Positions 1 to 64,000 of a stretch of DNA of 64,000 nucleotides are shown one piece after another. How positions within the stretch are numbered: the stretch's first letter is position 1; each line of letters opens with the position of its first letter. The position numbers and the translations under genes were made by a program. The notes beneath the pieces are model-generated. The model was not told the DNA's origin, made no database searches, and was given only the letters and a program-made list of their open reading frames with translations. Source of the DNA: Felis catus (lineage: Eukaryota). The stretch is from positions 124,001 to 188,000 of the forward strand of contig NC_058369.1 in NCBI RefSeq assembly GCF_018350175.1, written 5' to 3'.

Positions 1-344
1 CAAGCCTCCAGGCCTTTGCCCATGCTCAACCCTTTGCCCCGCATACCTTCCGTTTTCCCATTCCCACCCCCCAGGGGCTGCTCCTCACCCTTCCAGACAG
101 CCCCACAGCCCCCTCCTTCCTGCAGCCTTCCCCACTCCCTCCTCCTAGGCAGGCCCTCACAGCCCTTCTAAGGGCCCTCCAGGGTCTTCCCCTCTAGACA
201 CGGGCACAGTGAGGTGGGATGGTCTCCATGTAGGCCTAACTCCATCACCAGACTGGGTCTCATAAAAAGCAAGGGCATGTCAAATCTACTTCAACTCCTC
301 AGCTTAATACATGTTTGGATGAGTGAGTAGAAGGATGGGAGGTG

Positions 345-985
345 AGTGATTGGGGAGTGAATGAGTAGATGAATGGATCCATGAATATATAGATAAAGGG
401 ATTAAGAGCTGACTTGTGGGTGGGTAGATGAATGGATGATTCCGTGGATGATAAATGGGTTGATGGATTGTGAACGGAAAGATCATGGGGGATGGATCAG
501 TAGATGGATGGATGGAAGGATGGACAGATGGGTGGATGGATGGTTGGATGGAAGGAAGGGTGGGTGGCTAGTGGGTGGGTGGGTGGATGGATGGGCGGAT
601 GGATGGAAGGATGGTTGGATGGATGCATGGACAGACGGACAGATGGATGGAAGGAAGGGNNNNNNNNNNNNNNNNNNNNNNNNNNNNNNNNNNNNNNNNN
701 NNNNNNNNNNNNNNNNNNNNNNNNNNNNNNNNNNNNNNNNNNNNNNNNNNNNNNNNNNNNNNNNNNNNNNNNNNNNNNNNNNNNNNNNNNNNNNNNNNNN
801 NNNNNNNNNNNNNNNNNNNNNNNNNNNNNNNNNNNNNNNNNNNNNNNNNNNNNNNNNNNNNNNNNNNNNNNNNNNNNNNNNNNGATCAACAGATGGACTG
901 GATGATGAGCAGTGGGTTCATGGATAGGTTGGTGAGTAGATAGATGAGTGAATGGATGGATAGATGAACTGATTGATCAGTGAGT
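345..985 (+). repeat. (GGAT/TGGA)n-type simple repeat with an internal gap
   Basis: Repeated tggatggatgg/gatga units flanking Ns at 660-883. Confidence 0.9.
660..883. other. Assembly gap
   Basis: Run of N. Confidence 1.
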
Positions 986-1385
986 AGATGAGCAAATGGG
1001 TGATAGGTCAAAAGAGGAAAGGGTGGATGGGAGACTGGAATCAGGTTATTAAATTCAGCACTTAAGGTGGAAGTGAGTTTTTTGGAGTCTGTGGAGGGAA
1101 TTGCCACATTTGCCACAGTCCCCACTGTGCCCTGTCATCCCCTGATGTCACGGATGGGCCCCAGATGCCCTCTTGGCACCATATGTTACACAGGGTCACT
1201 GTCACCCTGGCCCACTTCCTCATTCAGGTTCTCTCAGGGCCCCAGCCCCTCCTCGGAGTCCCTTAATTTGTCATTCCAAAGACACTGAAATTCTAAGAAC
1301 CTGATGATGGGAGGAGAAGGAGAGGACAGAGGTGGGAGCCTGAACGGGCGGGGTCCTTGTGGGGAAGCATTGATCAGATACTCAC

Positions 1386-1499
1386 CCCGAGACTTGCCCC
1401 GGCCCTGCATGGAGTAAGCAGGGGTGCAGCTTCGGCCAAACCGGGTGACTTTTGGGTCCAAGAAGTAGACTGGCCCAGGGCTGACGTCCTGTGGAGACG
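1386..1499 (-). CDS. CIMAP1D: CIMAP1D (ODF3L2) coding exon 3; the final coding exon is outside the window
   Basis: ccccag| acceptor, [38 protein letters not shown] (SHIPPO/ODF3-type PGP and PAYSM motifs), donor G|GTGAG; 114 nt, phase 1-1. Confidence 0.93.
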
Positions 1500-2160
1500 C
1501 TGGGGAGAGGAGCCCCCGGTCCTAATGGCACCTCTGATGGCCCCACCGACCCCGCTCAGTGCCCCTGGTCGGCCCCACCCCCAGCCCCATCTTGGAGAGC
1601 AGGGACCTTAGACCACTGACCTGGGGGCCCCGGGTACCTGCTTTGACTTTGTCTGACGAGCACATCAGTGCCCTTGTGATCACAGCTGTGCCCCCTCGAC
1701 CTCTCTTCTGCCGCAGACTAGGAAACCAGCTGGTGGGTGGGTCAGGACTGTGCCACAGTAAGAGTAACTAGGCTCTGAGGAGGGCCCTTTGCATGCTTGG
1801 GCTTGTCATGGGGCATGCCTAAGGGGGCCTTGAGTCGGACCTCGGGGGTCTCAGCAGGGCCTCCGTGAGTTTTGTCTGTGGGCAGGCCATCTCCCTGTCT
1901 CTGCCTCTGTTTCCCCACTGGCAGGGTGAGTGAGGAGATTGAAAGCTGAGAGGGCCCATGGAGGGCAGCCTGGCACAGGGCACTTCCCTGCTGGAGCCAG
2001 TCACTGGGGCCAGTGCTGTCACTGCCGCTTCCAAGCCATTCGGGCATAAATGCACACGCATCGGTGTGTGGCGTGTGGGACACACACTCACTGGCTAGCG
2101 GCTCTGTGTGCATGCGGCACACACACGCAGGGAGCACCTTTGCTGACAAAGGAAGGGCGT

Positions 2161-2246
2161 CCCTCTCCTCATCAAGGCCTCTGCCTGGGCTGTCCTTCCT
2201 GGGCCCTCTCCTCATCAAGACCTCTGCCTGGGCTGTCCTTCCTGGG
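2161..2246 (+). repeat. 43-bp tandem duplication
   Basis: ccctctcctcatcaag(g/a)cctctgcctgggctgtccttcctggg twice, one mismatch. Confidence 0.95.
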
Positions 2247-3342
2247 CCTCTTGTCTCCTGGGGCTCCATGGAACTCCTCCTCCTGCAAGCCCAGACTGTA
2301 GGCCTCCTCCTCCAAGAAGTCTTCCCTGGGCATTAGCAAAGTCTACACTGGCCACCACTCACCCTCAACTCCCCAATCTGTCCCTCTGCCCCAGAGTGTG
2401 TCCTGTGACAAGGACAGAACCTGGGAACCCAGGTCGCCCTGGGCCACAGGCGAAGTTCTTAACCCTTCCTGGTGATAGATGTCATGCTGATTCCCTCCTT
2501 TGCCTTCCTGGGGACCCCTTGGAGTTGCCTGAGTTGGGTTTCAGTTTGGTTTGGGGTTTTTGCTGATTCTGAAGATGTCAGCCGCCCCCTCCCCACGTGC
2601 CTTCGTCCAGGTGAATCAAAGTCCTCATTCAGGGCCCTTCCCACCCAGGTGCACTTGGGACCTCAGAGCAGCTCTAGAAAATGGGGTGAGGGAATTTGTG
2701 GGCATTCATATGAAGGGCACAGTCTTGCTAGAACGTGCCGGTGACACTGCTAATAGGCGTGGACGGTGTGCTGGGGCCAGGGCCACCCACATTAACAGCA
2801 TCGATGCCCGTGACGTTCACTCACATCCTGACGCCGTCATTCCAGCCGGGAGAAGGGTGCACCACGCGGAGGCGAGGAACCCCGCTGACGGGGCCAGCCC
2901 CACCGCCTGCTGCCTGCCCAACAGCAGGAATTGTCACCCTGTCCTCTCCACAGCTGCCTGTGAGGGGCCTCGTCTTGCCGACAGAGAAACCCCTCCGCAC
3001 CCACTCCTACTGAGCACTGTGCAGATCCGCAGACTGTGGGAGCTACTCGTAATGGATGTTTGTTTAACCCCGAGGACAGCTCTGTGAGGAGCGTGGCACC
3101 ACTCCTCACAGAGAAGGAGACGAGGGCACAGAGCGGTTAGGACGCTGGTCCAAAGTCCAGGGGTCTGCAGCGGCCCAAAGACACACTCGGGCCCTAAGCA
3201 CCACGCCCTGCTGTCTTCTGCCTACGAGGACGCAGCTTCTCCAGGCTCCCGCAGCAAGCTGCCTGCCTCCCTCGGGGGGCCTGAGGGGACACAGGGGGCT
3301 TGGGAGGCCCCCGCCCCCACCCGCACCCCCTGCTGGCCTTAC

Positions 3343-3450
3343 CTGGGCTGGGCCTCCGGAAGAGTGAGTAGGCGGGACTGACCACCCTGGTGCAGTCGTG
3401 GTTGACGTAGCCCACGGTGGACGGCAGGACGTACAGGCCCGGTCCGGAGC
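3343..3450 (-). CDS. CIMAP1D: CIMAP1D (ODF3L2) coding exon 2
   Basis: cgcag| acceptor, [36 protein letters not shown], donor G|GTAAGG; 108 nt, phase 1-1. Confidence 0.93.
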
Positions 3451-3656
3451 CTGCGACCAAAGCCCTCAGGTGAGGGCCTGGGGCCCGGACACCCTGAGAC
3501 TAGGGGGAGAACCCGGGGCCAGCCCCTGAGCCCCCGCCTGGGCTCCCAACCACCCTCCGTGGCACGTGGAGGTGGGGGAGCTGCCCCCACTGGAGGGGGA
3601 AAAGTGAGGGAGGGGCATTGTGAGTCACATCTGAGTCAAAGGTAGGAGGGGCTGCA

Positions 3657-4740
3657 GGCCCAGACAGAGATACACTGTCACGTGGGGAAACTGAGGCCCA
3701 GACACGGAGATACAGTGTCACGTGGTGAAACTGAGGCCCAGACACAGAGATACACTGTCACGTAGGGGAAACTGAGGCCCAGACACGGGGATACACTCTC
3801 ACGTAGGGGAAACTGAGGCCAGACACGGAGATACACTGTCACGTGGGGAAACTGAGGCCCAGACACGGAGATACAGTGTCACGTGGTGAAACTGAGGCCC
3901 AGACATAGAGATACACTGTCACATTGGGGAAACTGAGGCCCAGACACAGAGATACACTGTCACGTAGGGGAAACTGAGGCCCCAGACACGGGGATACACT
4001 CTCACGTAGGGGAAACTGAGGCCCAGACACGGAGATACACTGTCACGTTGAGGAAACTGAGGCCCAGACATGGAGATACACTGTCACGTGGGGAAACTGA
4101 GGCCCAGACACGGAGATACACTGTCACGTAGGGGAAACTGAGGTCCAGACACGGAGATACACTGTCACATTGGGGAAACTGAGGCCCAGACAGAGATACA
4201 CTGTCACATTGGGGAAACTGAGGCCCAGACAGATACACTGTCACATTGGGAAACTGAGGCTCAGACACAGCGATACACTGTCATGCTGGGGAAACTGAGG
4301 CCCAGACAGAGATACACTGTCACGTGGGGAAACTGAGGCCCAGACACAGAGATACACTGTCACATAGGGGAAACTGAGGTCCAGACACGGAGATACACTG
4401 TCACATTGGGGAAACTGAGGCCCAGACAGAGATACACTGTCACATTGGGGAAACTGAGGCCCAGACAGAGATACACTGTCACATTGGGGAAACTGAGGCT
4501 CAGACACAGAGATACACTATCATGTTGGGGAAACTGAGGCCCAGANNNNNNNNNNNNNNNNNNNNNNNNNNNNNNNNNNNNNNNNNNNNNNNNNNNNNNN
4601 NNNNNNNNNNNNNNNNNNNNNNNNNNNNNNNNNNNNNNNNNNNNNNNNNNNNNNNNNNNNNNNNNNNNNNNNNNNNNNNNNNNNNNNNNNNNNNNNNNNN
4701 NNNNNNNNNNNNNNNNNCACGTGGGGAAACCGAGGCCCCG
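3657..4740 (+). repeat. About 40-bp minisatellite (VNTR) in CIMAP1D intron 1
   Basis: About 22 visible units of cccagacacggagatacactgtcacgtggggaaactgagg, variants of 38-42 bp, interrupted by the N-gap. Confidence 0.97.
4546..4717. other. Assembly gap inside the minisatellite
   Basis: Run of N. Confidence 1.
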
Positions 4741-5312
4741 ACAGAGACACCCCACCACAGCTGCAGTGCTTGGTGTCCTCAGCAAGAATGTCAGGGCCAC
4801 GGAGCTGTCTTGCTACACGCAGATCAATGAGGCAGGGGCCTCGACCCTCACTGAGGATGCACAGCGTCAGAACCAGAGTGCCCGTGGCCCCTGCAGAGTG
4901 TCCAGGCCTCAAGCCTCCACACCCGCCCGTTCTCTCCTTGCCGCTCTCCGTTGTCGAAGGCACTTATCACTAATATGCTCTAAATTCTGCTTATTGGTTT
5001 TCCTTGTGTGTGTCTCCCCCACAGACCTTTGCTGCTCTGTCACTGCTGTAGCATCAGCACCTGCAAGGGTGCCTGGCCCATAAAATGCTCAGTCCTTGCT
5101 GGGTGGAGGACTGCACAAGAGCCAACAGAAATGCTATCTTCACACCCATTCCGCTGCGAGGAAAACTGAGGTTTAGGGAGGAGCAGGGAGTCATCAGAGC
5201 CTCCCCCCCTCCAGGTGGCTCCCAGAATATTCTAGAAGCCCCAGCACAGCTGGGGAGAATAGAGGACGAGATCCCACCACCATGGCCTCCCTCCCCCACG
5301 GTTGGTGCGTAC

Positions 5313-5415
5313 CGTTCTCCGAGGTGGCCGTCCCACAGGACTTCCTCAAGCCGGTCTGAACACTCTGGCACTCAGTGGTCAGCCGTGGAGCAGGGTTGCA
5401 GCCAAGGGTCCCCAT
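5313..5415 (-). CDS. CIMAP1D: CIMAP1D (ODF3L2) first coding exon
   Basis: ATG at 5415; MGTLGCNPAPRLTTECQSVQTGLRKSCGTATSEN-G matches the recalled ODF3L2 N-terminus (GLRKSCGTATxENG); phase-1 donor G|GTACGC. Confidence 0.9.
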
Positions 5416-6168
5416 GGTGAGCAGGGGAGGTGGCTGCACGAGGCACAGGGGCCGGGCAGGTCCTGCGCCTGGTGTTTTCTCCTCAGCTGCAGCGGCTCCG
5501 GGCCGCAGGTCAGGTACTGTCCTCAGTCCTTGCAGCCTGTGCTGGTGTCGGCAGAGCCCCAGCCTCACCACACCCCCCTGGGGACGGCACAGACAGTCCC
5601 TTGTCCCGCAGCACAGAGTCTTGGGGCCCCAGCCCTAGCAGGCTGGTCGGCGGACGTTGGCCTGGAAGTGAGGCCAGGATCAAGTGTCGGCCCGGTGGCT
5701 GGATGGTCCAGGGAAGAATCCGGTGTCAGCAGAGCAGGTCCCCGGAGAGCCGCCAAGCTGGGCAGCCGGGGCCAGAGAAGGCTCCAGGGAGCCAGAGCCA
5801 CAAACACAACACCTACAGCCATGTAGCAGAAGGGACTGGTGAGGTCATGGGCAGTGTGGCCCCATTTCTACAGCTGGGGAAACTGAGACGCAGCCCAAGG
5901 TCGTACAGTGAATTTACCACTCTGGGGGTTGCAACTTTAGGCCAAGAAGCCTGCCTGCATTCTTCCTTCCTTCTTGCCTTCATCCAATAAGCACCTATTG
6001 AGCACCTACTGCATACAGGTTCTGTTTGGGTTGGTGGGGATACAACAGGAATACACAGACAAGAAGGTAGTGTTCTCAGGAGAGGACAAAGCACATAGTA
6101 TATATAAACACATAGTAATATAAATAAGCACATAGTATATAAGGAGGCGTCAAATGTGCTAGAAAACA

Positions 6169-6389
6169 GGGGCGCCTGGGCGCTCAGTCGGTTGTGTCAG
6201 ACTTCGACTCAGGTCATGATCTCGCGGTTTGTGGATTCGAGCCCCGTGTCGGGATCTGCGCTGACAGCTCAGAGCCTGGAGCCTGCCTCAGACTCTGTGT
6301 CTCCCTCTCTCTCTGCCCCTCCCCCGCCCCCGCATATGTGTGCACCCACACGTGCTCTCTCTCAAAATAAATAAACTATTTAAAAAAAT
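6169..6389 (+). mobile_element. Feliform CanSINE (SINEC_Fc type)
   Basis: ggggcgcctggg...tcaggtcatgatctcgcgg...(CT)n...A-rich tail. Confidence 0.92.
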
Positions 6390-7835
6390 GGAAGAGAGAC
6401 ATTACTACAGACCCCACACATGAAAGGGATAGCATGGTCTGTGTGAAGCCACCAGAAAATTCCCATGTGCTCAGGCACTTCATGTGCCTCGTGTTGTTTA
6501 ATTATCTCAGCATCTCACTGACGGAAATGCAGCTGCTAAAACCTCACCTGTGGTTACAGGTGGGGAAACTGAGGCTCAGAGCTCAGGTCCCTGAGTAACG
6601 TCAGCAGAGCCAGGAGTTGAATCCAGGGCTCTCTGACTCAGATTTTAGCTCGAGGGTCCAGGTCTTCTCCCAGACTGCAACCCCCGCTCAGCCTTCTGGG
6701 AGTGCTGGGGGTCCACTGCCAGCCCTCCCTGGCACTCGAGGCCCCGCGGGGCCCAGTCTTGCCCGTTCTGCCCTCGCCCCCTCTCCTCTGGCCACAGTAG
6801 CAACCTCCCAGTCCTTAAAGCCACTCAAGCCAGTTCCCACCTCAGGGTGCTTACCTGGGCTCCCTTCACCTGGGGAGACTCGGCCAACAAATCAGCCCAT
6901 AGCCAGTCCCATCCTCAGTAACCTGTGGGCCCCCAAAGTACACAAGCCATTGCTTCCTTCCAGAAGCAGCACAAACTCCAGAGCTGTGACCAGAACTGGG
7001 CACTGAGGATGGAGATGGGAGATAGACACCCCCACCTCCTCCTCTCCCTCCTGGCAGAGTCTCTGATTGACCCAAGCTGGCCAGAAGTGCAGGATACGGC
7101 CGCTGGGGTCAGCCTCAAGGACCCTAGGCCAGGCAGAGAAAGAACCAGCGTGCCGGCCGGAGGACAGTCCTTCATCCAGGTGCTAGCTGGGACTCAGCCC
7201 CAGCTGCCTTAGCTTCCCCACTGTGACATAGGAAGGAGCCAAGAGCGAGTGTGGGGTGGGGAACAGACTGGAATGATTGCCTGAGCCTGAAAGGGAGGTT
7301 TTGGGGGCCTCAAGGTCCAGCAACATCACCAGACTGAGCTTAGGCACCCCAGCCGGCCTCGATCCATGACCACTCGGCTCCTCCAGCTCTCACTTTCAGC
7401 TCAGGACCCGCACAACTGCCAGGTAACAGCATGTGAATGAGAAGCTAATTAATTGTAAGCCCATGCACATGAGCCATGTTTTTAATCCAACGTATTCACT
7501 GGCAGAAAAGAGCAGATCAGCAAACTGAAACAAGGAAGCCCGGACTGGGATGGGGCACAGGGCTCTGCCCTGGCAACACGGCGCCGCGTGGGGGCCGCGG
7601 CTGAGGCCGCGGGCCTCAGTGCCTCGGAGGAGGCTGCAGGGTCTGAGCGCATAAGGGTTAACCCGACCTTTACCCATCTGTGTGCCCGCCGCGTGCAGGC
7701 ACTGTTCAGGTGCTGGGAAAAGAGGTGTGCACAAAACACACAAACTCCCTTCCTCACCCTTTTGTTGAAAGAAGCAAACAAGTGAGTTACACTGCTTTAG
7801 AAGGCAAAGCAGTGCCGTGGAGCAAAACCAAGGCT

Positions 7836-8035
7836 GGGGCGCCCCGGGGGGGCTCCGCCGGTCAGGCGGCCCACTTGGGCTCGTGATCTCACGGTCCGTG
7901 GGTTCGAGCCCCGCGTCCGGCTCTGTGCTGACAGCTCAGACCTGGAGCTGCTTCGGATCCTGTGTCTCCCTCTCTCTCTGCCTCTCCCCCACTCAAGCTC
8001 TGTCTTTGTCTCTCTCCAAAATAAATAAACATGGA

Positions 8036-8083
<48 letters not shown>

Positions 8084-8100
8084 CAGGAAGAAAGAAACAG
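7836..8100 (+). mobile_element. CanSINE with (GAAA)n tail expansion
   Basis: SINE body, (gaaa)n at about 8033-8095, TSD-like aaaaccaagg on both sides. Confidence 0.9.
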
Positions 8101-8440
8101 AAAACCAAGGGTAAGGAGAGGTTGGAGGTGTGGAGAGTTTCCAGTCTGACATGAAGTGGTCACTGAGAAGGTGACATTCACGCAGAGACTTGAAGGAGGT
8201 TGGGGGTGGAGGGGGCGGTCTGGGGAGAAGACACAGCAGGCAGAGGCACAGCGGGTACAAAGGGTCTGAGCCTCGAGTGCACCGGGCGTCCGGCAGGAGC
8301 AGCGAGGAGGCCCGTGTTGAGTGGAACAGAACGAGCGATGGGGAGAGAGGGAGCGGGCCGTGCAGGGTCCCGGAGGAGGCACCGCGGAGCCCCCGAGGGC
8401 CGCGGGCAGAGCCGGCACCTGCTCGAGCCGGTGCTCACTG

Positions 8441-8454
8441 GCGCCCTCTGGCGG
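8441..8454 (-). promoter_or_regulatory. CTCF-like motif in a small CpG-rich patch
   Basis: Minus strand reads CCGCCAGAGGGCGC, a close match to the CTCF core, within CpG-rich 8270-8520. Confidence 0.55.
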
Positions 8455-9474
8455 CCGCGGGGAAACAGACCGTGAGCGGGGCTCAGGGGAGGGGGCTGGT
8501 CCCGGACGGGTGTGGGGAGGTGGGGGGCTTGGTGGGCGGTGGTGGAGGAGGAGGTAAGAAGCAGGTGGGTCCTGGATCTATTTTAAAACTACAAGCAACA
8601 GGGTTTGTGGCACATTTGAGGTAGGGGTGAGGGGACCGGAGGTGTTGGGGACGCTCCCTGTTACTAGGAGGGAACACGCAGGGGAGGGGCAGGTTAGGAG
8701 AAGGTCTAGAGCTCAGTTTGGGAACTGTGAGGTGTGGACTCTCCGGTGGACAGCCAGCTACGCGGGTCCAGGCTGTTGGCTCTCTGGGCTACATAACAAA
8801 TCCCCCCCCCTCCCCGCAACACAGTGGCTCAAAAAACACCCACATTTCTTACCTCACAGCTTCTGAAGACAGTCCATAGACAGAGTTGGGTCCTCTGCTC
8901 AGGCTGCAGTGCTGCTGTTGGCCAGGGCTGAGGGCTCATCCAGAGGCTCCCCCGGGGAGGGGCCCACGTCCCAGCTCCCCGGGGTTGCTGCAGGATCTGT
9001 GGCTGTGGGACTGGGGGGCCCACCTCCAGCTGGCTTCTGGCCAGGTGGCCTCCAAGCATGGCTGCTTAGTTCCTCAAAGCCCCAAAGGAAAAAGTCTGCG
9101 CAACATGCAGGATGGAGCTTATGTTGTTTATAACAGTAACGGGAGCAGGTGTCCCACCCAGGGCCCGGGTTCTTCTTCCCTCTCTCAGCCCATCTCTTCC
9201 TGAACCCATCAGATCCTTCTTCAATCACGTATCACTGCCCCCAAATCCCCTCGCGTCCCTTCTTCCCCTGCTACCCGTCTTCTGCACAAGAACAAAATGA
9301 TCTTTTGAAGTCAAAAAGTCACCCAGTACCTGTGTCCTGCTCACAAAACATTCCCCAGGCTCCCACTGTGCCATCAACAAATCCAAACTTCTAACCTTGC
9401 CTTTGTTTGGCCGTGAGGGCACAGGCTGCATTTATTGGGCACCTACTACATACCAGCCTCTGTGCAGGTGCAAC

Positions 9475-9790
9475 AACACAGCCCACAAGAAACAGAATGC
9501 AAACCACATGTGCAATTTTGAATTTTCTAGCAGCCATGTCAGAAAAAGAAACAAGATCATTTTAATGATACATTTTATTTAACTCAGCATAACCAAAATG
9601 TCATTCCAGCATACGAAAGTTGTGCTTGAGACATTTTACATTCTTCTTTCCTGCTAAGGCTTCAGAACCTAGTGTGTCTTGTGCCCACAGCACATCTCAG
9701 CTTGGGGTCCAGATGCTCAGCCACGGTCCAGATGCTCGGTGACCACACGTGGCCACTGTGTGGTCAGCACAGATTTAGAGTGCTTTAGAA
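9475..9790 (+). mobile_element. hAT DNA transposon (MER33-like)
   Basis: aatgcaaaccacatgtgcaattttgaattttctagcagccatg...attttatttaac...cagcacatctcag. Confidence 0.6.
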
Positions 9791-10626
9791 CCAAACCCTT
9801 AGTCCTGTGGCAGTCGGTCCCCCAGGGGACACTGCAGAATGTCTAGGGGCACCTTCTGTTGCAAAGACTGGGCGGGAAGGGTGCTCCTGACACTTGAGGG
9901 TGTGGGAGCCAGGGATGCTGCAGGGGAGGACTGATGCAGAGGGCTGCAACCAGCATCTGTCCCCGCAGATCAGGCCCGCCCACATAGCCAGCACTGACAT
10001 CCCTGGACAGGATGCTTCCTGCCCTCCAGAAGCCCCACCATGCCCCCTTGCACTCCTCTCCTCCCCTCTACCCTGTAACCACCATGGTGACTTCAAAAGC
10101 AGGGCTATATTGTCCCCCCCTTTTTTTGCTTTACATAAATGGTAGTGCACTGCGTTCCCGTGAGCCCTCTTTCCCTGGACCTAGTGTGTACGATTCATCC
10201 TCTTGCTGGGTTCGACTGTAGACCATTCACTCTCATCGCTGGGTGTAATATCCCGTTGCATGAAGACGGCACACTTTATCTGATGAGCTTCTAGGAGGTT
10301 TCCCCTTGAGGCTACTGCAGATAATGCCGTTCCCAACATTCCAGGCGGAGGGCACAGCCTGTGCCAAGGCCCTGGGGAATCGCTGGGCCTTTGTGTTGAA
10401 GAGCGAGGAAGCTCTTGTGGCTGGACCAGCAGAGCAAGGAGGAGAGGAGGAGAGGGAGGCAAGGGAGGAGGACGGGGTGAGGGGGCAGGTGGTGGACATG
10501 GGCTTTTACCCTGAGGGAGGTGGGAGCCCTGAAGGGCCCTGGGCAGAGGAGGGGTGAGGTCAGGTGTAAGAGAAAAGAAGCCAAGGCTTCTTTGGACCTG
10601 AATCTCCTCAAGAACGGATCTGACCT

Positions 10627-10847
10627 CGGGGCGCCTGGGTGGCGCAGTCGGTTAAGCGTCCGACTTCAGCCAGGTCACGATCTCGCGGTCCGTGAGTTCG
10701 AGCCCCGTGTCCTGGGGCTCTGGGCTGATGGCTCAGAGCCTGGAGCCTGTTTCCGATTCTGTGTCTCCCTCTCTCTCTGCCCCTCCCCCGTTCATGCTCT
10801 GTCTCTCTCTGTCCCAAAAATAAATAAATGTTGAAAAAAAAAAAAAA
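10627..10847 (+). mobile_element. Young SINEC_Fc-type insertion with a perfect 17-bp TSD
   Basis: AAGAACGGATCTGACCT at 10610-10626 and 10848-10864; long uninterrupted poly-A. Confidence 0.95.
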
Positions 10848-11919
10848 AAGAACGGATCTGACCTTAACCCAGACGAGGGGGTCTTATTTCTTTAGTTGTT
10901 TATCGCCAGTCTCCCCCACACTCCTCTACGCAACATGCTAGCACACGCACACATAGGCGCGCGCACAGGAAGAGGCGGTAGGAGCCCAGAGCAGGGGCAG
11001 AGCAAACACCTTTGACTTGTGGGTGAAGGGGGCTATCACTGACATCACTCACCACTGCTGTGGGTCTCAGTCCCCACCATTCCCTTCTGGAATCATCTGG
11101 AGGCTGAAAGTGGGGCTGCACCGCCAGGAGGCTGGGTCAGTGACTGGCCTGCTGTTCTCTGTCCCTGGCACACGGGTGGCAGCAGGCCAGGTGTTCATGG
11201 GCCACCGCATCCAGCGTTAGCTGCGGCTCTGGCTCCCCAGTTGCCCTGATCTGTCACTCCCCCAGGGCACTCGCAATTGTCCTCTGTCCTGAGGTCAGCC
11301 CCCTGACTCAGACTCACGTGCCTCTGTGGCTGCCTGCCCCTTTGTTCCGAGCGGACTCTAACAAAGAAGACTTGTTCTCCCAAGACAAGAACACAGTGAA
11401 CCAGGGGAGCCAGGCTCCCCTCCGGTCTCCCTCCAGGAAAGTGGCAGCTCTCCACGTGGGACAGAGCTCTCGTGTTCTGCTGGGTGCCCGGCTGCATGTC
11501 TGCCAAGTCTCCATTTTACAGGTGCAAACACTGAGGTTCAGAGGAAGGAAGGGCTGTATTGGGAGGACTGGAGGGCTGGATAGGGGTCCCGGCAGGCTTT
11601 CCTGGAGCCTACAAACTCCCACCCGGCCAAGTGCTCTCTCTCCTCTCTGGCTCCATCCATCCCTCTGCTGCAGCCCTCTGCCTTCTTTGCTTTTCTAGAA
11701 CACACCAGGCAGCTCGAGCCTCAGAGCCTTTGCACTCACTGTACCTTCCACCCGGTACACCCTTTCCCCCACACATGCTTGCTAAGTCTCTGCTCAGACC
11801 CCTCCTTGAAACATCTTCCTCTGACCACCCAGCTTACCACTCTACCGATCCCTCTTCCACCTTACTCGTTTTTTCTCACAGAATGTATCACTAGCTAACA
11901 CAGTATACCATTCTTCCCA

Positions 11920-12050
11920 TTGCAGTGTTGGGCTGGAGTTGTGAGAGACGACTGTGCAGCTTGCAGGAGTTTCGTGAGCTGGCTGATGCCATGTGGGTAG
12001 TCATGATGGTGGTTTGATCAGCCACGACGGGATAGCGACACCACAGGAAT
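11920..12050 (+). mobile_element. Possible MER63-like hAT fragment
   Basis: cagtgttgggctggagttgtgagagacgactg...caggagtttcgtgagctggctg resembles the recalled MER63 5' end. Confidence 0.35.
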
Positions 12051-12099
12051 GAGCATGCGCCACAGAGTGAGGCTTTTTACCCTGTGTCTCCTGCCCCCT

Positions 12100-12225
12100 C
12101 CCCCTTCCATTAGAATGAACGCTCCTTGGGGCAGGGGTCTGCCCACCTTGACTTCTGCTGTCACCCTGGCACCTAGAACAATGCTTGGCATCTAGGAAGC
12201 ATTCAATAAATACTGGTTGAATTGA
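12100..12225 (+). mobile_element. L2 3' end fragment
   Basis: ttagaatgaacgctccttggggcaggg...cacctagaacaatgcttggcatctaggaagcattcaataaatactggttgaat. Confidence 0.65.
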
Positions 12226-12399
12226 GTGACCCTCATCCCTAGCAACTGCTCTCAGACTTTGACATCAGGTCCCCCGTGACAAACCACCCTTCGGCCTGAC
12301 TCTGGTCTCTGGCACCATTTCGCCAGACTCCGGAAACATCCTCCAACCTTTAGATGACACGCTCGAGTTCCCCAGCACCTTGGCCCCAGGGCGGTCAAT

Positions 12400-13100
12400 A
12401 AGCCCCCGGCCTCCAGCAACAGGGCTCCTTCTCGCAGAGGGATCCCAGCGCCCCTAGCCGCGATCCCGGCCCCGCGGGGAAGAGAGCAGGAACCCCGCGG
12501 CCTCGGACTCCGGTCCCAGAGACACCCCTCTGTGCACTCATGCCGCGCGTATCTATCGAGCGCCTGCTGCCTCCCGGGTTCCGCACGCAGATCCCGGGTT
12601 CAGGACCTCTCGCTGCCTCCCCGACACTGGCCCCGCGGCCGCGCGACCGAGACGTCGGGCCGGTGCCCACCCCAGAGGGCTGGGGGCGGGGGGCGAGCAC
12701 CGCAGTTCCTCGCGCGACCTCGCAAGCTGCCAGGTGCCCACAGCACGCGCCCCTGCCCCCGCGGGTCCGCGGTTCGGAGCCCTGCAGGCGCTGTGCGCGG
12801 TGCTTTGTGGGAAACACCGACCGGGGTCCGCGGCATGCCGGGAGTTGTAGTGCGGCAGCGCGGGGCGAGCGCAGGGCCCGCCGGGACTTGTGGGCGGGAC
12901 CGGGGCCGGAAGGCCGGATGCGAACGTGCTGCGGGGCTGGGGCGCCTCTGCCGACGGCAAGATTCGCGATGTCCCGCTGGCTAAGAAGATCGTCACCGAG
13001 GACGGCGGCGCAGAAAGTGCCCGAGCCCCTGCCCAGCCCTGACCCTAGGCGCCGGCCCGATCCGGAACCCTACCCCAACCCTAACCATACTGGGCACCCA
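12400..13100 (+). promoter_or_regulatory. Orphan CpG-island promoter not adjacent to any intact gene
   Basis: CpG-dense; GCATGCCGGGAGTTGTAGT 12833-12851 (ZNF143/THAP11-type ACTACAAnTCCC composite on the minus strand), GGGCGGGA GC box, ETS CCGGAAG 12906-12912, TCCTCGCGCGA. Confidence 0.75.
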
Positions 13101-16100
13101 TAGCCCGTGTGGACGGGCCGGGAGTTCAGTCTTATCCTTGGACGCTGAACCCCCTCCTTTCCCAGAAGCCCCAAAGCCAGCTCGGTCCACCCAGGCCCCT
13201 GTCGCAGACACCCGGGCACAGTCCTGCAACCTCAGCTCCCACCTTCCTCGCAGAACCACCTCCATGCTCTGAACTTGGCCCCGCCTCATCACTCAGACAG
13301 AACTGCTAGACTCCCGTCCGTGCCATCCGTGGCCTAACTCATGTCGCAGGTGCAGACGCCTGAAAGAAGCTTCCTGGGCAAGAGACCTTCTCTGAAGGGC
13401 TCTGGTGTGGGCGCCGACCGTGACCCCCGGCCTCAGCCTAACCCTAACCCCGACCTCAATCCCTACCCCTCCACCATCGTCACCCATCCAGCATTTCCCA
13501 ACCTCTGAAGTTCCCAGCACTGCTGGCATTGGGGCTCGATTGTTCTCTGGGCCCCGTGGGGGGGCGGGGGGGGGTTGAGCAGTAGCAGCCCCTATTGCCA
13601 TGCCAGGAGCACCCCCCCCCCCACTCCCGACAACCACCTGCCTCTGCTACATATCACCCAGGATCACCAGGGTAAGAACCACTGTCCTAGTGTGATAAAA
13701 CACCAGGGGTTCCCAGGTCTTAGCCTGCAGGTAGGTGGAGGAGAGGGGAGCTACCCACCTAACCAAAGGACATTTGCATTCTGTGCCCAAGACAGGCCAC
13801 AAACCCAGCCTGAGGACAGAGCCCCCTGCCCACTAGAACACACAGCTCACTTAAATGCTCCAGCAACCATGTTGAAAAAAACACAGTGAAAAAGGGACAT
13901 AAATAGCATCTGGCTGACTCAGTCAGGGGAGCATGCGACTCTTCTTGTTCTAGGGTTGTGAGTTTGAGCCCCACATTGGTGGAAAGATTACTTAAAAAAA
14001 AGTTTTAGGGGCGCCTGGGTGGCGCAGTTGGTTAAGCGTCCGACTTCAGCCAGGTCACGATCTCACGGTCCGTGAGTTCGAGCCCCGCGTCAGGCTCTGG
14101 GCTGATGGCTCGGAGCCTGGAGCCTGCTTCCGATTCTGTGTCTCCCTCTCTCTCTGCCCCTCCCCCGTTCATGCTCTGTCTCTCTCTGTCCCAAAAATAA
14201 ATAAATAAATAAAACATAAAAAAATTAAAAAAAAAGAATTAACATTCTAAAAAAAAAAAAAAGTCTTAGGGCACCTGGGCAACTTAGTTGGTTAAGCCTC
14301 TAACTCTGATTTCAGATCAGGTCATGATCTCTTGAGGCCAAGTGTGGCGGGCTCCGCTGGGCATAGATCCTGCTTAAGAGTCTCTCTCTCCCTCTGCCTC
14401 TGCCCCTCCCCAGCTCATGCTCTATAAATCAATAAATCAATACATAACTTTCTAAAAAAGTAGCATAGGGGCACCTGGGTGGCTCAGTTGGTTAAGCGTC
14501 TGACTTCCTTAAGCTCAGGTCATGATCTCACAGTTCATGAGTTTGAGCCCCGCATCAGGCTCTCTGCTGTCAGCATGGAGCCTGCCTCTGATGCCCTGTC
14601 CCTCTCTTTCTGCCCCTCCTCTGCTCACTCTCTCTCTTTCAAAAATGAATAAGCCTTTTTTTATTTAAGTTTATTTCTCTTGAGAAAGAGGGAGAGCACA
14701 CTCGAGCAGGGGAAAGGCAGAGAGAGGGCAAGAAAGAATCCCAAGCAGCCTCCTCGATGTCAGTGCAGGGCTCCAGCCCACGAACCAGGAGATCATGACC
14801 CGAGCCGAAAGCAAGAGTCAGACACTTAACTGACCGAGCCGCCCGGTGCCCCCAAAATAAATAATTTTTTTTTAAACTTTAAGGGGCACCTGGGTGGTTC
14901 AGTCAGTTAAGTGTCAGCTTCCGGGTCAGGTTATGATCTCACGGTTCATGAGTTCGAGCCTCGAATCAGGCCCTCTGCTGTCAGTGTGGAGCCTGCTTCG
15001 GATCCTCTGTCTCCCTCTCTCTCTGCACCTTCTCCACTCGCATTCTCCCTCTCTCTCTCTCAAAAATAAACATTTTGATAAAAAATTAAAAGGTAGCATA
15101 AATAAAATGAGTTTTATAGAATATAAGATAAAATGTATTTTATATATAGTATATTCAAAGTACAGTGGTTTCAATATGTAATCAATATTTTTAAAAAATT
15201 TTAACATTTATTTTTGAGGCAGAGAGAGACAGAGCATGAACAGGGGAGGGTCAGAGAGAGAGGGAGACACAGAATCCGAAACAGGCTCCAGGCTCTGAGC
15301 CGTCCGCACAGAGCCCGACGCGGGGCTCGAACCCACGGACCGTGAGATCATGATCTGAACTGAAGTCAGACGCTTAACCAACTGAGCCAGCCAGGCGTCC
15401 CTCAACATATAATAAATATTAGGATGTGTGACATTCTTCATACTAAATCCTCAAAGTTTACTCTGTATTTTCCACTTATGTGCATTTTACATTTAATTTT
15501 CATTGGATGTTTTTCATCTATAAGATTTAACAAAATTGCAGATGAAAAACAGATTCACAAAGCCAAGTTGTTCCAAACATACTTAAAAGTTTTCTAGTAC
15601 TTGAGTCAAGTATCTACTTGTAAGTTGAAACTTTAATTCAGAATTATATTTCAGGTGGTCAGTAGGGACAAGTCACTGGCGGTGCTGCCCTGGCCTCCGT
15701 TCACGGTGTGGCCCAAAGCTGTCACTTCGCCAGCCCGGCCCTCCGGTGGTTGCTGGGCCAGGCTGATGTAGCACGTGGCTGGAATCACCCAGCCACGGAC
15801 CCGGTGACCCATGGGCAAATCCTTCTGAACGATGTGAATTTACCACCACATCTGCGTGGATGGATATGGGCACGGATGGGGATGGGGAAAGGATGGCCCA
15901 CCGCCTCACCGCCTCACAGAGAAGCCAAAGAGTCACCAGCACTGCATCTTTCTGGGGCACAGCAGTGACTGCCTCGTCAGGTACAGCTGGTCCCCACTCC
16001 GTGACTGCTGTGGTCGGCACAGTCAGCCCGAGGGGAGAATGGTGAGGGCACTCAGTCGGGGCAGGACAAATGAGCGGGTGTCCACATGACGGACATGTGC

Positions 16101-16799
16101 ACAGGTAGAGGCACAGGCGACGGGCAGATGGATGGACAGACGGTCAAGGAGTGGAGAGATAGATGGATGGACAGTGGTGGGTGACACACGGACAGATGGG
16201 CAGATCTCTGGTTAGACTGACAGGACTGGCCCCAGAACTCCACCCTGGTCTGCCCGTGCCTCCTAGGGTCACTTTGGGCCTGTTCTGCCCCCTGCCCTGA
16301 GGGGCATCTGGGAGGGGCGCTGACTCATCTGCAGTTCTGGCCCCAGGCGTCATGCAGAACATGACTGCCGGCATCCGTGGCCTGTGCAAGAGGCTGCCCC
16401 CCCCCCCCCAACTACAGCTTTGTCTTCCATCTGTCCCGCGTGGAGCTGAGCAAAATGGTGGTCCGGGGCCCCAGACAAAGTCAGTACCAGCATGGCAAAC
16501 CCTTTGGACAAACCCTTGACCATCCTGCGTCCCACATGTCTACCTGCCTGCCTCCAGGGACACCCACATTGACCTCTGATGCTCCCGGTCTTCTCACTGG
16601 CGCATCACCCTGGGCCACCCTTCCCCTTCGGCACCTCCTCTGTTCTCCTCGAGCTCCTGGTCACCCTTTTGACCTCCCCCCGCCCCCAGCACAATCACCT
16701 GCCCTGCAGCCCAGTGCCCACAACAAGCTTGGTGGTGGGTCCCCAAGGTGTCCCACAGCCCTTCGGGTGGGGCCCCCATCAGCAAGAAGCCGCTGCTAG
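12918..16799 (+). pseudogene. Candidate decayed multi-exon gene of unknown identity
   Basis: Coding-like GC3-rich segments with splice signals: 12918-about 13017, 13350-13404, about 13607-13671 (AGG|GTAAGA), 15655-16041 (tttcag| ... ATG|GTGAGG), 16347-16799 (ccccag|); several in-frame stops and probable frameshifts. Confidence 0.4.
13905..15401. mobile_element. Cluster of about 7 CanSINEs in mixed orientation
   Basis: + copies near 13908, 14008 (young), 14267, 14467, 14883; minus copies 14660-14853 and 15190-15401. Confidence 0.9.
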
Positions 16800-19689
16800 A
16801 GGACAGCACGGCCTGACTTAGCAACAGGGCCTGAGGCCAGGGGTTACAGTCCTGGGAGCACTGGCCTCACCAACTCCTGCTCAGGTCCCCCAGCCTCGGG
16901 GTGATGGAGCCAGCACCCCAAAATCAGCTGTCACCAAGATGTGCCTTCCGGCTCCTCAGGGCCTAAGGATCCTCAGGGCACCCCCAACCTTGCCTATTCA
17001 ACTCCCTCAGCGCTACCCCAGCCTGAGGTCCCCCTGGTGGGGGGACCCGCCACAGTCCCCAAGGACACCGGGCCCAGCTGCGGGGCCTTTGCAGACTACC
17101 CCAACCCCACCCCGCACTGGGTGCCTCCGTTCAGTCTGAATCAGATATCACAGCCCAAAGCCTCTGCCCCCTTGATGCTCATGACAACTTAAATCTCAGG
17201 TCCTCAGACAGGCCCCAAGGGGTCAGGGAGGGTGTAGACCCCCGGGTCTAACAGCCCTGCCTGTGACAGCTACCTGGCCACCACCAGTTTGGGGCTGAGC
17301 TTCACAGAAAGAGACTCATGCAGTGTTGTCCTTCATGAGCATTCAGTGTTCATTATTTACTTGGGGCTCTGGCCCCCAACCTTGGTGCCCTGGGGATCAT
17401 CCCTCCTGCCATGCTCCCTTGGTTAGCTCAGCCAGGCAACTTCAGGGCAATTTTGCCAGCCCTCCAGAGCCTTCTGTGTGGGTCTTTATTGAAGAATCAT
17501 TCACAGCCTCCATAGCCTTCTCCACCATCGCTGAGACCCACAGAAGCAGAGAGTGACCACAGGAGGGGGGGCATGTCCTAGGTCTGGGGTCCTCCAGCAC
17601 CAGAGCTAGATGAAGGACCCCAGAAGACCCTGCCCTCATGGCTCCAGCCCACATCAAAGAAAGAGCTGTGAGCCCCCAACTGACCAGTAGCACCAATGAG
17701 TGGAGCTGGCCCAGCCCCGGTGGGAAGGGTGTCCCTGAAGAGAATGGGCACCTCTGGGGGGCTGGGCGAGTGGTCTCCCCTGGATACCCTCTGAGGAAGC
17801 CAGCACCCCCCCCCCCCAGAGAACTACTGCTATCATAGGAAGGTAGAGTCCAGGATGACAAGTCTTGGGTGGGGGGAGGCTGGGACCCTCCATGGGAAGG
17901 AGGTTTCCTGCCAAGGCCACTGAGGACTTCATCCTGGGCGGGGACAATGCCGGGAAGGAGGGGGGGATCTGCAGGCAGGCACTGCAGGAAGCTCAGGTTG
18001 GGGGGGGGCAGGGGATGTAGGGGAGGACCTCAGTCCCCACCCAGGCGGCTCCATGGGCTCAGTCTCCTAACAATGAGACCAGATATCCCAGATGCAGGCG
18101 CGAAATGCCGTTCAGTCCCCTCCAGTGCTGGTCCTGGGTTCCCAGAGTTCCCCCCCCCCCCCAGGGTCCACCTCGACCCTCTCTCCAGGCCCTGTCCCGT
18201 CCCTCTTCCCCCCCTCTCTCCCCTCCCCCCACCCCAGGTTCCAGCTCCTCCTCACCTCTGCCCAGAACCCTCTTAATCTGATCAGCCCATACCAGCGGTG
18301 ATTAGAGCTGTGAGTGTCCTTGAGCGTGAGGGTCTGTCATCCACGCAGGTAGAGCGTTTGGGGCTTGGAATGAGCACCATGGAGCACTGGTGATGGGTGG
18401 GGAGGCATAGCCCAGAGAGCTGGGTCACACCCTACAAGAGGCCTCAGCAGGGACGGAAGCAGGAAGCAGGGTCAGGGGCTGGGAAGAGGCCCATTCACCG
18501 GGCCCACTGCCCCCTGCCCGGGTTAAGAGCCCAGCTTCCCGAGAAAGGCCCGCACCTCTGGCCTGGGGAGGGCCGCACCTTGGAGTCCACCTTCCTGTGC
18601 CGCTTTCCCGGCACAAGGCTCGAGGGGGATGGGACCAAGGAAGACAGGACTCAGCTCACACAGACGCCTCAGTTTCCCCCCTGTGCTACCAGCCCCCGCT
18701 CTTGTGCCTCGGTTGCTGCCTCTGGCAAATGAGACACTGAGAGGACACAGGCGCAGGGCTAGTGGCCCATCGACACCTCATTGCCGGGGAAACTGAAGCT
18801 GCTCGGGAAAGACTCTGAGGAGGCAACCTTTGGGCCGAGACGGCACAGGGTGAGGGCACAGCCACGCCAAGGCCCTGAGGCTGCCCGACCCTGCAAGGCT
18901 CCCGGCAAGTGAGGATTCTTCCCTTTATGCCACAGGCAGCCTTGCGGTGTGAGTCACCGTGCGCAGAGAGGTGTCACTCTGGGTGCTGGTGATGCATGGC
19001 CACAAAGGACAAAGAAACGAGGCCAGGCTGAGAGGCAAGAGGAAACCGTGGACGGATTTCTCAGGACTCACTGATGACAGCTGTGAGTGGGGAGCCTGGC
19101 CAGAGTCCCTTCCCAGGCCTCCCTGTGGATCTCAGTACCTGTGTGGAACACAGCAGGGAGGTCCCAGACTCCCAAGGGCCAGAGCTGTCTTACCTGAGGG
19201 CAGACAAGCTCAGAGGCGGCGGCGGTACCTGTCTCAGCTCCATCACCCCCAGGAGACCCTCCCGTCTCGGAGAACATGACCCCTAGGAGACCCCCACCAC
19301 CCCAAAATCCTCACCCCGAAGGACCCCTCTTTCAGGAGGCCCCACCCCAGAAACCGCCCCCCCAGGAGCCCACCCCAGAGACTCTGGCCGCCAGGAGGCC
19401 ACCTCCCACCCACCCATCTCTGCACTTCCCGGGGGTAAGGAGGCTACTCTCCACCCCCGCCCCCGCTCAGCCTCCCCTGGCCTGGTTCTAATTTCCATTC
19501 GGTTGACCTCAACTGCCACCCCTCTCTGGCTTCCAGCCTCCAATCTTCCGGTCTCTCAAACTGGCGTGCGCTCATACCTTCCCGCTCCCGCTCCCTCTGT
19601 TCTGACTTCGGCCAGGAGGTCCCCCCGCCCCCCATCTCTGGCCCCGGGCCTCTGCCTCGCAGCGCCGCGTCGCCTCCAGGGTCGGGGGT

Positions 19690-19810
19690 CAGGACGGGAA
19701 ACCCCCTCGGGAAACCCCCAGGGACTCGCTGGAGGAGGGGGCGGCGGGAAGCAGCCGGGTCACCACTATTTAAGCCAGTCCTGTTGGGCGGGGGAAAGAG
19801 CCGGACCGGC
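19690..19810 (+). promoter_or_regulatory. MADCAM1: MADCAM1 proximal promoter: tandem NF-kB sites and TATA box
   Basis: GGGAAACCCC at 19696-19705 and 19709-19718, GC box GGGGCGG, TATTTAA at 19767-19773. Confidence 0.75.
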
Positions 19811-19871
19811 ATGGACCAGAGCCTCTGCCTCCTGCTCCCCTTCTTCCTGGGGCTCCTCCATCGAGGCCTCG
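19811..19871 (+). CDS. MADCAM1: MADCAM1 exon 1 (signal peptide)
   Basis: MDQSLCLLLPFFLGLLHRGL-G, donor G|GTCAGC; TATA-like TATTTAA about 40 nt upstream. Confidence 0.88.
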
Positions 19872-20064
19872 GTCAGCAAGGGAAGGGGCCCCGTTAGGGG
19901 AGCGAGTTTGGGGCCCGGGGCGGGGTGGGGGGGGGGGGTTGCTGGCACAGGGAGGACTCGAGCAGGGCGGCGGGGAGGCCGCTGAGGACCCTAAGGCGGG
20001 GACAAGGGGGTCCGCCGCTGGGGTGGGGGTGGGGGACAGGGCTGAGAGCGCCGTCTGCCCGCAG

Positions 20065-20337
20065 GTGGGCCCCTGGAGGTGGAGCCCCCAGACCCGGTGG
20101 TGGCGGTGTCCTTGGGCGGGTCGCGGCAGCTCACCTGCCGGCTGGCCTGCGCCGGCCACCGGGCGCCCTCGGTGCAGTGGCGCGGCCTGGACACCAGCCT
20201 GGGCGCCGTGCGGTCGGACGCAGGCCGCAGCGTCCTCACCGTGCACAACGCCTCCCTGTCGGCGGCGGGCCCGCGCGTGTGCGTGGGCTCCTGCGGGGAC
20301 CTGACCTTCCAGCGGACCGTGCAGCTCCTGGTGTTCG
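20065..20337 (+). CDS. MADCAM1: MADCAM1 exon 2 (Ig domain 1 with the LDTS integrin alpha4beta7-binding motif)
   Basis: GPLEVEPPDPVVAVSLGGSRQLTCRLAC...WRGLDTSLGAV...CVGSCGDLTFQRTVQLLVF; canonical AG/GT, 273 nt, phase 1-1. Confidence 0.96.
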
Positions 20338-20544
20338 GTGAGCTCCCAACCCCCCCTGCCGCCCTCGCACTTTCCGCGGCCCAGCAGCCCTGCCCTGCCC
20401 TGCCCGGTCCGATACTGCGTTTTCCTGGGCGCCCTCCCAGATTGCCCAGCCCGCCCCCCACCCCGATCAAAGACTGCCCCAGCTCAGCCTGAGTCACTCA
20501 GCAACCCATTCCCCGCCCTCCTCACCCCCCCTCCCCCCGCCCAG

Positions 20545-20730
20545 TGCCCCTCCTGACTCCGGCCCCTTCTGCTCTGCTCTGTTCTCCCCCCACCCCGCCC
20601 CTCCTGCCTCCTGCCCCTTCTGCCCTGCTCTGTTCTCCCCCCCCACCTGACTCCCGCCCCTTCTGCTCTGCTCTCCTCACCCCCCACCCCACCCCTCCTG
20701 ACTCCCAACCCCTCTGCTCTGCTCTCCTCT
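20545..20730 (+). repeat. Degenerate about 50-bp pyrimidine-rich tandem repeat in MADCAM1 intron 2
   Basis: About 4 copies of cctgactcc-gccccttctgctctgctct-ctcccccc. Confidence 0.8.
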
Positions 20731-20902
20731 TCAGCATCTTGCACTCTGGACACACGAGCTGTGGCCGCTGGGCCTTCCCCTCACCCTATGCACCAGCGGC
20801 CCCCACTCACCCCTTGGCCCTGCCCTCAAGTCTCCTCCTCAGGGCCCGGTGCTGACCTACGGGCTAAGCCCACCTGGCCCCAACCCTCTGTCCATTCTGC
20901 AG

Positions 20903-21226
20903 CGTTCCCAGCCCAGCTGACCGTCTCCCCAGTAGCCCTGGTGGCCAAGCAGGACCGAGAGGTAGCCTGCACAGCCCACAACGTCACGCCCGTCAGTCCC
21001 GAGGCCCTCTCCTTGTCCCTGCTCCTGGGGGACCGAGAACTGGAGGGGGTGCAGGCCCTGGGCCGGGATGTGGAGGAGGAGCCCCAGCAAGGTGAGGACC
21101 TGCTGTTCCGAGTGACAGAGCGCTGGCTGTTGCCCCCCCTGGGGACCCCCACCCCACCCACCCTCCACTGCCAGGCAACCATGAAGCTGCCTGGCTTGGA
21201 GCTGAGCCACCACCAGCCCATCCCAG
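20903..21226 (+). CDS. MADCAM1: MADCAM1 exon 3 (Ig domain 2)
   Basis: AFPAQLTVSPVALVAKQDREVACTAHNVTP...LFRVTERWLLPPLGTP...CQATMKLPGLELSHHQPIP; 324 nt, phase 1-1. Confidence 0.96.
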
Positions 21227-21599
21227 GTGAGTCTTCGGGGTTCTGGACAGCCTGCACTCGGTGTCCCCAGGAAGTAGGTGAAGTCACCCAGCTCCTATGT
21301 GCCTTGATGAGTGCTGCCCAGGGGCTCTTCTGGAACCCTGGCTCCACCCCTCACCTGCTGTGTCCCGGTCACAATTCCCACAGCAGGTGGGGCTATCAAA
21401 TGCCACCAGAGTGACGTTCCCTACTCATCTCTTCAGTCATTCAACAGATTTATTGAGCACCTACCCTGTGTCGGACCCCTGACATCCTGTCCTACTTTGC
21501 CCACAGTCCTCCAGGGCTCCTACCTCCCTCAGGGTAAAAAAAAACAAAAAAAACAAAAAAACAAAAAAACAACAAAAAAAAAAACAACCAATCCTCCTT

Positions 21600-22190
21600 C
21601 ATCCACGGGGCCTTGAATGACCTGTCACCTCCTCCCTCTTCCTCCATCACCCTGCTCCAGCCACATGAGCCTCCCAGCTGCTCCTCCAACAGGCCAGATG
21701 CAGTCCTGCCTCAGGACCTTTACACATGCTCCAGCCTCCACTGGGAATGCTCTTCCCCCAGCTGTGTCCATTGCTCCATCACTCACTTTCCTCGGGTTGC
21801 CTTCCCAGTGAGGCTTTTCCTGACCTGTCTGAAGGGTCAAAGCACCATTACTGTCCCTTACACATGTATGTGTACACACACGAGCCATGTGACTTCTCTT
21901 ATTGTATATTCTTTGACACTTTTTATCACTATCTGGCATCCCGGATTTTCTCTTCATTTTTTTCGCATTGTCTGTCTCCCCTACTGTTGGCTTCGCTGAG
22001 ATAGGAATATGTTTTATTCACGGCTACGTCCCCAGTGGCTAAAACAGTGCCCAACACATAGTAAGTATTCAACAGATACATTCCGAATGAGCGGATGGGT
22101 AGACGGAAGGACAGATGAAATCACGGTGCCTGGCACGTGGTAGGTACGCAGTAAATACTTGCTGAATGAATGAACAAATGAAAACATTTA
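21600..22190 (+). mobile_element. L2 fragments in MADCAM1 intron 3
   Basis: gcctcaggacctttacacatgctcc...ctgggaatgctcttcccc...aaaacagtgcccaacacatagtaagtattcaacagatacatt...gaatgaatgaac. Confidence 0.65.
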
Positions 22191-22922
22191 ACTTGGGGCT
22201 AAGAACACAGCAGGTGCTCAGTTCGTATCAGACATTATTAATTTAACAACGTGTCTAATGTGGGAGGGGCCCTGCCCACATCATGAAGCCCCTGGCAGGC
22301 TCTCATTAAAAAAGCACAAATCCCTTCTCCAGCAGGGCACCCTGAAACTCATGTTACTGCACTTGGGGTCTTCGGGGTGGGGGTAGATCAAGGGAGCTCC
22401 CCGGGGCGGGGGGGATTGATTGGAAGGGGCGGGGTGCAGGGAAGGGGTGGTGGGAGAGCACACAGAGAGGCCACTGGATCTGAAAGGTGCTTTCTGGTAA
22501 GATGTACAAACCCCTCCTGGGGCTCAGCCTCCCATCTCCAGCACAAGGGATGAGCAGAGAGCCCCGGCACCCTTCACTTTGTCAGGGAGCACCTCCCCTC
22601 TGTCCACCTACTAGCCCTGTAATTTATAAAAGCCAGTACTCACCAAGCCCACACCCTGATTACTCTCCACGGCACCCCTAGGATGGGTGGTTCTCACCCC
22701 CTTTACCACTGAGGAAATTGAGGTGCAGAGGTTCAGATGCTTACTCAGAGTGGGGAGAGGACCGAGACAGGCCCTGGCCCCACTCCTACCCACTGGGATA
22801 CCCTTCGATTTGCCCAAGTGGCCCAGGATGGGGCCACAGGGTCAAACCCTGTGGTCTAAATGGAGAGGCAGGCAGGAGAAGGGGCCTGGGGCAGGAGAAA
22901 AAACAACTCCCCTGTTTTCCAG

Positions 22923-23297
22923 TCCTGCATAGGCTGACCTCCCAGGAGCCCCCTGTAACGACCTCCCCCAAGGCCGCCCCAGAGCTGAGCTCCACCCACA
23001 GCCCCAGGAGTCCTGGGCCCCCGCCTGGGAACAGCTCCACCAGGCCCTGTCGCCCTGAGATCCACCAGTCACCAGCACCGGGGGGTCTGGAGCTACTGTG
23101 TGAGGCAGCCTGTGGCCCCGGTATGTCAGCGAGCTGGACCCAGGCCCCCGGGGGTCTTGAAGCCTACGAGAGGCAGGAGGCTGGGGCCCTGGCTCGGCTG
23201 AGCGTGCTGTGGGCCAGGTGCAACCCTGAAGGCTGGTTTCAGTGTCGCCTGGACCCAGGGGGACAGATGGCCAGCCTCTACCTGGTCCCTGAAATCT
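22923..23297 (+). CDS. MADCAM1: MADCAM1 exon 4 (short mucin stalk plus third Ig-like domain)
   Basis: VLHRLTSQEPPVTTSP...RPCRPEI...LLCEAAC...WFQCRLDPGG...LVPEI; ttttccag| acceptor, T|GTGAG donor, 375 nt, phase 1-1. Confidence 0.9.
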
Positions 23298-23509
23298 GTG
23301 AGTTCTGGGGGCTAGGGAGGGGGCTGGGGGAGCCTCAGAGGGAGGAAAGCCTTGCATCAAGACCTTAGACAAGGAATGGTCCCGCCCGGCTTCAATTGCC
23401 CAAACTGTCCAGTGGGCTTCCCAAATGTAAGATCACGCTTACCTGGCAGGGCGAGGACTGTAAATCTAAGGGACTGTGTAGATTTCACAGCACTTTGTAA
23501 ACTCTAAAC

Positions 23510-23740
23510 TTTGTAGCCTACAACAGCCTATAGAATAGAATACAGCCACTTAGGTCATTTCAAATTTGCTAGTAGCCACATTCAGAACCATAAATGAGAC
23601 ATCTTACATTCTTTTCTCCTTTTTTCAAACTAAGTCCTCAAGACGTGGTGTGGATTTTACGCTGACCTCACTTCCCATTCACACATGCCATATTTCAAAC
23701 ACAGGCATGGGGGGCGGTCACCTCACTGGACAGCCCGTTT
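23510..23740 (+). mobile_element. MER33-like fragment in MADCAM1 intron 4
   Basis: tttcaaatttgctagtagccacatt...gagacatcttacattctttt...ctaagtcctcaagacgtggtgtggattttac. Confidence 0.55.
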
Positions 23741-23957
23741 CTAACTACAAGGTCCTATGTGCCTTTCAAAAGATTCACTCCAAAACCTCTGGATAGTCTA
23801 GCAGCTTTTGGACATTTCAAAAGACATTCTAAACCGTGAAGTCCTTTGTAAAGTTTCAGGGAACCCAGTAAATGTGGAGGCCCCTAGCAGATTCTACTAA
23901 GCTTCTCCCCCAAACCCGCCAAGAGGTGTTCAGAGCTCCCGACACTTCCTTCTCTAG

Positions 23958-24067
23958 GTCCCCCAACAACATCCGCAGCCCTGTGGCCGGGCAGCTTGGT
24001 GCTGGGGCTGCTCTTCCTGGCATTCCTCACCCATCGCCTGTGGAGACGCTGCAGGTCTGCTGGCTGA
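23958..24067 (+). CDS. MADCAM1: MADCAM1 exon 5 (transmembrane helix, short tail, stop)
   Basis: CPPTTSAALWPGSLVLGLLFLAFLTHRLWRRCRSAG*; the spliced CDS totals 1143 nt = 380 aa. Confidence 0.9.
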
Positions 24068-24302
24068 CCACCAAACCCCAGCAGACCCTCTGGGCCCCTG
24101 CCCCACGCAGACTGGATTGAGGAGGACTGGCCTGAAATGGCCTTCCTTGCCTTCCACTCAGTTGCAAACAGAGGACATCTGCAGGGTTCTGGATCTACAC
24201 GGTTGAGAGCCGACCATGACCTGCTAACTCTGATGGCCAGCATCTGAGTTTCCCCTCAGTGGGACCCCTGGGGCCCCACCTCCCAATGGGCCAGAGCTAG
24301 GG

Positions 24303-24308
24303 AATAAA
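24303..24308 (+). terminator. MADCAM1: MADCAM1 polyadenylation signal
   Basis: AATAAA about 235 nt after the stop, followed by GT-rich sequence (gtgtggtctg). Confidence 0.7.
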
Positions 24309-25039
24309 GGGCGTGTGGTCTGACCTCAGTGGTGTCTGTGGTGTTTCAAGGATGCCAGAATCTCCTACCCAGCCCCAGCGACCCTCTGCACTGGGGGGGC
24401 TCCCCTGAGAGGTGGGGATGGACAGGCACCCCGCCCCCACTTGGCCAGGGCTGGGGGAAAGGGCGCAACAGGGAGCGTGGCGTGGATTCTGCCCGGGTGG
24501 GAGAACACAACTGTTTGTGGCTTCTCCTGGATGTGGGACACTGAAACTTGAGAATAACTGGGATTCCTCAAAACAAGTGGGGACAGGCATGGGGGGGGCG
24601 GACGGGGGGGATGGGGAGGAGTGTGAGCAAAGACACAGAAGTGACTCGTTAAAGGAAATTTTATCTCTCTTGGGGTGGCTTGGGGGCTAAGTCAGTCGGG
24701 TGGGGTTGGGGAGAGCTGGAAATCAGACGAGCAGGTGAAAGGCTGTAGATGCTGAGGATTCCGCCTGCGGGCACTGGGGAGCTACCGGAGAGTTCAGAGC
24801 TTCAGAGGCTTTGGTGTGAGAGAGCCCTCTGGTGGTGAAACAAGATAACAGCATGGGACGGGGAAATGGGGCCTTGGTTGGTCCATTCAGGGAGCTGTGG
24901 GAGCTCAGAGCAGATCCCCCAATTCATCCTGGTGGGTGGTTGGCGGGGGAGAGGAGACCTCGCCCCACCGGGTGAGCCTGAAACTCAGACGGAGATTGGA
25001 CTAGGCTGAAGGCCAGGCTGAGCACAGACTCAGCGGAAA

Positions 25040-25480
25040 ATCAGAAAACAGGGCAGGGGCGGCGTTCCGTCCTGGAGTTGGAACAATCGCCCGCACGCTC
25101 CGCCCGGCATCGCTGATAACCAAGGAAACCGGTTGCTAGGGGACCATGCTAATGAAGGACTCGCCCACTACCAAGATGGCAAACAATCCGGCTTCAGGCC
25201 AGAAACCATGTCCTTTCCTAGAGAGCCATTTTGGAGTCTGGTAAAACTCAGGTTCCGGACCGAAGCCTGGAAAGCTGTCCAACCCACGTGAAGAGGAACC
25301 CGGAGGGAAAGTGCCAATTAAAACCCAAGGGGGCGGGAAGTGGACTGCTCCAGTTATTTGCCAGAGTCTTCCAGCGGGATCCGGGCGGGCTCTGCCCTTA
25401 ACCAAGATGGCCGTCCCGAGGCGCCAGCGCACTGTGGAATACGGCGGCGCTTCCGGTCCCGCTGCCCTCAGCGAAGATGG
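25040..25480 (+). promoter_or_regulatory. TPGS1: TPGS1 CpG-island promoter
   Basis: CpG-rich; three AAGATGGC (YY1-like) motifs near 25173, 25404 and 25474 (the last overlaps the ATG), ETS-like CTTCCGG near 25450, X-box-like GTTGCTAGGGGAC near 25132. Confidence 0.7.
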
Positions 25481-25814
25481 CGGCAGTGGAGAAGCGGCGG
25501 CCGGCCGTGGCTCCGGCGGCCAGTTTCCCCGACAGCGGCCGGCCGGCGGTGTCCCGGGCAGCGGCAGCGACCGAGAGTGAGGAGGACTTCCTGCGGCAGG
25601 TCGGCGTGACGGAGATNNNNNNNNNNNNNNNNNNNNNNNNNNNNNNNNNNNNNNNNNNNNNNNNNNNNNNNNNNNNNNNNNNNNNNNNNNNNNNNNNNNN
25701 NNNNNNNNNNNNNNNNNNNNNNNNNNNNNNNNNNNNNNNNNNNNNNNNNNNNNNNNNNNNNNNNCGCCTGGGCCGCGCGCTGTGGCACCTTCGCCTGGCT
25801 CACCACTCCCAGAG
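25477..25814 (+). CDS. TPGS1: TPGS1 exon 1 (148 nt hidden in the N-gap)
   Basis: [13 protein letters not shown]...[14 protein letters not shown][gap][17 protein letters not shown], donor AG|GTGCGG; frame preserved across the gap. Confidence 0.93.
25617..25764. other. Assembly gap inside TPGS1 exon 1
   Basis: Run of 148 N. Confidence 1.
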
Positions 25815-27419
25815 GTGCGGGGCGGGGCCGGGGCGGCGCCGCTGCGGACCTGCAGCCCCAGCTCGCTGCCCGCGGGCGTGCTGGGCACTGTGGTGCGCAA
25901 GCCTCCCGGCGGGGGGGTGGGGGTGGGAGTGGGGGGGCTGGCGCCTGTAGTTCTGGCCGTCTTCGTGTGTTGTGATGCCTTTCTGCAGGTGCTGAGTTCC
26001 CCCTTGAAGCCCACGCCGCTTTTAAAAATCACAAAGCTCAGAGAGGACTTCACCCAAATTCACGGAGCGAGACCTCCGAGCCAGGTCCTAACAAGCTAGG
26101 TTTTTTCCTAGATGTGTTGTTACTAGCGTCGTTGCATCCCCATCCGTTAGGCCAGAAAATGGATATTTACAGGGCTGGGCGGCGGAGTCACCCAAGACCC
26201 CTACCCTAGGAGGTAGCTCCCATGGGGCAGGAGTGGTGTCCAGAAAGAGGCCTGCTTTAGGCACAGGGAGAGGTGCTGCAGGCACGAAGCCGGCGGGTGC
26301 ACTGGCCCGGAGGCTGTAGAGCTGCAGTGTGGGACCCACAGGCTGCTTAGCCTTCTGGTGGCTGAGGCCGGGTGGGGTGGAGGACATGGCCACCGCACCG
26401 GAGCACGGCCCCGCCCCCAACCGTTCTGAGCCCAAGGAAGGTGGTTGAGGACCATGGATTGAATGAATGGTCCACATCAGGGGGGTTGAGGAGAAGCTTT
26501 CTGACATGCACCGTCCACCAGACCAGGTCATGACTGGGTGTGGATGGCTAGGTCTTGGTTGAGACCCCTGGAGAGAGGCCCTAGAAGCAGAGCCTGAGGC
26601 AAGCATCTGTGTGTGGGTAATTTTATAAGGGAGTGCTTCCAGAAGAACCAAGGAAGGGAGCGGAAGCCAAGCAAGGGAGTGTTCCAGCCTGATCACCAGG
26701 GGGTCCCCGCACGTTTCAAGCACGTGCCCGCCTTTGGGCGGCCTCCCAAGAGAGTCATGGGTACAGGCCATAGGACAGCACAGAGAAGCTGGGGAGAGGT
26801 CTCAGGTGTGGGAAGGGGTGTGGAGGGTGGGCATCTGAGAAGAGCATGCGTGTGTCTGAAGGTCTGCAGGGGCTGGGGTGGGAAGGGAGTCCCAGGTAGC
26901 CCCTGGGGCCATCCACTGAGATGGGAGGTCATTGGTTTGGGGAAAGCGTGCAGTGTTGCTCCAGGACTCTAAGTCAGGCTCTGGGAGAAGCTTGCCGCTG
27001 GAGAGTAGACAGACAGGTAGGTCTGCAACTGGGACAGGAGGTCGTCAGCTGGGAGGGGTGTGAAGGCTTCAGGAGAACCAAGAAGAGCTCAGGACCCAAC
27101 CCTGAGGAGCCCCAGCCTCAGAGAGCCCGCAAAAAAAGCATGATCAGGCCAACCAGACATGAAGGCGGGAACCAGCAGAGAATGGCATCCTGGGGCATCT
27201 TGCAGGGAGGAAAGGGGCCACCATGTACGGTGGTGCAGGTCAAGCACTGCGTGAAGCACTCACCTACAGGCAGCCACAAATGAGGATATTTATATAAATG
27301 GCTTTTTGCAGAGCTTTTTCCTAATTCACACGGAGGCACTTTGTGGACCGGGGGCAGTCCTGTGTCCGTCCGGTGGCCCGTAGTCGAGGGCTGCAAAGCG
27401 TCTGTTGGATTTAAGGCCA

Positions 27420-27915
27420 GGAGGGCCCTATTCCTTTCCCGTGGCGGCTGTGGCAAATTACCACAAACTTGGTGGCTTAAGACAACAGGTATCTGGGGCA
27501 CCTGGCTGGCTCAGTAGGTAGAGCACACGACTCTTGATCTCAGAGTTGTAAGTTCGAGCCCCACGTTGGGTGTAAGAGATTACTTAAAAATAAAATCTTA
27601 AAAAAAGAGAAATACACACAGAAACTTATCTCTCACAGTTCTGGAGGCTGAGAGTCTGAGATCAAGGTGTCAGTGTCCCGGGGCCGTGCTCCCTCTGGGG
27701 CTCCAGGGGAGAGGGTCCTTCCTGCCTCCCCAGCTCGGGGGTCTCCAGGCGGCCCTCCTCCCTCCAGGGTAAGCCTCCCTCCTTCTGTGTCTCCCTGTCC
27801 TCGTTTCTCATCTGAGGACATTTGATGTAGGGCCACCTCATCTCATCTCCACATCCTGAACTAGTTCCCTCAGCAAAGACTGTATTTCCAAATAAGGCCA
27901 GTCACAGGTTCTGGA
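27420..27915 (-). mobile_element. MaLR LTR (MLT1-like), SINE-interrupted
   Basis: ggctgtggcaaattaccacaaacttggtggcttaagacaacag...ctcacagttctggaggctg...gactgtatttccaaataaggccagtcacagg, typical MLT1 motifs. Confidence 0.75.
27504..27605 (+). mobile_element. Short CanSINE inserted in an MLT1 LTR
   Basis: ggggcacctggctggctcagtaggtagagc...agattacttaaaaataaaatc. Confidence 0.85.
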
Positions 27916-29149
27916 TGGACGTGCAGTTTGGGGGGGACTCTGTTTACTGCAGTGCGGGGGCATGGGAGCCATTGGCTGGAGGCAGTTTGGAATGGCAGGG
28001 CCACCGAGGGTGCAGTGAACGAGGGCATGTCTGCCGCTGGCATCGGGGCTCACCTGGGCCCCCCAGAGATGGAGCCAGTGGCTAACTCAGAAGACAGTGC
28101 AGTCAGGAGCCCTGAACCTTGCCTGACGGGCCAAAGGCAGAAGCCAGGCCAGGCAAGTCCCCGGGCGGAAACCAGGGGCGCCCGCTGAAGCCGTGCAGCT
28201 TCGCCCTGATGCGGAGGGGCTGACTGGGCCAGGTTGGGGCTGTCATCCGCATGAAAGGTTTGGGGAGAAGTCATCCAAACTCCCCTTGTCCTACGTCTTC
28301 AAAATCAGAAGCGCTGGCCCCCCGGGATTGGTGACGGTGGCAGTGGTGTGCAGCCGGCCACCCCCCTGCCAGCCCCAAGTCCCCAAGAGCACAAAACAAG
28401 CTTTATGAGACCTGCTGAGGGCCGTGTGGCCACTGAGGGGCAGAGCCGGAGCCCGAGCTGGGTGTTGTGGCGCCCGGGGGCCTCTGAGCCACTGTACCGC
28501 CACAGAAAGAGCACCACCTCGCGCCCCCATGACCCGGGAAAACGCTCAGAAGGCACCACCAAGCTCGGTTCCTTACCTCACTCTGAGTGGGGCCATCCCA
28601 GGCCCTGCGGGGGGCCGAGTAGCACCTCTGGCCTCCACCCACCCGGTGGTAACAACCAGAAGTGTCCCCGGATCTCACCCCCATTGAGAACCTCTGGCCT
28701 AAAGCGAAACGTTTCCACGTCTCATTCTGGAGATACATGCACGTACACGTATCTTTAAAACAAACGCTCGCGCTCTTTAGCGTGACGTGGCCAGAGCCAG
28801 GTGGCCCCGCATGCGGTGTGGGTGAGGGGCTGACTTGAGGCCAGTGCCCTGGAGGCCGGGCGTCTCCTTCCTCAGCACCCTGCCTGGGACTGTGATCACC
28901 TCTTTGCGCGTCTCCCTGCCCCGCGAGGCGGACGGCATCCGGACAGCCCACTGGACCGCGGCCCTGGACGCGGCTCAGAGCGCAGGAGGCCCTCCCACGT
29001 GTGGGGCGCTGTTTTAAGTCCTTGGCATGAATTCCATCCCTCTATCCTGCAACACAGGCATTAGGACCCTCATGGTCCAGACCCGCGGGGTGGGGGGCTC
29101 AGGAGCTCGGTGAACAGGGGACCCAACCGGCTCCTGGGGTTTCTCGCGC

Positions 29150-29745
29150 CAGGCTGTCTCCATCTCTAGGGAGGAGCGAATTCGCTCAAGAGAATCGGTG
29201 GCTGGAAAAGATGAGTCTTGGGCCACGTCGGTGTCGGTCGAGACAAGCCGTGTCACGCGGCAGGGACAAACAGCCCTGACACGAAGGACTGCTTCTCACA
29301 CCACGAGGCCGTGGCCGCGAGGGGCTGTGCTCACGGACTCTTGCTTGGTTTCCCCAAGTACGGCAGCGGGGAGCGGACCGTGGGGACACCACAGTCACTC
29401 CCAAAGCTGGCTCGAGAGAGGACTGCGCGTGGCTCCGCTCACCTGTTGGTGGTGGAGCCACATCCTGTGGCTCCTCTCACTTGAGGGGCGTGGCGGGCCT
29501 TCAGAGCGCCCGCATGTCAGATGGGGTGGCTGCCACGTGGGGAGGGCGCACGGTGGCTCTGGAGGCGCCACGGGCCTGGGCGCCAGGGTGCCGGCGTGTG
29601 AGCCTTCAGGGGACCCTGACGGCAGCCTCGCGAGAGACCCTGAGCCACTGCCGAGTCCCCGACCCGCAGAAACAGGCCATGAACGCTTGCTGCCATTTCA
29701 GGCCGCTGGGCTCAGGGCAATTTGTTACGCAGCGACACGTAGCTG
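29150..29745 (+). mobile_element. Probable MLT1-like LTR, GC-shifted
   Basis: 3' end ...gccgctgggctcagggcaatttgttacgcagcgac resembles the MLT1 terminus (gtaatttgttacgcagcaatag). Confidence 0.5.
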
Positions 29746-29842
29746 CTGGGGCGCCAGTGACGGCCGAGTCTGTTCACAGCGGACCTCCCCCACGTTCTTT
29801 CCTCCTCCCGGTGGAAGGAGTTAATGTTTCGGGCTCCTGCAG

Positions 29843-30038
29843 GGGCCCCTGTGTGGCTCGGTCGGGTAAGTGGCCAACTCTTGATTTCGGCTCATTTCAG
29901 CTCAGGTCGTGATCTCACGTTTCGTGAGTTGGAGGCCCACGTCGGGTTCTGCGCTCACATCGCGGAGGCTGCTTCCAATTCTGTGTCCCTCTTTCTGCGC
30001 CTCCCCTACTTTCGTGCTTCCTCTCTCTCTCTCTCTCT

Positions 30039-30090
<52 letters not shown>

Positions 30091-30110
30091 AATAAGCAAA
30101 TGTTTAAAAA
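29843..30110 (+). mobile_element. CanSINE with a long (CT)n tract
   Basis: SINE body, (ct)n about 30020-30086, A-rich tail. Confidence 0.88.
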
Positions 30111-31684
30111 CAAAACCCAAGTCCTGCACAGGGCTGGTTTGAGGCATCGGCTCACGTGGGTGGCAGTCGTGGTAAAGGAGTGAGCACTAACGCCACCCCA
30201 GCGCTCCCCGGGGCAGTCTCACCGACCGCTGTCTCCAGCAATGGCGAGGGGCCAATGAGTGAGAAGAGAAAGGGGTTTGTAGCCCGACCGACGGAGAAGC
30301 GAGTCCCAGCTGGCAGAGAGACCCCCAAGGCTACACTTCTGCAGCCTCTGGGCCTCGGTTTCCTCCTCTGTCGTGGGGCTCCGATCCACAGAGCTCGCTG
30401 GGTCAGCACATCCGCCCACAAGCCCCACACCGGGCAGCAGTGATGACCGCAGTGGCGGTCACGTATTGACCAGCATGTACTGAGCACCGGCCGTGCGCCG
30501 GCCCAGCCTCCACTAAGCACCCGCTGCTTACGGGCCAGCATTTGCTGGGGTCCATTGCTCGCTGGCCCATAGAAAGGTGAGACGACATGCCCAGGTCACA
30601 CGGGAGGTGAGTGGAGCCTCCGCGTACCTTCCCTCGCCTGGAGCGGAGCGGACAGAGGAGGAGTGTAAGCCTCACAGTCGCCCGGCCCCCTCCTCTCTGG
30701 GATCCTTGGCCTGACCGTGAGCCTGCACCGAGCCTCAATACCTATTGGTCACGGTGGAAATGCTAACGGGCCACCAGCCACGGTAGCGCTGGGCCACCGG
30801 CCAGGCCCTAGGCCGCCAGTCCAGTGAGGGAGTGAGACACGGGGCGAACCAGCCACCCAGGCTCACCCTGCAACCCGCACGTAGCCGCCGTGCTCCCCCA
30901 TCAGCTCGTGAAGCCCCCCGCATGGCCAGGCCGTGCAGTGGAACCTGAGCCATGCCCACCTTGTGCCGACAGCTCACAGCAGGGTCAGCCCCCTCCTGTG
31001 CCGGCGCTTTTGTGCCCCAGTCGCTGTTGTAGCCATTCAGCTCTGCCTTTGCAGCGACCACAAGCAACATGTCAATGGATGCACGAGGCCCTGTGCCAAT
31101 AAAGCTTTATTTACAAAATAGACGGCGGGGGGGGGGGGGGGAGGGCGGGGCTGGGGCAGACTTGACCCCCTGGTGTAGTTTGCCCACTTTTGGCCCATGG
31201 GACTGTGACAGAATGAAATAAGCTAATCCGTGTTAAACGCTGGGCTCAGCTTTTGGCCAAGAGTGACTACCCCGTAAGCGTAAATGTGATTGTCGGGCGG
31301 TCCCTGTGGGGCAGTGCCCGTTGGTTGACTTAGCAGACATTTCTAGAGCACCTGCCATACGCCAAGCAGTGCTCTAGGCACTAGGGTTCCTGGGCCGACA
31401 TTCCGAAAGGACATCTTACACTAAGTCGGATGGTGGTAACTGCCATGGAGAAAAATAGAGAAGGCAGGGGAGGTCCCCACAGGAAAGGTGACATCTCAGT
31501 AAAAACTCAGGAGCTGGAGGGCCTGTGGGGGAAGGGCACTCCAGGCAAAGCACATAGTCTGTGCAAAGGCCCTGGGGCTCCCCCAGGCCTGGTTTGTTGG
31601 AGGAAGATAGGTGGGGACAGGGGAGGGGTCCCAGGGCTGTGCTGGACTCTGCTCAGCTGGCCCAACACGCCTATCCTCCCGCAG

Positions 31685-32222
31685 GACGGCCTTCAACAAC
31701 AACGTCGGCGTGGCCTACGAGTGCCTGAGTGCCAGTGGGCGCAAGAAGAAGCCGGGGCTGGACGGGCGCACCTACAGCGAGCTGCTCAAGCGCATCTGCC
31801 GGGACGGGGAAGCCCCCGAGGAGGTCGTCGCGCCGCTGCTGCACAAGATCCAGTGCCGGGACCATGAGGCCGTGCCGCTGGACGTCTTCCGCGCCGGGAT
31901 GCTCACCTGCTTCGTGCTACTGGAGTTCGTGGCGCGGGCCGGCGCCCTCTACCAGCTGCTGGAGGACCCCACGCTGGCTGTGGCCGACCGCCGCGTGGGC
32001 CAGGCCGTGCTGGACACCCTGGAGGGGGCCCTGCAGGCCAGCGACGGGGCTGCTGTGCCTGCCTGCTTCCTGGAGGCTGGCTCGCGCCTGGGCCCCGACA
32101 GCCTGGCGCTGGCCATGGACCGCGCCCTGGTGGCTCGGCGGCCCAGCTCCCCCATGACCCGGGAGGAGTTCCTGGAGAAGGCTGCCGCCCTCTTCATAGC
32201 CAAGGTCAAGCCGGTGGGCTGA
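31685..32222 (+). CDS. TPGS1: TPGS1 exon 2 (tubulin polyglutamylase complex subunit 1 C-terminal part)
   Basis: cccgcag|[35 protein letters not shown]...[17 protein letters not shown]. Confidence 0.96.
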
Positions 32223-32480
32223 GCGCCACACGCCTTCCCTGCCTCCTCCCCCTGGGCGGCTGGAGGACCACAAGGTAGTAGCCCCCTGCTCCCTGGTGGA
32301 GTGCAGGTCTCAGGCCGGAACTGGAGTGTCCCTGCATGCAGCGGGCAGTGCGGGGAGCCCTCCCCACGCCCGCCTTCCAAGCTGGAATCGTGCCCCAGCC
32401 CCTTCGGAGGGGAGGCCGAGGGCCTCAGGGAGCGGGCACCCCGTCCCCCCACCCCCACAAAGGCCCCTCTCCTCGGCAGT

Positions 32481-32486
32481 AATAAA
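32481..32486 (+). terminator. TPGS1: TPGS1 polyadenylation signal
   Basis: AATAAA about 260 nt after the stop. Confidence 0.7.
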
Positions 32487-33249
32487 GTCTGTGCTCGAGG
32501 CCGACCCGGTGTGTGTGCCCCCCTCCCTCCCCTCCATGTCCGCTGAAATGCTTCTCCGCTCCTGCCTCCGCTGCTCAGGAGGCGCCCTGGACTCACAACC
32601 CTGAGACCCGGGAGGCCCTGCTGTCCACAAGTGCCCCACCCAGCCAGTTCCTGGCCACGGGTTCCCCAGCTGTCGAAGGAAGAGTCCGGCTGGGCAGGTA
32701 ATCGTGACGGTGATGATGGAAACGGCGGACACGTGGGAGCCCTGCAAGGTCTTATGTGCCTCCAAGGAAGGCAAATCACTACCCCGATTTTGGCAGATGG
32801 GGAAGTCGAGGCCCAGAGGAGTGAAGGGTCACCCTACCGGCAAGGGGCGTACTCCAGAACCCACACCCTCCACCACCTCTGCCACCTGCCGTCGGTCCAC
32901 CCAGAACCCACACACACCTGCGAAGTCCGTCCTGTCACTGTTCACCAAGCACCCGCTGGGCACCCTTCTCCCCTCCAAGGGGATTGTTGCTCGCAAGAGG
33001 AACCCCTCTGGGAGCAGGAGGAAGGAGTCACATTCCCAGCCCAGAATGGTGGCCGGCCGGTGACCTCACTCTCGTGGCCTCAGCCTCCAACTCTGGTAAA
33101 TGGGACCCAGGACTCGGCCCCTTTTCTGATTGAAGAAGACCCCGTGGGAACAGAGCTTAAACCATTTTTCAGGCTACCGATGGCAAGGACCACCTTGTCT
33201 CCCCATCCCTCCCCCCTGCACAGGCCAGGTGATCAGCGAACTGTGAGTT

Positions 33250-33600
33250 GTGGCCACTGACTATGTGTTTTGCAAAACTGACCACAGCAACATTTCTGTT
33301 CCCACACGCTTCCAGAACGTCCCCACCCCTCCCTCGAAAGACAGATCGAGAGGTGAAATCCGCATTCCCTTTCACTGAGTTCGGGTGGCTTTTGTAACAC
33401 TACAGGATCTCCACGGCTAGGTCACAAAAGGTGGCAGGTCCCATGCCCCCCGCCCCGGGCTCACCGGTTCACTCAGCAGCCCCGAGTGGGGGACAGCAGG
33501 CGACTGGCAGCACCGACTGCGCAGATTCACGAGCGAGACAGATCACCGTGTTTGCCATGAAGCTTTAGGGTCATTTATCATGCAGCAATGGGCAACTGGA
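33250..33600 (+). mobile_element. MLT1-like LTR fragment
   Basis: gactatgtgttttgcaaaactgaccacagcaacatttctgttccc... ends gggtcatttatcatgcagcaatgggcaactg. Confidence 0.5.
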
Positions 33601-34929
33601 AGGTTAAGGAAAAGCAAGCCGCTGAATAAGTGTTGGCTGGAACGCTTCTACTCTGTCTTGCGCCCACACACAGGGATTGCTCCAGAAATTTGCAACCCAG
33701 CCGCCACGGGGCCGGGCAGCAGCAGGGACAAATCGTGGGTGAGGCCCCTGCCCACACTCGGCTCGTAGACAGGTGGGCCATCTGCATCAGGTGCATACCT
33801 GTCCCGGAGCCCGGGCAGGTGGGGGCCTCAACGGTCAGCTCTGCGGTCACTCCTTCATGACCTCAGAAGCTGAGGTGGGCACTGTGTACTGGGTCACCCC
33901 TCCCTGCTGCCCCGGCTCACCGCTGCCCCTCTGCAGGGGAGCCACGCTGCCCAGGAAGCTCCACTCCTTCTGGGGCAGGCATTGCTAGTGAGTGATGGCC
34001 AGAGGGTATAAAAGCCAGCCCCTTTGCCTCAGGTGGAGCTAATTTGGGGGCAGCTCATGTTCCAGAGCCCCCCAGAATAGAGGGAGGCTAAGTCCAGCCA
34101 GGACAATTGCCCTGCCCCATCCAGCCTCGCCCGCTGCCTCCCTGGGTCACCATCATGCGTGGTCTTAGGTCCGGAAGTCCCCATTCGTTACGACCCCGGC
34201 TTGATCTCTGCCAGCCACCAGAGTCCAGGGAAGCTGACACAACGTTCGCACCTGGCCTCAACCTCATAGCAGTGTGGACCATGGGACACTACAAACCTCC
34301 CCCTTCTGGAAACACCCCCTTGCCCACTCTCTAAATGCTCCTGCCCCGCCCCGTAGCGGCCTCCTCCTCTTATCTCAGCTTTGGGGGTCGGGGGACGTGG
34401 CCCCCCCAGCTCTGTCCAGGGCCTCTCCTCACACATCCTCCTCACTTAGAATCTCACCGGCCTGAGGCATCTATTGCCGCCCGGACGCCAGGGTTCTCAA
34501 AGTCATGGCTTGGACCCCTTGCCTTGCTCTGCTCCAGCCTTCGAGAACCAACCACGTACCTAGGACTTCTGGAGACATCCCAAGGACACCCTAGGCCTGC
34601 TGTATCTGGGACTGAGCCTCTAGCTGACCTCCCAAACCTGGGGCTCCCCTGGAGTTTGTGGCCTCTGTGGAAGCCACCTGTCCACCCGGGTCTGGGGGCG
34701 TGGCTGGATGCCTCCTCCCCCTCAGCTGGCCCTTTTCTGGAACAGCAGGTGACTCCTGGATGGCCAATGAGATGCAGCCCTGGGATTGTTTTTGACACAG
34801 TTGAGCTGGGAGGACCTGGCCTGAGTTCTGGAGCCATTACACCACCACAAGTCCTGTGAGCAAAGTCAGCACTCAAGAAAGCTGACCCAGGAGACTCCCC
34901 AGCTCCTGGTCTTGCCTCTGCCCCCTCAC

Positions 34930-35330
34930 TCTGTCTCAGGCACACCAGTCTCTAGCTAGAGCAACTTGTCCCCACCTCGGGGCCTTTGTATGTGCTAGCC
35001 CGTCTCTGTAACACTGTTACTCCAGACCCACATCGCTCACTTCCTCCCTTCATTCTGGTCTCTGCTCAGATGCCACCTCCTGAGGGACACCTCCCCTGAC
35101 CACTCTCCAAACCAACCCTCCAACCACTCCTGTTGCTAATGCCTCACCATACTGTATTTTTCTTCTTGGCCATTATTGCTACCAAAAATCGCTATTTATT
35201 TACCGATTTGTTTATGGCCTCTCTCCCTACCTCTCCACAGGTGGGTGGCTTTGCTAGTCCTGTTCTCTGTAGCCCCAGGGCCTAGATCTGTGCATGGAAG
35301 TCATGAATCAATCAATTTTCCAGCGGAAGA
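34930..35330 (+). mobile_element. L2 fragment
   Basis: tctgctcagatgccacctcctgagggacacctcccctgaccactct...gtagccccagggcctagatctgtgcatggaagtcatgaatcaatc. Confidence 0.55.
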
Positions 35331-35364
35331 ATCTGAAGCTTACAGAGCTAAGTGTATTCAATTC

Positions 35365-35890
35365 CCACGACTGTTGTTACAAATCACCGTGAATTCAGTG
35401 GCTTAAAGTTACACACACTGGTTCTCTGACAGCCCTGGGCTCACAGGTCCTAACTCCCAGGTGTAGGCAGGGCTGGCTCCCCCAGGGGCCCCCGGGGGCC
35501 CCATCTCCTCGGTTTTCCGGCTTCCAGAGGTGCCGTCCTTGGCCCATGGCCCCTCCTCATCCTCAGAGCCAGAAGCACGGGGTCTGCCCATCTGTCTGAC
35601 TTTGGTCCTTTGGGAATGGGGTAGATTACACAGGGCCCAACCACCGTGATTACCCAAAATGATCTCCCATCTCAAGATTCTTCTTCTTTTTAATGTAAGC
35701 TTTATGCCCAACGGACTCCAACTCATGACCCTGAGATCAAGTTGCATGCTCCAGCCAGGTGCTCTCTTCCCATCTCAAGATTCTTAATCTCATCTGCAAA
35801 GTCCCTTTTGTCCTGTGAGGTGGTATAGTCACAGGCTCTGGGATTAATTAGGATGTGGACGGCTATGGGAGGTGAGGGGGGCATTATTCT
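35365..35890 (-). mobile_element. MLT1-like LTR, SINE-interrupted
   Basis: ctgttgttacaaatcacc...gtggcttaaag...gattacacagggcccaacc...ctcatctgcaaagtcccttttg...tcacaggctctgggatta. Confidence 0.7.
35683..35767 (-). mobile_element. Short degenerate CanSINE with an 18-bp TSD inside an MLT1
   Basis: TCCCATCTCAAGATTCTT at 35665-35682 and 35768-35785. Confidence 0.8.
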
Positions 35891-37799
35891 CTCCCACGGT
35901 AAGTGACCGGCCCCATGGCACAACCAGGAAAAGGCAGGGCTGACCTCGAAGCCAGTTCTATTGCATCCAGAGCACACTGGCCTTGAGGCCTCTGTCTTAG
36001 GACTCCATTTCCCTCTACCCTTGAGGGGCCACATTCTCTCCTGTCCGTCCTTTTATTCCACTCCTGCAGTCCCTGCCTCCTGAGATCACGTCTTCCTTCT
36101 CAACCGGCGTGATTGCAGCAAAATGCCATTGTATACCTCTCCATAACATCTTCGACGCCCATGCTAAGAGTTTTCCAAATATCATCTCATGTAACTCATT
36201 TTACAGATAGAGAAACTGAGACCTGGCTTAGCATCCCAGGGCCATTTCCAAGGCCAGAGCGGAACTTAGGTTTGAATGCAGGGCGCTCCTGTGGCACGTG
36301 ATGGGAGGCCCACATCAAACTGGCTTCATAAGAACGAAAGTAATTTATCAGCTTGCACCTCTGGAGCATTCAGAGGTCAGCATGGCTGCATCCGGGAGCA
36401 CACACAGGGTCATCAGGATCCCCGAGTGCCACCTTTGTTCGTAGGGCTTGTGGTGATAAGACGGTCCCCTAACCTCAGGCCAGGTCCCCACTCAGTCACC
36501 CCAGCCCAGTGTTCTCAGAAAAAGTCCCAGAGCTGCATCTCATTAGATGGTTAGCCACATGCTGTTCCTGAAGCAACCAGTGCAGCCAGGGGCTTGGAAC
36601 GCTCTGATTGGGTGACCCATCCCTGCAGCCAGGGTTTGGGGGGTCAGTCCAATTTGAACCTTACAGACTAAGAATGAGAAGCCCCTAAAGGAAAATGAAG
36701 GTGCTGTGGACACCCCAGATGACCAGCACTCCAGGATATTTCAGAGCCCAAGGAGCAGGCTTTCCTGGGGGATGAGGCCCCATGTGGCACCTGCTGGAGC
36801 GGCCATAAACTTGGTACCTCCCTTTACCTCTCCAAGGCCACCCCGCCCACCCAACACTTTGTGGGGCTGTGGGGATTACATAGGGAGATCCTGGGAAGCC
36901 TCTCTGGAAGAATCACGATTAGCTCTCACGACCATTTATCTGTAAGCTACCACACGCCAACGCCAACACTGCTGCTATAGGCAGAGAATGAGCGTCAGAG
37001 TGCACTTGGCACAGGGTACACAGTCCTTTTACAGCTGAGGGGCCCACTCCACGCGCCTCAAAGGAGGGCAGAGGTTCTGAGACTCGAAGCCCAGAGCCCC
37101 CTTTATGGATGAGACAGTCAAAGCCCCAGGCTTGGGTCAGCCATCTGAAGCTCAGCTCTGCCCGGGGTTCCTTCTCAGAGTACCCTGACTCTCTCCCCTG
37201 TGGAGATGTTGCTCACCTTGCCCCAGACAGGTTTACACCTGCCTGTCCTCAGCTGGGACACCTGGAGGAGGGCCGAGCCCAAGGTGTTGCAGCTATTGGC
37301 TGCCCCTGACACCTGCCAACAAGGCTACAGGCACATCCCAGGGGGGGACCACAGCAGGGGCCACTGGCCCAACGCCCACTCTCATGGGGAGCGGTCACCC
37401 TGAGGTTGTGCAGGATGTTGGCCTGGGCACCACGTCTGACTCTCATGCCCAAGTGTCCCAGCAAGGCTTGTGTGTCTAGGCCTCGGACCAGCCAGATCTG
37501 AGCTCAGCCACAGTCGGAAGGACAAGCTGGGGTGGAAGGTCAGTCTACGATTCGGGCACAAGCAGGGCTCAGCCGAGGGTGGGACTCAGGCGGGGGGTTC
37601 GACCAGGCTGGGTGCTGAATCAACACTGCCGAATGAAACCCGAAAGCGGAGGTGCACTGATCTCCCCAGCTTCCCTGGGGAGCAGTGTCTTGCCCATCTC
37701 TGGATTCCAGTTCGTCGGACCGAATTGAGCAGGGAGGTCACTCCTCACCTCTGCCTCGAGAAACTGAGGCACCGCCCAACGAGGACCGGGTCTGCGGAC

Positions 37800-38950
37800 C
37801 CCAGACACTGCCTCACCCCACCCTCCCGCCTACCCACTGCCGGCCGGGCCGCCCTTTCCGCTCGCTCAGAACCGCCGGAGAAGGGAATCCGCCTCCGTCC
37901 TCCCTTCCCGGGCCAAAGGACCCCGCCCCGGCCCGCCCCCGGCCCCACCCCGTGCTGGGACGTCATAAAAAAGACCCCAAAAGCTCAGCGGCCCGTGCCG
38001 GGACGACGCAGCCCAACCCTGCCCGCCTCCTCGCGCACAGGCGTCCTGGATGCTAGTCCGAGAGGGGGGCGGCGGCGGCCTCCCGGGGGTCGAAAGCTCC
38101 AAGGCGCCTGCGCGCTCGGCCCCCTCCCTCCCTCCCTCCCTCCCCGCGGTTGCGCCTGCGCGCTCGGCGGGCCGGGGGCGGGGACTCCATTTCCCGGCGT
38201 GCCCCGCGGGCGGGCGCGCAGGTGCGGTCCGGGCCCGGCCGCCGCGCGCAGGCGCAGTCGAGGGGAGGGGGGGGGGGCCGGCGGCGGCGCGCAGGCGCAG
38301 CGTGGGGCGGGGCGCGCGGGTCAGGCCGAGGCGAGCGCCGGGCGGGCGGCGGTGCCAGAGCGAGTGGAGCGCTCAGGGGCCCCGAGCGGCGGCGGCGGCG
38401 GCGGCGGCGGTGGCGTAGAAGAGGAAGGCGGCGGCGGCGGCCCCAGCCCCGGCGCCTCCCCGGCCGGCGCGCGGCCCGGCCCGTCCCGTGCCTCCGCGGC
38501 GGCCCCACGGCCCAGCGCGCCCCCGACCCCGGGCCCCGCCGCCGCCGCCGCCGCCATGGCCCGGCCGCTGGTGCCCAGCTCGCAGAAGGCTCTGCTGCTC
38601 GAGCTCAAGGGGCTGCAGGAGGAGCCGGTGGAGGGCTTCCGGGTGACCCTGGTGGACGAGGGCGACCTGTACAACTGGGAGGTGGCCATCTTCGGGCCCC
38701 CCAACACCTACTACGAGGGCGGCTACTTCAAGGTGAGCCCGCGGCTCGCAGTCCCGGTTCCCACCCGACCTCTGTGCCCGCGGCGGTCCCCGTCTCCCTC
38801 GGTCTAGCTAGTGGTTCTCTCGGCCACCCCTTCCGTCCCTGGAAGCAGCTCCAGGCCCCCGCCTTCCCGGCCGGTCTGCCGGATCCCCGGAGAGAGGGCT
38901 CGGGGCGCTCCCTGTTTGTTTGGGTGTGGGGCTCGTGCTTACCTCAGCCT
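37800..38950 (+). promoter_or_regulatory. CDC34: CDC34 CpG island/promoter
   Basis: Very CpG-dense; NRF1-like GCGCCTGCGC/GCGCAGGCGC motifs, GC boxes, (GGC)n 5'UTR tract. Confidence 0.85.
38556..38732 (+). CDS. CDC34: CDC34 (UBE2R1) exon 1
   Basis: Kozak gccgccATGG; MARPLVPSSQKALLLELKGLQEEPVEGFRVTLVDEGDLYNWEVAIFGPPNTYYEGGYFK; donor AAG|GTGAG; 177 nt. Confidence 0.97.
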
Positions 38951-41538
38951 CTGGCGGACCCGGGCCCTCAGCTGCCTTCCCCGCCCCCTGCCCGGAGGAG
39001 ACAAAGAGCCTCCCCAGACCTAGCAAGCTCTATTGTTGGGGAGCACGGGGCTGGGGAAGGGAGGGAGGGAGGCCAGACTGGGGGGGCTGCTCCGCCACTT
39101 GTTTGGGTTCCAACAAAGGCTCAGATGGGGCCTTGCCAGCTGGGGCCTGCTTGGAAAGCAGCCACTCTTCCCGATAGCAGCCGGCCAGGCCCACTTGGCT
39201 TCCTCTAGAGCTTTATGTAAGTTGTTCTCTAGGGAACGTTGAGGCAAGACTGTGGCATCACTGCCACTCTCCACTTTGTCCCTGGGAGCCACACCTCAGA
39301 GAGCAACCCCACGGACCCAGGACCCGGGACCCTGGCCTCAAACCTGGGGCCCCTCTCTTGCCGCAACTTGCTTTTCTCGGGTTTCGCCGAGCAGGTGTCC
39401 TTTTGGGGCTCAAATCTCACGTCTGGGTCGTTTTCTCTGTCCCCTGTGATAGTTTCATCCCGGGCAGTTCTTTTCTGGGAGCAGGGAGGGGGTGCTGGCC
39501 CTGGCACTGGCTGTGTTTCGCGCTAGTGGGACAGAAGATCTGAGCCAGAACCCAGGCAGCTTTCTTGATCTCACCATTTGAGCCCCCACGTGGCCTTGGA
39601 GGGACCCTTGTCAGATTGTAGGGCTTTGCTCTTTGAGCCAGAGGGATGGGGCCAGGGGTCTGCCTGCATGAGAGGTGGGGAAAGGGCCCTCAGCCTGGGA
39701 ACACCCTCCCCCAGCCCTGCCAGGTTGGAGGGGGGGTGGCGGGCAGAAACCACAGCTAGGCCAGGCTGTGGGGGAGGGGCGGGTGATACTCCCAGGACAG
39801 ATGTCTGCGTTTGCACTTTTGGCTCCTGTTTTAGCTGAGCCTGCTCAGTGGCTGTGAGGGAGCAGCCTGGTCTGCTGGGGGTGAGTCCTGAGTTGAGATT
39901 CCCCTGGTGTTGGGGTGGGATGGGGGGAGGACTGTGGACCACTCCCGCCTGAGTTGTGCATCAGCAATCCGGCCTCTTGCACGCGGGGACTGGATTTGGG
40001 GTTGATCACCTAATGGTCCAACTAGATCCCTCCCCCAGCCTCCTTTGTGTGCTTCAGGCTGGAGGGGTGGGAGCTCCATTCAGAGCCGGAGGTGGAGTCC
40101 CACCCTGAGGCAACAGCGAGACTAAGAGACTAAGTGAGCTCACAGATCTGGAAGGAAAGGATGTGGGCTTCTGACTCTTGCTCACTAACTGGTTGCAGGG
40201 GATCCTCCACACTAGGGTTGGGGGAATTGTCTCGTCTTTCTGGAGAAGAATGGACTGGGGGTGGGGCCCTGCCAGATTCGAACACATCTGCCATAGGTTG
40301 TGTTGTGTTGTGTCCTCAGAGAAGCCGGCGGGGGACCCGGGGTGGTTTTGGCACCCACCCTGATCCTCCTGTCGAGGCGTGACTGGGTGGGGAGACCCTC
40401 TGCAGCAGGTGTGGAACAGCCAGACTGGGAAGTGCCTGGCGGCCACCGCCGCTTCCCAGCCACTTCCTGCGGCGCCTTCCTTGTCCTTCATGGGCCATGG
40501 TGAGCATTTGGGCAACGCAGTGTACTCAAGGGGGTGCCAGAGAGACGCGGTTCAACAACCTCCTCCCAGCTTGCTTGCTGTGTGTCCTTGGGCAAGGTAC
40601 TTTCCTTCTCTGAGCCTCAGTTTGCTCAGTAGTGAAGGCATCTCTGGGGACGCTTGAGACAAGATGAGGTGGGACTTGCTGGGTGTTTGAGAACAGCTGT
40701 CCTCGGGGCCATCGCTTAGAAACCTGTAGGGCAGGTTCTGAGCTCCAGGTTTGCTCTGCAGTCACCAGTAAGTTACCTGCCTCCCAGGCCTCAGCACAAT
40801 CACCCAGGAACAGAGGGACTTCTAAATGCCCCTGTGCCCCTGCCCAGGAGGGTGACTCTCCAGAGATGGGCCTGGGAAGCTCCAGCAGAGGAGCCCAGCT
40901 TTGGCTCCCAGCACACTGGCTCGCCCGGGAGAGCCTGGAGCACCACCAGGACCCTAGGCCAGACATCCCCATGTCTGGGACTGGGGCTCAAGCCGCAAAC
41001 GAAGCTCCTTCACCTGCTGAGGCCTCGGCAGGCAGCCCTCCCCAGTCTGCCCCAGGACCTTCCTGTCTGCCTTCCTGGCCCCCCAGGATGGATGCTTGTG
41101 GGCAGAGAGCCCATCCGTCCAGCGCTGACTCATCTCCTCCCACAGAGCCCAGCCCACAGAGGTGTCGGGAATGATTGCCGAGTGAACACACATCTATTTT
41201 TAACCTTCCCCACAGCCTGGAAACTGAGGCCTAGGAGTCGCCGCCATGCTGGGGGTGCACAGCTCCCTGGGGCCTGGCTCCTGGCCCCTCCCACGGGCCT
41301 GGGCCAAGAATGGCCTTGGAGTTGGCCTTCAGCAGCAGGAGGGGGGCCAGGGTCTGCTCAGGCCACCCCAAAGAGTCCGGGGGGGGGGGTCTGTGAGGGG
41401 TGACCAGCAGGGTCCAGGCAGTCCTCCTGCAACAGGGGGGTCTGTCCTGGCCAGTGTCCTTGTTTGTGTGTTCGTGGGCACAGTCCCTGAGCAGTGGCCA
41501 GCACTGGCTGAGCTTTTCTGCTCTCTGCCCCTCCCCAG

Positions 41539-41625
41539 GCACGCCTCAAGTTCCCTATCGACTACCCCTACTCCCCGCCAGCCTTCCGGTTCCTGACCAA
41601 GATGTGGCATCCCAACATCTACGAG
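41539..41625 (+). CDS. CDC34: CDC34 exon 2
   Basis: ARLKFPIDYPYSPPAFRFLTKMWHPNIYE; 87 nt, canonical sites. Confidence 0.97.
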
Positions 41626-41733
41626 GTGAGCCCACCGGGCAGGCCCCTCCCGGCTCCCCTGTAGTGGGGAGGGCACTGCGCTGCCTGGTGGCAGTGCTGT
41701 GGGCGCTGACCCCTCTCTCCTGTCCTCACACAG

Positions 41734-41831
41734 ACGGGGGATGTGTGCATCTCCATTCTCCACCCCCCAGTTGATGATCCCCAGAGTGGGGAGCTGCCCT
41801 CAGAGCGCTGGAACCCTACGCAGAACGTCAG
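41734..41831 (+). CDS. CDC34: CDC34 exon 3 (catalytic Cys and acidic loop)
   Basis: TGDVCISILHPPVDDPQSGELPSERWNPTQNV-R; 98 nt. Confidence 0.97.
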
Positions 41832-42613
41832 GTGAGGCTGGGCCAGACCCTGCGGGAGGGACTGGTCAGCACGTGGACCCCTGGCCCCCACAGCATTCCT
41901 AACCTTGCTGCTTCGGGGCCTCTTCAGGGCCATGACTTGCCAGAGTACCGTGGCATCTGTCCAAACTGGCCTCCCACCAGGATACTGGGGGCCCCAAAGA
42001 CCCCAGGACCAATTCTGCTAGCCTCTCATTTCTTGGTGCCCCCTGCCCCATCCACCATGAGGAACAGCCTCTGGGAGTCTCGGGTCTGTGTCTTCCCTCC
42101 CATGGCCCCTCTGCCTGCCCCTGGGATCTCCCCTCCGTCTCAGGGCTGAGCTGCTCATCCTGAGTGGGCTAGCCTCCCTGCCTCGCAGCCTGCACGTCTT
42201 TAGTCCAGCCCGAACTATTGTAGAAGTTGGTGGCACAGAGGGACCTGTTTGCCCGCAGGATGCCTCGGGGATAGGGACATGTGGGACAAAGGTGGTCCTG
42301 GCTTCAGCTGCTCCCACGTCATGTCGTCCTGGGAGCTGGGCGGGCAGGTGGATGGACGGGGGGGGGGGGGGGGGGGGGGGTCGGACCCTGCTGTTCTTGG
42401 GGCCTGAGACAAAAAGGGACGACGAGAAGTCCAGTCAGATGTCATCTGCAGGGTTGGGAGGCTGTGAGGGTCCCCAGGCAGGTGCTGGCTTCAGTGTGTC
42501 CGGAAGCTCCCCAGTGACGCTTGGGCCTGGGCGTAGCCTGAGAGCCCAGCTCCTAGGTGGGTGGCGTGGGCCAAAAACGCCCTGCACCTGTTGACTCCCT
42601 ACTTCCCCCCCAG

Positions 42614-42748
42614 GACCATCCTGCTGAGCGTCATCTCCCTCCTCAACGAACCTAACACCTTCTCGCCGGCGAACGTGGATGCCTCTGTGATGTACAGGAA
42701 GTGGAAAGAGAGCAAAGGCAAGGACCGGGAGTACACGGACATCATCAG
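42614..42748 (+). CDS. CDC34: CDC34 exon 4
   Basis: [45 protein letters not shown]; 135 nt. Confidence 0.97.
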
Positions 42749-43929
42749 GTGAGGAGGGCTTCTGTGCAGGCCCACACACCTCCAGCTTGCTCATGGCCAG
42801 CAGTCCCAGTAGGGACTTGCAGCCCTGGGGAGGAGCCAGCCAGCCTGAAGCCTACACCTTGGTTCTTCTGCTGGTCTCCTTGCCCTCAACCTTGCCCCCC
42901 TTTTTTTTTTTTTAAAGAAAATGGGTGTCCTCTTTCTCTGTCGCACGGTGAGGTGCCCCAGTGTGTGTCGCAGATGTGTAGCTTAATGCCTGTGAGATGT
43001 GTAACACGGTGTGTGCGTTCAGAGCACCTGTGGTGCACGTGTGTCGTGCACAGACCTGGTGGCACATACATACAGAAGCCCCTGAGTGGTGACCGCCAGG
43101 CTTTAACAAGGGTTCGCCGCGGTTTCTTTGCTTTGTAACTAAAATAGCAGAGACTCTCCCGGTCTTCCGTCATGCCCCCGCCCCTCTCTCCTCCCTCCTG
43201 GGGAGCCTCTCCCCTCCCTCCTGGGGAGCCTCTCGCAAGCATTGCGGGGCCTCCTGTCTGCATTTTGGCCCCTGACGCCTATCTATAAACGCTCCGGGAC
43301 CACGGTCCTTCAGGTACCTGCTCCTGACATCAACTCTGTTTTCCTACTTTCTTTTGGGGGGGAACATACGTTTTGTGTACTACTGAGGCCTGGTTTATGT
43401 CACGTTGTATCTTTTCTGCTCAGTGGTTTCTTGCTGTGAACATCATTGACATTTGTAATTTTGAAGCTTGGAATCATTTCCTAAAGGCAGAAAATGATCA
43501 TGATACTAGCGCATTTAGAAAATTGCTATCTTTTCTAGAAAATAAGTTTTGTCTGGTTAGGAAAGCGATGCATCACTTGGGGATTGGCCAGGACTAATCC
43601 TCCACCTGGCGGGTGGTCATTTCCAGTGCTCTCCCCTTCTGAATAAACAGGTGAGCACCCTTGGAAAGGGAACTTTGCACAGGATGGACACTCAGCGGGC
43701 AGGTGCGGGACCAGGGTGGGAACCTGGTCTAAGGCCCTGGGTGTACACGCTGTCCACTTAGGGCCTAGAGCTGCTTGTGCTTGACCCCCTTTTCTCTCTC
43801 CCTGGATTTGTGTGAGCTGCTCTGTGTCTGTTGTCCATTGTTACTTTTTAATGCGGGTTTATTGACTCATTTCAGGACAGACTTAACCCTTTGTTAGGTT
43901 TTTCCTAGATACCCTTTCAGTTTGTCATT

Positions 43930-44035
43930 TTTTAAGTTTTATTTAGGTAATCTCTACTCCCAACGTGGGGCTCGAACTCATGACCCCAAGATCAAACATG
44001 CTTTTCCGACCCTGCCAGTCAGGCACCACACCCCC
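43930..44035 (-). mobile_element. Short CanSINE (antisense) in CDC34 intron 4
   Basis: tttttaagttttatttaggtaatctctactcccaacgtggggctcgaactcatgacc. Confidence 0.8.
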
Positions 44036-44044
44036 CCATCATTT

Positions 44045-44940
44045 ACCTTTTAATTAAAGAAAATGGGTAAGTCACATGCACACCTACATTAGGACCCAGC
44101 CACTTGAGGTCTGAGTATTTACCCAAGAGAAACGGGGCGCTTGTCCACACCGGTACGCACACGAATGTTCAGAACAGTCTCGATTTGCCAAAGCTGTCAA
44201 CGGCCCAGGCGTACAGCCGCAGGCAAGGAGGGAGCAGGCCGGGGCCTGTCCACGTAGCCTCAGAAAGCACGTTGGTGTCTGTCAGAGAGGCAGAATGTAA
44301 AAGACACAGCAGAACCTCCGGGGGTGAGGGGTATGTTTGCGACCTCGCTTGTGGGGCAGCGTCTCAGGACATATGTGGGTCAAAACTCACCGCCATGCAC
44401 TTTAAGTTGCCACAGTTCACACAGACGAAGCCCCAGAAACAACTGTGTGCTGAGAAGGCAACGTGTTTGTGATAGAGAAACACACACATCCTGAGAGAAA
44501 CGAAAAGGAAGCCCCGTAACACTAACACCTGACAGTTTCTGTGTAGCCTTCCAGACACCCACGTCCACCACCACCCTGCCCTGGCAGCCGCTGATATGCG
44601 TGCTAGAAACGTGGAGAACCGCGCCGTGCACGCGCACGGGCCTCACACGCTGTTCCGCATCGTGTGCCAGAGCTCTTTGCCGCCTCGTGCTTCACGCTGG
44701 AGAGACGCGGGTGTCAGGGGTCTACAGCCCGTAGCTGCAGGCCGTTTCTGTTGGTTTTGGTTCTCTTTCCTCTGAGTAAAATTGTGCCGGTTTTCTTCCG
44801 TAGACCTGGCCCGTTTTTTGCTGCTTCCGTGGTATTTTACGTGAGCAGAATTTTCTGAACGATTTCTGCGGTGTTGCACGTGTGACCTGAGTGCATCAGA
44901 GCCCCCCCAAGCCACACACGCGGCCCCAGGGTGACCCATG
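44045..44940. mobile_element. Old L1 (L1M) 3' fragments in CDC34 intron 4, GC-shifted
   Basis: gacccagccacttgaggtctgagtatttacccaagagaaac...gtccacac...cgaatgttc matches the L1M ORF2 end/3'UTR pattern. Confidence 0.6.
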
Positions 44941-45861
44941 CGCATGTAGGGCAGCCCTTCCCCCGTTTGTTTGTCCCCCGTTGTCGTCCCAGGATAGCTG
45001 TCCCCCGATGCCGGGCGGGGTCACAGCCTTGGGTCTGTGGAAGTGAGGAGGCGCTGAGCGGGGTGTCTGCCACGAGTGATGCCGGGTGCTCTGCAGGCCT
45101 CCCGGTGCTGCTGCGCGGGACCCTCGTGGGGTCTCGGGGCGAGGGCGCTCGGCTCGGCTCCGTGGCGGGGGGTCCTGCCCACATGGCCTGTTCTTCGCCC
45201 CAGTTTTTCCCAGCACCTCCCACGTGGTGCCAAAATTAAAACCAGACTGTTTTTATCCCTGAAGACTCCCCGTGGGCTGGCTCACATGCGCCCACGTGAG
45301 CAAGGCTGTGACGGGCGCTTCTGCCCGCCTGTCCCCCCGCCCCCGCCAAGTGTGTTCCCCGCACAACGGGGGCAGAGCCGGCTGACTTGGAGGGCCCCCC
45401 CCCCCAGTGGGGTGATGCTGCAGGGTGTCCGTCTGGGGTGTCATCTGTGCTGGGACGTGGGCTCTCGGTGTCCACCCTGCCACAGCTCATGGGGGTGCCA
45501 CGCCGAGTCCCCAGGAGAGCTGTCTGCTCTGTCCTGGGCGTGACCCATGGCGTCTGTCACCTCCTGGGCCCGCGTTCCCTTGTCCCCATTTCCCCCTGGC
45601 GTTGGCCCTCTTCATCCGCTCCGCCCCTGTCCAGCCGGCACAGGCAGCTGGAGATCTGGTCCAGCCCCGGTCCCGTCGCCCCTGGTGGCTGATGTCTGCC
45701 GGCTTGAACCGCAGTAGTGGCTTCACCCTCCCACGGGGTGCCGCCGGTCTCCATGATTCCTCTCTGGTGGCTCAAGGGGCCCTCCCCTGTGGCGTCTGTG
45801 CTCCTGCCTGCAGGGCCCCGAGGAGACAGAGCGGTGACCTGTGGGCCCGTGTCTCCCGCAG

Positions 45862-46075
45862 GAAGCAGGTCCTGGGGACCAAGGTGGACGCAGAGCGGGA
45901 CGGCGTGAAGGTGCCCACCACGCTGGCTGAGTACTGTGTGAAGACCAAGGCGCCAGCGCCCGACGAGGGCTCAGACCTCTTCTACGACGACTACTACGAG
46001 GACGGCGAGCCCGAGGCTGAGGCCGACAGCTGCTTTGGGGACGACGAGGACGACTCCGGCAACGAGGAGTCCTGA
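45862..46075 (+). CDS. CDC34: CDC34 exon 5 (acidic tail, stop)
   Basis: KQVLGTKVDAERDGVKVPTTLAEYCVKTKAPAPDEGSDLFYDDYYED...DSGNEES*; spliced CDS 711 nt = 236 aa. Confidence 0.97.
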
Positions 46076-46090
46076 CAGGGCGACCCCAAG

Positions 46091-46096
46091 AATAAA
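46091..46096 (+). terminator. CDC34: CDC34 proximal polyadenylation signal
   Basis: AATAAA 16 nt after the stop codon. Confidence 0.5.
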
Positions 46097-46398
46097 CGTA
46101 CAGATTTTACCTCAGCAGCCCCGGACTGTGTGGCGAGACTGCCCCATGGGAGGGGTGCTGCCCGGCCCCCTGGGTGGTCTCCTCCCGGGCGTCGCCCTCC
46201 CTTCCCGCGCGTGTGTCCCGGGTCCCTTGCAGCCCGCCAGGTGGGGCGGGCCTGGGCGGCGGTGGCCTGAGGGACGCAGACCCGCCCGTGTGCGTGTTCA
46301 GCTCCTGCTGGCTGAGCCAGAGACTTGGGCCTGCGGCTCGCGCTGACGGATTCACTTGTGGTCACCTCTTCTCTCTGCTTTGGTTTGTTTGGAATCTA

Positions 46399-46404
46399 AA
46401 TAAA
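46399..46404 (+). terminator. CDC34: CDC34 distal polyadenylation signal
   Basis: AATAAA after a U-rich upstream element (tttggtttgtttgg). Confidence 0.75.
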
Positions 46405-47636
46405 ACGACTTTATGAGAAGCTACAGAACCAACTGTCCTTGGCCTTCCCGAAGGACCGCAGAGAGCGGTGGGCCACCAGGTGCCCCTTCGGGCCAGGTCA
46501 CGGCCCCAGATTCTTGGGGCCAGCTGGTCTGCTGGCGGGGCCGGCCATCAGGCCCCAGGCGGCCCCTCTGTGGCCGCAGCACCCCCAAGGAGTCCTGTGT
46601 GCTGGTGTCACCCAGGCCCGGTGGCTTCATTTCAGTGTAACTGTTAAGTCCAGAGTGGCCTGGGCTCAGGGTCAGATGGCATCAGGACTGAGGTCCCCCC
46701 TTGGGTCAGACGAGCACACGCCCAGCCTGACCAGTCACTGCGCCTGGGGCTCAGACAACCCCACACAGGTGGGGGACGGGCCAGAGGGGCAGGTACATCC
46801 AGGGTGCACACAGATCCCCACGGCGGCCTGCACACGCCTTTCCCGGTTTGCCCTCGCGGTCTGGTGGTGTTTTAACCTGAATGATGTTTCTCCATTAAAA
46901 CGTGGAAGGTTTCACTCTTCATCTCTGGCTTTTCTTAAACCCGGAGGGAAGTGCAGGGTGGGGAGGGGCCCCTCTGGACTCAAGCGGTGTTCTCGGCGGG
47001 ACTGTGGCGGCCACACCTGTTCCCGCTCCTCCTGCACCTAGTTTGGGCCTCTGAGCTCTGTGGTGTATCACCAGCGACCCAGCCTCCGGAGTGGGAGCCT
47101 GGGCGTGTGACCCTCGCCCGTGTGCTGAGCAGGTACAGGCAGGGCCAGGCCAGTGGCTCATGTTTATAACCTCCACAGGGCGCCGAGGCCAGGCTGGGCA
47201 CTCCCTTCACCTCAGCCTAGAGGCATTTCCGGGGGGCGGTGTGGGGGGCTGGCAGCCTGCACGAGAAGACCTTGGTGGGTGGAGGTCTGGAAGCGGACGG
47301 CACGGTGGGGTGGCCCGTCCCCGCCCCACCCCGTCCGGGTGTCCTCACGGCACGGCGGCACGGGCTCCGGCGGGAGGACCCCGGGAGCAAGGCCGCTTCA
47401 CCACTCGGGGGTCACACGCACCACTTCTGCACAGGGCTGGACACGGGCGTGCACCCACCCAGACCCGAGGGGAGGGGCGCGGACCCCACGTCTCCATGGG
47501 AATCGTGTTCCCTTCAGGCCGTCCCCCACACAACTGCCAAGGAAGCTTCTGCACAGAGATCTGACTGATACCTGAGGCCTTGGGGTTCACATCCCATAAC
47601 CTATCTGCAAAACAGAGATCATAATTAGGGTTGCCC

Positions 47637-47808
47637 GGGGGCGCCTGGTGGCTCAGACATCCCGACTTCAGCCCTGGCCACGATCTCACGGTTCATGAAT
47701 TTGAGCCCCACGTTGGGCTCTGTGCTGACAGCTCAGAGCCTGCTGAGAATTCTCTCTCACGCTCTCTGCCGCTCTCTCACTGTCTCTTTCTGAAAAATAA
47801 ACCTTAAA
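47637..47808 (+). mobile_element. CanSINE with a 16-bp TSD
   Basis: ATAATTAGGGTTGCCC at 47621-47636 and 47809-47824. Confidence 0.9.
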
Positions 47809-47967
47809 ATAATTAGGGTTGCCCAGTTAAATATAAATTTCAGATAAATCATTCTTACTGTATATATGTGTATATATAATATGGTGGGTATATATCCTGT
47901 GCAGTGTTTGGGACATGTTTAGAAAGTATTTGTTGTTTATCTGAAATTCCAAGAACTCTCTATTTTT

Positions 47968-48215
47968 ATTTATTTTTATTTTATTATTTTATTTTTTTTT
48001 TTATTTTTTTTTCAACGTTTATTTATTTTTGGGACAGAGAGAGACAGAGCATGAACGGGGGAGGGGCAGAGAGAGAGGGAGACACAGAATCGGAAGCAGG
48101 CTCCAGGCTCCGAGCCATCAGCCCAGAGCCTGACGCGGGGCTCGAACTCACGGACCGTGAGATCGTGACCTGGCTGAAGTCGGACGCTTAACCGACTGCG
48201 CCACCCAGGCGCCCC
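47968..48215 (-). mobile_element. Young SINEC_Fc-type insertion with an about 17-bp TSD
   Basis: AAGAACTCTCTATTTTT at 47951-47967 and 48216-48232; body near-identical to the copy at 14008. Confidence 0.95.
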
Positions 48216-48489
48216 AAGAACTCTCTATTTTTTAGTTATTCAATTTGACCGTCCGGATACTAATGGAGCCTACTTCCTGGGGGTGGTTATGGCTAAACTA
48301 GACAGGACATGTGAACACATGCTATAAATACTGATTTTTCTTGAACTCATCCCTGGCCTGACACACCCGACTGGGTGAGGACAGGATGCCACCAAATGGG
48401 CGGTAATGGTTTCCAGAGTCTCTGCACCTGGGTGAATTCATCTGCCTGTTGTGATCAGTTGTTTTGGCCACCTCTCCTTTATAATGACC

Positions 48490-48875
48490 CCTTCGGTAGC
48501 AGGACAAAATGCCCAACTCAAACTGACTTAAACAGAAAGGAATTTAATTGGCTTCTGTGAGTGACAAGGCCAGGGATTTCAGGCATAGCCTGATCAAGGC
48601 ACTGGTTCTGTGCAGTCTCTCCCCAGACCTGTGGTCACCAGAATAACAGCTCCAGAGATGTCCGTGCCCTGATCCCGCAACCTGAGAGCCAGAGAGCTCT
48701 CTGAGAGCCAGAGCACGCAGGGGTGCAGGTCTCCCCTGGAGCCTTCACGGGAGCCAGCACTGCCCACACCCGGACGTTAGCCCCGTGAGGCCCGTTTCCT
48801 ACTTCTGGCCCCATAGCTGTTAAAGAATAAGCTTGTGTGGCTTCAGGCCCTGGATGTGTGGTAATCCGTTAATCC
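48490..48875. mobile_element. MLT1-like LTR fragments
   Basis: ccaactcaaactgacttaaacagaaaggaatttaattggct; tgtggtcaccagaataacagctccagagatgtcc...agaataagcttgtgtggcttcaggcc. Confidence 0.6.
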
Positions 48876-49079
48876 GCTAGAGCTGCAAGAAGAAACCGTC
48901 ACTTGCCAGGCTCAGCTTCCACTGAGTGGCCCTCGTTCTCAGGTGTGCTCCTGTCACCTTGGGCCCACCCAGGCTGACAGGCTAATCACGGCAAGTCCAG
49001 AGGGTGAGAGCTGCTTTGGAGAATCCCCACGGAAGAGGTTCCAGACCATGGTCTTCATTGAGCTGACTTCCTGAGCACC

Positions 49080-50340
49080 ACGGGAGCCCGTAGCCCCTCT
49101 GCTGGCCTTGGGGGCCTGTGTGCAGGTGAGTGGGAGCCAGAGCAAGATGGGGACGGCCCCTGACTGTCAACTTGAACCTCTCAGGAAACAGGGACTTGGG
49201 GCCACTGCTAGGCTAGTAACATCAGGTGTCTGGGGCCTCGGAGCTGAGGTAGCAACGTCACAGGAGGGGGTGGGGCCCCTGCCCCTAACCTGGCTCTCTC
49301 CCCAGGGGCAACACCCTTGAGATTCACATCACCACAGGGTCTGCCCCCCACTCCTCGCCCATACTGGTCTCGCTGCAGAAAGCTAGAGCCCGCCTGTGCA
49401 GAGCTAGGGGGCAGTCCTCATGCGCTCAGGACTGTGCCTCCCACCTAGCCACAGGGGCAGAGCTGACCCACGAGGGTGGCAAAGTCCACACCAGAGGAAC
49501 CTGGGGCCTGCATGCCATGGTGAAGCCCCCAGATAAACCCACCCTGGAGCCAGCACCAAAGACCCCAGACTACACTGGTTCGGGTAACCAAAAGGCCCCT
49601 GTTGCCTCCTGTAATGCAGAGTCTGGGAAGACACAAGCGTCAGGCACAGCTGGATCCCAGTGCTCACAAGAGGTCCTCACGAACCTGCCGCCTCTCAGCC
49701 GTGGGATCATGAAGGCTTTCTCTCCCGGCGGCAAGGATGGCTGCCCCTCGGGTCCCATGGAAAGCGCTTGTTTCTAGTGCCGCTGGACCCAGCCTAGGTT
49801 TCATGCTGGCCTCTGGACAAATCACTGGTTGAGGCAGAGCCCACGCACGGGGCAAGGCCGGAGCCTCTGACGAGGGGAACCCAGCCAGGGGCTTGGCGTT
49901 TTGGGACACACGCCTTCTGGAGTTCGGGGCAGCGGTGGGAACAGGGGAAGACTGGCCAGACAGGAGCCAGGAGGGGGCTGCAGGCTGCGGGGCGTCCCCA
50001 GGACACAAGAGCAGCCTTATGCGCAGCATCAGGGCCACGGCCCAGCACCCAGAGTACAACTGGCCTCCAGTATGGAGAACACCTTCAAGATGTTCAAGGT
50101 GCTGGGGGCAGGTTGGAGGGGTAACAGCTTGCATCCCAGGACCCCCTCCCCCAGCTTTCCCATCCTCCACTGCTCTCCTCCCCCCATCCCCACTCACCTA
50201 CCCCTTCCTGTCACCTGTAGCAGGACCAGAGGCTCCTGGCCTTGCCCCAGTGTCCACAGGAGCCCAGTGCAACATAGCAGGCTGGGTGCTGACCCTCCGG
50301 GGTGGGCCCCCACCAGGGCGCTTCGGGGCCGGGCCTGCAA
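49080..50340 (+). pseudogene. GZMM: Granzyme M pseudogene remnant (exons 1-4 partly recognisable)
   Basis: Syntenic slot between CDC34 and BSG. Exon 1 49080-49125 (caccACG in place of ATG; LLALGA; CAG|GTGAGT); exon 2 from 49306 (GNTLEIHITTGSAPHSSPILVSLQKARARLC vs recalled ..QIIGGRE..PHSRPYM.SLQ....HLC); exon 3 about 49964-50098 (IRATAQHPEYN, frameshift, MENTFKMFK vs LENDLALLQ); exon 4 about 50221-50340 (TGAQCNIAGWVLTLRGG vs AGTRCSMAGWGLTHQGG). Confidence 0.85.
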
Positions 50341-50354
50341 ATGCTGAACATCCA

Positions 50355-50830
50355 GAGTGTGTAATTCAGTGGGTGTTCGTACATTCAGCGGGTTGTGTGA
50401 CCAGCACCTCTGGAACATTCCATCTCCCCGGAAAGCAACTCTGTCCCCACACAGTCACGCCCCACCGCCCAGCCCCTCCCCCACGAACCCCCTTCCGTCC
50501 GTGGATGAACCTGTTCTGGACGTTTCACACACATGGACTCACACCCCCGTGTGGCACCTCGCGTCTGGTTCCCTCCCTGAGCGTCGTGTGTTCAGGGTCT
50601 GTCCGTGGGGCAGCGGGGGTGGGCGCCTGGCTCCTGCTCGCACCTGAGGGGCATGAACCTTTCGCAGTGGACGTCCACCTTTTGTGTGTGTCCATCCACC
50701 TGCCGATGGACATTGGGGCTGTTTCATTGGCTGCTGTGAACTGCCTTGAAGCACTTGTCTGCCCACACGCGCCCATTAGGACCGAGGTCCCCACTGGTTT
50801 TGCAGGAAGCTATGGTTTTTATTGTTCTTC
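50355..50830 (-). mobile_element. Old L1M 3'UTR (antisense), GC-shifted, abutting the GZMM exon 4 remnant
   Basis: aattcagtgg...gttgtgtgaccagcacctct...gaacattccatc...cctgttctggacgtttcac...atccacctgccgatggacattggggctgtttc. Confidence 0.7.
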
Positions 50831-51169
50831 AACAGACATCCTCAGGTGAGACTGCATTTAGAGGTGTGCTCCCAGGCACCAAGCAGCCTCCTCTTCCTTC
50901 GCGCCGAGGCCTCGAGCCTCGTCAGGGGTCTGGCATGGCTCCATCTGGCTGCAGATTAGGGGAGGCCTGCCTGCTGCTGTCCCGGGAGAAGGCTTATCTC
51001 CCCGCCTGGCTGTTCCTTCCTGGCCCAGCAGGGCTCCTCCCCCCGCCCCCCCCCCCCCAACTGACCCCCAGGTGAACGGGAGGCCACCAACAGGAATAAG
51101 CAGGTGCCCCACCCTGCCTGCCTGGGGACTCAGCACCCGCCCAAGGTGGTCTCTGATGCTTTGATGACA

Positions 51170-51440
51170 TAGTGTGATCTAGGGCATCAAAGCCACACAG
51201 CAGGAACTCAGAACAATGGGACTCTATCTTCCCACATCCTGGGGCCAAAAGTCAGAGATCGAGGTGGGCTGGGCTCCCCGCCTCCAAGGGCTCCAGCGGG
51301 GAGGGTCCTTCCTGCCTCCTCCAGCTCCTGGAGGCCCCAGGTCTCCCTTGCTTGTGGCTGTGTCAATCCCGAGTCTGCCCCCATGATCACATGGCCCCTG
51401 CTCTGGGTCTGTGCCAGAATAACCCTTTCGTCCGGATGTC
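51170..51440 (-). mobile_element. MLT1-like LTR
   Basis: caaagccacacacagcaggaactcagaacaatgg...gggtccttcctgcctcctccagctcctggaggccccagg, closely similar to 27640-27760. Confidence 0.65.
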
Positions 51441-51769
51441 AGCCGTAGGATAGGGCCTGCCCTGCCCGCTGCCGGCCCTCTTCTCAGGCCCCTCTCCCCT
51501 GGGCGGCTCTGATGTCTCCCTAGAACACAACAGAGGAACGGGCCGCCCTGGCTCAAACCCCTCCCAGGGCTCCCTAACACCAGAATAAGACCTGCCCTGT
51601 CCTCCTTCAGTCACTGCCTGGAGGGGGTGGATTTCAAAGCTCCCCCTTTCGGGAAAATGCACATAAAAAACTAAGCCGAAACATTTTAGCAGTGGACAGA
51701 TGGGTAACAGAATGAAAGTCTGATGTCATCTCCTCATCTATGAGTTTGAGGGTTGGTTTTTGTTTTGTT

Positions 51770-51880
51770 TTGTTTTTTACGTTTATTTAAGTGACCTCTA
51801 AGCCCAAAGTGGGGCTTGAACTCACAACCCTAAGGTGAAGAGCTGCAAACACCTCTGACTGAGCTGGCTGGGCGCCCCTG
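51770..51880 (-). mobile_element. Short CanSINE (antisense)
   Basis: ttttttacgtttatttaagtgacctctaagcccaaagtggggcttgaactcac...gggcgcccc. Confidence 0.8.
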
Positions 51881-52434
51881 AGAGGTTTTGGAAGAAAAAG
51901 CAGAAGGCAAATGAACCAGAGCAGACGCCGTGTCCTGTGATGGGGCAGGGGTGGCATGCTGGGGCTGAGGTCCTGAAGACACGCTGCCCGGGACAGTCTG
52001 GTGGTCACTGGGGTGCAGGGAGGGAGCCAGCGGCACCACACCACACGGCAGGACTCCGAGGCAGGACACGGGCCAGTGAGGCCTGAGGGGTCGGCAGGGG
52101 CAAGGTTTGCGGGTCTCCAGAGATGCTGCATCAGAGGACGGGCTCCTTGCCTTCTTCGCACCCCCAGCCCGGCTGCTGCACAGAGCAAAGCTGCAGAAAC
52201 AGGCCAGAGAGCTGGGCTGCTTCCTTGCCTTTCTGTCTGAGGAAGACGTCCAGATCCGGAACCTGGGACCGTCCCAGTGAGGGTGCAGGCCTAGAGGCCA
52301 GGGGTGGGGGCGCGGAGTGAGGAGGGTACCCTGTGTCCCTGCTCTCACACACAGGTGGGTTGGACACGAGGTCACAGAAGGGACCAGTGCAAATGAGGGA
52401 AATGACAGTGGGTGATGAAGCTGGGCTGCTTTTG

Positions 52435-52592
52435 AGCAGATCAGATATAGAACAGATACATTTTAGCATAAGTCTACCCCAGATACTGCATGGGATAGAC
52501 TAATACTTTTAAAATCACTTTTTTTTTTTTTTAATCTGAAATTCAAATGTACCTGGGTGTCCTGCCTTTCTATTTGCTAAATCTGACAATGG
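52435..52592. mobile_element. MER53-like MITE
   Basis: tcagata...tagcataagtctacccc...atctgaaattcaaatgtacctgggtgtcctgcc...tttgctaaatctgacaa. Confidence 0.6.
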
Positions 52593-53329
52593 AGTGGCCC
52601 TAGAAGGCTTCTCCTGCCCCAGGTGGGGCCAGGACTGAGCAGCAAAGGGATCCATCTGACCAGTGGGAGGAGACAGGGAAGACTTTCCAGAGAGGGAACC
52701 AGAAAACTGGGCCTTGGAGAGGACACAGCTTGGTTTTATAAACAAAAGCAAAGACTGCCTGGTGGCCCTAATATTTCCCACGAGATGTGTCCTCAGCCCA
52801 GCCCAGGGAGGGCAGGAAAGGGGGCCGTGGAATTCTATCCAGGCCAGAGGGACTTTGAAGCCAGCTGGCTGCTTTCCGCCTCATTCCGCACGTAGCCCTT
52901 GAGCCCCGACACTGCCTCCTCCCCACTCCCGACCGGCTGTTCTCAGACTTGCAGCTCACCTCCCGCGGCTGCTGCCTCTCTGAACAGCACAGCCTTCAAG
53001 AAGCGGCTCCAATCTAGAGCAGCCCTCCCTTTACCCACAAGGGGCAGAAAAGTTTCCCTGCTTCCCTTTCAGGTGCTTTGGCTGCTCCAATGATTAATGG
53101 ATGTGAGACAGATGAGCAGGAGAAAAACAAGCAGAAGAAGTTTAGTAACACATGTACTGAATGGGAGACAGTCGCGAAAACCGAGTGACACTCAGAAGTA
53201 CGGAAGCCATCACCTTCAGAGAAAGCCAAAGATGACGCTGGGGGTGGGGAGTGTGTTATGGGAGGTGACCCGGAACCGCACGGTAGACGGGGGCAAGGCT
53301 GCAGCACGTTCAACTCCTGCCTCCCCTCC

Positions 53330-53638
53330 TTACAGGTTTCTGAAGGGACACACCCTGACACAGGGACTTTCCCTTGTGAATGTGAATGTTTCTTGCAAAA
53401 GGGTAACTGCTGCTCGACTTTTCAGAGCATCTCAGGTATCTGCGGCTCTTAAATATCCAGTTGAAAACAATCAGGATGCACAGGAGGGACGCGGTGCCCC
53501 ACCTGGCTGTGACCGGCACTCCCTGATGGCTCACGATGGCCGGCGTCTCCTCATGGGCTTGTTGTCCATTTGTAGGTCTTCTTTGGAGAAGCGTTGTATT
53601 CAGACCCTTCATCCATTTTTTTTTTTTTGATACTGATT

Positions 53639-53693
<55 letters not shown>

Positions 53694-54075
53694 AGGGGAG
53701 GGGCAGAGAGAGGGGGGACAGAGGGTCTGAAGCAGACTCAGTCCTGATAGCATCAAGCCCAACGCAGGGCTCAAACCCATGAACCACGAGATCGTGACCT
53801 GAGCCGAAGTCAGATGCTCAACCACCTGAGCCACCCAGGCACCCCTATTTGTACTTGTTTTAAATTGAATTGTAAGTGTTCTTTATATTGGATGTGAGTC
53901 TCTTATCAGATCTATGATTTCCCAGTGTTTTCTCCCATACTGTGGGTTGATTTTTCACTTCCTTCTTGGTGTTCTTTGAAACACAAAGTTTTTAATTTTG
54001 ATGAAATCCTATTTATCTATTTTCTTATTGTTGCTCAGGCTTTTCGTGTCACAAGTAAGAAACTACTGCCTAACC
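53330..54075 (-). mobile_element. Old L1M fragment (antisense), SINE-interrupted
   Basis: ttgtccatttgtaggtcttctttggagaag...tcttatcagat...ttttctcccatactgtgggttg...aagtttttaattttgatgaaatcc. Confidence 0.75.
53618..53845 (-). mobile_element. CanSINE (antisense) with (GA)n, inserted in an old L1
   Basis: (ga)n 53642-53688, ends ccacccaggcacccc. Confidence 0.9.
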
Positions 54076-54157
54076 CAAGATCATGAACAATAGACTACCT
54101 GTTTTGTTTTGTTTTGTTTTTTGAAATTATTTTGTCATTTAACAAGGTATTTGCTGT

Positions 54158-54520
54158 GGGGGCGCCCGGCTGGCTCAGTCAGAAGAGCATACGACTCTTG
54201 ATCTCAGGGTCATGAGCTCAAGCCCCGTGTTAGGCGTGGAGATTACTTAAAAATAAAATCTTAAAAAAATAGGGGCACCTGGGTGGCTCAGTCTCAGTTA
54301 AGCCCCCGACTCTTGGTTTTGGCTCAGGTCATGATTTGTGAGTTCAAGCCCCACACCGGGCTCTGCACTGACAGCTCAGAGCCTGCTTGGGATTCTCTCT
54401 CTCCCTCTCTCTGCGCCTCCTCTGCTAGTGCTCTCTCTCTCTCTCTCGCTCGCTCTCTCTCAAAATAAGTAAATAAATTTAAAAAGTTTTTAATAAATAA
54501 TCTTAAAAAATTAAAAAAGT
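54158..54520 (+). mobile_element. Two adjacent CanSINEs upstream of BSG
   Basis: Short copy 54158-54270 and full copy 54272-54520. Confidence 0.88.
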
Positions 54521-54547
54521 ATTTGTCGTAAAGCATGGGGAACCTCA

Positions 54548-54735
54548 GGATGGGTTTTCCAGACAAAATACAGGACAGCCAGTTGGTGTGAATTTCAGAT
54601 AAACAGCGAATGTTCTTGCACAGCCACGTCCATATGTTGCACGGGATACTTACATTTAGAAATTACTGGCTCTCCACCTGAAATCCACACTTAACTGCCA
54701 TCCAGGTATTTTTATTTGCTAAATCTGGCAGCCCA
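54548..54735. mobile_element. MER53-like MITE
   Basis: gggttttccagacaaaatacaggacagccagtt...aatttcagataaac ... ttttatttgctaaatctggcagccc. Confidence 0.65.
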
Positions 54736-54899
54736 CCCCAGCCCAAGGCACACATCGCACCTGTTCACAGGGATCCCCACCGCCTCCCTTAACGCTTTGT
54801 TTCTTTTCCGTATTGTGGTAAGATGCACATAACATAAAGCGAGTATTTTAACCTCTACAGAGCACGCACTTACCTGTTCTGTCATCACACTCCGAGAGG

Positions 54900-55700
54900 C
54901 TGAGGAAACAGAGGCGGGGCCCAGCCCAGCCCTCGCAGGCCCCGCCCCCGTTTCCTAGCAACGAAACCACGCCCCTAGCCCGTGAGGCGTGGCCGCCAGC
55001 GTCACGTGGCACCGCCGCAGCGCCCGCTCGGGCCGACGCGTGCGTATGTGCGTCCGCGCGCATGCGCAGGGGGCGGCTGGCGTGCCGTGCGCGCCCCCGC
55101 CCCGCCCCGCCCCGCGACGTTGCCCTGCGCGCGCGCGCCCGGCCCCTCCCCGTTCTTATAGTGCCGCGGGCGGCGGTTGGTGGCGGGGACGGCACGGACG
55201 GGGGCGACATGGCGGTGCGGCAGCTCGTGGTCCTGGCGCTGGCGCTGCTGAGCGCCGAGGGCGGCTCGGGAGCAGGTGAGGGTCCTGCCCGGCGCGGGTG
55301 GAGGCTCAGCCGCGGCAGCGGGGGCCCGCCAGGCGGCCCTGCAGGTGGAGTCCCTAAACCCCGGCGGCCGGGGAACGCGAGGGGTCCGAGGGCTGGCCTG
55401 ACCCCTGGGTGACGGGACCTGGGGTGGGGTCTGGAGGCGGAGCCCCGCCCTTCCGCCGTCCCCGCGTCCGGCGGCGGAGGCCCGGGCCGGAGTCCAGGAG
55501 CGGCCCCCTCTCAACCGGCGGGGTCCGCGCCCGCGGCGTGCCAGTGCCACCGCGGGGTGCATTGGCGCGGCCCCGGGATCCCGCGAGCCCTGGCGAAGCC
55601 TGTGCGGCCTGGAGCGGTGGCCGCCTCCACAGGCCCTCACGTGGACGCTGGAACCAAGGACTGAGGAATGCCCGCCCCTGAAGCCGGTGGGCTGTCTGGC
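54900..55700 (+). promoter_or_regulatory. BSG: BSG CpG island/promoter
   Basis: X-box GTTTCCTAGCAAC 54950-54962, E-box TCACGTGG near 55001, NRF1-like GCGCATGCGCA 55058-55068, GC boxes, TTATA near 55156. Confidence 0.85.
55209..55275 (+). CDS. BSG: BSG (basigin/CD147) exon 1, signal peptide
   Basis: MAVRQLVVLALALLSAEGGSGA-G, donor G|GTGAGG; 67 nt. Confidence 0.93.
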
Positions 55701-57954
55701 ACAGGAAGGGATTGTCATTCTTCCCAGGATTTAGGTCCCATGTCTGGCTCTGGGTAGGCACCTGCCCCCTGGTGTTTGCCCAAACGCTGAAACCTCCGGC
55801 AGGAAGCCAGCACGCTCTGCTTCCTTTGGTTTTGTCTGATTCCAGGCCACAGAATGAGGTGGCAGCTGGTCCACCCTCCTCTAACAGGAGTGGAAACTGA
55901 GGCCCAGGGCGGGAGGGGACGTGTTCCAAGGTCACCGTGAGGTCGCTTTGGCAGCCCAGTTCTGGGCAGGATGTGTTGAGAGGGTGTTTTTAACGGAGTC
56001 ACGAACAGCACTTATTTCTGGGAGGTCTGCACCGTGTAGAGAACGCTCAGGGGAAAATGGATCAAAGCGTATTTTTCAGGGGAAAGCGGGACAGCCTCTC
56101 TTTTGCCTGATAGAAATTTTCTTCCTTGATCGAGACTTCCCGTTTTGTTCTGGGTTAAAGATTTATAGTGATGGGCATGTAGGGAACAAAGTGCAGAGAA
56201 GGGTCTGGGGAGGCAGGAGTGCAGGGTCACGGTGTCTGCTGGGGGTGGGGGGCAGGAGGAGCTGCCTCTTGTGGGAGCTTCACCCACTTACTCCTGACCC
56301 ACTTCAGGAGCTCAATTGGCCTCTTTCCTCTTCCTTATGATCAGAACGGCCGTTCATTGAACGCCTCTGGGCAAGGCCTTGGCGCCTGGCGTGCACATGG
56401 CTCACTGCCCGCCAGCGGGTCCCTGGCCGCTGGAGCCCTTCAGGAATAGCTCTCCCTGGCGGGAGGTGGCCACGGACGGCCCCGGGGACGGCGGCGGGGG
56501 GGCGGGGGTAAGGAAGTCTCTGCGTTTGCTCCTCCCGTCAGGGGGATGCCCTGGGTTAGCGCCTTTTCACCTGTTTCCTGGGACCAGGCACCGAAGCTGT
56601 AGCTGGAAGCCCTGCGTCTCGCGTAGGGTGTGTGTGCTGGGGAGTCTAGGTGTGTCTGTGCCGTGTCTGAATCCACCTGGGACCTTTTTACTTTGTCACC
56701 TTTCCCGGGGACCCTCACAAATACCATGCGTCCCTTTTCTGCTGGGACGTGTGAATTAGTGACCGTGTTCACCTCCCGTGGCTGGGTCAGCTAGCTCCCC
56801 AGAAACTTGTTTCAGGAGCTCTGCCAGGGGGACCCCTGCTCTCCCTGGGACTGTCCAGGGCCCCGCTGTCCTGGTGCACCAGGTTGGGAGGGCACACATG
56901 GGCACCAGGTTGCTAGCTGGGTCCTGCGGGCTGGTGATTTGGCCCGAGCCTCAGGTGAAGGGAGCAGGAGCGGCCTCCTGGCCAGATGGAGGGGAGGGGA
57001 GGGTGGAGAGGCCCAGAACCCACCCCTGGCATCCCAGAAATGTTCTCTTGCTCCTCCTACCTGAGTAGAGCTGCTGAGTTGGGTGGGGAGGAGGGTGGGT
57101 GCCGGGAGCCTCAGTCTCATCCCCAGCTCGTGGGCTGTTTCCCATAAGGCCTGCCTGGCCCTGTGCCCTGCCCAGCAGCCTGAGGTCAGGGAGGAGGGGT
57201 GGCTGTTTTTAGATGAAGGTGACTTTACTTGAGAACGTGGGTCACAGTCACATGGCCAAAATGGGGGGGGGGGTCAAATGTTCTCCCTTGTTCCTCCTTC
57301 CTGTCCCTGTGGCCCTTAGGGTCCCTGTGAATTCCGCGGGTGCCCTCCCCCCTCAATCTGCTGGGCCAGGTGGGGCGTGTCTCAGTTCCCTGCTGTGTGC
57401 TACCCTCAGGTCAGGGCAGGGGTGTCAGCCTGTGGTTCCTCGGACGAGGGAGGAGGGAGGCAGGGTGGGGGAAGCTGTGCCCCGGCCCTCACTGCTCCCG
57501 CTGGTGGAAGTGGCCCTCAGGCCTGTGGCCTTTGGGCGACTTCTTTCTCTCCCAGGGAGGCAGGGCGCGGCTGGGTAAGATCGGACTGACCTTTCTAGCA
57601 GCCTCTGGGTGAGGGGACAAGGGCACAGACGCGAGGCTAGGAGGAGAGCATTCTCTGGCTTCACTTCCTGCCCTGACTCACCCTCCCGGCTCTGCACCGG
57701 CTGTTGGGTTTTGCAATCTTGGGAAATCTTGACTCCTGAGAAATGTGGGTTGCCGGGAGGTGATCCTTCTGAAGAGACAGCACAGCCACAGAGGGCTCAG
57801 GGCAGCCACAGAGCCCCAGCTTCACCCTTCTGCCGGCTTGGGATTGTGCCTGTTTTGAGTCCTGTGAATGGGCTTTGGGCCACCCCAGGGGCAGGCATGA
57901 AGGTCCACCTTGCCCCAGAGCAGTAGCCCGCGCCCTCCGATACGGACTTGAAGC

Positions 57955-58175
57955 CGTAAGTGTGTGCACGCACGTGTCCCTATGTGTGCTTTGGGTGTGT
58001 GTCTGCACACACGTGTATACGTCTGTACTCACGTGTCGTGTGTATGTGTCTGAACCCATGTGTCCACGCGTGCATACACGTGCTGTGTGTGTGTGCACGC
58101 CCGTGACCACCCCCGTGTGTGTGCACGCGTGCGTGTGTGTGTGGTGCTGTGTGCGTGTGCTGCATGTGCGTGCAC
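57955..58175 (+). repeat. Alternating purine-pyrimidine (TG/CA/CG) tract in BSG intron 1
   Basis: gtgtgtgcacgcacgtgt... cryptic dinucleotide repeat of about 220 bp. Confidence 0.85.
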
Positions 58176-58664
58176 GCGCCAAGGGTGGGTAGTGCCTAGG
58201 GCAGCGGAGAGGAGCCTCCCTGTAGCTCCTGTCTGGCTGCTGCTGAGCTGTCTGCCTCTTCCCCTGCCCGTCTAGAGTCCTGAGACCTTGTGTCCTGCCC
58301 TCCGCTGGCCTCAGGTCCTGCCTCTTCCACACAAAGAGGCCACCGCTCCCCAGACTGGAAGTGCCTGCCTGTGGCCAGTCTGTAGCAGGGCAGGGGAGGG
58401 GAGGGTTCAGTGATCTCTCTCCAGTAAAGCTTGCCTGCTGCCCTTTGGGTCAGGTTAAATTTTCTTAATGACCGACCCGGTCTCTGGACGGGAGAGCCTG
58501 CTTCTTGTCGCTGCTTCCTTCGCACTGTGGCTTTTTGAACACAGTCTCCCATTCCGATTTTTCACCCGGTTTTGTGCTGCAGGCGTCTCCCTGCAGACTG
58601 GATGGAAAAGAAGCTTATTGCCAATAGCCCCGGGATGGATCTCTGTGCCCAGATCATCTGGGCG

Positions 58665-58945
58665 TGGTCTTCTAGAAGGGACGCCTCTGGGGCATATGTC
58701 ACCGGGGAGGCGGGGAGGCGAGCTGGGGACAATGTGGAATTCCAGGATGATGGCACCAGAGCGTCCCTGTGACACCTGCCCTGAGCCCCGGGATGGGGCT
58801 CTGGCGTGCACAAGGATGGGTCTGCCGCTTCACCGATGCCCAGTGTCTGGTGTGGAGGGAAGTGGGGGGGGTCCTCCTGGTTCGTTCTCATAGCTTCATG
58901 CCCCTCACCTTCGACCCTGGGTCCCCTTGAGCGCCTGACGGTCTC
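58665..58945 (+). pseudogene. Possible degenerate remnant of the retina-specific BSG Ig0 exon
   Basis: Position in intron 1 fits; RPCDTCPEPRDGAL resembles recalled human GPNDTCSQLWDGAR; GAATTCCAG (EFQ vs EIQ) upstream in another frame; similarity is weak and judged by eye. Confidence 0.35.
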
Positions 58946-59034
58946 TCTCCCTGAACTCTGGTCCCTGGAGGGCAGCCCTCCCTGGCTCAAGCCTCCTTGC
59001 CTCAGCAGGCTTCTTACCGTCTGGTTCTAAGTGA

Positions 59035-60433
59035 TTTTTTTTTTTAATGTTTTTAGTATTTATTTTTAAGACAGAGCGTGAGTGGGGGAGGGGCAGAGAG
59101 AGGAAGACACAATCAGAAGCGGGCTCCAGGCTCTGAGCTGTCAGCACAGAGCCTGACGCGGGGCTGGAACTCCAGGACTGTGAGATCATGAGCTGAGCTG
59201 AAGTCAGACGCCTAACCGACTGAGCCACCCAGGCGCCCCTGGTTCTAAGTGATTTTTGATTCCTAAAGAGAACATCTCAAGCCAGTGGTGAGGTTTGCCT
59301 AGTTGGAAATTGAACAGAAGGGCCAGGCCCTGGGAGTCCACCAGCAGTGCCTTGGTTGTGCCTACAGAGAGGCTTAGTGGCGAGTGGGGGTGCGCTCTTG
59401 ACCTTCCGGAAGAAGGTGCCGTTCAGGACGGGGCAGCTGGAGCCAGCAGGCCCTGCCCCGGTGGGAGGTGCCCACCTCGGATGGCCCTGCCTTGATGGGA
59501 GGAGGGTTGGGGGGTTCTGCAGGGGCCTCCAGGGAATGGCGGCTGGGACTGTGCTAGATTCACTTGTTTATTTATTTGTTTATTTATTTTTGAGAGAGTA
59601 TGTGAGCAGGGGAGGGGCAGAGGGAGAAGAACTTTTTTTTTTTTTTATGTTTATTTTGAGAGAGAGAAAATCCCAAGCAGGCTCTGCTCTGTCAGCACAG
59701 AGCCCGACATGGGGCTCGAACTCCTCTGAGCTGTGCAAGTATGACCTCAGGCAAAATCAGAAGTCAGATGCTTACCTGACTGAATCACCCAGGTACCCCC
59801 AGTAGATTTATCTTTTTTTTTTTCTTTTAATTTTTTTTTCTTAATGTTTACTTATTCTGAGAGTGAGAGCATGAGCAGGGGAGGGGCAGAAAGAGGGAAA
59901 GAGAGAATCCCAAGTAGGCTCTGTGTTGTCAGCGCAGACTCCTGTGTGGTGTTTCATTTCCCCAACTGTGAGACCTGAGCTGAAATCAAAAGTCAGAGGC
60001 TTAACTGACTGAGCCACCCAGGCGCCCTTAGACTTATCTTTTTTTTTTTTTAACATTTTTTTTTTTTTAACATTTACTCATTATTGAGAGACAGACACAG
60101 GATGTGAGCAGGGCAGGGCAGGGGTAGAGAGAGAGGGAGACACAGAATCTGAAGCAAGTTCCAGGCTCCAGGCTGTCAGCACAGAGCCCGACGCGGGGCT
60201 CGAACTCCTGAACCATGAGATCATGACCTGAGTCGAAGTCAGTCGCCCAACCGATGGAGCCACCCAGGTACCCCAGATTTATCTTTTAAAAGAGGAATTT
60301 CGGAGGTGCCTGGGGGTGCTGAGTCAGTTAAGAGTCCGACTCTTGGTTTCAGCTCAGGTCATGATCTCGCGGTGTGTGAGTTCAAGCCCCGCATCAGGCT
60401 CCATGCTGACAGTGTGGAGCCTGCTTGGGATAT

Positions 60434-60475
<42 letters not shown>

Positions 60476-60735
60476 CCTCCCCCACTCACTCTCTCTCTCT
60501 CTCATAAATAAATAAAACTTAAAAAAAATTAGAAAATAAAAAAAAGAGTCCAACTTCAGCTCAGGTCATGATCTCACAGCTCGTGAGTTCGAGCCCCGCG
60601 TCGGGCTCTGCGCTGACAGCTCGGAGCCTGGATCCTGCTTCTCATTCTGTGTCTCCCTCTCTCTCTGCCCCTCCCCCACTCACAGTCTGTCTGTCTTTCT
60701 CAAAAATAAATAAACATTAAAAAAAAAACTTTTTT
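59035..60735. mobile_element. Cluster of about 7 CanSINEs in BSG intron 1
   Basis: Minus copies 59040-59238 (TSD ctggttctaagtgattttt), about 59570-59800 (nested), 59810-60028, 60040-60274; plus copies 60302-60545 and 60548-60735. Confidence 0.9.
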
Positions 60736-61130
60736 AACACAAAAGGAATTTCAGGTCTGTGCTGGGCTGGACCCAGCAGTCCATGTCTTGGCCAGGTTCT
60801 GGGGCCCTTATTGGCTTTTGTTTCCAACACCTGAGGCCCAGCTGGTTAGAATGTTTCCCGACAGAACCTTCATCGAGCCCTCTTCTCTGCAGCAGTAGCT
60901 CTGCAGACCCCAGGCTCCTTTAACTCCACAGAAGGTGTCCTTCCAGAAGGAGCCAGGTGTGATTCAGGACTCCTCTCCTCTGGGCCGGCTCAGGACAGTG
61001 TGGATGGCCTGGGGTGTCCGGGCCATTGCACGCTTGCCACAGGGACAAGTGGGCAGGTGGTTCAGGGTCCTGGGTTTGGGTCCTTTCTTTCCCTGACCTT
61101 TTGCCAATGTTCTCTCCTGTGGCCACCTAG

Positions 61131-61287
61131 GGAGCGGGATCTGGACATCTGTAGATGATGCTGGCTCCAAAACACGCCTTACCTGTGCCTTGAACCACAG
61201 CACCACTGAGATCATCGGCCACCGCTGGGTGAAGGCGGGCAAGGTGCTGAAGGAAGACGCGCTGCCCGACCTGAAGACAGAGTATGA
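61131..61287 (+). CDS. BSG: BSG Ig1 exon A
   Basis: SGIWTSVDDAGSKTRLTCALNHSTTEIIGHRWVKAGKVLKEDALPDLKTEY-E; 157 nt. Confidence 0.95.
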
Positions 61288-62005
61288 GTGAGTGGGGCCT
61301 GCCTCAGGGCCCGCAAACACACCGGGCCCCATCTCAGCCTGCAGGCGTCACCCCCCAGGCCCCTTCCTGCCCCTGCTCCCACACCGTGTTGCTGCTCACG
61401 GCCTCTCTGGTCAATCAGAACTGGGGTTGTAGTCGGCGGGCCTGCTTTGGACAGACGTTAGACACAAGCTCTGCTCAGATCCCTCAGTGTGAGAAGCCCA
61501 GGCTTCTGGGGTCTGAGGTGGCCAAGGCCTGGCATCCAGCGAGGGTCCCCTGGCTGCTGAATGTAAGGCTGGACTCCAAGACCCTTCCCTTCTTTCTCCG
61601 GGGTGCCGGCTGAGGAGGGCAGGCAGACCTGGGGTCTCCCAGCCCGGAATCCCCAAGCACCTGGCTCCCTGAGGCCTTGGGACCTCTGTGCCACCCTGCT
61701 CTGAAGCCTTGGTCTTAGTCGATGCCTGAGCCAGCTCCAGAACCAGAGTCTGGTTTCAGGGGTGACTGGGCACCGGGTCAGTCAGTGGGGGGGGCCGGTT
61801 CCATCTGCCACCCATGCCTCCTCGTCTCTCCCTGACGGGAAGCGGGCAGCCTGTGCCCTCGTGCCCTGCAGGGACTCCCGAGTGTGGCCTTGCTCTGCCC
61901 CCGGTGGGAGTCCCCTGCTGCTCGCAGAGGTTTGAACTTCACCGAGGACAGGATGGCGTCCGTCCCCACCACGAGCCCTGCTCATTGCTGCGCGTCCGTT
62001 TGCAG

Positions 62006-62088
62006 GGTGGACCTGGATGACCGCTCTGGTGAGTACTGGTGCGTCTTCCTCCCAGAGCAAGCAGGCAAGACCAGCATCGAGGTGAAGG
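62006..62088 (+). CDS. BSG: BSG Ig1 exon B
   Basis: VDLDDRSGEYWCVFLPEQAGKTSIEVK-G; 83 nt. Confidence 0.95.
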
Positions 62089-62209
62089 GTGAGCTCTGGG
62101 GGCCCTCGGGGGCGTCTGGGGCGGGGGCCGGAAAGACCCCCCAGAGAGGGACAGCTCCTCCTCCAGGGTCATGGGCTCAGGCTCCTGCCTTGCTCGGTTA
62201 CCCCTGTAG

Positions 62210-62346
62210 GGCTCCCCAACATCAAGGCCGTGAAGAAGTCCGAGCATGCCACCGAGAGGGAGTCGGTCGTGCTAGGCTGCAAGTCTGACTCCTTCCCCCC
62301 GGTCAGCGACTGGGTGTGGTACAAGATGGAAAGCTCTGGTGACCAG
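62210..62346 (+). CDS. BSG: BSG Ig2 exon A
   Basis: LPNIKAVKKSEHATERESVVLGCKSDSFPPVSDWVWYKMESSGDQ; 137 nt. Confidence 0.95.
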
Positions 62347-62422
62347 GTGAGGCCCACGCCTGCCGGGGGAAGAGCTGGCCTCCGCCCCGGCCCCAGCCCC
62401 TACAAAGTCCGCCCACCCCCAG

Positions 62423-62699
62423 GTCATCAGCAACAGCTCCCAGAACAAATTCTTCGTGGTGTCCTCGGAGACGAAGACGGAACTGCACATCTTGAGCCTG
62501 GACCTGGAGACGGACCCCGGCAGGTACGCCTGCAACGGCACCAACTCGGAGGGCACCAGCCAGGCCGTTGTCACGCTGCGCGTGCGAAACCGCTTTGCCG
62601 CCCTCTGGCCGTTCCTGGGCATCGTGGCCGAGGTGCTGGTGCTGGTCACTGTGATCTTCATCTATGAGAAGCGACGGAAGCCGGACGAGGTCCTGGACG
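62423..62699 (+). CDS. BSG: BSG Ig2 exon B plus transmembrane helix
   Basis: VISNSSQNKFFVVSSE...YACNGTN...LRVRNRFAALWPFLGIVAEVLVLVTVIFIYEKRRKPDEVLD; conserved intramembrane Glu; 277 nt. Confidence 0.97.
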
Positions 62700-63221
62700 G
62701 TGAGCCCACAGGCCCTTTGCTCGCTGTGCGGGGGGGGGGGGGGAGGTGGGGGCAGGCCACTGTCCGGGAGTGCGGGACAGAGGAGGGCGCTGTGGGGTCA
62801 AACGGGTCCCCGGCTGGAGGTCTGCTCGCCTGTTGCCTGGTCTGCCCCGCTGTCTTCCCTCACTCGGCTGCAGGTGGGTGACCTCCGAGGGGAGTGGCTG
62901 TCCTCTTGGCTGCTCTGCCCCTGCCCATGGCGGCTGCTGAGGGCCCAAGGGTTGTAGGCACCAAGCATGCTCTTGACTTTGCACGTGACGGAGCTCAGGA
63001 AAGCTGAGCTTGGCCCCTGCCTGGCTCCTGCGGGCCGAGTTTGTGGGGAGCGGGCAGGGCTCCCAGGCACCCCTTGGGCCATGACCCCAGACAGCTCATT
63101 TTGAGGATGCACGTGCTGAGGGCAGCGCCCAGCAGGACCGGTGCCAGCCCACGAGGGGCCTTGTCCCGGACACTTCCTGATGGCCTGTCCTCTCTCTACA
63201 TGTGGCCGCGCGTCTGCACAG

Positions 63222-63246
63222 ATGAGGACACCGGCTCCGCTCCTCT
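63222..63246 (+). CDS. BSG: BSG 25-nt cytoplasmic micro-exon
   Basis: tgcacag|ATGAGGACACCGGCTCCGCTCCTCT|GTAAGT = DEDTGSAP-L. Confidence 0.92.
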
Positions 63247-63406
63247 GTAAGTCGTGGCCTTGCTGGGCTAGCAGGCAGGCAGTGTTCCCCGGGCAGGGCC
63301 TGGAGGGGCTGCTGGCCTGGATAGCCTGCACCCTGCACGTGGTGGGTGGGAGCAGGGACACCGTTGTGTCTTCCCGAGCGTCCGTCAGCCCTCTGTCCCT
63401 CCCCAG

Positions 63407-63467
63407 GAAGAGCAGCGGGCACATCAACGACAAAGGCAAGAACGTTCGCCAGAGGAACGCCAACTGA
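63407..63467 (+). CDS. BSG: BSG last coding exon
   Basis: KSSGHINDKGKNVRQRNAN*, donor 1 nt after the stop; spliced CDS 807 nt = 268 aa. Confidence 0.95.
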
Positions 63468-63580
63468 GGTGAGGAGGGGCAGGGGGGAGGGGAGGGAGGA
63501 CTACCCCTCCCCATCCCCCCCCACCCCCCCCCCACTCAGCTTCGGGCTGCTGTCTGAGCGTCTGTCCTGCCCCCACACAG

Positions 63581-64000
63581 GCCTCCAGCCTCTGTCCGGA
63601 GCAGCTCAGTGACTGCTGTTCGCAGAGTCCACGTTCTTTCCTCTTAAAGGAGACCCGCCCCACAAAAGCAGACCACGCTGTGGGTCAGCTCACGTTTCTT
63701 TCCTTTTTAAAACTAAACTAGGGTTTTCTACATGTAGAATTCCATTCTTTAGGAGTTTTGGTTTTCCTTTTTAAATGTTTTGTGAGCGCCTTGAGGAAGC
63801 CATGAGCTTCCGGTGAGATTACTGGTGCCCTCTGCCCATCCCCTCGCTGCCCACTTGTCCCCTCGCTGTCCTCCCCCCCCCCACACACACACGCAGACAC
63901 CTGTCCCTCCCGTCCCCCCAGCCCATCCCCTCGGCATCCCACCCCACCTTGGGGGTTATGAAGGGCAGACTGGCCTTCTTGTGGGGCTCTACCTCCTGAG
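63581..64000 (+). other. BSG: BSG terminal non-coding (3'UTR) exon, runs off the window
   Basis: Acceptor ccccacacag| at 63580 after the short intron that follows the stop. Confidence 0.75.

What the first reader, a model, noticed from the sequence alone, without database searches (positions are those of the whole stretch)
12918..16799. Unidentified decayed multi-exon gene between CIMAP1D and MADCAM1
Seen: just downstream of the orphan promoter, the frame offset by one base from the ATG at 12918 reads with strongly coding-like codons ANVLRGWGASADGKIRDVPLAKKIVTEDGGAE, as if ATG GCG lost one G. Further splice-bounded segments follow: 13350-13404 (CRRLKEASWARDLL*RAL), ending 13671 (TTTCLCYISPRITR, AGG|GTAAGA), 15655-16041 (VVSRDKSLAVL...IYHHICVDGY...KSHQHCIFLGHSSDCLVRYSW...GRM, donor GTGAGG) and 16347-16799 (ASCRT*LPAS...NYSFVFHLSRVELSKMVVRGP, then open to the stop at 16799). 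The last three join in phase 0. Four stops at 15769-15837 cluster where another frame (LLGQADVARGWNHPATDPVTHGQILLNDV) looks coding, suggesting compensating frameshifts. I cannot assign a family. Inference: a unitary pseudogene, or a gene broken here by homopolymer errors and intact in other mammals.
Basis: inference. Interest (0 to 1): 0.7.

Follow-up and report, generated by a model that had tools for sequence, protein, structure and literature searches.

The report
Fossil of lost MFSD14 transporter gene
This stretch of a cat-family genome holds the broken first and last exons of an MFSD14/HIAT1-type membrane-transporter gene, likely the remains of the third family member that fish and chickens still have and mammals lost, with a promoter that likely still fires weakly.

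Summary
The locus is an intron-bearing pseudogene of the MFSD14/HIAT1 transporter family. Of MFSD14A's 12 exons (assembled from this genome), three match the window in order on the + strand: exon 1 (12926-13012), exon 11 (from 16347) and exon 12 (to 16816), each above every null. Exon 10 is a weak candidate; exons 2-9 are undetectable and probably deleted. Lesions: exon-1 donor GT>GA, no in-frame ATG, frameshifts. Puma and another mammal share some lesions, so assembly error does not explain them. Fourfold sites are saturated against MFSD14A (7 of 24), and MFSD14A lies 590 kb from VCAM1 as the relic lies beside MADCAM1. A published reconciled tree has a chicken LOC428335/zebrafish hiat1a clade marked lost in mammals. 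This relic is probably that gene; its map position in chicken or fish was not checked. RNA evidence is thin. The scan's earlier notes hold nothing on this.

The parts
12301..13100 (.). CpG-island promoter of the dead gene
   Evidence: CpG obs/exp 0.73-1.12, GC 0.66-0.79 in 200-nt windows
12833..12851 (-). ZNF143/THAP11-type motif (motif recalled); the only match in the 64-kb window, none near the MFSD14A or B starts
12918..12920 (+). Out-of-frame ATG, in the position of MFSD14A's upstream ATG (inferred)
   Evidence: ungapped alignment
12926..13012 (+). Relic exon 1 coding part; start codon now GTG (inferred); MFSD14A-type N-terminal motif
   Evidence: 9 of 15 residues, score 49 vs null max 30/31; 38.4 bits, z 9.7
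13013..13018 (+). Destroyed exon-1 donor (GA in place of GT); the puma model uses a phase-1 junction 5 nt further on
   Evidence: P0001
13350..13795 (+).
   Evidence: run X4, depth 2.6, shorter side 26 letters, weak
13906..15416 (.). Cluster of carnivore SINEs (name recalled)
   Evidence: repeat mask; sequence
15405..15650 (-).
   Evidence: 39 other matches among 40 scored; 1 of 3 copies has a weak Dimer_Tnp_hAT match, E 0.045, below cut-off
15940..16041 (+). Candidate relic exon 10 (102 nt vs 98; phase-1 donor at 16042)
   Evidence: end-anchored score above all 250 null donors; unanchored p 0.05-0.07; not seen by the DNA profile, z 0.4
16347..16512 (+). Relic exon 11 with intact phase-1 acceptor; 3' end approximate, no donor recognisable
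   Evidence: 18 of 41 columns, score 78 vs null max 38/41; 63.6 bits, z 20.4
16397..16409 (+). C-run at the frameshift inside exon 11 (25 nt where MFSD14A has 21)
   Evidence: not checked against reads
16598..16816 (+). Relic exon 12: last membrane helix and C-terminal motif in different frames, TGA at 16814-16816; acceptor by homology reads AC at 16596-16597
   Evidence: 30 of 67 columns, score 86 vs null max 49/45; 63.4 bits, z 16.0. An alternative AG before 16558 is in frame but followed by a stop

Best explanation
The locus is an intron-bearing pseudogene of the MFSD14/HIAT1 transporter family, likely the orthologue of zebrafish hiat1a and chicken LOC428335, a third paralogue that likely arose in the early vertebrate genome duplications and was likely dead before the cat lineage split from its relatives. 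Shown: exons 1, 11 and 12 survive in order with MFSD14 intron positions; the exon-1 donor is destroyed; there is no in-frame ATG; exons 11 and 12 are frameshifted. Inferred: exons 2-9 (with exon 10, residues 29-367 of MFSD14A, most of the membrane helices) were deleted. Inferred: the ancestral product was a 12-helix MFS transporter of the Hiat1 type, reported to move ammonia in crab and zebrafish. Inferred: today the locus makes no protein, and its unmethylated CpG-island promoter drives weak + strand non-coding RNA. No canonical poly(A) signal lies between the relic's stop and 22305, inside MADCAM1, so such RNA could run on into MADCAM1.
For: Discovery path: a read-through of 15666-16796 hit 1 of 1.84 billion proteins, an unnamed ORF from another mammal (P0002). 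P0002 hit two intact exons in this genome (E 1.8e-5, 6.6e-5). These belong to 12-exon genes of 490 and 506 aa; the first matches by eye the human MFSD14A row shown in PMC5627054 supplement 1 (about 400 of 490 residues displayed), and both lengths match that paper's table. Exons 1, 11 and 12 beat all 13 null regions and 15 shuffles and all 60 null segments, and are the top hits in the whole masked window on both strands (38.8 vs 22.1, 64.3 vs 24.7, 65.7 vs 28.9 bits). Identity to MFSD14A by codon position is 48, 55 and 26 of 67; fourfold sites 7 of 24, against 49 of 171 for MFSD14A vs B; no non-coding similarity. VCAM1 lies about 590 kb downstream of MFSD14A on the same strand. Only two intact family genes were found (2 matches among 10 and among 6 candidates). 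Chicken and zebrafish have two MFSD14A-like genes, mouse one; the tree in PMC9333335 S1 File marks the LOC428335+hiat1a clade lost in mammals. Window vs P0002: 17 of 52 true-frame codons differ against 37 of 126 elsewhere (p 0.72). Simulated exons 2-10 at the decay level that reproduces exons 1, 11 and 12 score medians of 27-77 bits; observed 13-19.5.
Against: Standard tools barely see it: tblastn of full MFSD14A gives E 0.002 for exon 11 at window scale, 0.71 for exon 1, nothing for exon 12, and nothing at genome scale. The genome search with exon 12 ranks the window 8th of 14, E 2.29; the exon-11 search did not list it. Pfam finds no MFS match in the relic. The scoring schemes are my own and several were tried. 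No chicken or fish sequence or map position could be examined, so orthology to hiat1a rests on A-type exon 1, paralogon logic and a tree read from figure text. GC-rich drift and neutral decay also lower fourfold identity. At 40% decay the short exons 2, 8 and 10 would be missed half the time or more. The excess of changes over the MFSD14A-B pair is not significant (17 of 52 vs 8 of 51, p 0.065), nor is window vs puma (5 of 55 vs 4 of 125, p 0.13). RNA: 3 reads among 25.8 million records read.
Confidence: 0.8

Rival explanations
1. A later, partial DNA-level duplicate of MFSD14A (mammal-era), unrelated to hiat1a/LOC428335, that decayed in place.
For: All three exons score higher against MFSD14A than B, and exon 1 matches only A. 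A partial MFSD14C exists in human, grouped with MFSD14B, so such duplicates occur.
Against: Fourfold sites as saturated as between A and B; first and second positions far better kept than third, which means long purifying selection after the split; no intron, UTR or flank similarity; exon 11-12 spacer about 85-100 nt against 1041 nt in MFSD14A; VCAM1/MADCAM1 paralogy.
Confidence: 0.1
2. An MFSD14-family pseudogene of ancient origin, but a different lost paralogue from hiat1a/LOC428335.
For: No chicken or fish sequence or position was examined; two genome duplications allow four copies.
Against: The one clade marked lost in all three mammals within the MFSD14 part of the published tree is sister to MFSD14A, which fits the A-type exon 1.
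Confidence: 0.05
3. Processed (retro) pseudogene fragments, or chance resemblance in GC-rich non-coding DNA around an orphan promoter.
For: Weak E-values in standard searches; codon bias at chance level.
Against: Three independent exon matches in order and strand; a donor remnant exactly at the end of exon 1 and an acceptor exactly at the start of exon 11 with the right phase; extra sequence between exons 11 and 12.
Confidence: 0.03
4. An intact gene broken only by homopolymer errors in this assembly.
For: The exon-11 frameshift lies in a 13-C run that was not checked against reads; P0002 keeps exon 11 in one frame.
Against: Nine exons undetectable; dead exon-1 donor and lack of in-frame Met shared with puma; exon-12 lesions shared with P0002; DNA contig X15 identical over 11800-13885.
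Confidence: 0.02

Closest known systems
MFSD14A / HIAT1 (490 aa; G000:C17:85371648-85414769; PMC5627054, PMC5263138, PMC10023664)
   Same: Exon 1, 11 and 12 sequence (39 of 67 residues in ungapped blocks), intron positions and phase, upstream out-of-frame ATG, C-terminal motif, linkage to a VCAM1/MADCAM1-type gene.
   Different: MFSD14A is intact with 12 exons over 43 kb; the relic spans 3.9 kb, lacks exons 2-9, is frameshifted, and shares no synonymous-site or non-coding similarity.
Zebrafish hiat1a (Q6PGV6) and chicken LOC428335 (A0A1L1RR63), the clade marked lost in mammals in PMC9333335 S1 File
   Same: Expected place in the family (sister to MFSD14A) and expected absence of an intact mammalian copy.
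   Different: Those are intact genes; their sequences and map positions were not seen here, so orthology is inferred.
MFSD14B / HIATL1 (506 aa; G000:C31) and human MFSD14C/HIATL2
   Same: Exons 11 and 12 also match (26 of 51 residues).
   Different: Exon 1 does not match. MFSD14C groups with MFSD14B in the published tree and is a different locus (recalled).
Unitary pseudogenes of lost ohnologues, such as sox15 in amniotes (PMC8244163, search listing only)
   Same: A decayed syntenic relic of a gene kept in other vertebrates.
   Different: Here the CpG-island promoter survives and sits 7 kb upstream of the next gene on the same strand.

Membership tests
MFSD14/HIAT1 family (by descent) | Sequence homology to MFSD14A/B coding exons | tested here: met
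   3 of 12 exons above all nulls, 1 weak candidate, 8 not found
MFSD14/HIAT1 family (by descent) | Shared intron positions and phases | tested here: met
   exon-1 end and phase-1 exon-11 start coincide; exon-11 end not recognisable
MFSD14/HIAT1 transporter (working member) | Open frame of about 490 aa with 12 membrane helices | tested here: not met
   residues 29-367 unrepresented or doubtful; frameshifts; no in-frame ATG
MFSD14/HIAT1 transporter (working member) | D-R/K-X-G-R-R/K motif between helices 2 and 3 (PMC10023664), in exon 4 | tested here: not met
   exon 4 at null level
MFSD14/HIAT1 transporter (working member) | Pfam MFS_1 match | tested here: not met
   none in relic pieces; 2 of 5 single paralogue exons match weakly, below cut-off
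hiat1a/LOC428335 clade | Closer to MFSD14A than to B, yet anciently separated | tested here: met
hiat1a/LOC428335 clade | Groups with chicken and zebrafish sequences in a tree | not testable with these tools
hiat1a/LOC428335 clade | Those genes lie beside MADCAM1/TPGS1/CDC34 | not testable with these tools
   no listing in paper searches gave their position; indirect support from MFSD14A-VCAM1 linkage and hiat1b named with sass6, trmt13, lrrc39, dbt
Unitary pseudogene | Disabling lesions | tested here: met
Unitary pseudogene | No intact copy of the same paralogue elsewhere in the genome | tested here: met
   only MFSD14A and B found; these searches score only the best candidates
Unitary pseudogene | Neutral evolution since death | tested here: inconclusive
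   17 of 52 vs 37 of 126, p 0.72; small numbers, protein-level only
Processed pseudogene | Introns removed | tested here: not met
   splice-site remnants at exon ends; extra sequence between exons 11 and 12

The most novel reading that the evidence does not exclude
Mammals lost a third Hiat1-type ammonia transporter near the placental radiation, but its housekeeping CpG-island promoter and first exon were kept and re-used as an upstream promoter for MADCAM1, splicing to exon 4 to give a short isoform without the integrin-binding Ig domains, as in the puma RefSeq model XP_025772067.1.
Probability: 0.15. Interest if true: 0.65.

Novelty: new member of a known kind. Interest (0 to 1): 0.45.

Why it matters
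It gives a physical address to a gene loss so far seen only as a 'LOST' leaf in an automated family tree. With the address, the loss of this Hiat1-type transporter can be dated across marsupials, monotremes and placentals, and shared lesions can show whether it died once or several times. Hiat1 proteins are reported ammonia transporters in crab and zebrafish (PMC10023664; bioRxiv 10.64898/2026.08.28.747819), and mouse Mfsd14a is needed for sperm formation (as cited in PMC10023664), so the loss can be set against nitrogen excretion or redundancy with MFSD14A. It also explains an orphan CpG island and a doubtful puma MADCAM1 model. The kind of object, a unitary pseudogene, is ordinary.

Tried and rejected
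Word-index protein searches: exon-1 peptide, longer proteins, 1 hit among 118 candidates (the puma model); near lengths 0 of 8; 15655-16041 frame 0 of 20. These searches did not find MFSD14A/B either, so they say nothing on intact orthologues in other mammals. ESM Atlas: only low-recognition hypothetical clusters or nothing. Rfam 5000-20000: 17 matches, only the tRNA-like one inside a SINE above its gathering score. Metagenome scans: 0 of 345 and 2 of 75 stretches; the two (L015, L016; 22 residues, 50%) were not examined. My first reading, 'chance ORFs around an orphan promoter' (75%), was overturned. Eye-catching matches for exon 5 (13651-13670 z 1.8; 15773-15792 z 2.2), exon 3 at 13350 (p 0.012) and exon 8 at 15655 (p 0.008; about 200 anchor tests) are treated as chance. 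The lenient local alignments over-extend and were not used beyond 15660. MADCAM1 exon 3 did not find VCAM1; the C2-set family search did. The sigma-70 scan is irrelevant to a mammal. Zhouyao et al. 2022 is not held. Earlier-finding look-ups gave nothing on this locus or family.
Full report
Setting. The window is G000:C2:124001-188000, a felid genome by its SINEs (recalled) and its 91-96% match to a puma protein model. MADCAM1 starts at 19811 on the plus strand; its exon 3 matches PDB MAdCAM-1 at E 1.6e-44. A CpG island covers about 12301-13100, with one ZNF143-type motif, the only one in the window (motif recalled).

Checking the observation. Taken alone they are not more than chance. With a codon model trained on the window's real exons, the best segment scores 14.2 bits, reached by 41% of 500 shuffles of the island and 10 of 54 other windows; 15655-16041 sits at the shuffle median; four stops match the 3.96 expected. 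One search used three training exons in the wrong frame and was superseded. Pfam, Rfam, the ESM Atlas and word-index searches gave no family. At that point I favoured chance ORFs.

What changed the reading. A read-through of 15666-16796 matched one protein among 1.84 billion, an unnamed 190-aa ORF, P0002 (E 4e-17). It aligns to 16227-16808 across intron and exon alike, 124 of 178 codons unchanged, with about eight frameshifting indels, so it is orthologous DNA of another mammal, about 15% diverged (inference). Searching this genome with P0002 gave two other places, E 1.8e-5 and 6.6e-5, both intact splice-bounded exons. I fetched both loci and assembled two 12-exon genes with AG/GT at every junction, 490 and 506 aa. 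The first matches by eye the displayed part of human MFSD14A in PMC5627054 supplement 1; the lengths match MFSD14A and MFSD14B in that paper's table.

Exon-by-exon anatomy. A frameshift-aware protein alignment over 12500-19800 found exon 1 (12965-13009, score 49), exon 11 (16349-16469, 78) and exon 12 (16609-16807, 86), against null maxima of 30-49 from 13 regions and 15 shuffles; the other nine exons stayed within their nulls. A nucleotide profile gave 38.4, 63.6 and 63.4 bits (z 9.7, 20.4, 16.0; above all 60 nulls), with the exon-1 match running into a donor remnant and the exon-11 match starting at its phase-1 acceptor. These three are the top hits in the whole masked window, both strands. 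Exons 2-10 scored 13-19.5 bits in the two unique stretches between exons 1 and 11. Simulated decay that reproduces the three real scores gives exons 2-10 medians of 27-77 bits (12 runs each); at heavier decay the short exons would often be missed. Only about 1.8 kb of non-SINE DNA lies between exons 1 and 11, against 1018 nt of coding needed. Deletion is therefore the likelier fate. Exon 10 is a candidate at 15940-16041: anchored at the 16041 donor it beats 250 null donors and joins exon 11 in phase 1, but that was one of about 200 anchor tests, unanchored p is 0.05-0.07, and the DNA profile misses it.

Against. Plain tblastn finds exon 11 at E 0.002 at window scale and nothing at genome scale. 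A genome search with exon 12 ranks the window 8th of 14. The case rests on three ordered, phased matches scored with my own schemes.

Lesions. Exon-1 donor GT>GA; the puma model reads Glu at that codon and has no Met in this frame, so both defects predate the cat-puma split (inference from protein). Exon 11 has 25 nt across the C-run where MFSD14A has 21; P0002 keeps one frame there, so this shift is lineage-specific or an assembly error. The exon-12 acceptor position reads AC, one base closer to the helix than in MFSD14A, and P0002 is in register there; an alternative AG before 16558 leads to a stop four codons in. The last helix and the C-terminal motif lie in different frames. DNA contig X15 matches 11800-13885 exactly.

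Age and origin. Identity to MFSD14A at codon positions 1, 2, 3 is 48, 55, 26 of 67; fourfold sites 7 of 24, equal to the 49 of 171 between MFSD14A and B; blastn finds only the exon-1 motif and chance-level matches. So the gene separated long ago, stayed under selection, then died. Of 52 true-frame codons, 24 match A or B in both species, 12 differ in both alike, 8 only here, 6 only in P0002, 2 in both differently. True-frame change equals off-frame change (17 of 52 vs 37 of 126, p 0.72). Death therefore came before, but probably not long before, the split from P0002's species (inference). VCAM1 lies about 590 kb downstream of MFSD14A on the same strand, mirroring relic-MADCAM1; VCAM1-MADCAM1 paralogy is established knowledge, recalled.

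Literature. PMC5627054 (passages, one supplement row, supplement 2 whole): chicken and zebrafish each have two MFSD14A-like proteins, mouse one. PMC9333335 (passages; S1 File part 4 of 13, a figure read as text, topology taken from line order): chicken LOC428335, 'n350*LOST' (the mouse-rat-human node) and zebrafish hiat1a form a clade (0.909) set off by a duplication from MFSD14A/hiat1b. PMC8389408 (one passage) names hiat1b with sass6, trmt13, lrrc39, dbt, which are MFSD14A's human neighbours (recalled). PMC10023664 (passages, supplement): crab Hiat1 moves ammonia, sodium-dependent. bioRxiv 10.64898/2026.08.28.747819 (passages; supplements not seen): hiat1a/b rise in rhcgb crispants. PMC5263138 and PMC6439221 (passages) add nothing on a third paralogue. 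No listing in searches or 98 describes this relic; only listings were read (40 of 65, 25 of 338, 20 of 32), and genome-annotation databases were not available.

Present activity. On 11800-13885, 2 reads in run X24 and 1 in X21 were laid among 12.9 million records each (1-2% of each run), all oriented as plus-strand RNA in the usual library convention. This suggests weak non-coding transcription and no more. The first canonical poly(A)-type hexamer after the relic's stop is at 22305, inside MADCAM1, and the puma model splices exon 1 to MADCAM1 exon 4; whether that splice is real is open. Nothing downstream of 13885 was checked against reads.

Verdict. A real, intron-bearing unitary pseudogene of the MFSD14/HIAT1 family (about 0.95), probably the lost mammalian orthologue of hiat1a/LOC428335 (about 0.8). 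It is not a working family member. New member of a known kind; interest 0.45.

Noticed in passing
window 12540-13017 joined to 22923-24066: Puma RefSeq model XP_025772067.1, named MADCAM1, joins the island and relic exon 1 to MADCAM1 exon 4 and lacks exons 1-3 (signal peptide and both Ig domains). Either a mis-annotation or a real read-through splice.
   Followed up: partly
G000:C17:85371640-85371651 (L024): MFSD14A has a 3-codon upstream frame starting 8 nt before its start codon, whose stop overlaps the start; the relic keeps an ATG at the same spacing.
   Followed up: partly
window 3656-4545: 41-bp tandem repeat, 22 copies, 89% matches, in a CIMAP1D intron.
   Followed up: no
window 46000-55200: No serine-protease motif (recalled patterns) in any frame between CDC34 and BSG, where human has GZMM (recalled); the gene may be lost or decayed here.
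   Followed up: partly
window 15405-15650: Old hAT/Charlie-like repeat fragment inside the pseudogene.
   Followed up: partly
PMC9333335 S1 File and PMC5627054: The chicken gene named MFSD14B groups with mammalian MFSD14A, and true MFSD14B is marked lost in chicken, so names in this family mislead.
   Followed up: no

What the first reader, a model, noticed from the sequence alone, without database searches (positions are those of the whole stretch)
49080..50340. Granzyme M is a decayed unitary pseudogene in this felid
Seen: in the slot where other mammals carry GZMM, four collinear exon remnants are present with multiple lesions. These are ATG replaced by ACG in a cacc context; frameshifts at the exon 1/2 boundary and in exon 3; the mature N-terminus IIGG reading ITTG; the catalytic-His motif reduced to ASHLA (the Cys of AAHC is gone); and the catalytic Asp (END) reading ENT. 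Exon 4 stops near 50340 and I found no GDSGGP (catalytic Ser) exon anywhere up to BSG. Knowledge: GZMM is the NK-cell Met-ase of the Met-ase/elastase locus. Inference: an old, lineage-level loss of an innate cytotoxic protease; I do not know whether it has been published for cats.
Basis: partly seen in the sequence, partly recalled or inferred. Interest (0 to 1): 0.72.

Follow-up and report, generated by a model that had tools for sequence, protein, structure and literature searches.

The report
Granzyme M lost in cat lineage
This cat-family genome keeps only broken remains of the killer-cell enzyme gene granzyme M at its usual place, and the damage is so heavy that the gene likely died before cats and dogs split, so these veterinary model animals would lack one of the five granzymes humans have.

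Summary
Confirmed and extended. Between CDC34 and BSG lie collinear remnants of GZMM exons 2, 3 and 4 (63, 44 and 68 bits against a null of at most 27) and a weaker exon 1. They fit granzyme M best of 240 proteases. There is no ATG, 10 indels in 343 aligned bases, and His and Asp motifs are damaged. A deletion joins exon 4 at about 50356-50365 to a truncated old repeat; the Ser exon is not found downstream (power 76-99 of 100). No intact copy was found in the genome. Decay at conserved sites is 30 of 120, against 0-6% in intact relatives, far older than crown cats on recalled rates. None of 41 rows named granzyme M is a carnivoran, and an Ensembl table lists no orthologue for cat or dog (PMC6964862 S2), so the loss is likely Carnivora-wide. 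PRTN3 and AZU1 in the same locus also look broken. Ten paper searches listed no description of the loss; the scan had not noted it on other DNA. No reads or relatives' DNA were available.

The parts
38556..46075 (+). CDC34, upstream flanking gene (context)
   Evidence: Exon translations with recalled CDC34 motifs from MARP at 38556 to EES* at 46075; CDC34 and BSG flank GZMM in human, mouse and opossum (bioRxiv 10.1101/2022.06.02.494303)
49080..49125 (+). GZMM exon 1 remnant: ACG in place of the start codon (inferred), hydrophobic LLALGA stretch out of frame with it, donor GTGAGT kept
   Evidence: 19.9 bits; 5 of 159 tiles as high
49306..49456 (+). GZMM exon 2 remnant: frame break at its start, IIGG read as ITTG, 6-nt deletion, about 8-nt insertion after the Cys codon, AAHC read as ASHL, donor lost
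   Evidence: (63.0 bits over 49307-49425)
50002..50098 (+). GZMM exon 3 remnant: first about 16 codons not alignable with confidence (weak match at 49975-49998), 1-nt gap near 50060, catalytic Asp codon read as Thr (50081-50083), donor GT at 50099
   Evidence: (44.0 bits over 50012-50098)
50221..50365 (+). GZMM exon 4 remnant, 5' two thirds: about 7 codons missing at the start, 13-nt deletion, four 1-nt gaps, ends at the CN of RMCNN
   Evidence: (68.4 bits)
50356..50365 (.). Deletion junction: 10 bases that align both to the end of the exon 4 remnant and to the start of the repeat
50356..50739 (.). Old interspersed repeat (L1M-type 3' end; family name recalled), lacking about 45 terminal bases that sister copies share
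   Evidence: 39 other copies listed at 74-88% identity, the longest starting at 50356; terminal stretch seen in 3 of 5 aligned sister copies, partly in a fourth
55209..62700 (+). BSG, downstream flanking gene (context; end approximate)
   Evidence: Start MAVRQ at 55209 and transmembrane exon near 62600 by recalled motifs

Best explanation
This is the single, broken copy of the granzyme M gene at its ancestral place between CDC34 and BSG; it cannot encode the protease, and it was likely inactivated before the cat and dog lineages split. Shown: orthology by position and sequence; frameshifts in exons 1-4; loss of the start codon, the exon 2 donor and the His and Asp motifs; absence of the 3' part of exon 4 and of exon 5. 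Inferred: after a first inactivating hit (which one cannot be told) the gene decayed neutrally, with CpG sites decaying fastest; a deletion with about 10 bases of overlap then or earlier removed the end of exon 4, the Ser exon and the end of an older downstream repeat. NK and T cells of this lineage would then have no Met-ase, the job likely being covered by other granzymes.
For: Family: the top 25 of 240 stored single-domain proteases by frameshift-aware score are all GZMM (horse 221.5; best non-GZMM 170; PRSS57 median 135, CFD median 116; shuffled horse at most 118 of 60). Single copy: the 1.4-kb DNA matches only itself; camel GZMM finds nothing above 61% identity among 150 matches and its C-terminal 75 aa nothing above 56% among 88, whereas intact laurasiatherian orthologues are 71-78% identical to donkey GZMM, horse 97%. 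Missing 3' end: simulated decayed exon 5 detected in 99 of 100 at 0.3 and 76 of 100 at 0.45 substitutions per site; the same profile finds the last exons of ELANE, PRSS57 and CFD. Neutral decay: 30 of 120 conserved non-degenerate sites differ, against 0-9 of about 160 in the 20 laurasiatherian proteins that built the profile; corrected distance 0.17-0.23 at non-CpG sites (95% limits about 0.07-0.39) and 0.52-0.59 at CpG-prone sites. Recalled genome-wide neutral branch lengths are about 0.10 from the cat-dog split to cat and about 0.02 or less within crown cats. Other carnivorans: 41 of 120 listed rows are named granzyme M (38 mammals, among them bats, horses, rhino, camel, pigs, hippo, whale), none a carnivoran or pangolin, although the remnant was in the query; none among listed members of 20 clusters; carnivoran CFD and PRSS57 are plentiful in the same database. 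Ensembl orthologue table: GZMM N/A for dog and cat, present in the other 8 of 10 species (PMC6964862 S2).
Against: No DNA of another carnivoran was read, so no shared lesion is shown. One search lists only the best 120 of 3483 hits, up to 284 aa, and also names no hedgehog, shrew, rabbit or squirrel GZMM; 8 of 152 stored GZMM proteins fall under that list's cut-off and 11 exceed its length limit. N/A in the Ensembl table also marks annotation gaps (EPX is N/A for dog and cow there). The rate calibration is recalled and genome-wide, while this GC-rich chromosome end may evolve faster; misalignment in exon 3 can inflate the count; the control proteins helped build the profile, so their values run low. 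A 338-codon stop-free frame covers exons 3-4 (1 of 500 shuffles).
Confidence: 0.65

Rival explanations
1. Same dead gene, but lost on the feliform or cat stem only; dogs lost it separately or merely lack an annotation.
For: The lower limit of the non-CpG distance (0.07-0.13) fits a loss after the cat-dog split if the local rate is high. One search misses other mammal groups too. Felids and canids lost different inflammasome sensors separately (PMC8411117 passages).
Against: Point estimates 0.17-0.23 reach or exceed the whole recalled cat branch. No caniform, hyena, mongoose or pangolin GZMM was listed, and dog is N/A.
Confidence: 0.28
2. The protease is dead but part of the locus has been reused: the 338-codon stop-free frame at 49833-50846, or a non-coding transcript, is functional.
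For: 1 of 500 shuffles of 49000-51500 gives such a frame; it is one of 4 frames of at least 300 codons in the window. Exon 1 and exon 3 donors are kept.
Against: The frame runs through intron 3 and into the repeat, mixes in-frame and out-of-frame GZMM pieces, has no Pfam match at E up to 1, and 0 of 3 exact look-ups found it in the protein collection. Substitutions follow CpG decay.
Confidence: 0.04
3. Assembly error, or an intact GZMM that moved elsewhere or is missing from this assembly.
For: No raw reads were examined; genome searches score only the best candidates.
Against: Ten indels and 30 substitutions enriched at CpG sites in 343 bases, beside CDC34, BSG, ELANE and CFD exons that read cleanly, are not an error pattern. 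No copy elsewhere. No felid GZMM.
Confidence: 0.03

Closest known systems
Granzyme M (GZMM, Met-ase; human PDB 2zgc; donkey XP_044607685, camel XP_010964907)
   Same: Position between CDC34 and BSG, exon order, intron places after the His and Asp exons, GNT..E propeptide and VSLQK segment of laurasiatherian type.
   Different: No start codon, frameshifts in all four remnants, His motif without Cys, Asp read as Thr, S1-pocket and Ser exons absent.
Immune gene losses in Carnivora (MLKL, AIM2; NLRP1 in Felidae; NAIP/NLRC4 in Canidae; PMC8411117 passages)
   Same: Old loss of a cell-death effector in the carnivoran lineage.
   Different: GZMM is a killer-cell granule protease. That paper names granzyme once, and only granzyme B.
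Reported absence of GZMM in Xenopus, snake, lizard, flycatcher (PMC4646688 section 9; bioRxiv 2022.06.02.494303)
   Same: GZMM can be missing from a Met-ase locus.
   Different: Those are annotation-level absences in non-mammals; neither text that I saw treats this locus in cat or dog.

Membership tests
GZMM orthologue | Lies between CDC34 and BSG on the same strand | tested here: met
GZMM orthologue | Closer to GZMM than to PRSS57, CFD or other granule proteases | tested here: met
   Top 25 of 240 are GZMM; 221.5 against 170
GZMM orthologue | Collinear exons with the family's intron positions | tested here: met
   Exons 2-4 in order, exon 3 donor directly after the LLK-equivalent codon; exon 1 weak
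Active granzyme M | Start codon, signal peptide and open frame | tested here: not met
   ACG at 49080; the ATG at 49048 meets TGA at 49072; 10 gaps in 343 bases
Active granzyme M | His-Asp-Ser triad and mature IIGG end | tested here: not met
   ITTG, ASHL, ENT; no Ser exon downstream
Active granzyme M | Met-ase S1 pocket residues at the end of exon 4 and in exon 5 | tested here: not met
   Segments absent; 3' exon 4 best 21.2 bits, 5 of 100 shuffles as high, power 55-88 of 100
Unitary pseudogene | No functional copy elsewhere in the genome | tested here: met
   within the limits of an assembly and of best-candidate scoring
Unitary pseudogene | Lesions fixed and shared by relatives, not assembly-specific | not tested
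   The one run search listed no runs, so no reads were laid
Unitary pseudogene | Neutral decay of the former coding sequence | tested here: met
Carnivora-wide loss | Shared inactivating lesion in feliforms and caniforms | not testable with these tools
   Only indirect signs

The most novel reading that the evidence does not exclude
Early carnivorans (perhaps with pangolins) lost half of the Met-ase protease locus: granzyme M, proteinase 3 and azurocidin are all dead, leaving only neutrophil elastase, PRSS57 and factor D. Cats, dogs and ferrets would then be natural triple knock-outs for an NK-cell granzyme, the main ANCA autoantigen and heparin-binding protein, adding to their known loss of MLKL and inflammasome parts.
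Probability: 0.35. Interest if true: 0.72.

Novelty: new member of a known kind. Interest (0 to 1): 0.52.

Why it matters
GZMM is kept from alligators to humans and is high in NK, NKT, gamma-delta and CD8 T cells (PMC9977805 passages). Its loss in cats, and likely dogs, bears on how these animals and ferrets serve as models of NK-cell therapy and viral disease, and gives a natural test of whether GZMM is redundant. It extends the known paring of cell-death genes in Carnivora to the granule proteases, more so if the broken PRTN3 and AZU1 next door are shared. The kind of event, loss of a dispensable immune gene, is ordinary, and orthologue databases already show the gap without comment.

Tried and rejected
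Remnant exon 2 alone against the PDB: no protease hit at E up to 10; the three stop-free frames have no Pfam match, so the remnant is invisible without orthologues. Two homologue searches and one representative search returned CFD, PRSS57 and multi-domain proteins but no GZMM; one search did. That profile A3/A4 ranks human GZMM first is not counted as evidence, because I picked its rows to resemble GZMM. Sequencing runs: with the filter Hi-C none was listed; this says nothing on existence. Orthologous mammalian DNA: the metagenome scan kept 79 loci, all single long matches at 27-37% identity, not GZMM exons; the viral scan found 0. Atlas look-ups gave only generic trypsin-fold clusters. An exon-5-like stretch upstream at 46509-46544 (26.6 bits, 1 of 200 shuffles) was considered as a moved Ser exon and set aside: it does not extend, reads W at the second Gly, and in 260 kb of real DNA unrelated places score 23-30. 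Insertion of the repeat into exon 4 was rejected because the exon does not resume behind it and the repeat lacks its own end. Papers: searches listed none that describes GZMM loss in cats or carnivorans (listings and abstract starts only); no GZMM in the held supplements of PMC2644713, PMC7671337, PMC6386725, PMC5865188. Subscription papers, bioRxiv supplements, figures and TOGA or Zoonomia loss tables were not seen and may hold it.

Full report
Setting. The window is G000 contig C2, 124001-188000. The genome is a felid: its factor D exon 2 is 100% identical to Felis, Lynx, Panthera and Herpailurus proteins. CDC34 runs 38556-46075 and BSG starts at 55209, both on + (gene names from recalled motifs). 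GZMM is flanked by these genes in human, mouse and opossum (bioRxiv 10.1101/2022.06.02.494303, parts 1 and 2 of 3 read).

Observation. To test them I needed orthologues; one search supplied them (41 of 120 rows named granzyme M), and 33 were aligned as A5. A nucleotide profile from the 20 laurasiatherian rows scores exon 2 at 63.0 bits, exon 3 at 44.0 and the 5' part of exon 4 at 68.4, with nulls of at most 27. Exon 1 scores about 20, which 5 of 159 tiles reach, so it rests on place and on its GTGAGT donor. A frameshift-aware score over 240 stored single-domain proteases puts GZMM in the top 25 places, horse first at 221.5, best non-GZMM 170. Short GZMM isoforms lacking exon 2 score as low as 128.

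Anatomy. Exon 1 (49080-49125) starts with ACG, and its hydrophobic stretch is out of frame with it; the only near ATG (49048) meets TGA at 49072. Exon 2 (from 49306) starts one base short, reads ITTG, lacks two codons, carries about 8 extra bases after the Cys codon, reads ASHL at the His, and has no GT donor. Exon 3 has a 1-nt gap and Thr at the catalytic Asp. From 50356 the DNA is an interspersed repeat with 39 other listed copies at 74-88% identity (L1M type by recall). Three of five aligned sister copies share about 45 terminal bases that this copy lacks. The simplest reading is one deletion that joined exon 4 to the inside of an older downstream repeat through about 10 overlapping bases. 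Exon 5 is not found between 50366 and 55200 (17.8 bits; 52 of 100 shuffles as high), with power 99 of 100 at the observed decay and 76 of 100 at heavier decay.

No other copy. The DNA matches only itself. Camel GZMM and its C-terminal part find paralogues at up to 61% and 56% identity, below the 71-78% seen among intact laurasiatherian orthologues. These searches score only the best candidates, and the assembly could lack a piece.

Age. Of 120 conserved non-degenerate sites 30 differ, against 0-9 of about 160 in the intact proteins that built the profile. Corrected distances are 0.17-0.23 at non-CpG and 0.52-0.59 at CpG-prone sites across six settings, the pattern of neutral decay. With recalled genome-wide branch lengths (about 0.10 from the cat-dog split, 0.02 or less within crown cats) the loss is far older than living cats and fits the carnivoran stem; a faster local rate would make it younger. 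Two indirect lines agree. No carnivoran or pangolin is among the granzyme M rows or the listed members of 20 clusters, while carnivoran CFD and PRSS57 are common. The Ensembl table in PMC6964862 S2 (part 2 of 3 read) gives N/A for dog and cat and values for the other eight species. Against this: one search shows 120 of 3483 hits and misses other mammal groups too, 8 of 152 stored GZMM fall under its cut-off, and N/A also marks annotation gaps. No reads or relatives' DNA were obtained, so no shared lesion is shown.

Neighbours. About 190-200 kb further on, PRTN3 survives as collinear broken exons 2-4 (C2 371537-372804, with a 13-codon deletion across the first Cys and several frameshifts), and its last exon finds nothing better than ELANE at 52% in the genome. 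AZU1 shows as a damaged last exon at C2 366088-366216 (heparin-binding protein, E 3.8e-9); its other exons were not found, but I had no AZU1 protein to search with. ELANE and CFD exons read cleanly; for PRSS57 only exon 2 was read in full.

Mechanism and odds. Dead single-copy GZMM: about 0.93. Within that, loss before the cat-dog split 0.65, feliform or cat-stem loss 0.28. Reuse of the 338-codon stop-free frame 0.04 (1 of 500 shuffles; no Pfam match; 0 of 3 exact look-ups). Artefact or hidden copy 0.03.

Comparison and novelty. It is a GZMM orthologue and a unitary pseudogene, not an active granzyme. It resembles the published Carnivora losses of MLKL and inflammasome sensors (PMC8411117, passages). 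PMC4646688 (passages, section 9, supplement passages) lists only chymase-locus proteins for dog and cat. PMC7924851 and PMC5742104 (passages) do not treat it. Ten searches and four supplement searches listed no description of the loss; unseen papers and genome-wide loss tables may hold it. The scan had no earlier GZMM note. Verdict: real, apparently undescribed, of a familiar kind; interest 0.52, higher if the three-gene loss proves Carnivora-wide.

Noticed in passing
L033:3538-4805 (G000 C2 371537-372804): PRTN3 (proteinase 3) is present only as broken exons 2-4 with a 13-codon deletion and several frameshifts; no last exon was found here or elsewhere in the genome.
   Followed up: partly
L127:8088-8216 (G000 C2 366088-366216): AZU1 (azurocidin) last-exon remnant with Trp at a Cys position and a frame break at its start; other exons not found with ELANE as the probe.
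   Followed up: partly
window 46509-46544: A 12-codon stretch (DSWGQLVCWRGR) after a CCCCAG resembles the start of GZMM exon 5, 2.5 kb upstream of exon 1; 1 of 200 shuffles, but at background level in real DNA.
   Followed up: yes
window 49833-50846: A 338-codon stop-free frame spans exon 3, intron 3, exon 4 and the repeat; 1 of 500 shuffles, no family match.
   Followed up: partly
window 50356-50739 and G000 C2 first 5 Mb: All 39 other listed copies of this repeat lie in the first 5 Mb of C2, which suggests a shared GC shift at this chromosome end or an effect of how candidates were picked.
   Followed up: no
proteins P0011, P0332, P0250: Golden mole and sugar glider gene models carry an extra, unnamed trypsin-like domain directly before PRSS57; it may be a little-known seventh gene of the locus.
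   Followed up: no
protein P0374 (donkey GZMM isoform X2): Reads GNSGG where horse has GDSGG beside the catalytic Ser.
   Followed up: no

Follow-up and report, generated by a model that had tools for sequence, protein, structure and literature searches.

Basigin-1 has been described as the receptor by which RdCVF raises glucose uptake in cones, and its Ig0 domain both as highly conserved and as the part needed for RdCVF binding. The BSG gene, encoded on the + strand, occupies the end of the stretch of Felis catus DNA analyzed here (the window, 64 kb), and its first intron raises the question of whether the cat can encode Ig0 at all. A preliminary description of this DNA had proposed that intron 1 holds no intact Ig0 exon, that a degenerate stretch within it resembles one, and that the retina-specific isoform may have been lost in this lineage. 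We identify no sequence encoding Ig0 in the window, and we weigh below how the absence could have arisen, how widely it extends among mammals and what it may mean for RdCVF.

Cat BSG and the search for an Ig0 exon

Exon reading, together with comparison of database proteins with the window, places the following features at this locus (window positions).

55209-55275, + strand: BSG exon 1, coding part, with the start codon (ATG at 55209) and the signal peptide
55276-61130, + strand: BSG intron 1 (5855 nt), free of N and lacking Ig0-coding sequence
55276-55344, + strand: extension of exon 1 through an alternative donor (P0271 against the window; GT at 55345)
55668-55686, + strand: coding part of an alternative first exon within intron 1 (P0431 and P0434 against the window)
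59030-60726, no strand assigned: SINE-like cluster in intron 1, six copies (four oriented one way, two the opposite way)
61131-61287, + strand: first Ig1 exon, encoding the first half of Ig1 (read against P0271 and P0380)
about 62006-62088 and 62210-62346, + strand: further BSG exons (exon reading)
about 62423-62699, + strand: BSG exon with the end of Ig2 and the transmembrane helix (exon reading)
about 63222-63248 and 63407-63467, + strand: last listed BSG exons (exon reading)

Exon 1 ends at 55275 in phase 1 with a GT donor, and its translation agrees with the start of the Felis catus basigin proteins P0271 and P0380. The next constitutive exon, the first Ig1 exon, is joined straight to it in the common two-Ig isoform. 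In a protein search, the exon at 62423-62698 aligned at 100% identity with 'basigin isoform X1 [Felis catus]' (P0271); it also gives an I-set match in Pfam that falls below the curated cut-off. The transmembrane helix of cat basigin contains a Glu, within LGIVAEVLVL, and the conserved transmembrane Glu of basigin is essential for binding lactate transporters (10.1101/2022.01.06.475223). Cat BSG has the layout of basigin-2, in which a signal-peptide exon leads directly to Ig1, followed by Ig2, the Glu-bearing helix and a short cytoplasmic tail.

Two further 5' ends are encoded in the intron. The extension at 55276-55344 adds 23 residues to yield the 291-aa 'isoform X1' and is not Ig-like. The alternative first exon at 55668-55686 encodes MPAPEA followed by a G split over the junction, has its donor GT at 55687, and is annotated as isoform X3 in two other felids. 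Cat basigin isoforms of 268, 291, 317 and 349 aa are on record, none of the four with Ig0. The SINE-like cluster, which includes a (TC)n run at 60434-60503, occupies ~29% of BSG intron 1; its copies are putative carnivore SINEs.

The intron had been described as free of gaps, and we confirm this: 55276-61130 contains no N, its boundaries agree (exon 1 ending at 55275, Ig1 starting at 61131), and the three N runs of the window (660-883, 4546-4717 and 25617-25764) all lie far upstream of it. Seeds for an Ig0 search were obtained by querying a representative protein library with the exon at 62423-62698, which retrieved caecilian and fish three-Ig basigins; the caecilian Ig0 region, used as a second query, retrieved 120 further three-Ig basigins from amphibians, reptiles, birds, fishes, marsupials and platypus. 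Placentals are missing from the matches listed in this first Ig0-based protein search because their Ig0 has diverged further than that of birds or reptiles. The resulting Ig0 profile comprises 121 vertebrate Ig0 domains, and human basigin proteins were left out of the profiles.

Applied in six frames to the whole 64-kb window, the Ig0 profile produced no match (best E 4.2) and none near 58.6-58.9 kb. As a positive control, this profile recognizes Ig0 in 20 placental proteins at 167-194 bits and in manatee at 191 bits; the blank window is therefore not a problem of sensitivity. Searching the window by tblastn with 19 placental Ig0 domains (human left out) returned noise only, with no match at 58665-58945, where the preliminary description had placed its possible remnant. 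The description's statement that the intron has no Ig0-like ORF holds, since no ORF or frame there is similar to Ig0, and profile, tblastn and frameshift-tolerant searches alike found no Ig0-coding exon of ~348 nt between exon 1 and the Ig1 exon. We conclude that cat BSG, as read from this assembly, is without an Ig0 exon, both in intron 1 and in the 55 kb upstream of intron 1, and that three-Ig basigin-1 would not be makeable from this locus in this animal.

Ig0 across mammalian basigins

To place the cat among other mammals, we used the database protein P0271 as query and considered the best 120 matches; exons of the window itself were searched singly rather than as a joined spliced model. 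Among these 120, three-Ig placental basigins belong to Euarchontoglires or Afrotheria only. The former are represented by squirrels, guinea pig, deer mouse, gerbil, vole, lemurs, monkeys, apes, colugo and a lagomorph transcript, and the latter by aardvark, elephant and elephant shrew; Ig0 is also present in manatee, marsupials and other vertebrates. The laurasiatherian matches among the best 120 measure 267-352 aa, save one bat model of 449 aa, and none of them has Ig0.

Because clusters headed by a short protein can conceal longer members, 20 laurasiatherian clusters were listed and all 159 of their members scanned. The carnivores among them include at least 13 felid species, meerkat, canids, mustelids, bears, panda, seals, sea lions and walrus; the other clades comprise whales, ruminants, pigs, peccary, camelids, equids, rhinos, four bat families, moles, desman and pangolins. 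The Ig0 profile detected no Ig0 in any of the 159 members, all of which score 15 bits or less. A further listing covered hyenas and two more bat clusters, whose members not scanned before score at most 7.4 bits for Ig0. No basigin of ~385 aa with Ig0 is on record for cat, for the at least 13 felid species or among the 159 laurasiatherian sequences. Several laurasiatherian proteins are long enough to have been considered as carriers (Puma 396 aa, panda 347, sea lion 365, gray whale 379, donkey 360, a camelid-like protein 394 and a bat transcript 358 aa). None has Ig0, and we reject them as such, their extra sequence being N- or C-terminal prediction artefacts.

How far such records can be trusted is indicated by the sirenians. 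A sirenian cluster headed by a 269-aa protein includes manatee isoform X1, of 385 aa and with Ig0 at 191 bits; where the exon is present, the NCBI pipeline thus predicts the longer protein. Dugong basigin is listed at 269 aa only, against 385 in manatee, and gene predictions can miss exons. Records for Xenarthra and Afrosoricida are short-only, a hint of further independent losses.

Ig0 appears to be missing in all sampled Laurasiatheria and not specifically in felines, as judged from gene predictions, which can miss exons. Since no laurasiatherian basigin on record carries Ig0, the loss probably occurred well before felids and early in Laurasiatheria, a date drawn from protein databases rather than from aligned DNA. 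The earlier suggestion that this lineage lacks the Ig0 isoform is thus upheld for the cat, in the window and in the felid basigins of the database, and is too narrow in its felid scope, Ig0 being missing in all sampled Laurasiatheria and its absence already published for pig.

Deletion, decay and other explanations

We propose that cat BSG has no Ig0 exon owing to an early deletion, probably in Laurasiatheria, that the gene yields only two-Ig products, and that any RdCVF signaling in Ig0-less animals does not act through Ig0; we consider this combined reading, built on genomic and protein sequence, to be probable. Exon 1, with its signal peptide, would be spliced straight to the Ig1 exon in cat, and the only products would be two-Ig basigin-2 plus minor forms that differ at the 5' end. 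With no Ig0 exon to include, cat photoreceptors would be unable to make three-Ig basigin-1. The exon would have been removed by deletion early in Laurasiatheria, and RdCVF signaling in Ig0-less animals, if any, would proceed through something other than Ig0, as argued for pig. A broader proposal is that a single deletion in stem Laurasiatheria left all carnivores, ungulates, whales, bats, pangolins and eulipotyphlans without the canonical RdCVF receptor, RdCVF acting in them via a different receptor. This we advance more tentatively, as plausible yet slightly short of likely.

The main alternative is decay in place, in which the exon would persist as a frame-broken, shortened remnant at the degenerate stretch previously described at ~58665-58945.

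58633-58956, + strand: candidate Ig0 remnant; core 58762-58803, RPCDTCPEPRDGAL, the sole local match

The letters cited for this stretch are indeed there (GAATTCCAG at 58737-58745 and RPCDTCPEPRDGAL at 58762-58803, with stops in other frames); its status as a remnant fares less well. We wrote a frameshift-tolerant alignment of protein profile to DNA for this analysis, with 360-nt pieces of the window as the null. With lenient penalties, profile columns 2-116 align collinearly with the candidate from end to end over 324 nt (58633-58956), against a 348-nt exon, which places it in the top 4-9% of pieces and is not significant after counting the pieces in the intron. A pyrimidine-rich CAG lying just upstream, at about 58641-58652, also fits a former exon. 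With normal penalties, however, the candidate's score of 32.9 is matched by 14-17% of random window pieces; the best score in intron 1 is 38.1, for an alignment ending at 56159, and maxima of 34-54 occur in other 5.9-kb blocks of the window. A nucleotide profile, back-translated with the codon usage of BSG itself, coupled to a decay model and run with 57198-57242 masked, has its best + strand match in the intron at the candidate core (23.9 bits, ending at 58801; top 4.5% of pieces), and the core at 58762-58803 outscored 150 of 150 permuted nucleotide profiles. Against this, the minus strand of intron 1 reaches 27.3 bits with the same profile, above the candidate, and looser nucleotide gap penalties render the candidate average, with 32-47% of pieces as good. 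Standard searches are also blank: the ORFs of the candidate have no Pfam match and no basigin match by phmmer against the PDB, as the Ig0 profile and tblastn had no match in this region. The PDB search did pair these ORFs with the locust protease inhibitor SGPI-1 (E 0.013), which we reject as a chance similarity of cysteine pattern. On these scores the candidate at 58633-58956 is statistically indistinguishable from chance, and the survival of a short true Ig0 fragment there is improbable, though not far-fetched.

To gauge what decay should have left behind, we simulated Ig0 exons carrying indels and substitutions at 15-55% of sites. At 15-35% substitution they score 76-289 with the protein profile and, as medians, 77-200 bits with the nucleotide profile; all of those substituted at up to 35% of sites exceed the noise ceiling of the nucleotide profile, as do 73% at 45% substitution. 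The best real scores in the intron (38 with the protein profile and, on the + strand, 23.9 bits with the nucleotide profile) do not rise above the noise seen in other blocks. As a general value, to be read with the GC-rich composition of this locus in mind, neutral divergence of carnivores from the placental ancestor is well below 35%. A whole exon at plausible neutral divergence would score several times higher than the candidate and would still be detectable, which argues that most or all of the Ig0 exon was physically deleted. We therefore regard decay in place as unlikely and, from the simulations and the general neutral divergence, deletion of the exon as most likely.

Two other explanations would leave the cat with a longer isoform. 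As a general possibility, an intact Ig0 exon could have been lost or misplaced by assembly, through collapse, deletion or placement outside the window. Intron 1, however, is without a gap, and independent samples carry the stretch at 58300-59020 as assembled, with at least 0.93 of its words present in 18 sequencing runs from eight studies (none on record as RNA); six raw RNA runs were listed besides these. At least 13 felid species, with separate assemblies and annotations, all lack Ig0, and so do the other sampled laurasiatherians, among which the pig case is published; an assembly fault is accordingly very improbable. We give still less weight to a retina-specific exon of intron 1 that has diverged past recognition as Ig0 and provides a longer photoreceptor isoform. 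The intron does contain real alternative 5' exons (55276-55344 and 55668-55686) and several ORFs of more than 100 aa, but the ORFs tested have no Pfam match, and neither the felid protein models nor the transcript-derived proteins of the clusters include an extra internal domain. Moreover, few parts of basigin are as conserved as Ig0, with 84% identity between marsupial and bird, so a functional copy would not be expected to drift out of reach.

RdCVF signaling and known basigins

Gene therapy with RdCVF is being developed, and near-normal vision has been reported for a Bsg1-specific knockout mouse. Pig BSG is stated to have no sequence encoding Ig0, and hence pig BSG1 to be nonexistent (Ait-Ali et al., bioRxiv preprint 10.1101/2022.01.06.475223). 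The same preprint adds that pig cones are nevertheless protected by RdCVF, for which it cites a 2021 ARVO abstract (Noel et al.). The special importance for the cat retina that the preliminary description had implied is weakened by this report of an animal without Ig0 in which RdCVF remains cone-protective. Given the published pig case and the knockout mouse, we therefore see the cat result as a useful generalization rather than a surprise.

If the clade-wide loss is true, dog, cat and pig are the retinal-therapy models that would be affected. Were cats, dogs and pigs all to lack Ig0, large-animal results would be uninformative on the Ig0 route, and benefit seen in those models would point to another receptor. 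For feline retinal disease, our reading suggests that BSG isoform 1 is not to be sought as a candidate.

Basigin-1, the three-Ig, photoreceptor-specific form of human, mouse and other vertebrates, derives from the same gene with the same flanking exons as in cat; where an Ig0 exon exists, it sits between the counterparts of cat exon 1 and the cat Ig1 exon. The structure of basigin-1 Ig0 has been solved (3QR2, 3QQN), whereas the cat, with no Ig0 exon, would not be able to make this isoform. The product of the window corresponds to basigin-2, the common two-Ig isoform, from which only the 5' variants (alternative donor and alternative first exon) differ. Basigin-2 is a chaperone of MCT lactate transporters.

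Our literature search found no paper on Ig0 loss in cat, in dog or clade-wide. Pig and cat BSG are both laurasiatherian genes without Ig0-encoding sequence, and the pig, peccary and warthog proteins, like those of the cat, show no Ig0 in the present scan. The pig report (10.1101/2022.01.06.475223) deals with pig only, by protein alignment, and mentions neither cat, other carnivores nor a clade pattern; unlike it, our analysis tests the absence on the genomic intron and with an estimate of power. We regard the lack of Ig0 in cat as modestly extending the known pig case, and not as a feline novelty.

Variant 5' ends of BSG within intron 1

Two coding features on the + strand of BSG intron 1 (55276-61130) correspond to annotated basigin variants that differ at the N-terminus.

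55276-55344, + strand: exon 1 lengthened by 69 nt through an alternative donor within intron 1, yielding the 291-aa cat isoform X1
55668-55686, + strand: MPAPEA-G, an alternative first coding exon whose GT donor lies at 55687

The extension adds 23 Gly/Pro/Arg-rich residues downstream of the signal peptide in cat isoform X1, and this form is also annotated in jaguarundi and fishing cat. The MPAPEA-G first exon is annotated in Geoffroy's cat and jaguarundi as isoform X3, whose predicted 252-aa product would lack a signal peptide.

Repeats and open reading frames around the candidate Ig0 remnant

The candidate remnant of the Ig0 exon (58633-58956) lies between a low-complexity tract and a dense group of repeats. 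The later searches covered the sequence on either side of the 45 nt at 57198-57242.

57950-58180: long, imperfect GT/GC-rich low-complexity tract with runs of GTGTGC and CACGTG
59030-60726: SINE-like cluster, six copies in 1.7 kb, of which four share an orientation and the other two run the opposite way
60434-60503: (TC)35 run inside the SINE-like cluster

The SINE-like cluster sits immediately downstream of the candidate remnant, and insertions of this type could have accompanied loss of the Ig0 exon. Several His/Thr/Cys-rich open reading frames, on both strands, arise from the low-complexity tract. A 141-aa reading frame (58468-58890, + strand) overlies the candidate remnant and matched the locust protease inhibitor SGPI-1 (2xtt_A) in the PDB with an E value of 0.013; this match, which spans CxTC...ACTRMG, was taken as chance.

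Conservation and distribution of Ig0

Outside placentals Ig0 is strongly conserved, with 84% identity between marsupial and bird (Ig0 of the database basigins P0154, P0175, P0168, P0152, and others). Placental Ig0 is noticeably more diverged than that of non-placentals, and placentals were missing from the first Ig0 search for this reason. For armadillo, tamandua, sloth, two tenrecs, and golden mole, the recorded basigins are all short (database proteins P0367, P0333, P0356, P0375, P0589, P0413, and P0347), a pattern that reflects either further independent losses or annotation gaps. Ig0 is present in the basigins of aardvark, elephant, elephant shrew, and manatee.
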